From: Trichosphaerium sp. ATCC 40318
Taxonomy: Eukaryota; Protista; Tubulinea
Length of the DNA: 64,000 nucleotides
NCBI GenBank assembly: GCA_038496445.1
Contig: JALMLS010000309.1
Coordinates: 62,001 to 126,000, forward strand
Direction of reading: 5' to 3'
Position 1 is the first letter of the stretch; each line of letters opens with the position of its first letter. A program made the translations under genes and the position numbers. A model generated the notes under the pieces. The model was not told the origin of the DNA and searched no databases. It saw nothing but the letters and a program-made list of their open reading frames with translations. Below, piece after piece: positions 1 to 64,000 of this stretch.

Positions 1-278
1 GTAGTTTCTTGACATTTATTATATATCTTACAGACGATTTTGAAGACGGTTGGACAACATTCTATCCACAAAGAAATAAACCTATTCGTGTTAAGCCAGA
101 AAAAGGTAAGGAAGCCTAAACAATATTTCATCAGTATCAGATTTCTCACTACTGTGTATTAGGAATGGCTCTATTATTCTATCACAGTCACCCTCTTAGT
201 CCATTACATGAAGGTAGTCTTTGTCATAACGGCAAGAAGTATGTTCTAAGATCAGATGTCATGTATCGTTATCCATAA
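1..278 (+). CDS. 2OG-Fe(II) oxygenase (prolyl 4-hydroxylase-like), 3' part, tandem copy 1; 5' end lies outside the window
   Basis: Spliced translation SFLTFIIYLTDDFEDGWTTFY...GMALLFYHSHPLSPLHEGSLCHNGKKYVLRSDVMYRYP* contains the distal His and 2OG-binding motif. Closely similar to 1275-1546. Confidence 0.85.
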
Positions 279-629
279 TAATAAAAGTGTTTGTATTTTT
301 TAGATAATTCTTTTTTCTGTTTTTACAATGAGCTGTCGTACTCCTTATACCAACCATGAAGGAGGCAATAAAACAACTTTTGCGCTTACAATGTCAAATG
401 ATGAAAGTCCAATAAGTATTGTGTTAAATTAAGTCACGTCATATTCTTTTGTCAAAAAAAAAAAGAATAAAGAAGTACTTTGTGAATGGTTTTATCGGGC
501 ACAGTACAGTTGTACGAATTCGTACCACCAACTGCAAAAAAACCATACACCTTTACCTTGTGTTTTAAGTTAACACTTGTTTAGTTGAAAACTGGTGAGT
601 TATTGAATTCAGTTATTCTATTCTTACAA

Positions 630-1546
630 ATGAAACTCATGGCAACGAAGGCATACTCAATTAGTGTACGAGGGAAAGAAAGTGGCATCAACGTTTACCA
701 AACCAAACCCAACAGCATACAATACGCTACGAACAGTAAAAAAGTGACGAAGACAGACATTGACAACGTTAAAGGCGCATTTGTACTTCGTAATGTCTTA
801 ACTCCAAATGAATGTGCTCAATACGTTAACATCACTGAAGAAATGGTAAACACTCCTTCGTGTACACTCTAACCGAAATTTTAGAGTTATGATTTGGCAT
901 ACGTTACTGGCAAATACGGTATGCAAGCAAGGACAGATATTCGTAATAACAAACGTGTCATTTGGCAAAGTGATGACAGTGTGAGTTTATGAGCTCAATA
1001 AAGTCATTTTTTCGCTGATTGGCTTTAATAGATTTGGGCTCCTATCTATGAACGCATCGCTGATCTTGTACCAAAAAATGTTGAACATAATGCTTTAGAT
1101 TGGAGGGTGTGTGGTTTAAATGAACGGCTTCGATTTTATCGTTATGAAGAGGTGAGAACATTTTTTCTTTTATTCAAAGTTGAAAAAGTATAGATAAAAT
1201 CCACTAACTTGTTGTTCAGGGTGAAGAGTTTGTGAAGCACAAGGACGGGTGTTATACGAGGAACGAGAAAGAACGTAGTTTCTTGACATTTATTTTATAC
1301 CTTACAGACGATTTTGAAGGCGGTTGGACAACATTCTACCCAAGAAATAAACCTATTATGGTAAAGCCAGAAAAAGGTAACGGAAAAACAATATTATTTA
1401 GTGGCAGATTTCTCACGTTACTGGTATCAGGAATGGCTCTAGCTTTCTATCATAGGCATCCTCTTAGTCCATTACATGAAGGTAGTCATTGTCATAGCGG
1501 CAAGAAGTATGTTCTTAGATCCGATGTCATGTATCGTTATTCATAA
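630..1546 (+). CDS. 2OG-Fe(II) oxygenase (prolyl 4-hydroxylase-like), tandem copy 2, multi-exon
   Basis: AFVLRNVLTPNEC, GLNERLRFYRY, HKD (HxD), LHEG and KYVLRSDVMY motifs, joined by GT-AG introns. Start at 630 or 639. Confidence 0.85.
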
Positions 1547-1924
1547 TAAATGGTTTCTATTTTTAAGTTCTTTTTTTTCTGTATTGCAACGACTCGACTC
1601 CTTTACGCCAAAGTTGATGAAGGTAAATCTCATAGCTATAAAACAACGTAAAATGGAAAAAACCAAGAAGTACATCGAAGTAATTAAATATCACGTGTCA
1701 TAATCGTTTTTGTCAAAAAAAAGAAAAGAAAAGGGATCGATAGATCCATACTTTTTGTGAATTGTTTTTTATTATTCAAGCATTGGATGTGGGTCACTCT
1801 TTCATTATGAATTTTTCTCTATATCTACAATTGTAGCTTGATCTTTTTGGGTTTTCTTTTTAAACCACCCCTGAACTCTTGTTTTTTTTTTCTATTTTTT
1901 CTCTTTCTTCTTTTGTTTTGGAAC

Positions 1925-3663
1925 TTAGTAGTCATCATATACAGAAGCCTCACTGCCATTATCCATCCTTTGTTTCTCCGCTTCCGCCTCAAGCTCTCTT
2001 TTACGCTGTAATAGTAGTTCTCTCTTTTTAAGCAATAACTGTTGCATTCTTGCACGCATCTCATGTTCACTTGCTTCAACGCCACCTGCCAAGTAAGGAC
2101 TAAACAAATACATTAATAATAGAACCATTGTAAGCGTTGTGTGTTTTGGCTAGATTTTTTGTAGTTACGTGGTGCCCTCTACTCGCCTTGTTGTTTCGTT
2201 CATTGGGTTATAATCATCAGAGTCGTCAGCCATAACGCCATTTGATTTTTTGACACTACAAACAAGGTTAAACGGTGAAACATTAAAAAAGACTATTATC
2301 GTACGATTCTGTGCGTGTACGCTTTGCTTTTCCTGCTCTCCCTGTGTTAGATTTACGTCGTCTCTTCTTTCTTTGAGGCTCTTCGTATGGCATGTCATCT
2401 TTACCCAATACAACTGGTTGTACGTATGAATAATCCCTATTGACAGGCTTTAGCGGTTTTTTGTAGAATTCTTCGTGTAATCGGTTATTATCAATAAAAC
2501 GCATCAAATAACAACACTGCATCGTAAATTTAACGTGTACAGAGCGTTTTAAGATTTGTTTTGAGATTTGTTATTTTTCGCAACTTACTGTGGTTCTTCT
2601 GCTGCAACAACAGGTACAGAAGGAGCGATAACAGGCTGTGCTAGAGGAGCAAGGTCTCTTCTTGGGGCAACCTCTATTGCGCCTTGAGAGAATAATTTTG
2701 ATTTGCTGCTATTGCGGTACAAGTGAGCGTCAAAACCAACTCCGAATTACGCAACAGAGACGTTTGTCAAAAAAAGAAAAGAAAAAAAAAATCAGGAACT
2801 GCTGCGTACAAATCTTCTTCGTGTTTGCCTAGCGCTTTTAGCTCCTCATCTTGTGATAGACGCAATATCTCTGCCTCATGTCTAAAGGGAAAAGTGAGAT
2901 TCTGTTCATGTCATTGTGTGAAGGTTACCGTGATTCAGTGATGTCAAGACTGGATCTTAGTTCTACGTAGCGTGAATAAGAGGCGTATGGTTAAAGAAAA
3001 TGGCTCGTTAGACGTTTGGATACAAAACCAAAAAATTAAAGAAAATTGTCGTGTTAGTAACACGTAAAATAGCATTTAGAGATAGTATTAGTGGATTTGA
3101 AGCGGTACAAGCAATACGATTTTATGAAATAATTTGACTGGCCAGAAAATGGCTTTATGATAAATTAGACGCTTGTTTAGACCGTTTGAAGCGGTTTTAC
3201 AGTGAACAAATAGGAATTTTTAATTTTTTTTTTGAATAACACAACAAAGCGGTAAAAAGGTACGTGCGCTAACTAGAATCATACCTTTAAGGATTAGGTC
3301 CTTTTTCCATGTAAGTTCTCCTTTGGCGTAAAATGCAGTTAATACTGAAGTATACGCGTCAAGCTCTATAAATCAAGTCAGAACAATAAATTAGACGCGT
3401 TATTAACTATTAGTAGAGTTGCAAAAACTAATAACAAAATGCACACCTAGTTGCCGTTTGGAAGTGTATGTTGGTTTTGAGGCGCCATTAGGTACTTCAG
3501 TTACTATAGGTGTAACCGGAGGAGGGATTTCAATTTTTTCCTCGACAGGAGCAACAGGAGCGACAGTAGGCTCGCTCTCTGCTTTAACTTGTGTTTTGAG
3601 CGTTATTGTTTTGGCAGCAGGAGAAGGTGACGTTTCCATAGGCTCCATTTTACTGCCGTCCAT
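1925..3663 (-). CDS. ENT (EMSY N-terminal) domain protein with C-terminal coiled coil
   Basis: Spliced exons read KRQLELDAYTSVLTAFYAKGELTWKKDLILKELRSSLDITESRHEAEILRLSQDEEL, which fits the ENT consensus. NLS-like RKKRRRK; ends YDDY*. Confidence 0.8.
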
Positions 3664-3915
3664 TAAATACCGTTACACTTTTCAAAAAGGTAAACTGGAT
3701 GAAATTTCACCTTATTTCGAAATGATGTTCTCACAATTTTTTCTTCAAGCAGGCTTAACTTGGATTTTCTTTTGTGAGGCTTTTTTTGGCATTTTATATA
3801 CTCCACGTGTAACATAATGATTACTTTCGCGTGTCACTGTTCCCTAAAGTTAGTTTACTTTATAAGCACCATAATTGAAGACGTTCAAAGTACAAGACTG
3901 TAGAATTATACCAAA

Positions 3916-5685
3916 ATGGATTTATCTGCAACTGTATACATTGGATCTACTGAGAAAGGGTTAGTTGATGGCGATGGGGACACTTCACGCTTCGATTTGG
4001 TACGTATTCTACATGCTTTGGTGATATCTCATTTCTGTAGCCTAGGGACATTTTATTTGATGCGTTAGGCAATTTGATCGTACTTGACAGCGCAAATCAT
4101 CGTATACGCATTATAAATAAGAAACGTGTGGTTACAACGCTAGCGGGGTCTTCTATAGGTACGTCAAGCGCAAAAACCTGCGGACTATCTTAAAACACGT
4201 TTTTGTATTCTATTTACCCATTGAATAGGCATGCGTGATGAGGAGGGACTAAAAGCTAAGTTTAATTTCCCCACTGCGATAGCTTTGGACAAAGAAGGAA
4301 ATTTTTACATTACAGAGCCTGAAAATCATCGCGTACGTAAAGTATCCCATGATTTTCAGGTATCTACGCTTGCTGGTGCGTTATTTCTGCTTTTTAAAGC
4401 TTTTTCTGTCTTGAAAATACATTAAAACGGAAAGAAATAGCCTTGTCTTATATGTTGTTAAAGGAAGTGATTGGGGTCATGTTGACGCGTCAGGGCATAG
4501 TGCAAAATTTCAGGGACCTGCTGGTATTGTTTAGATGATGTTAGTCACGTGTTAAGTGTAATTTTAGGTATTGCAGTTGATGATAAAGGAGTAGTTTATG
4601 TTTCTCAAATGAGAAACCATAAAATTCGAAAGATTGAGCCTTCTGGTGCCACAACCACTTTTGCAGGTTCTACAAAAGGCTTAAAAGGTACGCATACATT
4701 AGTTATATAGCACCTATAATTATGAGGTGCTTTCAACAGACAGAAAGGTCGACAACACGTCAAAATGACAAACTTTTTTTTTTATTTATTGAGTCTGTTT
4801 TCGCTCAAGAACTCTGTAGATGGCAGCCTTGATGACGCTCAATTTTCTTGGCCTTCTGCATTAGTTCTTTCTCCAGATGGGAAGCTCCTTTACATAGCAG
4901 ATACAGAAAACAACGCTATTAGATACATAGACTTGGAAAAAAATACAACTAGTACACTCGCTGGTGGTTCACGTGGTAAAGATGATGGAAAAGGTAAAAT
5001 GGTTATTTTTGGAAAACCTTTGTTAACTTTTTGTCATTAAAGGTAGTGAAGCTAAATTCAATGAGCCTTATGGTATGACAATTGATAAGGAAGGTAATAT
5101 ATATGTTGCAGATTCTAGAAACAACGCAATAAGGAAAGTTTCACCTGAGGTATGTTGGCACTGAGGTTTTATTAGTTTTTTTTTAAACCGTTGTTTGGTA
5201 CTCTCCAATGATTTTTTGTATTAATGATTTGTTTTTATAGGGCTCTGTATCTACGTTACAACTATCACTTAGTTTAAATGAACCTTTGGGCGTCGCTTTG
5301 GATGGAGAAGGAAGCTTGTTTGTAGCTGACACGAATAATCACAGAATTGTTGAAGTAGACTTAAACAGTACGTTTTAAAATGACCGTAACATTCGGTGAC
5401 TGATAATTTTGGTCTAGGTGAGTCAGCAAAAGATGTGAGCGTAGAATTATCAGATCTGAAGAAAGACTACGAGGCACTTGTAAAAGAGAATGAAAAATTA
5501 AAGCAAAACTCAGAAACTGCTACAAAAGAAGAAGGGAGCAGCACTTTCTTTGGTAACCACTTCGCTTAAAATCTGCTTTGTACTTACTCTTATGAATAGT
5601 GTTACCTTTTTTACTTGGTATTGGCGTAATTACTGGAGCCTTTTTTGCTGTTAAAGCGCTACAATCGCGTGTTAACGTAAACTAA
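3916..5685 (+). CDS. NHL-repeat beta-propeller protein with short coiled coil and C-terminal transmembrane helix
   Basis: Repeated AxFxxPxG(I/L)xxDxxGNxY(V/I)ADxxNxxIRK units across exons. Last exon reads LPFLLGIGVITGAFFAVKALQSRVNVN*. Confidence 0.85.
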
Positions 5686-5962
5686 AAAAGCACGAGTTCG
5701 GAAAAGAAAAATAGGGAAAAACAAACACCAAGAATATTGTAATAATTAAAACAAGATTAAAACAGGAAAGTAAACTGGTTAATCTTTTTTACTATTAAGC
5801 AAAACTTTTCAGCAATGTATAGTACTTATCAGAGAGACAACGATTTGAGGTTGTTCGAGTTCTTACAGCATTTCAGCAAGATATTGTTCAACTTTTTAAG
5901 TCAACCTTTCAGTGTTTTTTTTCGTTTATTGCTCAAACACAAAGTATCAAAACAACTCAACA

Positions 5963-7582
5963 ATGGATTTTGTGGGTGTTTCAGTTGAACAAGCGCTTGC
6001 TTACTATCGCGAGAACCGCTCAGAAGCGTTTAATGTCAAAATAACAAAGAACCGCGAGATTTTCATCAAACAGCTTGAAAATGCATTAAAAATCATGAAT
6101 AAAGGCATAACACAACAGCTTGATAAGTTTCTTCTTTTACAAGAACCGAATACTGTCGAAAACATGAAGAATAAACCTGCGTTGCATTGTAAGGATGTCA
6201 CATTGCCAAAAAGCAAACAAACAAGAGAGTACGTTCAAAAAAAGCCTCAGCAATTGACTCAGATTATCGATTTCTTCGAGTTTGGTCACGTGATAAAAAA
6301 TATTATCGAAACGAAAGGTTATCGATAATCTGCGTCAATTCCTCATGCACAATACTGGCAATTGTTTTGTTTGTGCTAATGTTACACAAGGAGTGAACCT
6401 CTGATACGCAAAGAACCAAATATACTTGACTTTCCACCAGAGATTATTTCAAACATTCTATTCGATACAGAAGGAGAAACAAGATTTTCTGTTGCTCAAT
6501 CGTGTCATCTGATGTGTGATATCATTCATGATGTTGTCGGGTATGAAAAGGTGTTTATCAAGGGTGTTTTGGATATTGTAAAGATAAGACAGTACAAGGG
6601 TATCATAAACAATACAGATATTCGAATAATTGGGTTGCAAGATACCATGTATTCATTGCTAGCTGGCGCTCGAAGTATTCACTTAAGGTATTCTCCCCGG
6701 ATTAAAGATAAAGATCTGATAGCATTAGCTGGCGTTCATACCATTTTCTTAAGCCACTGTGCAGATATTACAAATCGTGGTATTAAAGCACTCAAAGGTG
6801 TCCATACAATAGATATTAGTTGTACTTCAGTAACAGATGAGGGTCTTAAAGCACTAAATGGGGTTCACACTATTAATCTTGTCCGTACTTCAGTAACAGA
6901 TGAAGGTATAATGGCGCTCAAAGGAGTTCACACTATTGACCTTAGCCATACTTCAATAACAGATAAGGGTGTTAAAGCACTTAAAGGGGTACACACAATT
7001 AATCTTAACTGTACTCGAGTAACAGATGAAGGAGTTAAAGCACTTAAAGGAGTTCATAATATATTGCTTGGCTGTACTTCAGTAACAGATGAGGGTATTA
7101 AAGCACTAAAAGGAGCCCATACCATCTATCTTAGTAGGACCTCAGTAACAGATGAAGGTATAATGGCACTCAAAGGAGTTCACACTATTGACCTTAGCCA
7201 TACTTCAATAACAGATAAGGGTGTTAAAGCACTTAAAGGGGTTCACACTATTGATCTTCGCTTTACTTCAGTAACAGATGAGGGTGTTAAAGCACTTAAA
7301 GGGGTTCACACTATTAATCTTGTCCGTACTTCAGTAACAGATGAAGGTATAATGGCACTCAAAGGAGTTCACACTATTGACCTTAGCCATACTTCAATAA
7401 CAGATGAAGGAGTTAAAGCACTTGAAAGGGTTCATCACATTTGTTTATCCAGATGTAGATATATAACAGATGAGGGTATCAAAGCGCTCAAAGGCGTTCA
7501 CACCATCATGCTCAAAGGTACTTCAGTTACAAATGAATGTATACAAATGATGAGAGCCAAAGGGGTGTACATAGTACTGTAG
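5963..7582 (+). CDS. F-box/LRR protein, copy A (exons 5963-6228 and 6391-7582)
   Basis: A GTACGT...CAAG intron (6229-6390) joins the two track ORFs in frame. F-box ILDFPPEIISNILF...FSVAQSCHLMCDII, then ~14 LRRs of consensus KGVHTIxLxxTSVTDEGIKAL. Confidence 0.88.
6730..7535 (+). repeat. Tandem array of 66-nt (occasionally 69-nt) LRR-coding modules
   Basis: Recurrent ...acttcagtaacagatga(a/g)gg...aaagcact... framework with a 66-nt period. Confidence 0.95.
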
Positions 7583-8655
7583 TAGAATTATGACATTGTT
7601 ACAAAGACCAATACAAGCAAGTTCTGAATATTTTGACAACTGACTTCAATCTTTTCAGTACGTATGACCAATAAAATAGAAGAGTGTTAACCAGTTTGTT
7701 GACAAAAATGAAAAGGAAAAGCTGTCAATGTCAAAAACTATCTCGTTAATCTCAAAGACCTCAGAGTTGTTTTTGTTCATTACATTGAGTATGTAGTTCG
7801 TTTTAACTGGGAAAAAACCTAGTTGCTTGCTAGCACCTATCTCACCAAATACAAGGTATAGAATAATGAAGTAAACAACTGGATTGGTGTTAATCGTTTT
7901 TATCGAAACAGTGGGTAATCTCCATTGGTAGCATTCCAAAATGTATGAAAGTTCGAACTGACAATTAAGTGTCACATCTTTTGGTTCGATTAATGAAACA
8001 ATAAATGTGAACATGGTACCATAGACATCAGGTTCTAAATATTTTGGTGGCTCTTCAATAGCTCAAGAATGTATGAATTCATAGGCACCTCCTTTTTTAA
8101 CAGTCACCTTTCTTTGTTGATCGGCCTTAAGGCAATGTCAAAAAGCAAAGAATGTTAGGCTAAAATTGTCATATACATGCCTCACGTGATCACTTGGATG
8201 ACTTACGCTTATATATTCATGGCTTATTCGTTGTTTTGCTCTTTCCTTATTCGCTAGATCTAGGTTCTTGTAAATTAACTGATCGTTCACATATTGGCTC
8301 CGTGATGTTTCGTGTAGACTATGTAAACCATTATCGATGTCTATAGTCTATTGGGATGTTATTATCACATGAAGTAACTCGAAGTCTATTCAAGATGTTT
8401 CACACCACGAGATACACTCACTTACTAGAAACGCTCATCTGAGACATTGTAACACGTCATGTAATAAACAGATTTAAGCGTTACAACATCTCTTACAAAA
8501 ATAACATTGTTATATCAAATGTAACATAAAACAAGTTGAAGTCCTAATAATTTTCGGAAGTTCAGAGAATCTCACTTGCACAAGTTTTTTCTCAAATGTA
8601 CTCAAAAGTCGGAATTTCCGATTATTTTTGAACGAATCGACAACCAAGGGAATCA

Positions 8656-11600
8656 ATGCTTAATATATCCTCTATTGTATGTATGGTTATTATAGCGACT
8701 ATTATTACCTGCGAATGCAGGGTATACCATATGAAACCGAACGGAACGGGAAATGGTACCTCAGAAGAATTGTACGGCGCCTTTTCGCTTAGATGTAGGT
8801 TTTATACTCGTTTACTGATTCATGTCAAAAGGGCTGCAGGAAGTTTCAATTCTCTGGCGGTATTAACAGGAGGTGATACTGTACTAGTGTATGGTGGAAA
8901 CTATACGTCTTTTTATAGTTGCTCGTATGATAACACAACAATAACCCCGCTATTGGCATCGTTTAAAGGATCCATAGGGAACCACATCATCATTAAGAAC
9001 AAACCAGGTAACCAAAAGGCGCTAGAGAAAAAACCAAGTATTGAATCGCCTTAAAATGAGTCTACGTGGTACTAATGTTTGTTCTAGGCGAAGAGCCTTG
9101 GTTTTTCCTAGATTTCGAAGATGGTTGCGTAATAAGTACCTTTGACGAGTACCACAACAGGTTTATTTGGGATTGGACGACGTTACACTTTAAAGCTTTG
9201 AGTCACGTAACATTTGAAGGCATTAACCTTGGTTCCAGTATATGTACGCGCGTAAACAGCTCGGGATTTCTGAGGGCAGCATCGCTTTTGACAGTTTCAG
9301 AAATTTCACAATTTTTGAGAAAAAGTGTTTTGAAAAAAATTGCTTGACTGTCGGTACTTTTCCTCAGCATAGCATAAATTACTCGCAAATTAAGTTTTAC
9401 TCCTATAAGTATAGAATCCTATATACATGTTCAAAATAGCAATTTAAGTTTAAGACGGTTCTGAAGTGAGTAAAAACCTCTCAAAGAATTCTATAATTCC
9501 CATAAATATCAAAAATCAACAATTTTATTTTTTTCCAAGAAACAGTCTCAAAAGCGATGCTACCCCGAGAAATAGTTTAAAACTCCAAACAGTATCAAAA
9601 ATGATGCTGCCCCGAGAAATAGTTTTAAACTCCAAACTGAAATATTCTTTTTTTTAAGCTCGAGGCTTCAGCTGTGAAGGATGTGTTGATGTTTTATACA
9701 CAAAATCAAAGTTGCGCAATTGTGGTAGAAATTGTGTGATTATCATGTCTAATTCTGTAAATGTTACACTTAAGGACTTGGATATATTACCAGGAAAAGG
9801 TGAGTCTACAAGAGGATATGGTGTAACATCAAAAACTAATTTTTTGTTTGAAGATTTCGAAATAGAGGGCTTATTTCTTGGAGGTACAGTCAAATATATC
9901 TATCTGTGAACTGTTTATTTATAGTTTTTAAGGTGTCAAGGTGTATGACAATTGTATCAGAACAATGATAATGAATGTATCAGTGTCAAATAGCAACAAA
10001 GATGGCGGATTTGGTATATGGATTACCAACTCATCTTCTACTGTACGTTACATTTCTTTATGTATTGTTTCCATTAGAGTTTGTGCTTACTTGATAGTAG
10101 ATTATACAGGATAATATGCTAGTAAATAACACCAATCAGATAACGTTAGAGCACTACACGCATGACACTGTTATAGAAAGGTATCAAAGCAACTAATACA
10201 AATGACAGAAATACAGCTATTTTTTTTGCTTTTGTTTTTTTTTGTACAACTGCTTTCTTCCTTTCTGAGTACAGGGCATTAATCGTGTTTTTAGGAATGT
10301 AATATCTGGCGGAAATTATGGTATTTTCCAACATTGTCCCGAATGGCATGATTGCTTCGACGACGATTATGAAGATTCCAATAATTATATTACTGAGAAT
10401 ACTCTAATATCAAACAACCTTTTTATAAATATAGCCAACCTGTCAAATAATATTGTGAAACCTGTTGGCGGTGGTGGATTTTATTATAATGTATTTCATA
10501 ACATCTACGATCATAAAGGTCTATTCCCTGGATTTTCTAGATGTTTTGATATACGGAACAACATTTTATCAGGGTATGTTTGTTTATCTTATTTTTTTCT
10601 TACATAATATGACCGGCTACAAAGCCTCTAATTTTTTCTGTTTATTTGTGTTTAAGTATAGCGTGATTACCTATTCTATGCTTATATTAAAACCTGTAGG
10701 GGAACCGTTGATTCAAGTACAGAACTGATATATCTACAGAACTGCAGACATACAATGAGTCATAACAACTTTCACAATGACACAGGCAAATACGGCTATG
10801 ATCTTGGCGTCAACTATAATGTTGATTCAGAATTTATATCTGAAATCACAGAAGATCCATCAAGCACCAGACTTAGTCCATCATCGCCTTTAATATATGC
10901 TGGGATAGGCGTTGTTGAAAAAACAGATTACGAAGGTAATCTACGTAGAAATAGCAATACAACACTAGGTGAGGTTCTTGTCTACTGTGTGAATAGCAGC
11001 TAACTTCAAGTGCCTTTTAGGTCTCTATAGAGAGTGCTTTAACATCGGACAGAGTGACGCTTGCATTACAGTAGGCACATTTGACATAGAGAGGAGAATT
11101 AGCCCAATAGATGGATCAAACATTAATGGTATTTAGGACTACCTTTGTCGGTTTATTTACCGTTTCTGTAGGAACTATCATTATTAATAATGACGCAACG
11201 CTTTCTTTAAATGGATCTGTAATATATGTGTTTACTAATAGTTGTGCTTCATTACAAGGTACAAACCCAGCTATACTTGAAACTATTAATTTGTTAAATT
11301 AAGGAACACTTCAAGTGAGTGCGGATAACTTCATAGAAGACCAGAACTACACTCTCTTGGAATTTCCTAAAGAGTGCGTTATAAGTGTTGAGAATATTAT
11401 TGTCACAAGTGACGACCCTTGTAAACAGCCTGAGCTTAATGTGGTTGGTATGATCAACTCTTTTTCTTTGTGTTTTAAACTAACTTGTTTCTACAGGCTC
11501 ATCATTGGTACTTGCCTTTTCTGCATCAAATAGATGTCAAGAACCCACTAATACAAGCAACTTAGTGTTTGTTATTAGTGGTTCATTGGGAGGCAGTATA

Positions 11601-11735
11601 CTAATTCTAGTTGTGTTGATAATTGTCATTGTTTTAATTTGGCAACCTGAATTCTTATTCCCTCACAGCTTGCGAAACAGGAAAAGATTTACATCGTCCA
11701 ATGATATTGGTACTATAAAAGTAGTAACAGAGTAA
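8656..11735 (+). CDS. Type I membrane protein with right-handed parallel beta-helix (pectin-lyase-like) ectodomain
   Basis: Signal peptide MLNISSIVCMVIIATIITCEC; GGDTVLVYGGNY; Asn/Ile-rich beta-helix-like exons; RLSPSSPLIYAG...DYEGNLR; C-terminal TM ISGSLGGSILILVVLIIVIVLIW and a short tail. Confidence 0.7.
9266..9633. repeat. Foldback-like element inside a long intron: 33-nt arm inverted against two tandem 47-nt units
   Basis: The reverse complement of 9266-9298 (gaaactgtcaaaagcgatgctgccctcagaaat) matches units 9540-9586 and 9587-9633. Confidence 0.6.
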
Positions 11736-12000
11736 AACCTACCGTAATATAATAAAGCCAAGTCACAGAAATAGTGTTGAAATTGTGTCACTACGAATAG
11801 TTCAAAGACTCTGACCGCAAGCATTGTCATAGGTGATGATTATTCTTCTTTTTTTGTGTAGATAATCACGTGACCTGTTGATGTAAGCATAGAAAAAGGC
11901 TCTAAGAGCGTGAATCCATCATCAAGCTGCTCCAACTTTCTACAATAGTCAACCAAATTCACGTGCCTTGTCGTTTGTTTACGCAGTGTTTGGTGAGAAC

Positions 12001-13234
12001 ATGTCTGGATTAAACACGTAAGAAAACGATCAAAACACTTGCTTCGTATGTATTCAGTGCTCAGTATTGTTTATGTTAGGTTCATATCTTTGCTCTTCAC
12101 ATTTGTTCTGGCGCACTCAGCTGCTAGAAACGGTAAGCAGATTAAACGATCGTTCATTTGGATAGTTTAATCTCTAATCGCTTGAATGATGTGTTTAACT
12201 TGCTTATTTACCTGTAGTACTCGATGGGCATGTTCATATTACTGATTTGACAAAATTATCATACACGTGGTACGTAGAGTTGTACAAAATTATCTTATAA
12301 CAGGATTCAGGCAAAAGACCTTACCAAAGCTTGATCACTCGTGGAGTTTGCAAAACTACACTTATGCAATAGATAAAGCTGAAGTGCAGTACGTAGTTTT
12401 CATAACAATAACAAGAATCCTCATAACAGCTATTTATAACAATCTGTGTAGACCCAATGTTGTTGTATTTATAGAGGTATCTGCTGTCAGCACAGATTGG
12501 GAGAAAGAAGTTGAGTGGGTACAAAGTGTAGCAGATGAGAATCCATCTCCTTCTATTGGAGCCATAATTGCCCACGCTCCTATTCAAATGGGGAAACAAG
12601 TCGCTCCAATACTAGACACCTATATTGCAAAGGCACCTCTACTCAGGGGTATACGTCAAGGAGAGGTACAAAGAAGATTTTTGATTCTTTTTGATAGTGT
12701 TAAGTTTTCTTTCATGTTAAGTCAGTGAATTTCTTTAACGACACATCTTTCTTGGAAGGACTTCAAGAACTTGGAAAACGTGGATTATCATTTGACTTAC
12801 TCCTAAGCGATATTAAAAAAGTATTACCAGTTGTAAAATCAGTACCAGGAACACGTTTCATCCTCGATCATATCGGGTCTCCAAAAATAGCACAAAACGA
12901 TTTTGATTCTTGGGCTGAAGATATTTCCTTGCTTGCTAAGTATCCAAATGTGTATTGCAAGGTTTCTGGTGTACCCAGCGAAGCTTCAGGAGGGTCTTAC
13001 GGGAATTGGACAATAGACGAAATACGTCCTTATGTTGTTCACGCAATCAAATCTTTTGGATATGAAAGATGCCTATTTGGTGGAAACTGGTTTTTTTTAA
13101 ATCTTGCGGGAACTTTTGTTCAGTGGTCACATGCTCTAGAATATATTTTGGATAAAGACTTACATGCCACTACAGAAGAAAAGGAGCTTATATATTGGAA
13201 AACTGGTGTAAAAGCATACAATGTAAACGTGTAA
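12001..13234 (+). CDS. Amidohydrolase superfamily protein (Amidohydro_2, sugar-lactonase-like) with predicted signal peptide
   Basis: DGHVH (HxH), LRGIR, GLSFDL, FILDHIGSP, NVYCKVSG and FGYERCLFGGNW motifs. Hydrophobic N-terminus FISLLFTFVLAHSAA. Confidence 0.8.
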
Positions 13235-13393
13235 TGAAAAAAAAGCAAGTTAGCTTTTGATCACAATACAATTCTTTCACCCACAAAAATTGTTGTCTAT
13301 GCCCTTCAGTTATTATCACTTGGAGTGAATAGCCCTTGACCATAAAAAAGTGTTGCTATAAAGTACAATGATTTAATTGTTTGAGCTAAGAGT

Positions 13394-14934
13394 TTATTTT
13401 TGAACATGCTTCATTAAGCTCAGTTCTATAAGACCAGAACGTGGCTCATACCATTTTATATTATTTGTGACTGCATAATCTATAATAGTTGGTCTTATAA
13501 CTACGTTCCCTTCCTGATTTTGACCAACTCCTTGAAAAAAAGTTAAAACAAAACCAATCTTCCGTACAAATCTGCTTTTATTCTTACCTGTAATAACTTT
13601 TAATTTTGGAATTTGTAGCTCTCCTAAAAATATCATGCGTTCTTTAACAAATTCAAGTGCTTCTTGAGGGTGTAAGCCATGAAGGTCTATTTTTTCAAAA
13701 GGTAAATCATAATTTTTTGTAACAAAAATAAACTGTGCAGCATCTGTCATGAGTTTATCTGCTAATAGCGCGGTGGAATGGCCTTCTTTCGCAAACCTTC
13801 TCGCAGAGTTATGATCACCTCTTTTAATAAAATAACTTAGCTACACGTGACCTCATCATAAGTGTCCTGGCTTACCTTACATAACTATCTGAAGCTAAAT
13901 TGAATAACTTGTTTCTTTTCTGTTTAAGACGAACAGCTTTTGTACGATAAAACTGATATATGTCAGATGTAGGTGGAACTTTAGGTATTTCTAATATTGA
14001 TGGTAGATAAGGGTGGGCGTCTAAACCATTAGTTTTGGGAGTAGGAGCGGTTGTTGACTTGTTATTACTTCGAGAACCTAAACAATAAAAACCAAAGTGA
14101 GTTTTTTCAGTGTTTGTTCATGCACGTGCCTTTTTTTGGTTGCACGTGACCTCCTCTATATGCCTTTTGTTCTTTTTTCTTTGGTTTTTCATACCTATAA
14201 AGGTACTCCTCACCTTCTAGCTCAGCAACAATAGCGGCAGCGCAGTCAGACGGATTTTCGTATTGCATCAGTTTGGTACGAAGTGCTTGAGCGTCAACCC
14301 ACGGAAACATTTCTTGAAATGTTTCACATACTTCATCGCTAACTAGTTGGGATATTAACAATAAACAAACCCTCAAAAGCTCCAACAACAGGAGAAAAAA
14401 GGTCAATAGGCAAGTGCATTTTTTTGGATCTTAGCTCTTTTTCTGGAAACGATTTTGTTGGATTGGATAGTACATTTTTGTTCTGGTGGATATGTTGGAT
14501 TAACAACTGGTTCGTCTGCAAGTTTAGGAAAATCTTTTTGTAAGAAAACAGGTGGTTGGTGCCGTGATCCATATTTTAATGTTGTTTGCTGTTTCTGGGC
14601 TGCTGTTTTGGCGAATTCGTGCCAACCTATACCTAACAGTAAGCCTCGAACCGTGCGTTACCGCTACAGACATCCGGACCTTTATTTTGTATTTTAGTCC
14701 GCTTTTTACCGGTTTTGTGTTGTTTTTGCTTTGTAGGCGTTCTGTTGGTGTTAATAAGCGTATATGAGTTGTTTTTGCGTACTTTGGTATTGGTTTGGTA
14801 TCATACTCATCAAAATTCTCTAATAATCTCCTAGCAGCATCGTTAACGTCTGTTGACGCGTTAAGTGCTCTTTGCAATGTGTCATCGGATGCAGACGGAA
14901 AAATAGCCCGTAACATTGCCAAACCATCGTCCAT
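13394..14934 (-). CDS. CUE-CUE-DUF1771-Smr protein (Cue2/N4BP2-like endonuclease)
   Basis: CUE-like LAMLRAIFPSASDDTLQRAL and FQEMFPWVDAQALRTKL; DUF1771-like helix pair; Smr motifs IDLHGLHPQEAL and LKVITG. Start codon uncertain. Confidence 0.8.
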
Positions 14935-15412
14935 ATTACTTTCCAAGCTGTTGATCCAGAACTCGTATGTATTACACAGAAATCAAACGGTCTCGTTATT
15001 TCCAAAAGCAGTGTTTCGTTGAAGGAGTGTCAAAAAGTGCAACTAATGTAAGTCGCGTTCAGCGAAACGTTTTTGTTTGTAACTTACAGCTACATACCAG
15101 CCAATCAATTCTTTGAGTGCATATCCCAATCACATAGAAGTCCCAGACTAAAGGATAATAGGAGGGACATTTAGGCTAGCATAAGATGTGTCTGGCAGGC
15201 CTAACAGGTATGTATTTCACATTCTACTTCTTCCTTTTTAACCACCCTTAATTTAATACTATCAACGTGCACGCAACGAAAAGGTTGTTCACCTAAGCAA
15301 CGCTTTTTTAATATGAAGTCACATTCAACTGTTAACTCTTGAACAGAATGGTTTGGCACAAATAAAAATGGTGAACTACAAACTAGAATAGAAGTATCTG
15401 CATTTTATTTGG

Positions 15413-16738
15413 TTATTGGTATGGAGAAGCTTCAGCATAAGGAGTTTCTGGCCCACCCACTTGAAAAACCAAATAAGTATAAAAGATTTAAAACCTATTA
15501 GCAGTGTACCTGCGGCATCTGCGCTGCTTTGACCTTGCATACCGTTAGCTTGAGGAGCATATACCTGTTCCATTGGTGTGCCGTAAGGAACTGGTTCCTC
15601 AGCTTCTTGATAAGTAGAGGTGTTCATTTGTGGAGAAATAGTAGTTGTAGATTCTGATACAGTTGTTGAACGTCTAAAAAATATCTAAAGAGTTTGAGAT
15701 AAGAAACTAAAAGATAAAAAAAAAAGACAATATGAAAGAAGACAACAGATCGTACCATAAGTATCACAATACTAACCACGAATACAATCACAATAACTAT
15801 GGCTATCGGTATAATATATACGTAGGAAAGTACTCCTGAAGGATAGGGAGAGGGCGAGGGTTGAACAACAGGCTCTTTCAATTCTATATCAAGGCGAGGA
15901 CGTTGTGTCTGTTGTAGTTAATCATCAGAATATTATACTTCCTTTTACATACAGAAAAATCCCAAAAAGCATGGAATATGTGCCTCCTCTTGGAGAGATC
16001 AGGTCTCACAATTATAACAATAGAACTACGGCGGTCGTTCCAAGCTAGAATAAATATAAATAAGGAAAAAAGCGAGAAATCCTAGAAGATTGAAAGAAAA
16101 CGCACATGATTGCTCAACAACTTCTTGCAGTAGTGAATTTGGAATTTTCCACTCATTATCACTTCCGAATAGCCTAGCTTCGTCTATATGATCTACACCT
16201 ATCAATGTGGTGAGAAGCGTTATCTTCTTTTGTCGCATACCTAGGTCGGTATAGTTCCAATTATTTGAAAAATTACTCTCTGTAGAACAAAACCGTGGTG
16301 TTGGGTCTGGCTCTCTTACAATGTTAACAGTAAATGATCTGTCATAAAAGTATGATGGATCTAATGTAAGGATATGTAGTTCTATCCCTATGACCTATAG
16401 AGGGTTTGAAAGTTAGGAGAATCTTTTTTTTGGAGTACCCGAAGTTGATATGGGTTAAAAAAGATTTAGGAAAACAGAGAAAAGTAGTAAACATACATCA
16501 TCATCCCCTGTGATTTGTAAGTTATTGAATCGAAAATAAAGTGAAGCGCTCGAAGGTATATATTCGTTTTCACATTGAGGATTTGTTTGATTTTCCTGCA
16601 TGTATAAAATCGTATCAGCAGTCCGGCTAGTAATTCTGGCAGCTAATAAAGTCAAACAATCTTAAAAGTTTGATCTGTTTTACCGATAACCACTACGCCA
16701 CATAGTATGGCAATACATAAACTTTGTATGTGCATCAT
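15413..16738 (-). CDS. Uncharacterised type I membrane protein with Tyr/Pro-rich cytoplasmic tail
   Basis: Signal-like MMHIQSLCIAILCGVVVI; spliced ectodomain; TM YVYIIPIAIVIVIVFVVSIVILMIFF followed by RR; tail ends PETPYAEASPYQ*. Confidence 0.65.
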
Positions 16739-16883
16739 ATCGATCACGTGTTCTGTAGCCTAACAAACTACCCTTACTTAAATACAAACTTAACTACATC
16801 AAAATGTATTTAACAGATGCTACAGTCAAATCTTGTGAACGTGTGCACTCTTGTTTATTCGCCCAAAGTGAGAGGATGTTACA

Positions 16884-19800
16884 CTATTGTTTTTGATAAG
16901 CTCTGAACCATAGGGCTAAGTACAACGCAATAGAAATCTCGTCAGGTGGATCAATAAAATCTACAAGTAATAAATAATTGTAAAACACAGAGGATAGGAG
17001 TGCTTTGTTCTTACCATGTACATGTAATATACTTGGGATACCTAAAACAGAGATTAGTGAAGAACGAACAACAAGCCCATTACAATTGCTTATCATAAGA
17101 CTTCAAAAACTCGGAGAAAGCAACTGCGATGACGTACCATAGTTTTTGTTTGCAATATCGAACGCTTGATAAAGGTTCTTTGCCTTATCGTTCTAGTGAA
17201 CAAGAATTAGAGCGTTGGTTTATATCACGCGTAAACCACGTGCTTAGAAAACAGTCGTACCGTATTGTATCCATCAAAATTTGCGAAATTATTGTTTAAA
17301 CCGTGTATCAGAGCAAGGAACGCTAAGCCATTATGAAAGCTATCAACAAAATCCTACTTTCGTCAATAATGATCTTAATACTGAAAAAAGTGACTTCTTC
17401 CTAGCTTCAATGAGGACGTACAACAACATCAACACCTTTATATCCTTTAGTACGGTCCCTCACCCAGTGTAGTATAGCTATTCTATCTTTATAACCCTTG
17501 TAAGTCGCAGTCTATTAGCGTCAGTAGTCAGACCAAAAAATAAGAAACAAGAAAAAAGCTCCTGCCTTGAACTCTACAGAGTGAATGATTTGCCAAATAA
17601 CGTTCAACGTAACAACTTCGTGGCCATTAATAAAATCTAAAGCGTAAGCTAATATTATAATATAACAACAGGTGCATGGAATACCTTTAAGATTGCAAGA
17701 AATACTACAATCGAAATGTTTAGATAAAAGAAGCAAAGCACCATTTATATTCTTTGCTTTATCAGAGAAACTCTTTGGTTCCTTAACAGCCAATTTTTCA
17801 TTTTTTCTTGTCACAGCCTATAACGGTGTTATTTTCCAACGTCAGTATTTTACTCTTAATCACTTCTAAACTAAGAAAAAACCAGGAAATTTTGTTCATT
17901 ATTCTGCCTTGCACTAAACGGGCAATACAAGTTTCTCGAAACATGCAGGTAAATTACGGTGACAAGGTAGATGCACAAAGGTTTGTAAAACGCAAAAAAA
18001 CAACTTTTTAAACGATCTATGCTACGTACCATAACAAGGTATAATAGATTTTCTCCAGATGTAAAGTCTTTACAGATATCTTTAATTTGAATATTGACTA
18101 AAGCAAGCTTGGCATTACACCAACCCAAAAACGCCTATTGTAAAACAAAAAGGTAAGCTACAAAATGTATAACTTATTCCTCACCGCTTTTTGTTGAAGT
18201 TTATTTGTGCATGTTCGCTTTGCTATAACGAAAAGAAATGAGTATTCACGTGATAATTTAACCGATAAGCATGGCTTTTCAACGTACCTGGATCAGTACA
18301 ACAAAACTCTAAGTCTGGTTCATCTAAGTAAAACTGATTAATACATGAAAATCATGTAGAAAATCAACAAGCTAAAAGGTACCATCCTTATCGTCGTTCG
18401 AAGACTTAACAGGATCCAATCTAATGACAGGTCGGGAGTAATTTGTTCTATTGTTAGTTTGTGTCATTTTATCCCCAGAGAAATCAACAGTGTATGTATC
18501 AACACCATAGATTCCATGTTTGAGTACAACCTAAAAAACAATAAAATCCCTTAAACATTAAACAATCTTACCTGTGATAATTGGTAAGCATCGTTCAGTA
18601 GAAGGTTTGTGATAACATCATAGTGGTTAAACTCCCAATCACCATCCCTACAAACAATAAGCGCTGACTTTTTGATAACTGTTGTTGGTAGTTCTGCTGT
18701 AAACGCTAAATTCAATGGAGGCTAATTTTACTACGTACTCTCCCAAGCTTTTATTCCATGCACCCCAACACCATCTTTGCTCATTGGACTGGTCTGGAAC
18801 TAATTTGCTTTAATGGCTACTCAAGGAAATACAATAATAAGTCTTACTAATGACCTTCGGGATGTTCCCTTGCCGTACACGATCCTCTAGAAAAAGGTTG
18901 GATTCATGGACTGTTTGTTACAGTACTTACCAGCCACACGTGCTTTTATATTATCCAACACGTCTACATCGATTTCTGAACATGTATTAAAAAACACCGG
19001 CAAGAAAGTACAGTAGTTGTACCATTGCCATTCAAATGAAGAGTCTTGAGGTGCGTATTGTTTAACAGAGCAGTATACAAACGCTTTGCGGCAACCGTAT
19101 TGATCTGAGTGCCTTTGCCATTCGTAAGAAAATCAGCTCGAAAAAAGAAAAGACTCACGTTCCATATTCAATATCCTCAACCCGTCATTCCCAATAAGAG
19201 ATGCTGCAATCCTTGATGCTCCATCCAGCTTAATATTATTATCTAGAAAACATGTAAGCGCGTTTAACAACGAGTAGACATACGAGACAAGTCCAAGTGA
19301 GTCAGAGTGTTGTTTGATTCCAGAAGACTTGCTATAGAATTTGCTCCTCTCTTCGTAATACCATTTGCTATTGAAGGTTAGTATTGAGAAGGCTTCTATG
19401 GTTCTAGTACAAGCAATGTGTAAGAGCTTGAGTGAGTTATTCCATTGTAGACTCTCAGACAAATAAGTGGCACCATCGTTTCCTAGTTTATTCGCTAATC
19501 TTCGTAAGGACACGTGATGTTGTACTATAGTTATTTTTACCATCAAGATGAAGTGTCTCAAGACTCATATTACACTCAAGTGACTTCGCAAGGTATCTCA
19601 CACATGTTTTACTAATAGAGCAACCTAATCATCAGTCAGGCGAGGAAGAACCAGCCATGTAAAAAACTAGCAACTGTTCGTACCTGAAAGTGCTAATGTT
19701 GTCAGGTGACAGTTGTACGATAATCCCCAAGCTATATCTATACACGAACTAATACCCAAACTATGACCTTTGGTTTCCATGAGATAATGGATACAGAGGT

Positions 19801-20139
19801 TTTTTAGGTACCGCTCAACTTTAACGCGAGTAAAGTATCGTTTTTCTTTAAAACGATAGATAGAGCTCTAATATCGCCACTCTCTACGCTAATCTCCTCA
19901 TCTGACACGTGTCAACATAAAAAATGGAAAAATGGAAAGGAACTGGCGTATTTAAGGAGTATGTTACCTGATAGATCAGCTACAGTCTCTGTAAAGAGCG
20001 TGGCAAAGCGTTTCTGATAAAAAACGGTTAGAGTATAAAAACGTTTGTTACATAGCAAACGACGCACCTGGCGTTTTTCGAGGGACTTGGCCGGTGACGA
20101 AACAGCATACTCACCTATGGTTTTGAACCACGACGCCAT
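16884..20139 (-). CDS. Multidomain protein: ribonuclease-inhibitor-like LRRs, WWE domain and tandem calponin-homology (actin-binding) domains
   Basis: RI-type LRRs (NKLGNDGATYLSESLQWNNSLKLLHI); WWE (RWCWGAW...WEFNHYD...YTVDFSGDKMTQTNNRTNYSRPVIR); CH1 (QQKAAFLGWCN...DFTSGENLL...VTLNVIWQII); CH2 (ILHWVRDRTKGY...SFHNGLAFLALIH...PDEISIALYL). In-frame GT-AG joins link the domains. Confidence 0.75.
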
Positions 20140-20481
20140 CTTAGTGCAGAAAGAATTCAGGTACGAAGCCGCTTAATTAATACTTAACATCGCTTATCGT
20201 GCGAGATAACATGTGCAATGAGGATGACTGCTCTCTTAAAAAAGTACAATATTACACGCTTTTTTAGAGTTGCTATTGCCTACATCACTATATGATATGT
20301 GAATACAGAATACGTGAATTCAACTATTCAAAATATGTATGGCTACTATGTCCTCAAGCGTCAAACAATAAAAACGATTTTCAAGAGTATAAATAATTGT
20401 TTTAAAAGTGGAGTGCTTACATAATCTAGCTGTATACATGTTGCACCCCTTTAAGTCCTTTACTAAGGTCAATATCATGTG

Positions 20482-21500
20482 CTCCAGCAAGTGCTTTAAC
20501 ACCTTCGTCGGTTACTAAGGTGCTAGTGGTGAATAGTATGGACTCCAGCAAGTGCTTTAACACCTTCGTCGGTTACTAAGGTGCTAGTGGTGAATAGTAT
20601 GGACTCCAGCAAGTGCTTTAACACCTTCATCTGTTACTGAAGTGTTACATAGGTCAATAGTATGGACTCTAGCAAGTGCTTTAACACCTTCATCTGTTAC
20701 TGAAGTATGGCTAAGATCAATAGTGTGAACCCCTTTTAGTGCTTTAATACCCTCATCTGTTACTGAAGTACGACTAAGCCAGATTGTGTGAATGCCTTTG
20801 AGTGCTTTAATACCCTCATCTGTTACTTCAGTAAGGCGAAGGTCAATATTGTGAACCCCTTTGAGTGCTTTAATACCCTCATCTGTAACATATTTACAGT
20901 CATATAAAGTAATTTCATGAGCCCCTTTGAGTGCCATTATACCTTCATCGGTTACTGAAGTATGGCTAAGATCAATGGTGTGAACCCCTTTTAGTGCTTT
21001 AATACCCTCATCTGTAACATATTTACAGCCACATAAAGTAATTTTATGAGCCCCTTTGAGTGCTTTAATACCCTCATCTGTTACTGAAGTAAAGCGAAGG
21101 TCAATAGTGTGAACCCCTTTGAGTGCCTTAATACCCTCATCTGTTACTGAAGTACGACGAAGCCAGATTGTGTGAATGCCTTTGAGTGCCTTAATACCCT
21201 CATCTGTTACTGAAGTAAAGCGAAGGTCAATAGTGTGAACCCCTTTGAGTGCCTTAATACCCTCATCTGTTACTGAAGTAAAGCGAAGGTCAATAGTGTG
21301 AACCCCTTTGAGTGCCTTAATACCCTCATCTGTTACTGAAGTACGGACAAGGTAGATTGTGTGAACCCCTTTGAGTGCCTTAATACCCTCATCTGTTACT
21401 TCAGTATAGCCAAGATCAATACTGTGGACTCCTTTTAGTGCTTTAATACCCCAATCTGTAATATCTATACAGTTGTTCAAGTTAATGGTATGAACGCCAG
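20482..21500 (-). repeat. Tandem LRR-coding module array of copy B, including 61-nt degenerate units beyond the stop codon
   Basis: 66-nt period, with several identical adjacent units around 21080-21340. A 61-nt duplicated unit starts at 20520 and 20581. Confidence 0.92.
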
Positions 21501-22258
21501 CTAATGCTATCAGATCTTTATCTTTAACATGGGAAGAACATTTTAAGTATTGAGCGCCAGCTAGTAATAAATACATGGTATCTTGCAACCCAATTATTCG
21601 AATATCTGTATTGTTCATGATACCCTTGTACTGTCTTATCTTTACAATATCCAAAACACCCTTGATAAACACCTTTTCATACCCGACAACATCATGAATG
21701 ATATCACACATCAGATGACACGATTGAGCAACAGAAAATCTTGTTTCTCCTTCTGTATCGAATAGAATGTTTGAAATAATCTCTGGTGGAAAGTCAAGTA
21801 TATTTGGTTCTTTACGTATCAGAGGTTCACTCCTTGTGTAACATTAACACAAACAAAACTATTGCCAGTATTGTGTATGAGAATTGACGCAGATTATCGA
21901 TAACCTTTCATTTCGATAATATTTTTTATCACGTGACCAAACTCGAAGAAATCGATAATCTGAGTCAATTCTGAGGCTTTTTTTGAACGTACCCTCTTGT
22001 TTGGTTACTTTTTGGCAATGTGACATCCTTACAATGCAACGCAGGTTTATTCTTCATGTTTTCGACAGTATTCGGTTCTTGTAAAAGAAGAAACTTATCA
22101 AGCTGTTGTGTTATGCCTTTATTCATGATTTTTAATCCGTTTTCAAGCTGTTTGATGAAAATCTCGCGGTTCTTTGTTATTTTGACATTAAACGCTTCTG
22201 AGCGGTTCTCGCGATAGTACGCAAGCGCGTGTTCAACTGAAACACCCACAAAATCCAT
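20584..22258 (-). CDS. F-box/LRR protein, copy B (exons 22258-21993 and 21832-20584)
   Basis: Nearly identical to copy A from the promoter through the F-box, with the same intron. About 15 LRR modules in a different order, ending in a frameshifted module. Confidence 0.85.
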
Positions 22259-22562
22259 TGTTGAGTTGTTTTGATACTTTGTGTTTGAGCAATAAACGAA
22301 AAAACACTGAAAGGTTGACTTAACAGTTGAATATTAAGCCAGTGACAATCAATCTTGTCGTGAATACTAACGTATTGCTTGTGTTAGAACAATAAACGAA
22401 ATGCTGAAACATTGGCTTAAATGTTGATGTATAAGCCAACACCATCAGTAAGTGCCATTGCTTTAACATAATTATTGAGAGAGTTGGCCTGGTAAGAGTT
22501 TTATTATTGTTATTTTACTATTGTTTTTTGTGTTCCTGTTTTTTTCCTTCTTTTTTTTTTAA

Positions 22563-27621
<5,059 letters not shown>

Positions 27622-27756
27622 AATTAGGTGTAGGAAGGGATAAGGGCAACGGCAAGCATTTGGCACGATAAAACTTAACTAGTCGACCAGATTAAGTGAC
27701 AAACTATTGCATTTCGCGGGAAACAATACAGTGAGGAAAATAAAAGAGTGTCACAA
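27622..27756. promoter_or_regulatory. Short bidirectional promoter between Prp16 and SSRP1
   Basis: The two genes are head-to-head with ATGs only ~135 nt apart. Confidence 0.55.
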
Positions 27757-30731
27757 ATGAGCGCTCCTTTATTGACGTTTCAAAATATTGCTATTGGCGG
27801 AAAAGCCGTACCTGTATGTTATCTGTTCCGTTGGTTAAAAAAACCTGTTGTGCACTATGAACATCACTTTATAGAGCGTTTGCGGTGCTAACTGATTTAT
27901 AAGATTCTGGGTACATTAAAAATGAATTCAAGCGGTTTAGCGTGGCGCTCGCGTGGTGGTAAAATTGTTGCGGTCACAGCTACTGATTTAAAAGGTGCTT
28001 GGAAAGATTAAAGTTCTGCTTTGAACTAATTGCTCCTTCAAGGCGCCAAGTGGACGAGAATTAGTAAATACTTTCGTATATCGCTTATAGTGAAAGGCGG
28101 TAAAACACACAAATTTGATGGCTTTAGAAAAACAGTACGTTGGGCGGTTATTGCGCTATTATCACATTTTGACAATATTCTACAGGATAGTGAGAGTTTA
28201 CAGCAATTTTTCAGCGAGCATTACACAGTAACGCTTGGAGAGACACAACTAGCAACACAAGGATGGAACTGGGGCGATATTAAAATAAAAGGCAAGAAAA
28301 AATGCAGTTGCCATAAAAACGTTTACACACAATTTTTCTTCGCATTTGAGCTGTTTCGTGTATAAACAACATAACACGCTGTTATTTCGAGCAGTTAAAT
28401 CCTTTTTTCGTTGATATCTAGTGGAGCATTTGATCTTTTTTGTAGAAAATCAAAAAGCTGATAATAATATTCATTATTTTGTTTCCTTCTTCGTTGGCGT
28501 TTGCGTTTTTATTAATTTTTTTGTTTTCTATAGGATCTACCCTTGAATTTAGACCAGATCAACAAGAAAGTATCGCATTTGATTTACCTCTAGCTGAGGT
28601 ATCCGGTAGTTCAGTACATAAACAAGAAGTATCATTAAAATTCCATCACGATGACACTGTCAGTGGAGCAAACGTATGTCACCATTCCATATTTTGAAAA
28701 CAAAACAATACAAGCATGGTATTCCTATGTGTCAACCAGGAAAATTTGTTAAAAAGATCATAAGGAAACCTTGGAAGCTCGAAAGTTTGTTTTTTTTTAT
28801 TTGACATATTTTTGTTTGTTTTAGGTTGATAAACTTATTGATATGCGATTTTGGATTCCAAATGCTCAAGATGGAGAGATACTTGATAGTTCACCTGCTG
28901 AGAATTTTAATAAGAGTGTACTCGCTAAGGCTGATATTATGACAGCTACAGGAACACCTATTGTTTCTTTCCCACAGCTTACTATTGCCACACCAAGGTA
29001 CGTTCTCGAAGATCTTTTTTTTGTTTTGCTTATTTGATGTTTAGAGGTCGGTTCGATGTGGAGCTTTACCACTCTTTTGTGCAATTACATGGTACCAGCA
29101 GCGATTATACAATCAAGTACAATAATATTACAAGACTATTTCAACTACCAAAGCCAGATACCCACACATACTTCGTTGTACGTCCTTTGTTTTATCTTTT
29201 TGTGGTTTTGGAGCTTTTGTTTGTTTGTTCTCTTACCCCTGTCACGTGATATGTTATTATTGTATGCAGCTTATTAACGAGATTATCTAGGCGAGCATAG
29301 AACCACCAATTTGGCATGGTAGAACAAGTTATCCACACGTTGTTATGGAATTCAAAGAAAGCCAACGTATTGAAAAATTGCGCATTAACTTCCCTGATGA
29401 GTGCGTTCGCTGTTTTTTTGTTATTTTACTAATTATTATGAATTACTTTTTACTTTTGGTAAATACAATACGTTCCCACGTGAAAGTACACGTGTCGGGG
29501 TTTTTGAACAAGAAAGAAAACGAGTTTTTGAAAATACTTTGTACGTTGCTGTTTGTATCTAACTTGATTGTCAAAGGGAGGATCCTCGACTCAAGAAACT
29601 AAATCCTGTTATGTCTGGTTCAAAGCATTTGCTTGTTACTAAGGTATTCAAAGAACTTACTAGGAAACGTGTCACAGTTCCAAAGAGTTTTAAAAGGTAA
29701 GTCCATAGCATGGGTTTTTTTTATTACAAGTTATGTTCTTACTTTTGTTTTCTTTCTTTAGTTCAGCTGGTCATGCTGCTGTAAAGTGTACTCTGAAAAC
29801 TCACGATGGTTTACTATTCCCACTTGAGAAGAGTTTCTTCTTTGTACACAAACCGCCAACACACATTCGGTACGAAACGAACAAAGTTTTGATCTTTTTT
29901 TTTCCTCCTTTGCTGTTTTCTTGTGCTCTTAGCAGGACTTTTACTCTGTGTATTTATCCTCGTTTTATTTGTCACTGACCTTATTTAGGTTCGAAGAGAT
30001 CGCAAATGTTGAGTTCGCACGTGTTCGTATGGACACTGAAGCGAATAAAACATTCGATTTTATTGTTAATGGTCGTGGTGGTGCTAATTGGCATTTTACT
30101 TCTATGCACAAGAAGGAGTACTCTCCATTGTTTAATTTCATATCGAAGAAAAAACTTACTATCTTGGATGCAAGCGGACAAGGCGTGGTACATCTCTATG
30201 ATCGACAACCTTGAGCTTTTTTTTTTCTTCTTTTTTTTTGGCTCTTGAAGACGTTGTGGCTGTTTGACTCATTTTGGTTTAGATGTTACCTGATGAAGAA
30301 ATTGAAGATTATGAGAGAAAAACTAAATACAGTATGAGGAGTGAGAGAAACAGGAATTCCAGACAACGTGTACGTGTAGTTTTCTTTGAATTAATCTGCA
30401 AGGTTGCTGTGAATATTTTTTCTTACTTTTTTTTCTTAGATCCGACGTGCTATTCAGGCGAATGAAGTACCTGCAGATGAGGATGAGTCGGAAGATGAGG
30501 ATTTCCAAGTTCCTGAAGATGAAGCAGAGCCACCAGAGGAGTACGTGTAGATATTATTACCCAAGTCTGTTAACTCTTGATAAAAGATTCGATGATCAAT
30601 ATCTGAGTGATGAAGAAAAAGAACGTAAATCGAAGAAGCGTAAACGAAATGATCGTGAGTCTGATGAAGACGAAGTTTCTTTCGATGATGATGAACCTCC
30701 AGAGAAGAAAGCAAAGACAAAAGATGTCTAG
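27757..30731 (+). CDS. SSRP1: FACT complex subunit SSRP1/Pob3 (no HMG box)
   Basis: [54 protein letters not shown] and VEFARV...KTFDF motifs, then an acidic/basic tail. Confidence 0.95.
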
Positions 30732-30939
30732 TTGAGAAAAAGAAAAAAAGAAGAAAAAAAGACCAAAAAAAAAGGAAAAAAAATATGGGTTTATCCTTTG
30801 ACCTTGTACAAAGTTTCGTGTGGTTTTAAATGAATAACATCCGTATACGTCTAGTTATATTCTTTCTTGGATGTAAACTATTAGTAGTGTCAATAGTACC
30901 GTATTATTGCAAAGATTATTGTTTCACTAAACAACATAC

Positions 30940-31339
30940 ACGACACAGTTCATCGTCTGTTTTCTGTTCTTAATAAAGAAACTTTTTGGGAGAGTTTCTG
31001 ACCTACTTACAATTGTTCTATCCAATAACTCATTAAATTCTTTCATTCAAGTACTCTCCGGCACACAAGCATAACAGCGGGAGGCCTTATGTGGGGTATT
31101 GTCGAGTTATTTGCGGGAGTTCATACCATTGATCTTGATAGTTGTAAACATATAACAGATGAAGGAATCAAAGCTCTCACTGGCGTTCATACCATTCACA
31201 CTAATTGTACTTCAGTTAGAGATATACAAGCATTTCTTGATCGTTGCAAAACATGAAGAAATAAGCTACAGTGCAAGGAGTTAAAAGGTTAAAAGCTCAT
31301 GGTGCAAAAGTAGCAATATTCCACAAGCTAACTACCTAA
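30940..31339 (+). pseudogene. Deleted, mosaic F-box/LRR pseudogene
   Basis: Homologous to the 5' end (ATG changed to ACG at 30940) and 3' end (...LKAHGAKVAIFHKLTT*) of gene 37470-38141, with deletions and stops. Internal piece reads FAGVHTIDLDSCKHITDEGIKALTGVHTI. Confidence 0.8.
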
Positions 31340-33487
31340 CAATTCTAATAGCAAGTTGCAATAAACATATTATTCAAGTCAACAAAATTAATTAAATAGA
31401 ACATTGACTTTAATGCAGTTGGAATTTTGGTTACGCTCACTGTGGAGCTACTATTCTGGTTTGCTATAACGTTATTGAGTGCTGGTAAGTTGCCCGTTTA
31501 GGTAACCCTAGATGTAGCCTACCATCTTTTTACTAATTTTGTGTACCAAGTTGCCTTCGCAAAGTGCTTTTGAACAGATGAAATGACAATAAAGAGTCTG
31601 TTTATTTTTTGTTGTACAATTTCTTGTCTATGTTGTTTCAGTCTTCATCAACGTATGGACCATCTGTTTGCATAGAGAAGCTGAAATCTTCTGATGAAGG
31701 GGATGGAGAGTCCTCATATGGGGCAGCTGCAATGTTATTTACGGGACTGCGACCAAGACCAAACGAGGCAGGTGAACATCCACATTTGGTAACGATCTTC
31801 TTAGATATCTCTCGGTGCGTATAAAAAAGAATTACACTGATAAGTGCCACATACAAAATACAAAAAGCCTATGTAAAAAGTCATCAATTGAAAAAGATGG
31901 TTTAGGATGAAGACATTTCATCCAATGTAAGAAAAATTGTTCACTTACAGTAATAAGCACAAAAGCAATAATTTTATGTTTCTTCACAACACTTTCACTA
32001 TCTTGATTGAACAAAAGAACACGGTTCTTGTGCACCTTGATTCCTGTAGCTTTCGAAAGTTCATTTAAAGCCTTTGTAAAATATTAGCAAAGACATACAA
32101 AAGAAGGGGTTGAATTGGTTAAAAACTAGAGCAGAAACAATGCATGAAAACTGTAATATTGTTTCAAAATAACTTGTACCTCTTCAGTGCTGTCCAATAA
32201 TAGTGTTGGTATCAGCGATGAACTACTATATAGCCTTGTGCTGTCTGTATTGCCGTCAAACCATTTTTGTATACAGTCGTCATCCTTGTGTTTAAAACAA
32301 CTGTTCTTATTAAATGGCAGAGAATATTGAAATTTAAGCACACAAGTTACAAAAAATCCAACAAGCTCTAAAAAACTAGGTAAGTATTTTGCGTAACATT
32401 AGTACATACAGTGTTATTCATCAACGATGTTCCTGGATTCAATGACACTGGAGCAACGCAATACAATCTATTTACACAACTTCTTACTTTCCCACCGGTA
32501 CATGTCTCTGTTGAGCTGTATCCCCAACTATGCGAGTAATAAGAAACAACTACAATGAACTAATTTCGGAGTTGAAAAACAACTAGCCTCACTGCTACAG
32601 CTTTGGTGTTCATTACTACGTTGGTACTGGTGTGAATCCACAACAGTAATATGATCACCTTGCTTGTAACAGCTTGACAATGTCAAGATGTACATACAAT
32701 GTTGAATTAGTAACAATTTCACTTGGTGTCTCAAAGGTGTAATCAAACCCTGTCTTGAACTTTTCGTTATTTTGTATTTTATCTTTGATTATGTTATCCA
32801 CTATTACCCATCCTAAAACCAAAAAATAAGATCACGATTTGCTGCACGTGCTGCAACAAAAGAAAACTAAAAATTATTCTTGTTTTTTTCGGGTTTTTCA
32901 GTTACCTTCAAAAGTACTCAGCCAATACGTTCTTGCTAAGTAGCTCATTAACCATGCAAGGATCATCATAGTCGCTGTGGCTACTACAAGCGCTCCGAAG
33001 AAAAATAAATGGTGTTTCTTTGGCCCCTGTAGAATGGAAAGAACCATGAACGTCATACCACCTATTACACAGGCTACTAATCCCAAACACAAGCACTAAT
33101 CCAAAATAAGTTTGTGATCATCAAAATAATTAAACGACGCCTATTAATCAACCTATAGAGCGTCTGGTATCGATGGGAACGTGTTTAAACAAAACATACA
33201 ATTACAACCCAACCAGCCGTTCCTTGAGGTTCGCTGATGCTTGAAAGAGCTACAGCTGTACCAATAGCTATCGGTAAAAGCACTGCTGCAATGCAAGCGT
33301 TTAATAAGAGCGAGCCCCGTTCGGAGAGATTATCCAATAGTTTCATGTTGTTTTATTATTGTATAAATAGAGTAGATACGCTTTATACTCAATAAGTAGT
33401 AAAATAACTAACTTTGGGATTATGCATCTTGCAATTTTTTGGATGAACGGCGATTGTACCCGAAAACAGTTGGGGAATATTTAAGGA
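31267..33487. repeat. Left arm of ~2.2-kb inverted repeat (partner 35306-37542)
   Basis: Continuous reverse-complement similarity, with near-identical introns and flanks. Confidence 0.95.
31638..33346 (-). CDS. Four-helix membrane protein with large Cys-containing loop, paralog A
   Basis: Spliced model with three N-terminal hydrophobic segments, a Cys-rich loop (YCVAPV, FFVTC, CFKHKDDDCIQKW), a fourth TM (IIAFVLITAFCILYVALISVILF) and an acidic tail ending YVDED*. Confidence 0.75.
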
Positions 33488-33500
33488 ACATTTTTAAGTC

Positions 33501-33671
33501 ATGTACGAGATGAAGATGTATCAGCACTCTCAGGGGTTTATGATATTAACTTGTGGGGATGCAACCTTATTACAGATGCAGTTGTAGATCCTCTTAAAGG
33601 ATTGCATACAATAAACGCTTGCTATACTCGGATTACAGTACAAGGAATTAAAAGGTTAAAAGCTCATGGTG
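33501..33671 (+). pseudogene. Orphan exact copy of the 3' LRR segment of gene 37470-38141
   Basis: Identical by eye to the reverse complement of 37505-37675. No start codon and no F-box. Confidence 0.85.
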
Positions 33672-33768
33672 TAAAAGTACTACATTTTCACGTGTTGGAA
33701 TTTTGCGTTGATGAGTATTGACTAACAAAGAAAGATCTTGAAGAAAACCAATTTACATCCATCACAAC

Positions 33769-35148
33769 ATGGAGAAGGTAATTAATGTTCCAGAACTCAT
33801 TTTAGCGGTTATGGAGCAAACGAATTGTTTTAAAGCGATAATAGCCTTCTCAAGCAGTCACAAGCATGCTCGTAATGTAATATGTTCACCAGAGTCTGCG
33901 AAACAATTGTTTAAAGCTCAATGGAATAATCCTTTATTTTACGGACCAATTAGCGAATGGCCATCAAAACTTGGAGGTGTTGACAACATCACCGACTTTA
34001 GTGGATTACAATACCTCTACTTTGGGCGACACTTGGAGAAACAGTATCAAGTAAGTCATGTTTTGAAACCTTTTAAGCCCCACGTGTGTGGAATTCGTAA
34101 CACGTGAAATTTTAGAGTATCTGTAAAGTAGAAGATAAAGTTCTTGATATTAATACAGGCGAACTGATTTCTGCATCACCATCAACCTCTGTCGAGTACT
34201 ATTACGGACCTATGTTCGGTACTGAGCCTAGAAAATTCATAGGAAACCGCCGAATAGTTGTTGGTGACGTCGTTCTAATCAGAGAACCAGAAACTTACAC
34301 TGGATTGTGTAAAAAAAGCAATAAACAACTTTGGAAGATACCAAACAAAGGTTATGTGCATGAAATTAGCCATCGAAGTGCTACCATGGTTTTAACAGAT
34401 GGTAACCAGTGGAGGGGTTTACGAAAACGAGAAATGTATGCTGTAAATTTAAAGGATGGTACGACACATGTTTAAACACTTAACAAAAAAGTGAAAATCT
34501 TTACTTTTTTTTGATTCTTCTTGTTTGTATAAAGGTTTGTGTTTAGGTACTACATTATGGTCCAAGGATATAATACATTATTGCTCCTCTGGTGAGACAT
34601 GTTCAATTACACTAGCAGAGAAGTTCATTTGTATTTTGGATGGCCAAACTAAAAACAAAACTGCACTTCTAGATATCAAGAGTGGTAAAGAAGTTGGTGT
34701 ATTGAGTCACCTCGTAAATAAAGTAACTACTACAAGAGAACACATAGTTATGCTCAGTGGTGATTTCATGTACAAATACAAGGAAGACAACAACATATTT
34801 AATCTGGTGTGGAAGATAAAAATCAAGAAAAGTGGAGTTGTTGACGATTATCATTTTTCAAATCAGTCCATCCTATTAGTGACATACAGTGTCCTCTCTG
34901 ACAGTGGTGTTGGTATATGCTTGATTGACAAACATGGGAAGGTCACGTGGGAACACTTTGTAAATTTTGCAGGTGTAGACCATAGCAGATACTGTCATTA
35001 CGCTGCAATTCAAGTAAAAGGAAAGAAAGGAATAATTGTACAGTCAATTGGTTCATGTGCAGTGGTATGTGAATGTATTGGGTGGAATGGTTTCAGAAAA
35101 TGGAGGTTTAACAGAATTCAACATCCCATAGATGAAAAATACAACTAA
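33769..35148 (+). CDS. Uncharacterised protein with degenerate F-box-like N-terminus and PQQ-like beta-propeller repeats
   Basis: N-terminus VINVPELILAVMEQTNCFKAIIAFSSSHKHARNVI; repeated xxWxx blade ends (QLWK, GTTLWS, LVWK, GKVTWE, RKWR); two introns. Confidence 0.6.
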
Positions 35149-35305
35149 CGTCAGTCAAGAAATAATTAACGAAAAAAAACCCCAAAACTTTCAGCAAACA
35201 AAAGTAATGCAGTGTGAAATTGATTGTTTCAAAGAAATCACGTGTTTTTATTTCAAAGATTGCTTTTTAAATTTTGTCGTTTTACGCGTTCCGTTTCTGT
35301 ATCGA

Positions 35306-37542
35306 TCCTTAAATATTCCCCCCAACTGTTTTCGGGTACAATCGCCGTTCATCCAAAAAATTGCAAGATGCATAATCCCAAAGTTAGTTATTTTACTACT
35401 TATTGAGTATAAAGCGTATCTACTCTACTCACACAATAATAAAACAACATGAAACTATTGGATAATCTCTCCTTACGGGGCTCGCTCTTATTAAACGCTT
35501 GCATTGCAGCAGTGCTTTTACCGATAGCTATTGGTACAGCTGTAGCTCTTTCAAGCATCAGCGAACCTCAAGGACACGCTGTTTTGGTTCAAGTGGTATG
35601 TTTTGTTTAAACATGTTCCCATCGATACCAGACGCTCTATGGGTTGCTTAATAGGCGTCGTTTAATTATTTTGATGATCACAAACTTATTTTGGATTAGG
35701 GCTTGGGTATGGCAATTCTAGCCTGTCTGGTAGGTGGTGTGACGCTCATGGGTCTTTCCATTGGAGAGGTGCAGGTGCCAAAGAAACACCATTTATTATT
35801 TTTCTTCGGAGCGCTTGTAATAGCCACAATGACTATGATTATCCTTGCATGGTCAATGAGCTACCTCACAAGAACGTATTGGCTGAGTACTTTTGAAGGT
35901 AACTGAAAAACCCAAAAAAAACAAGAATAATTTCAGTTTTCTTTTGTTGCAGCACGTGCAGCAAATCGTGATCTTATTTTTTTGGTTTTAGGATGGGTAA
36001 TAGTGGATAACATAATCAAAGATAAAATACAAAATAACGAAAAGTTCAAGACAGGGTTTGATTACACCTTTGAGACACCAAGTGAAATTGTTACTAATTC
36101 AACATTGTATGTACATCTTGACATTGTCAAGCTGTTACAAGCATGGTGATCATATTATTGTTGTGGATTTACACCAGTACCAACATAATAATGAACACCA
36201 AAGCTGTAGCAGTGAAGGCTAGTTGTTTTTCAACTCCGAAATTAGTTCATTGTAGTTGTTTCTTATTACTCGCATAGTTGGGGATACAGCTCAATAAGAA
36301 CATGTTCTGCTGGGAAAGTAAGACGTTGTGTATATAGATTGTATTGCGTTGCTCCAGTGTCATTGAATCCAGAAACATCGTTGATGAATAACACTGTATG
36401 TACTAATGTTACGCAAAATACTTACCTAGTTTTTTTAGGTTGTTGGATTTTTTGTAACTTGTGTGCTTGAATTTCAACGTTATTATTTGACAGTTAATAA
36501 GAACACTTGTTTTAAACACAAGGATGACGACTGTATACAAAAATGGTTTGACGGCAATACAGACAGTACAAGGATATATGGTAGTTCATCGCTGATACGT
36601 CCAACACTATTATTGGATGGCACTGGAGGGGTACAAGTTATTTGAAACAATATTACAGTTTTCATTCATTGTTTCTGCTCTAGTTTTTAACCAATTCAAC
36701 CCCTTCTTTTGTTATGTCTTTGCTAATATTTTACAAAGGCTTTAAGTAAACTTTCAAAAGCTAAAGGAATCAATGTGCACAAGAACCGTGTTCTTTTGTT
36801 CAATCAAGATAGTGAAAGTGTTGTGAAGAAACATAAAATTATTGCTTTTGTGCTTATTACTGTAAGTGGACAATTTTTCTTACATTGGATGGAATGTCCT
36901 CATCCTAAACAATCTTTTTCAATTGATGACTTTTTACATAGGCTTTTTGTATTTTGTATGTGGCACTTATCAGTGTAATTCTTTTATGTAAGCACCCAGA
37001 GATATCTAAGAAGATTGCTACCAAATGTGGATGTTCACCTGCCTCTTTTGGTCTTGCTCGACGTCCCGTAAATAACATTGCAGCTGCCCCATCTGAGAAC
37101 TCTCCATCCCCTTCATCAGAAGATTTCAGCTTCTCTATACAAACAGATGGTCCGTACGTTGATGAAGACTGAAACAACATAGACAAGAAATTGTACAACA
37201 AAAAATAAAAAGACTCTTTATTGTCATTTCATCTGTTCAAAAGCACTTTGCGAAGGCAACTTGGTACACAAAATTAGTAAAAAGATGGTAGGCTGCATCT
37301 AGGGTTACCTAAAAGGGCAACTTACCAGCACTCAATAACGTTATAGCAACCAGAATAGTAGCTCCACAGTGAGCGTAACCAAAATTCCAACTACATTCAA
37401 GTCAATGTTCTATTTTACTAATTTTGTTGACTTGAATAATATGTTTATTGCAACTTGCTATTAGAATTGTTAGGTAGTTAGCTTGTGGAATATTGCTACT
37501 TTTGCACCATGAGCTTTTAACCTTTTAATTCCTTGTACTGTA
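35306..37542. repeat. Right arm of ~2.2-kb inverted repeat (partner 31267-33487)
   Basis: Reverse complement of the left arm. Confidence 0.95.
35449..37172 (+). CDS. Four-helix membrane protein with large Cys-containing loop, paralog B
   Basis: Same exon structure as 31638-33346; MKLLDNLSLRGSLLLNACIAAVLLPIAIG...YVDED*. Confidence 0.75.
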
Positions 37543-38141
37543 ATCCGAGTATAGCAAGCGTTTATTGTATGCAATCCTTTAAGAGGATCTACAACTGCAT
37601 CTGTAATAAGGTTGCATCCCCACAAGTTAATATCATAAACCCCTGAGAGTGCTGATACATCTTCATCTCGTACATTACTTACACGTGATAAGTTGATTGT
37701 GTGAACTCCAGCAATTGATTGGATACTCTTTCCAGTAAGGTGCTTACATCCTTCAAGATCAATTGTATGAACACCAGCAATACTCGAAATATTTCTTATT
37801 CTTTGGCACCAACGCAATGAAATTGAATGTACACCAGCAAGATTATTTAATACTGTATCTGTTACCTTTTTGTAACCAAAGAAAATTCTTGTGTTTTTCA
37901 GAAGATTCTTGTTTTTATAGAGCATTCGAATGTGATCACGTGATTGTATTGTTATAAAACCATAACCAACGTATTTATAGATTATAGTAGCAAACAACCA
38001 ACATGTTTGAGCAAGATTGAAAGGATTTAACAAGTCATTGGATAGAACAATAGTAAGCAGCTCTACTGGGAGGTCAGTAAGCGAAACTCTTCTCCTATAT
38101 AATATCAATAAAGAACAAATTTAGACGATGTACTGTGTCAT
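37470..38141 (-). CDS. F-box/LRR protein (short form; small first exon ATGACACA, then one intron)
   Basis: F-box SLTDLPVELLTIVL...NLAQTCWLFATII, family linker VGY...LLKNTRI, and AGVHTI-type LRRs. Confidence 0.82.
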
Positions 38142-38375
38142 TAAGAATGCGTGGTTGGTTTCTTAATACTGATATCGCAAGTATTGTTTTGATATTTGGA
38201 AATAGTTTGTACTAATACCTTTGACTGAGTTTTTTTGGTAGCCAAGCAACGATGTTAATAGCAGTTATGAGTGCTTTTGCTTGTCAAGTAGTACTATTTA
38301 TTATAACGTCCACGCAAAATTACAAAGAAATAGATTCATATGAAACCAATTTATTAAATTTTTTGTGTGCGTTCA

Positions 38376-40558
38376 TTATGACGTCATCTTGAAGTATACA
38401 ACATCTCCTTCATCCTCAACAAACACACACTTTCTGAATGTTTGCCATAGAGCTTGAGGTATTGGTGTATGGTCTTCATGATAGTGCTGTTTAAGAACTT
38501 TTTTTATACAATCTGTTGCTTCTTGAGCGTGATAAAATGCCATACGTGAGAAAAGGTGATGAGCAACATGTGTCTCTGATATATGGTGAAAAACTGAGTT
38601 TAGAACATTGGTGTATCCAAAGTAAGAAAAATTACGATCTACAGTTGCCAAAGCACCACGGAGCCATGTCCACTCTTTTTCTCTGTTTAAACAAAGGTGT
38701 TAGGAGTAAGAAAAAAAAAAGAAAATTAGAGAACAACAAGGTCGATCCTGGTCGATATTTTGAAGAATGAAGAAGTGTTGGTTTCAAAAGAAATATGGTG
38801 ATAAAGATGATAAGAACAACGAAGAACAAGAAGATGAAAAGAAAAAAGGTACACAGTTCAAAAAAAAAAAGTACAAACTCTTTGGCTTTCTTTGGAATTT
38901 GTTAGTAAAAAGTTGTGCTCTTGTTTTGCTGATTCAACGATGAATATTTGTTCCATATAGTTTTGACGCAAGCAAAAATCACATCGTACCTGTAATGAGG
39001 AAGATACATAGCTGTGTGTTGGAGGAATGTGATGAGTACCAAGTGATAGTTTACAACAAGGTACGGCATCACATACCAACATACTAGATCCCATACAGAG
39101 TATGCATTCGCATAGACTGTCAAAAGTGCTAACATTAATCCAACACCAACATTACTTATCTAGAACAAAAAAAAAAAGATTAAAAGGACGCAAAAAATAG
39201 CAAAAAAAAAACTTTGAGTTCAAAAAAATTACACATTGTGATTAGTCACGTGCTTTGCTTCATTTATCTGGTTTTTTTGAAAATACGTACGGTTACATAG
39301 GTGCGCTGATTATCTTTAAAGAGCTTAGAATCAGGATCAAAGTGACTTTCACCTCTATGTTTTTGTGGACCTATGGTCACAATTTTAGTTAGTTTGTTAT
39401 GTTTTAGGACAAAAGTTTCGTTTGTGTATCCTTACCTTGAGCGTTGGCTATCAAATATAAGGGCCATCCAAATGTAAGTGTTATAACCATTGTAACAAAA
39501 CTGTAGAGTGGCGTCTCACAAATGACTTCTGTAACCGAATTTGCAGCTTCAGATCTTGTTTTTGGCACAAACACTTCATCGTTCTCCATGCTTCCTTTTA
39601 CTCAAAAGTCAACAACACAAAATGCCATAGAACATCACATAAACAATAGCCCAAGAGACAGAACCATCAACAAAAAAACAAAACGCAAACGGCGGTGAGA
39701 AGTTGTTTTGTTTTTTTCTTGGTTTTTTTTTGTGATTGTTTGAGCTTCGTTTTACTCTTTCGTACCAGTGTTTTTGTGGTGACTTGCATGTGTATACTTC
39801 CAGGAGAAGTAAGGCACGAGTAGGTAACTATGTACTATGAATCCAACAATGTCATTAATGACGCCTGATTCAGAAAAAGCCTGATGTCCACATTCATGTG
39901 CAATCACCCAAAGACCAGTCATAAACGCTCCCTAAGCCATTTGTTTAATACTCGCGGATATAAGAAATACGTAATAATATTATATGTACAGACAACAGAA
40001 ATTCATGTCATATTTCGTGCGAACATAAAAGCGTAAAACGACGAATGTGAAAAAAAAACGCGAAAAAATAGAGAATGAAATAATTTTTCTGAAAAATGAC
40101 AAAAAAGGAAATATTTTTATAATTTAAATCCTCGTCGGTTATTGTAACGTTCATGTATTAACCACGGTCCCTTATTCTAGTTTCACGTACCAAAATGTAC
40201 CAAAACGCTGGCCAAGCGAATATCTGAACTAAAATAGGCGTATATGGTATATACGAACCTATAGCGTACGTTACCGCTATAAACGCGAAGTCACGTAGAA
40301 GATACATGCCACTACTATATAAAAGTCAGGGAACGGCCGAAATACCGCGCAATCGGATATTTATCGAAAGAAATAGTGCGAGTGGGACTCGTACGTGATC
40401 GCCGAGCGTTTGAAGCAATGAGCTGGGATTGCGCGTTTCAAGTCTCCGAACGTGAACGGTAAAGGCTCCAAGGGCGTTTTTGGAGCGTCTGATCTAGTTT
40501 CTTGACTCGAAAACTCGAGTTTATTTTCGACGCTGCGCTTAGAACGTTGCGTAGTCAT
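38376..40558 (-). CDS. FAD2: Delta12 (omega-6) fatty acid desaturase
   Basis: PFTFGDLKRAIPAHCF; histidine boxes HECGH, HASHH and HVAHH; DEVFVPKTRS; LITFLQHT; ATVDR. Confidence 0.93.
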
Positions 40559-41135
40559 AATACACGTAGGTCTTTAATTACGTTAGTTTATAGTGAAGAT
40601 TAGACGAGATGGCTGCTTGCCAAAATACTTTTCAAAACTCGTGATGTTAAACGCTTTATGCTTATGTCACTAAGCATAAATTTAGTAATACGTACCCTTT
40701 TTTTTAGTGCTCGGGGAGGTGTTGTCAAATGGGTAGGAAAAAAGACAAAAGAAGGAAACGTTACTTAATTAAGAGCCAAAAATGAGTTCCAGCCACACTC
40801 GTAAAATGAGCAAGGGATGGAAATGAATGAGAAATTTAACACGTCACAAATAGCGTGAGTTCAAATTAAGGGTCTTACACGAAACGAGAAACACTAGAGG
40901 CTATAAATACGCAACGATCACGTGACAGGATTAAACAAAACGCTGAGCATTCCCAAACTTGCTTCGACGCTATACACACCTTGGTAACGCCTCAAAAATG
41001 CTAATACAGTTCACAGTTTCAAGTACAAGTTGACAAAAGCCGTTCTTTCGTAGACCTGTTAAGTTATGTCATTTTTTTAACGTTAACTTAGAGTGCATTT
41101 AAAAAACTTTGCTGGAACGTTAAAGTACTTGATGT

Positions 41136-44100
41136 ATGGCCATGAGTGAAGAACCAGTCATAAAAACGGAAACAACAAGCAAAAATGAAGACGTGGTGAT
41201 AAAAGAGGAGCCTGTTGCTACAGATGAAGGTACGGGTTGGTTATTCTGGACACAGTATTAGAAGTATCACTCAGGGGTGCTTGCCGTTAATTAACAGCCT
41301 CCATAAATTATTTTTTTGTTATAACGCAAATGACGTTGTTTCAGCGCGCAATGAGGCCACAGACGATAATATATCATTTTCCGATGACGAGGAGGAAGAA
41401 CCAGCGACTTCTAACGCAGCTGAAATAAAAACCGAAAAAACGGAGGCAGCGCCAGAACACAATGACGTAAAGGACAATGGGGTTGTCAGTGACGCAATGA
41501 CGAAGCAGCAAGCCGATCTGAAGGCATTAAAGGAAGATATAATCAGAGAAATTATGCCTGAGGATGTCGAAGAAGACAGCTTTAGCTCTGACGATGGACA
41601 AGAAAACAAAGAGCATAGCAATAATGGAACGCCATCTAAAAAACCTCTTAGTAAAACAAAAATACAAGAAAATCGAGAAACTGGTACACTCAAACGATAC
41701 TAATACCCTCTTATAAGGCGTAAAGTCACAAATTACGAAAAGTTTCAAACGATTACACGCCATTGCTTGAAATCTCAATGCTGTTCGTTTTTTACGTTTA
41801 AAATAACACCGCCGAAGTATACGGCGGCTTTTAATTTGTCATTTTGGTTTTATGAAAGAAAAAAAAAAAAAGTTTTCGCTTCCACGCATTGCGAGCATCT
41901 CTTACGCTCTATAATATGCTAAAAAGGCGCCTCATTTAATTATTTGATTATTTATTTACAAAATTATTTTAGCGGCTGCACTCAGAGCCGGTTTCCAACC
42001 TTACGAGTTATCTGAGATTGAAAAGAAAACGTTCCCACAGTACATAGAAGACCCTCAATTGTTTACGTATACTTCAGTGCGTAATTTGATACTCTACAAG
42101 TGGAAGAGCAACACAAAGAAATATCTATCAGTTGGCGCATGTACTCGTTCAATTATGGTACGGATTAATAACTGGCTAAAACACTCATAAAACTACTACT
42201 TTACGCATGTTTTATGTATTTAAAAAGGTTTTAGGAGAAGTACAAGACAGAAGTACGAATGCTTCATGATTGGCTTGAACGTCACTCTCATATTAACGTT
42301 GGGACGTTTGAGAATGAGCACAAGAAGAAAATAAGTACGTTTGGAGAACACTAAAAAAAGCGAAATGAGCGAAAAATTTCTTTTTCTTCTCAGTTGTTCT
42401 CAGAGTTCTTATATTTGCTATTTAGAGTTCAAGAAGAGCGTTGGGCAGAAATCCATTATCGTCATTGGTGCTGGTGCTGCTGGTATGGATCTACGCTGAT
42501 TTCTCAATTTTATCTAAAATCGTTGTTTTTGGTGTAAGCGTTAACTTTTGAGTGTAGGTCTTGGCGCTGCTCGACAACTACACCAGTGGGGTTATAAAGT
42601 GACTATTGTAGAAGCCCGTGATCGCATTGGTGGCCGTGTACATACAGATAGCTCCTTTGGTGCTCCTGTTGACTTGGGTGCGTATTTTCTCGTATTTGTG
42701 GCGTTTTTCAACGCTGTTGGCGTTTTTTTGTAGACTATTACTCGTTGGTTTTGTTGATTAACTTAAAGGCGCCTCTATCATAACTGGACTGATTCGTAAT
42801 CCTTTGGATAATCTTCATAGTCAGTTATCACTTCATACTGATGTTATTGGTACTAGTGATGAGAATGCAAAGCTCTTTACACGTGATGTACGCAGAACGC
42901 TTGTTGAACTTATGTTTTTTTAACTTTTTTTCCACAGGGTGAGGAAGTGTCGCCCGAGCTTGATGTTAAAATGTCTACTATTTTTGATGGGTTATTGGAT
43001 TTTACTGCTAAACAGAAGAAAGAAATGTTTGATCTATCTTTGGGTGACGAGATGGATAAGGAGATGAAAAGAAATGGCGGTATGAAAAGTCAATGCCTTT
43101 TTTTTTTACCTTTGTGCCTTTTTGACTTGAATTCTGCATTGAGGTCTTCTTTGCTTACTCTTAAAATTAGAGAAGATAGATGAATATGAACAGCATATTC
43201 TTGATTGGTATTACGCCAACTTGGAGTATGCTTGTGCTACAGATCTTGCAAACTTGTCTGTTAAACACTGGGATCAAGATGATCCATATGATTTCGATGG
43301 AGAGCATATGATGTGTTCTTGTGGTTACTTGAATATGATCAAAGGTTTAGCCGATGGCTTAGACATAAGGTAACGCTTTCAACAAGCTCACAAAGGCTTT
43401 TTTTTTGTATTCAAAAAATCTGATTGTAGTCTTTTTTGAGTTAACTTTCTTTTAAAGGCTAAATACTCCTGTGTCTTCTGTGAGGTATGGAAGAGATGGT
43501 GTAAGTGTTATTACTAAGGCAGGAGAAAAGCTTCATGCTGATGTTGCTATTGTTACACTCCCTCTTGGTGTGTTGAAAGCCAAGTACGTAAAATACTTAA
43601 TTTTGCTTTTCGATTTTTTTGTAAAAAGTTCACTAGTTTATTTTTCCTTTAGTACTGTTCAATTTGAACCACAGCTTCCGTCATGGAAATCAGATGCTAT
43701 TGAAAGATTAGGATTTGGTTTGTTGAACAAGGTTGCAATGGTTTTTGATGAAATATTTTGGGACGAACACATTGACTGGTAAGCTTTTTTTTTTACGATG
43801 AGTAGAAAACATATTTTGTTTGATATTCGTTAAACCGTCTGTTACTGATCTATACTTTTTACTAATCGCTTTCAAATAGGTTTGGGTGCGCCAATACATC
43901 AGGAGTACGCGATGAGCGTGGTCAATGTTACATTTTATGGAATATGGTCAGGTACGAACGCTTTTTGTATTTTACAGTTCTCAGTGTTTACCTAGGTACA
44001 CAAACAAGCCAATTTTAGTAGCTTTGTTTACTGGTAAGGCTGCATATGCTCATGAGAAGGAAAAAGATGAAACAGGTAATGAGAAACATTTGTTTTGTTT

Positions 44101-45894
44101 TTTTTTTTGATTTTTTTTGGTTTTTGTGAAAACTAACACTGTTGACTCTCTAGAAGTCGATATTGTGCTTGATTTCCTTCACAAAGCATTCAAGACACCG
44201 GAGAGACCAAAACCCCTCAAGTATAAAGTTACTAGATGGAATGAAGATGAGTATGCTAAAGGCAGTTACTCTTATATTGCTGTTGGCTCTTCTGCTGCTG
44301 ATTATAATGCTATTGCAAAGCCTATTAATGTTAATGGCCAACCAACTGTTTTCTTTGGTGGAGAGGCATCAAATCGATTTCATCCAGCGACAGGTACGAC
44401 TGACTATCCTCACGTTTTTGTGAATGGAATATGTTTTTGAGTTCGTTTTTTTTGATGATTTGATTGATAACTAATGCCTTAGTTGCTGGTGCTTTTGAGT
44501 CTGGTTTGCGCGAAGCTGAAAAGGTTCATCAACACTTTCATCCATTTGTACCACCGAAACCTAGGAAACTTACAGAACAAGATAAGGACGAAATGGAAGA
44601 CTGGACTGAAAAACGGTACTTACAAAAACCTCGCACTTTCTGAGTCACCTCTTTTTCTTACGGTTAAAAATAGATCAGCACGTGCCCGGTATAGTAAGGC
44701 TAAGTCCCAGAAACAAAGGAAGAAGTCTTATGGTCGTCGTGGATTCCAAAACCGTGCATCAGCGCGAAATTTCTTGTCTTCTTCATTGCGCTTTGGTTCT
44801 GGTAACAAGGACAAAGTTTTTAAATACAGACTACAGTTTGGCAATGGAAAGACTGAATTGGGTGAAGTACCAGAACAAAGATACACGAGTTACGCTCCAA
44901 TGTACGTTATTAAAAGTGAAATAAGAAAAAAAGTTTTCCTTTTTTGGTTCAGCATTTCTCCCTTAGCACTATGGGTAGTCCTTAATTGTTTTACGGGAAA
45001 ACATGTGTCTTATGTTGTTTATTTAGGCCTAAAGGAGATTCGAATCGTCGTGACTCCTGGACGTCGAATGGTCGAAGGAATAGTGATAGTAATTACAGAC
45101 GAAATTCTTCTAATGGTGATCGTGGTGATCGCGGTGATCGTGGTGATCGGTCTTCTAATGGTAAATATAATAACTATGGACAAGGTCCTATGGACGTAGA
45201 TGAACCAGTAGAACCACCAGAGCCCGAAGTTATCTTAGATCCAAAAGATGTTGAACCTCCAAAGTCGCATTGGCTTCCACAATCAGTATTAGAGAAAGTG
45301 GTTAAAAAGTACTGAAGATTTGTTTGATTTTCTCCGGCTTAACTTCTCATTAGTGCATCAAAACCTGAGCACAAGCCTAACATGCAAACATATGGGTTGT
45401 TTATTTCAGATGATATGCAAGAAACAGAGGATAAGACAGAAGATAAAGGTAAGGGTTTTATTTTTTTTTTGAATTGTGGATCCTGTCCTTGTTGGTGTTT
45501 GATGTGCTCATTTTTAATAGATGCTGATCGTAAGAAGTTCCGTGCAGAGGTAGCGAATATCATCACAGGTCGTTTAAGCCGTTATTACAAGGAAGGCAAA
45601 ATTAAGTCGAAGGTAAAGGCAGTTTTGATTCAATTTGATTTTTTTTTGGTATTTTCAGGCAAAGTTTTTTCTTACTTTCCTCTTTTTGTTTGGCTACTTT
45701 GTATTGACATGTTTTCTATCTAGGATGACTTCAAACATATGTCTCGTAAACTTACACATAATATCGTTGAGCGCGAGCAAGGCACTTGGAAGATGGAGAA
45801 CAAAAAAAAGCGAAAAATCAAAATGTACATTGACACTTACCTAAAGAAAAAGGGTATTGGAAGACCTTCAAAAAAGAGAAGAACAAAAAAATAG
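41136..45894 (+). CDS. KDM1/LSD1-family flavin-dependent histone demethylase (SWIRM + amine oxidase, no tower) with C-terminal SRI-like domain
   Basis: SWIRM-like [12 protein letters not shown]...[11 protein letters not shown]; FAD motif [14 protein letters not shown]...[10 protein letters not shown]; YANLEYACA; GFGLLNKV; GSYSY; GEA. C-terminus [17 protein letters not shown]...[12 protein letters not shown]...[10 protein letters not shown]. Confidence 0.85.
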
Positions 45895-46296
45895 GATTTT
45901 AATATTTTCAACGATTGGAGGCACCCAGCAACAACGAAAAAGAAAAACAACTCATATGTTGGTATCTGCTGTTAATTTGTTTGTTTTATGGGGTTTTTTT
46001 GACCTAGAGGCTTGAAGGTATGTGACATGATTGTAGTATAAATGATTTGTAAAAAAAAAAAATAAAAGAGTCACAAAGTCTTCGCTCTTGATTGATTAGT
46101 TACGGCGAAATTGCACTCACAAATTTTTCTCACTCAGCGCGTTAGCACTACCCTTCCATTTGTATCCATAAAATCAGCGCTACCTGTTGTGCTGGTGGAT
46201 CAGAAACATCTTAGTACGTCAGCAAATTCATCAATCTGTAGTGTCGATAAGCGAATGCTGTTAAGTGTACACAATTGTTTTAATCCTTCAACCAAA

Positions 46297-49200
46297 ATGG
46301 CACAAGCAAGCATATGGAGTGCTGATGAAGGTACAATAGACCACTTGTATTAAATAAACGCAATTAACACGTTATTACCAGTCAAAGACAAATGGCTTTT
46401 ATTTCGTACCGATAATGGATCAACACTAGTAGAATGGATAACGCCAAACTGGGAAAAGGAAAAAGCGGTACAATCGCGTTTAGAAGGAATAAAAAGCCTC
46501 ACAGTTACTCAAAGAGATGATTGGGATAGCGTACGGGTCCACAAGACTTCATTTTTTTTGAAACTTTTTTTTTTCAAATTTACCCGTGATAAAACACGTG
46601 CTCGATGGGTTCTTTTTTAAGACTTCGTTTCAATACTACGCGTGAGGACCTCGTATTGATCATTGTTAGCTCTTTGCGGATATCAAATCAAATAGAGATT
46701 TCGTAAACAATGGAGAGTACCCGATATGCAGATTCCGACTTGTTTGTAGAAGGTAACGCAAAAAAAAAACCCTTCTGTTGCGTGTCTTATTTAATGAATC
46801 ATAGAGATTTTGCCTTACATAAGAATGGTGTTATAAAACGAGAGTCAATAGCTAATATTGTTGATCATTTGAGTGTATCAGAAGCTGATGTATGATCGTC
46901 AATCTGAAACGATTCTGATATTTCTATTTTTTTTCTTCCTCTGCTTAATGTGTTGTAGATTCCACTGATGATATACGATACCGAACAAAATATTAAGTGC
47001 GCCAGGAAACTATTCATGGAAAATAATTATATACATGGTTGCAAATCAACAAGTGAAGAGGTACAACACCAAAAACATGAAAGGAACATTTTTGCCTTTT
47101 TTTTTTTTTCGAAGTTTTTGTATTCACAACGTTCAACTTACTGGGTTTTTTAGGCTCTAATGAGATTTTGTAGAATGGCTACAGTGTTGTGGCTAAAACC
47201 ACTAAGCGTTAGATTCACGGCACGTGTTTTTTTCTCGTGTCACGTGATATTTATTAATTTTATTCATTGTAGACAATTGAAGAACCACCTGATCAAGATG
47301 TACGCGAAATAGACAATGCAATCATAGTATTTCTTGCTAACCTTGAAATTAGTGCGGCTTCTTGGTTCAACCACCTGAGATTTTAGTGAAAATATTTGTG
47401 CACCTTGAAGGCGACGTAGATACCTTATATAGCTTGTGGAGGTCTTGTAAACATTTCTATGAAGTTCTCACACCTAAGTTGATAAATGCTGCACCATCAG
47501 ATTGGAAACTTGTCGATCCTTGGAAGGTACGCCACGCCCACCTTGCTTAACTCAAAAGGAGCTTTCCAGTTTTCCTTGGTTTTTTTTCTTTTTCTTCTTT
47601 GTTGTCTAACTTTTTTACCTAGCGTGTTGTTCAAACGATCAAAGATGAAGGTGTAGTTGTAGAAGTACCTTATGATCCTAAAAGTGGCGTTACGTTCATG
47701 AGAAAACGCTTATTCCTGAAAAATCATCATCATTTCAAAATCGTTGTAACTTTAGGTACAAGCTGTCACTCTACTTTTAAGGAACTGACAACTATTCAAG
47801 CCAAAGGTGATATTCAATCTGATATTGAAGAAAAACTTGCTTTAGTTCATCTGATACGTAAGGAATGGGAATGGAACACACCGATAATATACTATGCTTA
47901 TGATAAAGAGTTTTGTGAGCAACAACTTGTTCGGTTAGGATTGCATGATTTAAAGCATCAAGTAGTACGTTTCATCGTATCATTGTCATTATCGAGTGTG
48001 TATTGCTAACAAGAATTTGTGTTGTAGGTTACTACGTCTTTCTATGTTGTACAAAGGGAGTGTATTAAAGCTTGTGACTTTACAAATAATCAAACAAAAC
48101 CACGATTCGTTTCTTTTGAACAATGGTGGTCACAACAAAAGAAGGACGCCCAAGTAAAGGTTCCTACCAATGAAAATGATACGAATAAACCCACAGAAAA
48201 AGTTCCTAAAGCAACTGAGCCAAACAATAACAAGCAAGCAACTAAGTCAAATGGAGGTACTTTTACTTTTTTTGAAAAAAATAAAACGCAAAGAAACTAT
48301 TGTTTGATATTTTTCTCAATACTTTGTCGAAATTACTGTGACCTATACTGTTATGATATTCAATATACCTCCTATCGGTATATATGGTGACATACAGGAT
48401 TTGAATTGAGGTCTCAAGACATTATTGGATAAAGTTTAGATTTTAATTGGATTTTGTGTAGATGATATAGATGTGGCCTTAAAATGTGATCCTCGTAGAC
48501 CAAGAAAGAAAAAGAAGAAAGGAAGTAGAAAAGCTGAATTACGAGCAAAAATGGCAGCTCGATTTGGTTCAGTGAAGAGATCAAAATCAACTGTTCCTTC
48601 GACACAAAAGAAGATCGAAAAAGAACCAAAACAACAACCTTTTGTTGAATCTTGTGATACCAATTCATCTAGTGGATCAAGCCCTTACTTGATAGGTGAT
48701 ATTGATCCATCATACGAAGTATGTAGAAAGCTATGAGTTGAGTAAAAGTAACACTAACTTTTTTTTTCATAGAAAATAAAACCTGCCAGTAGACGTAGTG
48801 CCAATACCACCAAAGAGCTTTATTGTAGGCTAAAGCGACAAAACAATGATATAGAAGAGTTAAGAGCTAAGATAAAAGACTACAAGTACGAGAACGTGCT
48901 CATGAAAACGTGGTTTCAAGAAAAAGATAAATCAACGATACTCGAACAGGTAAAACTTCGCCTTTTATCAACTTGGTTTTATGTTCTCTAGTAACTGTTG
49001 TAGCTTGGTGTTGGTGTTGGTGATGGTGAACTAGATGTATACCAAACTTTTGATGATAGCGAGACAATGATACCAGAAGGGTTTAATCTATACCAAGTGA
49101 CACAGGTTGTTGAAAAAAATAAAATGTTAAAAAGTACAGTAGCGGAATACGAACAAAAGCTTTCTGCCTTCAAAAAACAGCTGGTACGCAAAAATTCTCT

Positions 49201-49833
49201 CTTGTTCTATGTGTTTCAGTTTCTTTGGTAATATTTTAATAATTTGATATGATATAGGAACCTCTAGAGGAGTGTATGAAAGAAGCTCTTGATGTTAAAA
49301 AAGAATTAAAAATTACGAAGAATTCATTGCAAGAAAAAAATGAGAAAGAAATTGCTTACACAAAAAAGAACAAGGAACTAACAGATAAAAATAAAATGTT
49401 GGATGAGAGTATTAAAAAGATGAAAGAAGAGTTACTTGAAGCAAGAGAACAAATATCAAGTCAACGAGCAGCAATAAAGGCGCTAGGAGAAAATCGAAAA
49501 GATCAAGAAAAAAAATCAACTTCAAACAGCGCTGATAGTGATACACTTGTACGTCTCCTCACAGCTTTGATAAGGCGACTTTTTGATAGCCAATACGTGC
49601 TCTCTTATGTGTTTGGGTTATACTGATAGCTAAACGTCTAGGTATTGCTGAAGAAGATGAACAAGACTCTTGAACAAGCTGTTTCTGATAAAAGTGATTT
49701 ATTAGATTATGAGAAAAGTAAAGTGCTCACGCTTAAATCACGTGTTGAAGAACAAGAGAAAATAATAGAGGACATGAAAAAAGATCACATACAGCAGATA
49801 GAAGCTATAAAACTGCAAAAAGGATTAGCTTGA
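46297..49833 (+). CDS. Uncharacterised multi-exon protein with central F-box-like motif, Lys-rich segment and C-terminal coiled coil
   Basis: F-box-like LVQPPEILVKIFVHL...LYSLWRSCKHFYEVL; E/K-rich coiled-coil exons at 48800-49833. May be more than one gene. Confidence 0.55.
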
Positions 49834-51199
49834 ATCCTACTGATGTTGTTATTCGCGAAGCGACCAAATATTCAATAATAATAAATAATAAAACATTATG
49901 AACTTACCTTCTTGTACACAATCCTGCTTGTTCACAGTTACATTACGTTAAACGACTGAAGCTACAATTACTTATGGCTAGGCAAAAGGGCTTGGGCAAA
50001 ACGACTTGTAGTTTTGGCGGGCCAAAACAAGTACAGAGCTATTTAACTGTGATAATAATTCAAAGCCTGTTTTGAAGAAGTGCGTGTTTTTCTTTTTATT
50101 CACTGAATGCATTTAGCCAAGTGAGCTCAGTAGGCTCTCATCAATAGAAGTGAATCAACTAGGGGTTTTGTCAATCACTGTGACGGCACTGTAATTATTA
50201 ACAACCTTGTAAACTTAATAAAACATAGTTTAAGCCTCAGTAGTTCACTAACAACATTAACATGTAAATTACGATTACGAGTGAAAAGTTTTGAGCTTAA
50301 AAATAATGTTTCACAGATTTGGTCTTTTTTTGGTTTATTTTAAAAGTCGAAATTCCTCATTGGGTGCAATTTTTTCGTTTAAACCGTTTTTTGTATGCTA
50401 CGTAGTAGTGCGCATCCTAAAATAGTTAACCATCCGGTGTATTTGAGACAGTTTCTAACCCACGAGCGTATGTTTTTACACGTTGATGTCTTGTCTTGTA
50501 CCGGCTGTTGTTATTTGAAGTAAGCTAATGCGAGACTAGCTTAGCGAGTTTATTTGATTCAAATAACGCACTTAATTATTACTGTCAACTTAGCGAATCT
50601 ACATGGTAAGAATTCAAATAACCCTTTTAACCATTACCCCTGTCAGCCGAAATAAACTTTTTCCTGAAATCCTAACAACGGAGTCATAGAAAGTCTGTTC
50701 TTCAAAAAATAAAAGTTCACACCATGATTTCAAAAAACAATAGAGTACACCAACAAAAACCACTGGTGGCACAAACTATAATAGTTGGTTATTATTATAA
50801 GCTTTTTGAACTACTGTACTACATGTATAAGCGATAGTATTGTACATCCACTAGCTCATCAGCGGGCATGACTCTAAATGGAATCTTTAAAATAATAATA
50901 ATTATTGTGCATTACAACCAATTCTCTACAACATCTTGGTTGAGTAATTATTATCGCAATTGTCTTGCAATAACGTTAAAGTTGCGGACGCTGTAAGTTA
51001 CTCCACAATATACGTTTTGAAAGGTGTCTGCAATTGAAGTCAGATTAAAACCACAAAACACGTGTAAACTTTGACTGGTGTTTTTGAAAAGCAGTGGTCA
51101 GCACTAACCTGGTTTTGATTCCAACTTTTTTGATAAGTTGCTTAATTACATAGTTTGCTAAGGCAAACTTTTTGTAGAAACGTTTCTCACTGGAAAAAC

Positions 51200-52075
51200 A
51201 TGTTAACATCAGATAAACGACAATCATCAATACAGAACACTACAACTATTAAATCGTTGCCTCCTGAGACGTTAACACATATTTTACGTCATTTAACAAC
51301 AAGAAAGGGGCTTATAAACGCAACAGCTGTTTGTCACCGTTTTAACGACATAATACGTAACAATATTGGGTTTAAATACATAAGTTTGAACGAACCAGCA
51401 GATTGTAAGGCTCTACAAGGTAGCCCATTACTAAGAAACACAATTATCTACACTGCTCAGTTAAAACTAACAAAAAATGAGTTGTGTTGCCTTGCTGGTG
51501 TTCATACTATTGATTTAACTTATTCAAAAGTTACAGATGAAGATATCATTGCATTAGTAAAAGCATGTTGGGAAATAAACCATTCTAACACAATACACCG
51601 TATTGGCTTGAGAGATGCAAGATATATAACAGATTCATCATTAAAGGCTTTAAAAGATGTTCACACTATAGACATTGCCCAATTTATGACTTCAAAAATC
51701 ACTTTGAAAGGCATACAATATCTAAAGAATGTACATAAAATTCATTTAAGGGATCCTCATGATAAATGGCTTGAACCTCTTTGTGATGTAAATACTATCC
51801 ATATTAAGTCTGCTCGCCAAACAACAGATGAAGGAATCAAATCACTGACAAATGTCAAACGCCTTAGGCTTTACAACTGTCATACAATAACAGACAAAGG
51901 TATAAAACATTTGACAAATCTTGAACACCTTATACTTAGGATTACTCCTTCTATAACAGACTTGTGTCTAAAGTATTTGAAATCTCTAAAGTCAGTTACT
52001 ATTTTTTTCAAGGCAAGTGTTACAAAAAAAGCTGTTGAGGCACTTGGTATTTCTTATTTGAAACAGAAATACTAG
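51200..52075 (+). CDS. Intronless F-box/LRR protein
   Basis: F-box IKSLPPETLTHILRHL...ATAVCHRFNDII, linker IGF...SPLLRNTII, and LAGVHTIDL-type LRRs. Confidence 0.85.
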   Translation: MLTSDKRQSSIQNTTTIKSLPPETLTHILRHLTTRKGLINATAVCHRFNDIIRNNIGFKYISLNEPADCKALQGSPLLRNTIIYTAQLKLTKNELCCLAGVHTIDLTYSKVTDEDIIALVKACWEINHSNTIHRIGLRDARYITDSSLKALKDVHTIDIAQFMTSKITLKGIQYLKNVHKIHLRDPHDKWLEPLCDVNTIHIKSARQTTDEGIKSLTNVKRLRLYNCHTITDKGIKHLTNLEHLILRITPSITDLCLKYLKSLKSVTIFFKASVTKKAVEALGISYLKQKY

Positions 52076-52670
52076 GAATAACAAATAAACAAGTTTCATT
52101 AATTTTTGTATTGAGCTGTTAAACGGACTTAACTATAAAGTCCATCTCTTTATGTCTCAAAGCTTGAATGAGACATACATCAATCTACATTTATACAACA
52201 TTTTTTGTTTCATCTTAACTTGGTAATAAAGCCGAGACAATGAGTGAAGCTCAAAAAGCAATGAAAGCTGTTTGCAAGTAAGTTATTGCTACAGAAAACA
52301 TTCTAGTGTAACACTTACTTTAAGGCAATACAACTTTTCTAAATATAGTTAGATTCATGCGCTCTTGTTGATCTACAATACCAGATTGGAGGAGAGATTA
52401 CGTCTTGCTCAGCTTCGGTCCCTGGATCATGTAGCCAGAGACCCTTCCGATTTATTAAATTGGAGCTAATCTTTGTACATATTGTGCATTACACCCAAAG
52501 TACCCAAATAACTTTGATAACATGATAGTTTTCATTAGTTTCAATAGTTTTTGCAACAGCCGCTTGTTTTACGGCTTTTCATCTGTCAAAACTCTTGAGA
52601 GCGCTGTAGCAACAGGAAACTTATCATATTTTGCATAATTAATCTATTTTGATAAATTATTTAAGAAGGC

Positions 52671-52712
52671 TACTTTGGTTTAACCGCACAATACTTTGGT
52701 TGAACCGCACAA
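52671..52712. repeat. 21-nt direct tandem repeat (two copies)
   Basis: tactttggtt(t/g)aaccgcacaa x2. Confidence 0.8.
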
Positions 52713-52906
52713 TATGTTGACAGGCGCAGACGCATTTCACACACGCATGAGGACATACAATATGATAGAAATCTTCTTTTGAGAAGAGGTTACATTGCTG
52801 TAGCTGGACTATTACCTGCAAGAATTTGGCACCGGATATTATGTGACATTACCTTGTTGTCAAATACTAACGTTCGCACATGTGTAACAGAGGTATCTTG
52901 CTAATT

Positions 52907-54079
52907 TTATTTAAAAATACGAGAAACAAGCTCACTTGAAATAAATACACCTTTCAGAATGTGTACCTCTACTGCTCTAGCTCTTAATTCAGATACACAA
53001 TTATCTGTAATACCATAACAATCCCATAGTATTAGTACCTTGACACTTGAGAGTGGAGCAAGCCAATCATCTGTTGCTCTTGTGTATGAAAGATTAATTT
53101 CATATGCTTTTGACAGACTTTTCATGCATGATTTGGTGATGCCTTTACAAGAAGCTAGATCAAGCGTATGTACTTCAGATAACGCCGAAACGCCATTATC
53201 TGTAATGAGCTCACAGTGAGCCAGTCTCAATACTTTAACGCTAGAAAGCTGACAAAGCCAATCATCTGTAGCATTTGTCCACGATAGATCAATTTCATAT
53301 GCACTTAAAAGGTTTTTTATACACGCGCCTGTAATACCATTACACCCACTAACATTAATGGTATGTACCCCGCCTAACGCCATTACGCCTTTATCTGTTA
53401 CTGAAGTACTAGCTAAGCTAATAGTATGTACACCAGCTAACGCTGAAATACCTGAATCTGTAATATGTAGGCAACTATTTAAGCATATCGTATGAACTCC
53501 AGCTAGCGCGTTCAATACGTCATCTGTAACTGTGCAAAGTTCCAACCCGATATTAGGTACCCCGGCAAGTGATTTCATACCTACATCTGTCACGTGTCTT
53601 TCGCAGTAAAACTGAATTGACTTTAAATGTTTCGCAAGCTGTTGTATGCCACAATCTGTAATGCCTGTACAGAAGCGTATGTATAAATGCTGGACGCCAC
53701 AGATGGAGTACAGCCCCTTATCTGTTATTTCATTATTACTGCATAGTTCTAGAGAGTGGACACCAGCCAGAAAGGCGAGATCAGTGTCCGTTGCTTTTGC
53801 GAACGGCTTTAGTGATATTTTGGTGTTTTTTAAAAGTGGACTGCCAGAGAGGCGAGAACAACTTGCTGTTGTACGAACATTGATGTGGTTGTATCCAATA
53901 AAGCAATGAATGACATTACGCAATCCTTTACAGCTCTGAGAAACCCGATATCGATCAGAGATACCGATGAACGATAGTAAATGAGAGATAACCTCTGTTG
54001 GAACATCTTGTAGTTCTAATTTACTCAGTTCCTCTGAGTTTTCGTTAAATGAAGTCTGCAGGTTTTTAATCGATTCCAT
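52907..54079 (-). CDS. Intronless F-box/LRR protein (390 aa)
   Basis: F-box LQDVPTEVISHLLSFI...VSQSCKGLRNVI, linker IGY...SPLLKNTKI, and Cys-containing LRRs (LAGVHTI...ITD.G). Confidence 0.88.
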   Translation of the reverse strand: MESIKNLQTSFNENSEELSKLELQDVPTEVISHLLSFIGISDRYRVSQSCKGLRNVIHCFIGYNHINVRTTASCSRLSGSPLLKNTKISLKPFAKATDTDLAFLAGVHSLELCSNNEITDKGLYSICGVQHLYIRFCTGITDCGIQQLAKHLKSIQFYCERHVTDVGMKSLAGVPNIGLELCTVTDDVLNALAGVHTICLNSCLHITDSGISALAGVHTISLASTSVTDKGVMALGGVHTINVSGCNGITGACIKNLLSAYEIDLSWTNATDDWLCQLSSVKVLRLAHCELITDNGVSALSEVHTLDLASCKGITKSCMKSLSKAYEINLSYTRATDDWLAPLSSVKVLILWDCYGITDNCVSELRARAVEVHILKGVFISSELVSRIFK

Positions 54080-54454
54080 TGTGCCTTATTTGATAATTAG
54101 CAAATAAAACTGTGTTATGTCAAAAGTCACGTGCTGGTCACAACGTTAATTCTAACTTTTTGTTATTGGTCAATGATAGTCTCAGAACGGATGGCACAGT
54201 AAAAAGAAATAGACTTAACGCTGAACCAACAGGTGAGGCGTGTGGCTCTTGTTTTCTGTGGTATGAATAAATCATTTGTTATTATTCTATGTACTCTTTT
54301 TTCCTTGGCACTAAGTTGCTACAAATATCTGGTCTTTGTACTATCTCTTCTCTCAAAAAAGGAACAAGCTACTTGACAACACCCATTTGCATCTTCCAAT
54401 GCCGACAAAAAGGGGTTGTAGTACCCCTTCGGTTTGGGAATACTATTATCATGT

Positions 54455-54658
54455 AATCTACAACTTCAGCACCTGTATTTCCACCAGCAACCGCAACACC
54501 AACTGCAGCACCAACAATGACACCAACTGAGGAACCCACCACTCAATCTATTCCGACACAAGCCCCTGTAACTGCACTGCATTATTCTTCTCACAAATTG
54601 AATTTAATAGTCTTATGCTGTTTATTTCCTTTGTAGCACTGTTATGTCACTTTTTGTA
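54455..54658 (+). pseudogene. Possible remnant of a surface (GPI-type) protein gene: S/T/P stalk plus hydrophobic tail
   Basis: STTSAPVFPPATATPTAAPTMTPTEEPTTQSIPTQAP, followed in a shifted frame by LMLFISFVALLCHFL*. No clean upstream model. Confidence 0.35.
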
Positions 54659-55057
54659 AAAGGATAAAAAAAACAAAACATATGCACGCTTCATAGGTGG
54701 ACGATTAACAAGCACAAAAACAGTTGTATACTTTCCCACATCACCAATATAAAGTATCATTGGTGTTTTATACCCTGTTGCAAACTTTTCCGTAAAAGGC
54801 AGTAGTTCCAGTTCGTTTATGGTCGTAGAATTGTATCACTAGGATTCCGTACTTAAACTGTATGAAAACTTTAAGGGACACGCAATAAATGCTGAAGATA
54901 ATGACTGAGCTTAATCAAAAACAAAAACATTGGGTCCAAAAATGGCGTTTATTGTGAATACAGTGCATTTAAAATAATTTTTTTGTCTACGACAAATCTA
55001 GCACGTGATACAATCAATCCAAAAAAAAGAAAAAGCCCAGAAAGAGTACTATAAAAC

Positions 55058-57066
55058 TCAATACTCCTAAAACAACAAAATCAGGAATCAAGTTTAAAAA
55101 AAAAACGTTGTAGTACCTCAGCATACTCTTCTTCTCCGTAGTACTCTTCTGCGTACTCTTCACCGTACTCTTCTGCATATTCTTCAGCATACTCTTCACC
55201 GTATTCCTCAGCATACTCCTCAGCATACTCTTCAGCGTATTCTTCGGCATACTCTTCTGCATATTCTTCCTCAGCGTATTCCTCTTCTCCGTACTCTTCA
55301 GCATACTCTTCCTCTCCATACTCTTCTGCGTACTCCTCTGTATATTCCTCCGCATACTCTTCGGCATACTCTTCAGCATATTCCTCAGCATACCCTTCAC
55401 CATATTCTTCAGCATACTCTTCTCCGTACTCTTCACCGTACTCTTCTTGTGCTGGCTCGGGTGTAGGAGCAACATAAGGGGCAAGTGTTGGTGCTGGAGC
55501 TGGTGTCGGAGCTGGCGCTGGAGCTGGTGTAGGAGCAACATAAGGAGCTGGGGTTGGAGCTGGTGCAGGCGTAGGTGCAACATAAGGGGCAGGTGTTGGT
55601 GCAGGCGCAGGTTTTGGTTTTGGTGCACTGTAAGGCGTAACTGCAGGTTTTGGTGCGCTATAAGGCGTAACTGCAGGCTTTGGTGTTGGCGCAGGTGCTG
55701 GTGCAGGTGTAGGCTTTGGTGCACTATATGGTTTTGGTGTTGGGGCAGCTGCAGGTTTTGGCTTAGGCTGCGACCATTTTGCTCTGTTTGCTACTGGCTT
55801 AGGTGCACTGTATGGTTTTGGTTTGGCTGGTGCTATAAAAAAAACAGTTATTAGATTTGTCACGTGACTTTTAACCATTATATTTGCAACAAAATTTTCA
55901 AGGCCTAACTAATAACTTACGCTTGTATCCTCCACTATTCCAAAAAACAAAGCGTCAGTAGTATTTGGAATGCAAACAAAGGGTTTTTTTGAACTTTGTT
56001 TATGTGAAAAAGAAACAAATTCTTGTGTGGTGATGTTGTTGCGTACAATTTTCTTGGTGATGCACCAGGTCTCCTCTTTGGTTGTGGTTTCTTCTCTTGA
56101 AGTTTCATCTTTTGTTCAAACTGCTTTGCTAACCTTTAAACAAGTGAGTAAGCCCAAAAAAAACAAAACTTCATGAAAAAAAAAAAAAAGAAGAAACATA
56201 CGAAGAAGCACCACTACTTGCTCCAGTGTTGAATCCACTGCTTGATTTCTTTGGTACTGTTGCCTTCACAACTGGCGGTCTCTTAGGTTGTACTTTAGGT
56301 TGAGTTTTAGCAGCAGCAGGCCTGTTCCAACGCTATCAAAAAAAAAAGTTAGTTTTGCAAAAAAAAACGCTTGGATGAGGTTTTTAACGTTGTTTTTGCA
56401 ATTTTCAAGGTACGTACAGGTGCTTGAGAAGGTGCAGATGATCTTGGCATAACAAACTTCTTTGCAGTCTTTTTAGGTGCTGATGGCTTGTTTTTATTCC
56501 AAAACTAAACCCACAGTCATTAATCATTGTAATAACAGCGTATGGTGGGTTTTTAGTTAGGTGAACAAAACGTACTTTATTTGTAGCCTGCTGGTTAACG
56601 ACTGGTCCTCGCTTCTTTGGTGCTCCAGCGCGTGGCTGGTTCTTAGGCTTGTTCCAGTACGCGTTTCTCTCGTTAGTTTTGTCGAAATTGTTGCGTTGTG
56701 CCCTTTTGTAACAGAGTTAGAGGGTTGTTGAGTTGTAGACTCTTCGCACGAGTTAGCAAACGCCGCTTGTTGGCCTTGTCGGTCCCTTTGTACACTTTCT
56801 TGATGCAAAGCCTTTACATTAATTGCTTCACCGCCCTTAGCGTTTTCCACCGTCTCAGTGTTCTAAATAACGGCGTATGAGCACTTGGTCGTTATAAAAT
56901 AAAACCAAAGATACAAACGCACCGTATGGTCTGCGTCAGTGTCCCACGTATCGTCGTCATCACTCCATGAAGAGTCCTAGCAAAAATTGTTATGAACTGC
57001 ACAATTTCGTCACTACTTGTGTATACGCACGTCATTTCCATCAGGCATATCAATAAATCGGGACAT
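55058..57066 (-). CDS. Low-complexity cytoskeletal-type protein: cortactin-NTA-like N-terminus, basic Pro-rich middle, poly-EEY acidic tail
   Basis: Spliced model MSRFIDMPDGNDDSSWSDDDDTWDTDADHTNTETVENAKGGEAINVKALHQESV...(PAPAPTPAPYV)n...(EEYA/G)n, with final exon GAGTATTGA giving a C-terminal EEY*. Confidence 0.7.
55117..55832 (-). repeat. Coding repeats: Pro/Ala/Thr/Lys units and ~25 EEY(A/G) units
   Basis: Degenerate ~12-nt period at 55117-55447; PAP/PKP repeats at 55450-55832. Confidence 0.9.
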
Positions 57067-57519
57067 GATGCTAAGGTGCTATGTTGTAGAATTCTGACTT
57101 GGAACGAAACAAAACCAACGACGAGACTACTTTTTTAGGCGCTGTTGTCTAAATTCTACCCTACATTTCACTATGTAACAGCTGATATTGTTCGCTCCAA
57201 AAACCAACTTGTAGTACGCCAAGCGGTTGACATAGCTTGGAGTTCTTGCTAGTACAAGTTTTAGTTCGTTAAATAGAGAATTTTTGTTCACGTGCTTAAA
57301 AACTTGGCTTTTGGCTCGCGCGAAAGGACCAACGGCCGTTCAGATCTGTACGTTCTTTTCCAACCAATAACCATGTTTTTAGAGAAGTTGATGAAGGATA
57401 CAAAAACCAGGAAGCTGGAGTGTATTTTAACAGAACATTACGAACAGAAGTTTTCCGAATAAAAAAAGAGCGATGCGTTCAAGGTTATTCTTCATCCCTT
57501 TCACTTAGTACAACACATC

Positions 57520-57853
57520 ATGGGTAAGCACCACATACATTCTCACACGACAAGGGTTATCACTATCTTTGTGGTGATAGCCTTCTTGTTATCTATTTGT
57601 TTTATTTGTAAATAAATTTGAGGCTAACTCAAGTACTAGCTCACGGTGGTTTGGCACAAGCTGGTAAAGTAAGAAACAAGACTCCTAAAATCGCTCCATC
57701 CGAGAAGAAACGTCTCGTACGCGGACGCGCATACAAGCGCCGACTCTACAACAAGCAAGTCATTGATTATTTTATTTTGTTGAGTACTTATTTTTTCTCA
57801 TTAGGCGCTTTGTTAATGTCGAAACACAAGGTCCTGGTGGTCGTCGTCGCTAG
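57520..57853 (+). CDS. RPS30: 40S ribosomal protein eS30 (unfused)
   Basis: Spliced [45 protein letters not shown]...*. The second intron is GC-AG (57755-57804). Confidence 0.93.
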
Positions 57854-58166
57854 ATAACATGGCTTGTTAAATATCAAAGGCAAAAAAAACCCTTTACTGT
57901 TAATTCTCGCATCAAAAACTCCTTCAACGTATTGTACTGGACATAATTGAGATAATAAAAGTTAATTTTTGCCACGTGACCGCAAATGAAGAAAAAAATA
58001 AGACACAGACCCAATTCGCAACTAGAACGATTTGAACTTAAAGAAGCTATCCGCTCTTTCATTATTATCGCGTAGTAAACCACTAAAAGCCCAAAATTCA
58101 TGATTTTCTTGCCAATTATAATTTGTATGACTTTTCCAACCTCTTTTACACCAAAACTGTACGCAA

Positions 58167-59657
58167 ATGAAGCTTCTCGTTGCTATTATACTCGTAGCTT
58201 CTTTATATGAGATTGCTAGTGCAATTGAATCACCTATAATCGGTATTGTTGGTTTACCTATCTCTGAGGTGCGTAAGGCGGTCGTAAATCAATAATAAGG
58301 CGATTTGCAACGCTAAAACATGCTTAAACAGGGTTGTATCGCCAAAAAACGAAGTGTGGATTATATGGCCACAACAGGACATTCATCATGCTTCACAAGC
58401 TACTACGTAAAGTGGATTGAATCAGGAGGTACGAATTCGCTTTCTAAGCCAGACTTCTTATTAACCGCTTTTTTTTTTCGCATTAGGAGGTAGAGTCCTT
58501 CCTATAGAGTGCGTCCACCTGTTCTTTACTTAATTTCAGCCACGTTTTTTGAAATTCATTCATTTACAACGAAAAATGTTGGACTTCGCAAACTGAGCGA
58601 CTCATGCATCTTTAGATATGATACACCTCCAGAAGAACTTGAGGAAATATACAAACACATCAATGGTGTACTTTTCACTGGTGGTGAACTAAAAACATTG
58701 GGTCTCAACACACCATATGTTAAAACAGCTGCACACTTATTGAAATTATCCATGAGCGATCCAAAGGATTACTTTCCGATATGGGGTAAGGACAAAGACT
58801 TTGTTAATGTCACAACTTTGTCACTAATTATTTTTTCTTTTACAGCTACTTGTGAGGTAACCCACGTGATCAGTAAACTAAATTGTGTTGCTTACAAAAA
58901 AAAAATTAAATGTTAAATTAGGGATTCCAAATGATGCACGTGTTGATTTCTCAACACTTTGGCGATGAATTGCTATCAAGAGTTGACGCTGAAGATATCA
59001 GCTGGCCTTTGTCTTTGACAGCAAATGCACGTAGCTCCCGACTCATGAGTAATCTTCCAACAGAGGTAAACAATTAACATTATTTTGTTGCTTGCTTTTT
59101 TTTCAACATTTTGTTGATTTTTCTTTAGGTCGTTGACATCCTGGCTAGTAAAAATGTGACATTGAATTTTCATTCATACAGTATAGCTCCTTCCGCATAC
59201 ACAAAATACCCAGCACTACCAGCTTTCTTTGATGTTCTATCAACTAACCTTGATCGAAATGGTGTTGAGTTTGTATCAACTGTAGAAGCCAAGAATTACC
59301 CAATCTATGCCTCACAATGGCATCCAGAGAGACAACAATTTGAATTCAACGTGCAAGATACCGGGCTTGTACATACTTATGATTCTATACGCGCAAACCA
59401 AGCAGTAAGAACCAACAAACAATTTCGCAAGAAAAAAAACCTATAGTTTGACGAATTATACTCATCACGGTTCTAGGCGTCTGCATTCTTTATTAATGAG
59501 TGCCGTAAGAGTAATCACTCATTCTCAAGTGAGCAAGAAGCTGAGAAATACTTAATTTACAACTACTCGCCTGTATTCACTGGTGCTAGCCGTCAAGGTA
59601 ACAAATACAATTATTGAAAAAAAACACTTACCTTTTTTGCTAGTGTACACGTTTTAG
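58167..59657 (+). CDS. GGH: Gamma-glutamyl hydrolase (peptidase C26) with signal peptide
   Basis: [36 protein letters not shown] (catalytic Cys), [20 protein letters not shown] and LIYNYSP motifs. Confidence 0.9.
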
Positions 59658-60226
59658 AAACCATAATAATGAGCATAAAATACAATATGTACTGTACACC
59701 GCAATAGAATAGATTGCTGCCAAATTAGTTTATGGATATACTTTTTTTTACTCATTCTTTCATTGGTTGCTCCTATTTTTGCTTCTCCCTCAACTTTGAC
59801 ACAATCAACTACAACATTCGTTCATCCAGAGCACGTGATTATTACATTGGTAAAGAGTTGAGTGCACATTTAATTTGTTCAAATTGAGCGCACGCTTCCC
59901 ACAATCCTTTCGAAGCACAAAAGGAGACGTTTGAGTAGTTTTTTGAACGAAATTAATGTACTGTTTGGGCTTTGATAATTTTAGAATCCTTTCTTACTCC
60001 ACGTTTTCTCGCCGTGTTTACGTTTCCAAAAAGACGTTGACTGTTTGTACTGGTGTGAACTTGTCAAAACGCTATCGGTTTAAAAAGCCATCCCAAAAGA
60101 CAACGTGTACCAGCATACGCCGCAAGTTGCGTTAAAACGGGAGTTTGACCACTATTGACACAGTACAAAAACTACAGGCTTGTATAACGCGCAGCATAGG
60201 TGTAACGCTATTTTTAAACTGTTTAT

Positions 60227-61667
60227 ATGGAACTGGATGGGTACTCATCATGGAAAGAATTACACGACGCATACCAGCCTACAAACCTATCCAGACCTTC
60301 TCTGACGTTAGAACACAAAGATAACGCGTTTTCGGCGCTTCCGCTTCAAATTAGATCAAAAATAATAGCGTACCTAAAGGTGCTAGACGTTATCAGTTTA
60401 GAGAGTGTGAGCCACCGCACTCGTAAAGTAACAGATTGCGACGAAACTTGGTTTGTACTCCACGAACGCTATTTTGGAGGAGTTGGAAGCGATGTAACAT
60501 CTACAAATGCAAGCGCATGCACCAAAGAAGATTTTAAAGACCGTTGGAGCAAAGACTCGTTAATTCGTCTTGAAGATAGCGCTAAAGAATACAAAGGATA
60601 CTATAGCATGTCTTTGCACAAGGAGGAGAAAATACAAGGCGATCAGGTCATGACACTGTTAATAGGTAACGTACACATTTTACAAGCCATGAAATGGAAT
60701 ACACCCAACACCAAGAACGACGTCTTTGCAAAGAATCATCATTTTGCCGCTTCAAAGCGTTTTGTTCCAAAACAAGTTATTTTTATACTCTAAAGCGTTG
60801 TGTTTGTGCCTTATTCCTTCTATCCATTGACACGGCTTTGCTCTTAGGACTTGACGGCGCTGGGAAGAGTCATATTCTACAAAACCTCACAGACACAAAA
60901 CCAACACCTAGCGGGAACACATACGTACCTACGCTCGGTTTTGACCGAGAAAAGGTAGGTCCACTGACTGTATGGGATCTTGGTGGACATACAAAAGTGC
61001 GTAGCTGTCTTCTGACTTTATATGTCTAACTTCGTCCATCGTCCTCTTAGATCCGCCAAATGTGGAAGAACTATCTTTTAAAGGCAAAGTATATAATATG
61101 GGTAGTAGATGTATCAGATACAGAGCGTATGGCAGAAAGTAGAGATGCACTACATACGATATTATCAAGTAAAGACTTAAATATTACCAAGCTACTTGTT
61201 TACGCAAACAAGTTTGATACACCAGGTGATCATTCAGCTGAGGTGCGTAATAAGTATATGTAGTCTAGATGTGTTCTAAAGGATATTTAATGCTAGGGTA
61301 TCGCAAAAGTACTAGATCTTCAGGGATTGAGACGTATTAACTGGCTTGTGCAGCCTTGTAATACTATTGACACGGTACGTGGTATCTCCACTACGCGTAG
61401 AGGAAAAAAGATGATTTGTTTGTTTTGGCGTTTTTGAACGTATTACTAAGTTGTATTGTTGTTTAGGATGGCGCAGAAGGTATTAAAACTGGTATTGAGT
61501 ACTTGACTTCAAATATTATAAATCCTCGGATGTTTAGGCCAATAGAGGCTGTACTTGACTATGATACTGAAACTGTTGTACGTAGAAGCAAGCGATGGCT
61601 CACAGAAAAATTGTTTTCGTGTTGCCAGCCCAGTGACCGCTATTCAGCACTTAATGACGAATGGTGA
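60227..61667 (+). CDS. F-box fused to an Arf/Arl-family small GTPase
   Basis: F-box FSALPLQIRSKIIAYL...SLESVSH. Intron 60666-60847 gives VMTLLIGLDGAGKS; then PTLGF, WDLGGH, IIWVVD, LVYANKFD and WLVQPC. Confidence 0.82.
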
Positions 61668-61958
61668 CATACCAGCATGTGTTATTTATGTTTACAGAGT
61701 TTCTGAAATGAATCCAATAAAAGTGTGAAAAGACTAGACAATTGTATTTGTTGTCAAGATTCTCAAAATTTTCCTGTTCTTCTTGCAGTCAAACTTAAAG
61801 CACTAACCAAAGTGTCATATTCGGCCTTCCTTTGGTATAGTTTGTAAAACTGTAGTAATATTATTCGTTCTGGCTATTGTACCCACATCCCAACAAGAGC
61901 CTCCGAGAGTAACCATTCTTTTCTTGTTTATCAATTTGGATTTTTTTTCTGAGAATTT

Positions 61959-63930
61959 TTATTTGTTTGTTTTCACATCAGGCTCAGGTTTTATTGTTTT
62001 TTGAGTTTTTAATCTAGCTTTAATGTATTCTGCTAGTTCATTTCTATTTACTTTATCTTGTGTTGACGCCTCAAGATCTTTTACCATTACAAATCCTTCT
62101 TTAAGTTCTGTTTCACCAGCAATTACAGCAAGTGGAATATTATTATCATTACAATAATTCATCTGTCGTCTCACTTTTGGGTTTACCTTATAGTCAAACT
62201 CTGCATTTATACCAGAAGACCACAATTCATTACATATTCTTAACCTATCTTCAGGAGGAATCTTGACACCAACCTACAATGAGACTAAGTTAACAACAAA
62301 AAAACTGTCAAGCCACAAAAAAATTGGTTGCAGCTCAATAACTCTTTCTTTGGGAGGGTATCACTTACAACCATAACATCTGTATCACTTTCTCTAGTTT
62401 CTTCAGCATTTAAGGAATCTTTTTTATGCTGTAGGATACGTTCAACACCAATACAAAAACCAACAGCTGGCATATTTCTATCACAAAACTTCGTGATCAA
62501 ATCATCATATCTTCCACCACCAGCAATAGAACCAACAGCAGCATTACTGGCTACAGCTTCAAAAACAACACCAGTATAATAATCAAGACCACGTGCCAAG
62601 CTCAAGTCAAACGACACCTAGGTGAGCGTTTAACGCTGATAGAAAAAGTAAGATAATACCTTATCCAAACAAGAAAGTGCATCAAGGTATTTGAAAAGCA
62701 CTTCAAGCTCATCCAATGCTTTCTTCGCTCTTTCATTTTCACTTATTTCGTTATCTTCCCTCAGCCTTTTCAATAGCTCCATTGGTTCACCTTATACGAG
62801 TTACACAAGGGAAAAAAAAACAAAACAAAAGTTACCTTTGAAGTCCATGTATTCTCCAATACTATCTGCAATCTCTGCTGTTAAACCCTTTGTCAGCATC
62901 TCATCACGCACTGCACTCCATCCCTTTGAGTCGATTTTATCCACAGCAGAGCAAATACTACGAAACTTATCTTCTGCTACACCACATATCTCAAACATTC
63001 CATCGAGCAATGCTCTGTGTGATACTTTAATTGTAAAGTCTCCAATATCAACTTCTGAAAGTATTTCAGCACAAAGCTTGATACAATCTGCATCAGGTAA
63101 CATTGGAGATGCTTCCTCTCCAGCAATATCATAATCCTATATCACGTGATTAGTCATCCTGGAAAAAAGGGCGTGGAAACCATTTTTCTGTGACAGGAAG
63201 AAAATGTTAATGTAAAACTTGTCAACTGCTCATCGTTTTGGATGACAAAATGTGTGAGCCAAGTCTTGAGGAAGTTGAATTGCATATATGCGACTAATAG
63301 TGTATACACAATACGTACACACTGATAAAACTCTCTATAGCGACCTTTTGTAATTTGAGGGCCTTCACGACGCCAAACTTTAGCGATTTGATATCTCTTT
63401 ATCTTTCTGATCAAATGAGTTGCACAATAGCGTGCCAAAGGTACAGTAAGATCATAACGTAGTGCCACACGCTCAGTTTCCTGTTGAGCAAGCTCAAATA
63501 TTTCTTTTTTGGAGTCCTCACCGTACTTCTCTGAAAGAAACTTAATCAGTGAATTGCCATGACATTTGTGACATTACATGTCATTGTTAACGGCCCAAGC
63601 GTACCTGTTAATGTACTCTGAAGTTCATATATAGGTGTATCAATAGTTCTAGCACCGTGGCGTCTAAAACAACGCCTTATAACGTCAAATGTTTTTTCTC
63701 GTATCAGCATGTCTGCAGGCGCTGTAGGAGGATCATAATTAGTTTAAATGATGCTTTAAGATCCATTTATGGCGTTTATTAAGCGTACAGAAGTCTCTGG
63801 TTCCTGTAGGCAGTTTTGGTTTTCTTGTTTTTTGTTTGTTTTTTTTTTGGTGCTCCGCTATTGAAACAAATGAGTTGAAGCGATTTGAAATAAAATTAAG
63901 CGTTTCTGTTGATGTATACTTTACACTTCA
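61959..63930 (-). CDS. HARS: Histidyl-tRNA synthetase (5' end uncertain)
   Basis: [57 protein letters not shown] and GVERI motifs, then an anticodon-binding domain. Confidence 0.95.
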
Positions 63931-64000
63931 TTGTTTCATGTCAATTAACGCGTAAAAATCATATTTAAACGTAAATTAATCATTTTAAGCTATTAATAAG

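Follow-up and report, generated by a model that had tools for sequence, protein, structure and literature searches.

Convergent F-box/LRR paralogs with DNA-similar repeat arrays and a near-identical 5' tract in Trichosphaerium sp. ATCC 40318

We analysed a 64,000-nt stretch of DNA from Trichosphaerium sp. ATCC 40318 (hereafter, the window), which holds a pair of paralogous genes, A and B, in inverted, convergent orientation. Both follow the same plan: an N-terminal exon and a single phase-2 intron, after which come a divergent F-box, a linker, and 14-15 LRRs. Their predicted parts are the following:

5963-6228 and 6391-7582, + strand: gene A, spliced ORF of 485 aa
5963-6228, + strand: gene A exon 1, an ORF of 88 codons plus 2 nt, with a conserved N-terminal helical domain and a low-complexity linker
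6229-6390, + strand: gene A intron, 162 nt, GTACGT...AG, phase 2, predicted splice site
6391-7582, + strand: gene A exon 2, with F-box, linker, LRR0 and 13 modules, C-terminal cap, and stop codon
6422-6538, + strand: divergent F-box of gene A (partner in gene B at 21685-21801, - strand)
6665-7579, + strand: LRR array of gene A, LRR0 and modules A1-A13
22258-21993 and 21832-20584, - strand: gene B, spliced ORF of 504 aa
21993-22258, - strand: gene B exon 1, an ORF
21833-21992, - strand: gene B intron, 160 nt
20584-21832, - strand: gene B exon 2, with F-box, linker, LRR0 and modules B1-B14, then a truncated B15 and stop
20426-20604, - strand: decayed 3' end of gene B, with frameshifted units and a degenerate C-terminal cap remnant

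A first-pass annotation of this DNA had described two inverted paralogs, and the spliced ORFs, which face each other, bear it out. The predicted gene models were established by homology. Removal of 6229-6390 yields a single 485-aa ORF for gene A, the homologous transcripts of a relative run uninterrupted over the position of the exon junction, and the N-terminus encoded by exon 1 is that of three complete transcripts from a relative (P0001, P0002, and P0003); the splice site of gene A is accordingly a prediction from homology and ORF restoration. The seeming frameshift in the exon-1 ORF of gene B falls within its intron.

The proposed architecture of an F-box followed by LRRs was supported by profile searches and structure prediction. 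The repeats matched Pfam LRR_6 with E = 2e-37 (gene A) and 1e-34. The F-boxes of A and B matched the Pfam F-box model at E = 0.012, under the Pfam cut-off; Pfam F-box or F-box-like models were matched by all seven aligned family members (best E = 2.8e-7), and a search with the family profile recovered proteins that aligned with it, in register, over their Pfam F-box. Profile matches of the family in the PDB were AnkB, FBH1, FBXO31, FBXW7, FBXL5, and FBXL17. An AlphaFold2 model of the gene A exon 2 product (pLDDT 91.9) placed three F-box helices (H16-24, H28-35, and H39-49) ahead of a solenoid of 15 evenly spaced strand/helix units with pLDDT above 95. The best Foldseek match of this model was FBXL2-SKP1 (6o60_C, E = 8e-15), followed by FBXL17, COI1, TIR1, and RipG4. 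We presume that A and B are FBXL-like F-box proteins that act as substrate receptors of SCF ubiquitin ligases; the F-box would bind Skp1, and the variable face of the LRRs would recognise the substrate.

Each module carries a variable xLxx tetrad. All 27 tetrads (13 + 14) and their order had been read correctly in the first pass: FLSH DISC NLVR DLSH NLNC LLGC YLSR DLSH DLRF NLVR DLSH CLSR MLKG for A1-A13, and NLNN DLGY YLVR DLRF DLRF WLRR DLRF TLCG DLSH TLYD DLRL WLSR DLSH DLCN for B1-B14. The module length of 66 nt given with them did not hold, as 21 full modules measure 63 nt or 21 aa (TRF period 63) and 66 nt is confined to the Cys-type modules A1, A12, B1, B8, and B10. Variation is indeed concentrated at the tetrad. 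Module positions 6, 8, and 9 are the most variable (entropy 1.7-2.5 bits vs 1.2 or less elsewhere; pN 0.46 vs 0.08 elsewhere), and the same peak recurs over 77 modules from 12 family proteins. These residues lie in or just past the predicted beta-strand, on the concave side, as judged from the AlphaFold2 model and the standard LxxLxLxxN register, which supports their earlier placing on the concave face. The expectation of excess nonsynonymous change at these positions held in part: pN/pS is raised at the variable codons (0.75 vs 0.24 in the framework) but does not exceed 1, and close module pairs show no preference for differences at variable codons. With pN/pS below 1, positive selection at the exposed positions is not demonstrated.

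The two genes differ at their 3' ends. The array of gene B closes early at a premature stop (GVHTIHH*), which is due to a pair of frameshifted 61-nt module units (20483-20604) that match each other exactly, the out-of-frame unit having been duplicated. Past this stop, the sequence contains remains of modules that are out of frame, along with a degenerated C-terminal cap (20426-20604). Gene B has lost its cap to a frameshifted repeat unit, and it may be decaying. Comparison of the 3' flanks of A and B found no homology, and the 3' ends are weakly alignable.

At the opposite end, the genes share the following tract:

5896-6671, + strand (gene A), with partner 21552-22323, - strand (gene B): 5' near-identical tract, about 98% identity

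The tract begins 67 nt ahead of the ATG and runs through exon 1 and the intron to take in F-box and linker, in agreement with the near-identity first noticed over promoter, exon 1, intron, and F-box. A and B differ here by 17 substitutions and three one-nt indels. Exon 1 shows seven differences, exon 2 four, and the intron six, among them two 1-nt indels that are confined to it. Synonymous divergence climbs from pS 0.044 in the 5' part (five synonymous differences, a small count) through 0.15 in LRR0-1 to 0.43 in the positional modules, abruptly at about 6672-6810; intron divergence is 0.037. The best cross-gene module partners have pS 0.19-0.21, about five times that of the 5' tract (Fisher p = 4e-5), and a second Fisher test among the A/B pS contrasts gave p = 1e-11. 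In LRR0-1, pN reaches 0.17 vs 0.014 in the 5' part, with numerous multi-nucleotide replacements at variable codons, and pN/pS is 1.13, which is not significant. For the intermediate pS of LRR0-1, patchy conversion or selection is as good an explanation as a simple tract end.

Colinearity had been thought to break where the LRR array starts. We found instead that partial colinearity persists and that what jumps at this point is neutral divergence. LRR0 and module 1 of A and B are positional homologues, the global alignment is colinear but for two extra 22-aa modules in B, and in the observed order the modules align better than in 4972 of 5000 permutations (99.4%). Because the arrays align globally and keep their order beyond chance, we conclude that they derive from a common ancestor. 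The arrays are also older than the 5' identity, since the pS of even the best module partners is about five times that of the 5' tract. With array pS at about 0.2 or more vs 0.04, the 98% tract is read as recent gene conversion between older paralogs, and we infer that conversion brought about the 5' identity. That identity is best read as giving no age for the duplication of the whole genes. Import of modules from other paralogs could likewise have raised array divergence.

Within each gene, the repeats are turning over. Some modules are identical or almost so inside one gene (A4 = A8, B4 = B5, A3 close to A10), such pairs differing at 0-3 per 63 nt, and exact matches reach 75-102 nt within genes vs at most 40 nt between A and B. 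For 19 of the 26 modules, the nearest neighbour lies in the same gene (p about 0.01). Unequal crossover between modules, as first suggested, thus finds clear support as unequal exchange or slippage in the identical intragenic modules, the 75-102-nt matches, and the duplicated 61-nt unit. Combinatorial shuffling of recent duplicates does not, given the conserved order, the mostly intragenic neighbours, and the short A-B matches. On the question, raised in the first pass, of whether modules cluster by type rather than by gene, nearest neighbours are mostly intragenic, yet the framework subtypes GVKAL and GIMALK are common to both genes (96% SH-aLRT support) and clustering by gene is weak, the gene label changing five times on a framework-only module tree vs 7.3 expected (about 7% of shuffles). 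Just 3 of 63 nt distinguish A9 from B7, and the DLSH tetrad is combined with three different framework second halves. The DLSH halves and the common framework subtypes show some sub-module mosaicism in the arrays. The module order of A and B was taken from the assembly alone. In the relative, arrays have 5-8 modules and lack DNA-similar modules, and the near-identical P0002 and P0121 are set apart by an indel of two modules; because the relative's arrays are shorter and without DNA-similar modules, those of A and B must have expanded recently.

Three further paralogs lie in the window:

37470-38108, - strand: paralog C, intronless, F-box-like plus five LRRs, 212 aa
51155-52075, + strand: paralog D, F-box-like plus LRR, 306 aa (Pfam F-box-like score of 33.7 bits, over a cut-off of 24.3)
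52907-54079, - strand: paralog E, F-box-like plus LRR, 390 aa, convergent with D

A tblastn search for LRR cassettes found none between 7.6 and 20.5 kb, an interval that carries amidohydrolase and Smr genes, and none beside A or B. All other LRR matches in the window belong to complete paralogs or to pieces of gene C within an inverted repeat. Full-length expressed homologues with the same architecture occur in one related transcriptome, and a search for viral relatives of A and B found none.

Our overall account, to which we give a probability of roughly 0.65, is that of a clustered FBXL-like family with an ancestral array, repeat turnover, and a 5' conversion tract. A and B would be two convergent members of a lineage-specific family, each with one intron in the gene and a protein in which a family-specific N-terminal helical domain is joined to a divergent F-box, followed by a conserved linker of ~50 aa and a solenoid of 21/22-aa LRRs. 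Both arrays would derive from a single ancestral array and would since have diverged by three routes: tandem duplication or deletion of one- to four-module blocks within a gene, through unequal sister-chromatid exchange or replication slippage; occasional exchange with breakpoints within modules; and replacements focused on three exposed positions (x5, x7, and x8 of LxxLxLxx). The duplication and deletion of blocks would be ongoing and blind to reading frame. Recent gene conversion between the inverted copies would have homogenised the 5' 0.8 kb, including the intron, with the tract ending in the first LRRs. In short, this is a typical fast-evolving gene family, whose arrays change through gene conversion and the ordinary duplication and loss of repeats.

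The alternatives differ in how they treat the arrays. A and B could be recent duplicates, about 2% diverged, whose arrays were rebuilt by module exchange among the family as a germline repertoire of degradation specificities under diversifying selection. DLSH, DLRF, xLVR, and xLSR do occur in both genes, and the closeness of A9 to B7, the cross-gene subtypes with weak clustering by gene, the recombined halves of DLSH, the replacements focused on exposed positions together with the high pN of LRR0-1, and the P0002/P0121 indel all speak for exchange or diversification. We nevertheless consider this reading unlikely: order is kept beyond chance, neighbours are mostly intragenic, A-B exact matches end at 40 nt, a best-partner pS of about 0.2 makes shuffling of young copies alone insufficient, variable-codon pN/pS is 0.75 without an excess of differences there in close module pairs, and paralogs C, D, and E have diverged too far to have been donors. 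At the other extreme, neutral birth-and-death would have the arrays mutationally unstable, gene B decaying, and tetrad diversity reflecting relaxed constraint on the surface, with no repertoire function. The frameshifted unit that truncates B was duplicated again outside the frame, which points to a mutational rather than a selected process, other parts of the window contain fragments of LRR genes, and pN/pS is counted as below 1 everywhere. This explanation is improbable in view of the intact spliced ORFs (485 and 504 codons), the purifying selection indicated by pN/pS values of 0.32 (5' part) and 0.24 (framework), and the complete ORFs expressed by the relative.

Mis-assembly of a 63-nt repeat that is 80-100% identical could in principle have created the order of the modules, the identical copies among them, or the duplicated 61-nt units, as long exact internal repeats exist and the public runs consist of short contigs (60-400 nt) that break inside the arrays with many alternative joints. 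It is nonetheless a very unlikely source of the pattern, for reading frame is held over more than 280 codons in both arrays, A and B keep gene-specific variants, their order is partly colinear, and the window is contiguous over 64 kb. Least credible of all is the somatic rewriting of the arrays in each cell from donor cassettes, in the manner of lamprey VLRs. The modular LRR design alone recommends it; both germline genes are complete, the 7.6-20.5 kb interval contains no cassettes, and the analogy to VLRs drawn in the first pass breaks down at these defining points.

Among known systems, FBXL proteins (SKP2, FBXL2, FBXL17, and plant TIR1/COI1) are the closest in layout to A and B, with an N-terminal three-helix F-box followed by an xxTDxGlxxL (LRR_6 / Cys-containing) solenoid. 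Their repeats are ~26 aa long, compared with 21/22 aa here. A and B further differ in the near-identity of their repeats in DNA, in an F-box that is divergent, lacks the conserved Trp, and falls under the Pfam cut-off, and in a family-specific N-terminal domain with a GY-x-V linker, which together had 32 matches among 1.84 billion representative proteins. The HNWD genes of Podospora (het-d/het-e), like other fungal NLR-like proteins with highly conserved repeats, resemble A and B in having DNA-similar tandem repeats of variable number, an interaction surface with hypervariable residues, and an N-terminal effector part that stays constant, and their WD-repeats show between-locus exchange and dN/dS above 1 (Paoletti et al., 2007; PMC1805685). 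In HNWD, however, WD40 repeats are carried on STAND NTPases rather than LRRs on F-box proteins, and for A and B the signs of between-locus exchange are weak and positive selection is not demonstrated. Plant NLR and Cf-type clusters likewise contain clustered paralogs with unequal crossing-over and gene conversion in LRR repeats and variable solvent-exposed xxLxLxx residues; they carry an NB-ARC or receptor signalling end in place of the F-box, and their repeats are far less similar in DNA.

The VLRs of lamprey and hagfish also join LRR modules with a conserved framework to variable concave-face residues. VLR loci consist of an incomplete germline gene and hundreds of flanking cassettes, assembled somatically by a deaminase-driven process into secreted or GPI-anchored products. 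Neither of the testable features, the incomplete germline gene and the flanking cassettes, is present at A and B. In nematodes and plants, F-box families that have expanded and evolve fast were reportedly described by Thomas in 2006. These families, like that of A and B, are lineage-specific and clustered, with a conserved F-box and a fast-changing substrate-binding domain, and an immunity role has been proposed for them; they use FTH, FBA, or Kelch domains and change mainly by point substitution and gene turnover, whereas A and B have a homogeneous LRR array with repeat turnover. Wild isolates of C. elegans are one example of such expanded, fast-evolving families (PMC8120010). Large birth-and-death families of F-box plus LRR proteins occur in amoeba-associated Chlamydiae, giant viruses, and Ralstonia (GALA/RipG) (PMC4209131, PMC5753266), and the LRR domain of RipG4 is among the fold matches of gene A. 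Those proteins are symbiont or pathogen effectors, while A and B are nuclear genes with a predicted spliceosomal intron, set among housekeeping genes.

As the evidence stands, this is ordinary tandem-repeat gene-family evolution, and the lesson of the locus is that a sharp identity boundary can arise from a conversion tract without rapid shuffling. The analysis adds a lineage-specific F-box/LRR subfamily from a group of marine protists that has been little sampled, and the family may parallel, with LRRs, the repeat shuffling of the fungal WD/ANK/TPR systems. More speculatively, and with rather poor odds, it could form a germline intracellular recognition repertoire tied to SCF degradation against viruses or intracellular bacteria, with convergent pairs such as A/B (perhaps D/E) as units of diversification, in which conversion would hold the F-box end constant and the binding face would be renewed by unequal exchange, or by swaps that inversion brings about between the facing arrays. 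Innate recognition by ubiquitin-ligase adaptors has been proposed in nematodes and plants. The arrays of A and B, unusually homogeneous in DNA and turning over now, offer a tractable case for asking whether expanded adaptors of this kind may serve innate recognition in protists.

The predicted reading frame of gene A (5963-7582, plus strand) starts at 5963, but the exon-1 open reading frame (ORF) meets a stop at 6328 and the long ORF bearing the repeats starts downstream. Splicing of the introns listed below, as predicted from the sequence, would give one ORF of 485 codons for gene A and of 504 codons for gene B (22258-20584, minus strand), its inverted and convergent paralog.

6229 (GTACGT donor) to 6389-6390 (AG acceptor), plus strand: predicted intron of gene A, 162 nt, phase 2
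21992 (donor) to 21833 (acceptor), minus strand: predicted intron of gene B, 160 nt, at sites equivalent to those of gene A

A frameshift in exon 1 of gene B was considered as a defect and rejected, since the 1-nt deletion falls within the intron. The second 1-nt indel between A and B is also intronic, and the 547 flanking coding nucleotides are indel-free. The closest proteins to A and B all came from a single MMETSP-derived JGI sample (3300016894). Complete transcripts of one related organism in this sample, encoding P0001, P0002/P0121, and P0003 (54-57% identity), have the N-terminal domain, F-box, linker, and LRRs arranged as in A and B within a single continuous ORF. Because these related transcripts show the same architecture in one ORF, the predicted gene structure of A and B is supported by homology.

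Several lines of evidence bear on the identity of the encoded proteins. Both match Pfam LRR_6 (E = 2e-37 for A and 1e-34 for B). The Pfam F-box match in A and B themselves was weak (E = 0.012); F-box models were matched by all seven of the aligned family members (best E = 2.8e-7), and the match in paralog D, a further F-box/LRR gene of the window, was above the Pfam threshold. When a profile of the F-box region was compared with the PDB, the top matches were Legionella AnkB, FBH1, FBXO31, FBXW7, FBXL5, and FBXL17, all in F-box register. A profile of the F-box plus linker retrieved only 32 proteins from 1.84 billion representatives. Seven of the matches to the F-box alone (profile positions about 4-60) were scanned, and six were genuine Pfam F-box proteins in which the match lay on or beside the annotated F-box; the seventh was a multi-F-box protein whose best Pfam stretch lies elsewhere in the protein. 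AlphaFold2 modelled the protein encoded by exon 2 with confidence (pLDDT 91.9, pTM 0.84) as a regular solenoid preceded by three short helices, and the best PDB match of this model was FBXL2 bound to SKP1, with FBXL17, COI1, TIR1, and the Ralstonia F-box effector RipG4 found further down amid generic LRR proteins. As the Pfam, profile, and AlphaFold2/PDB matches agree, we accept A and B as FBXL-like F-box plus LRR proteins with putative Skp1 binding. The N-terminal domain matched no Pfam family, gave uninformative scores (at most 0.70) in an atlas feature search, and, as residues 1-195 of P0001, returned only the query in a word-indexed search. No DNA-level relatives were found in metagenome or viral contigs, and the exact DNA pattern of the LRR module had no match in the metagenome contigs.

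The window is eukaryotic nuclear DNA with introns. Its G+C content is 34-41%, long ORFs are few, and neither tRNA genes nor Rfam matches were found in it. A bacterial (Chlamydiae-like) origin was rejected on the low ORF density, the spliceosomal intron, and the lack of tRNA or Rfam matches. The 13 kb separating A and B contain amidohydrolase and Smr-domain genes. Just beyond gene B (24250-25500, minus strand), ORFs with a Helicase_C domain and with a P-loop segment that weakly matches nSTAND3/AAA_22 are probably parts of an intron-containing helicase or NTPase gene.

The first-pass annotation had described the 5' parts of the two genes as nearly identical and had listed the variable four-residue stretch (xLxx tetrad) of each LRR module, A1-A13 and B1-B14. 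Both descriptions were reproduced: 5896-6671 aligned with 22323-21552 at about 98%, and the tetrad lists of both genes matched exactly. The proposed 66-nt module length applies only to modules with Cys at position 10, while most modules are 63 nt (21 aa), with a TRF period of 63. Variation was indeed concentrated in the x residues of the tetrad, module positions 6, 8, and 9, where entropy among the 21 63-nt modules was 1.68, 2.19, and 2.49 bits (others at most 1.17) and pN was 0.46 versus 0.083 elsewhere. These positions were also the most variable among 77 modules of 12 family proteins. The AlphaFold2 model places the strand at module positions 4-6, and mapping from established LRR structure suggests that the variable residues correspond to x5, x7, and x8 of the LxxLxLxxN register and would face the concave side. 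A histidine occupies position 3 (GVHTI) in every one of the 21 63-nt modules of A and B (e.g., 6737-6739, then every 63 nt) and is nearly invariant across the 77 family modules; it should form a histidine ladder on the concave face, beside the variable residues.

Combinatorial shuffling of these modules, the central proposal for this locus, stands only in part. The global protein alignment of A and B is colinear except for B8 and B10, two additional 22-aa modules in B, and the unusual Arg at position 1 of A12 and B14 falls at equivalent places. Aligning module order on DNA distances beat 4972 of 5000 permutations of the B order. Some exchange within modules is retained: the DLSH tetrad is joined to three different second halves, and in a tree of framework columns the ...EGVKAL and ...EGIMALK subtypes each mix A and B modules (96% SH-aLRT). 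Gene label clusters weakly on this framework-only tree. Overall, we read the arrays as an ancestral order that intragenic duplication and some exchange with breakpoints inside modules have blurred, not as free cassette recombination.

Identical modules at the DNA level occur within each gene (A4 and A8; B4 and B5), and others are nearly so (1 nt between A3 and A10 and between B4/5 and B7, 3 nt between B6 and B12). The longest exact match is 75 nt within A, 102 nt within B, and 40 nt between A and B, and the nearest neighbor lies in the same gene for 19 of 26 modules (about 12.6 expected, p about 0.01). A 61-nt unit (a module minus 2 nt) is present in two exact copies 3' of the gene B stop; because it was duplicated exactly after the stop, tandem duplication is recent and blind to reading frame. 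Paralog arrays of the related organism have only 5-8 modules, with a minimum DNA distance of 0.19, and since they are shorter and their modules dissimilar in DNA, the A and B arrays have expanded recently. P0002 and P0121 (>90% identical) are set apart by an insertion of 43 aa, exactly two LRR modules, which shows an event of the A/B type in another species; the two may represent alleles, recently duplicated paralogs, or variants of the assembly. The best public sequencing run covered 14% of sampled locus words, with contigs of 60-400 nt, of which many derived from other family members; the module order of A and B is as assembled, and their expression is putative. In sequencing runs X1 and X5, summed contig depth was very high over the last modules of gene B (20513-20725), where the contigs had many different flanks, and many other family members carried this last-module framework at at least 90% DNA identity.

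Synonymous divergence between A and B was 0.044 for codons 1-182, similar divergence (0.037) was seen in the intron, and values then rose to 0.15 in LRR0 (the first repeat of the array) and module 1 and to 0.43 in positional modules 2-7, and the 3' ends are barely alignable. Even when each module was paired with its best match in the other gene, framework pS remained at 0.19-0.21, significantly above the 5' value (p = 4e-5). Because reordering of young copies creates no synonymous differences, the arrays predate the 5' identity, and recent duplication with pure reordering was rejected on these grounds. The simplest reading of the identity boundary is a gene-conversion tract: recent conversion between the inverted paralogs would have spanned about 0.8-0.9 kb and ended in the first LRRs. 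Alternatively, diverged modules may have been imported from other loci into young copies, which is the part of the shuffling proposal that survives. At the edge of the putative conversion tract, in LRR0 and module 1, replacements are strikingly clustered at variable codons (pN 0.17 versus 0.014 upstream); pN/pS was 1.13, not significant.

Assembly of the kind known from VLRs, also suggested for this locus, was not borne out: A and B are both complete, and tblastn detected no LRR cassettes in the 13-kb interval that separates them. The other LRR matches in the window were the whole paralogs C, D, and E and fragments of gene C in another inverted repeat. These fragments (31032-31256 and 33398-33721, plus strand) lie with paralog C (37470-38108, minus strand) at or inside the 31267-37542 inverted repeat, where ORF 33551-33721 holds a second copy of the paralog C C-terminus (MWGCNLITDAVVDPLKGLHTINACYTRITVQGIKRLKAHG...); an association of F-box/LRR genes with an inverted duplication is thus seen again. 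Paralogs D (51155-52075, plus strand) and E (52907-54079, minus strand) form a second convergent (tail-to-tail) pair about 0.8 kb apart, and both are intronless and without the N-terminal domain of A and B.

The nearest conceptual parallel among described systems is the HNWD family of Podospora, in which WD repeats undergo concerted evolution and vary in number, with positive selection on residues at their surface (PMC1805685). Nematodes and plants have expanded F-box families whose substrate domains evolve fast (PMC8120010), and F-box/LRR expansions are known in symbionts of amoebae and in giant viruses (PMC4209131, PMC5753266); no viral relatives of A and B were found in the viral contigs searched. 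That the family serves as a recognition repertoire with a defence role is a low-probability hypothesis. Genes A and B are a real feature, best classed as lineage-specific F-box/LRR genes under ordinary tandem-repeat turnover and gene conversion.
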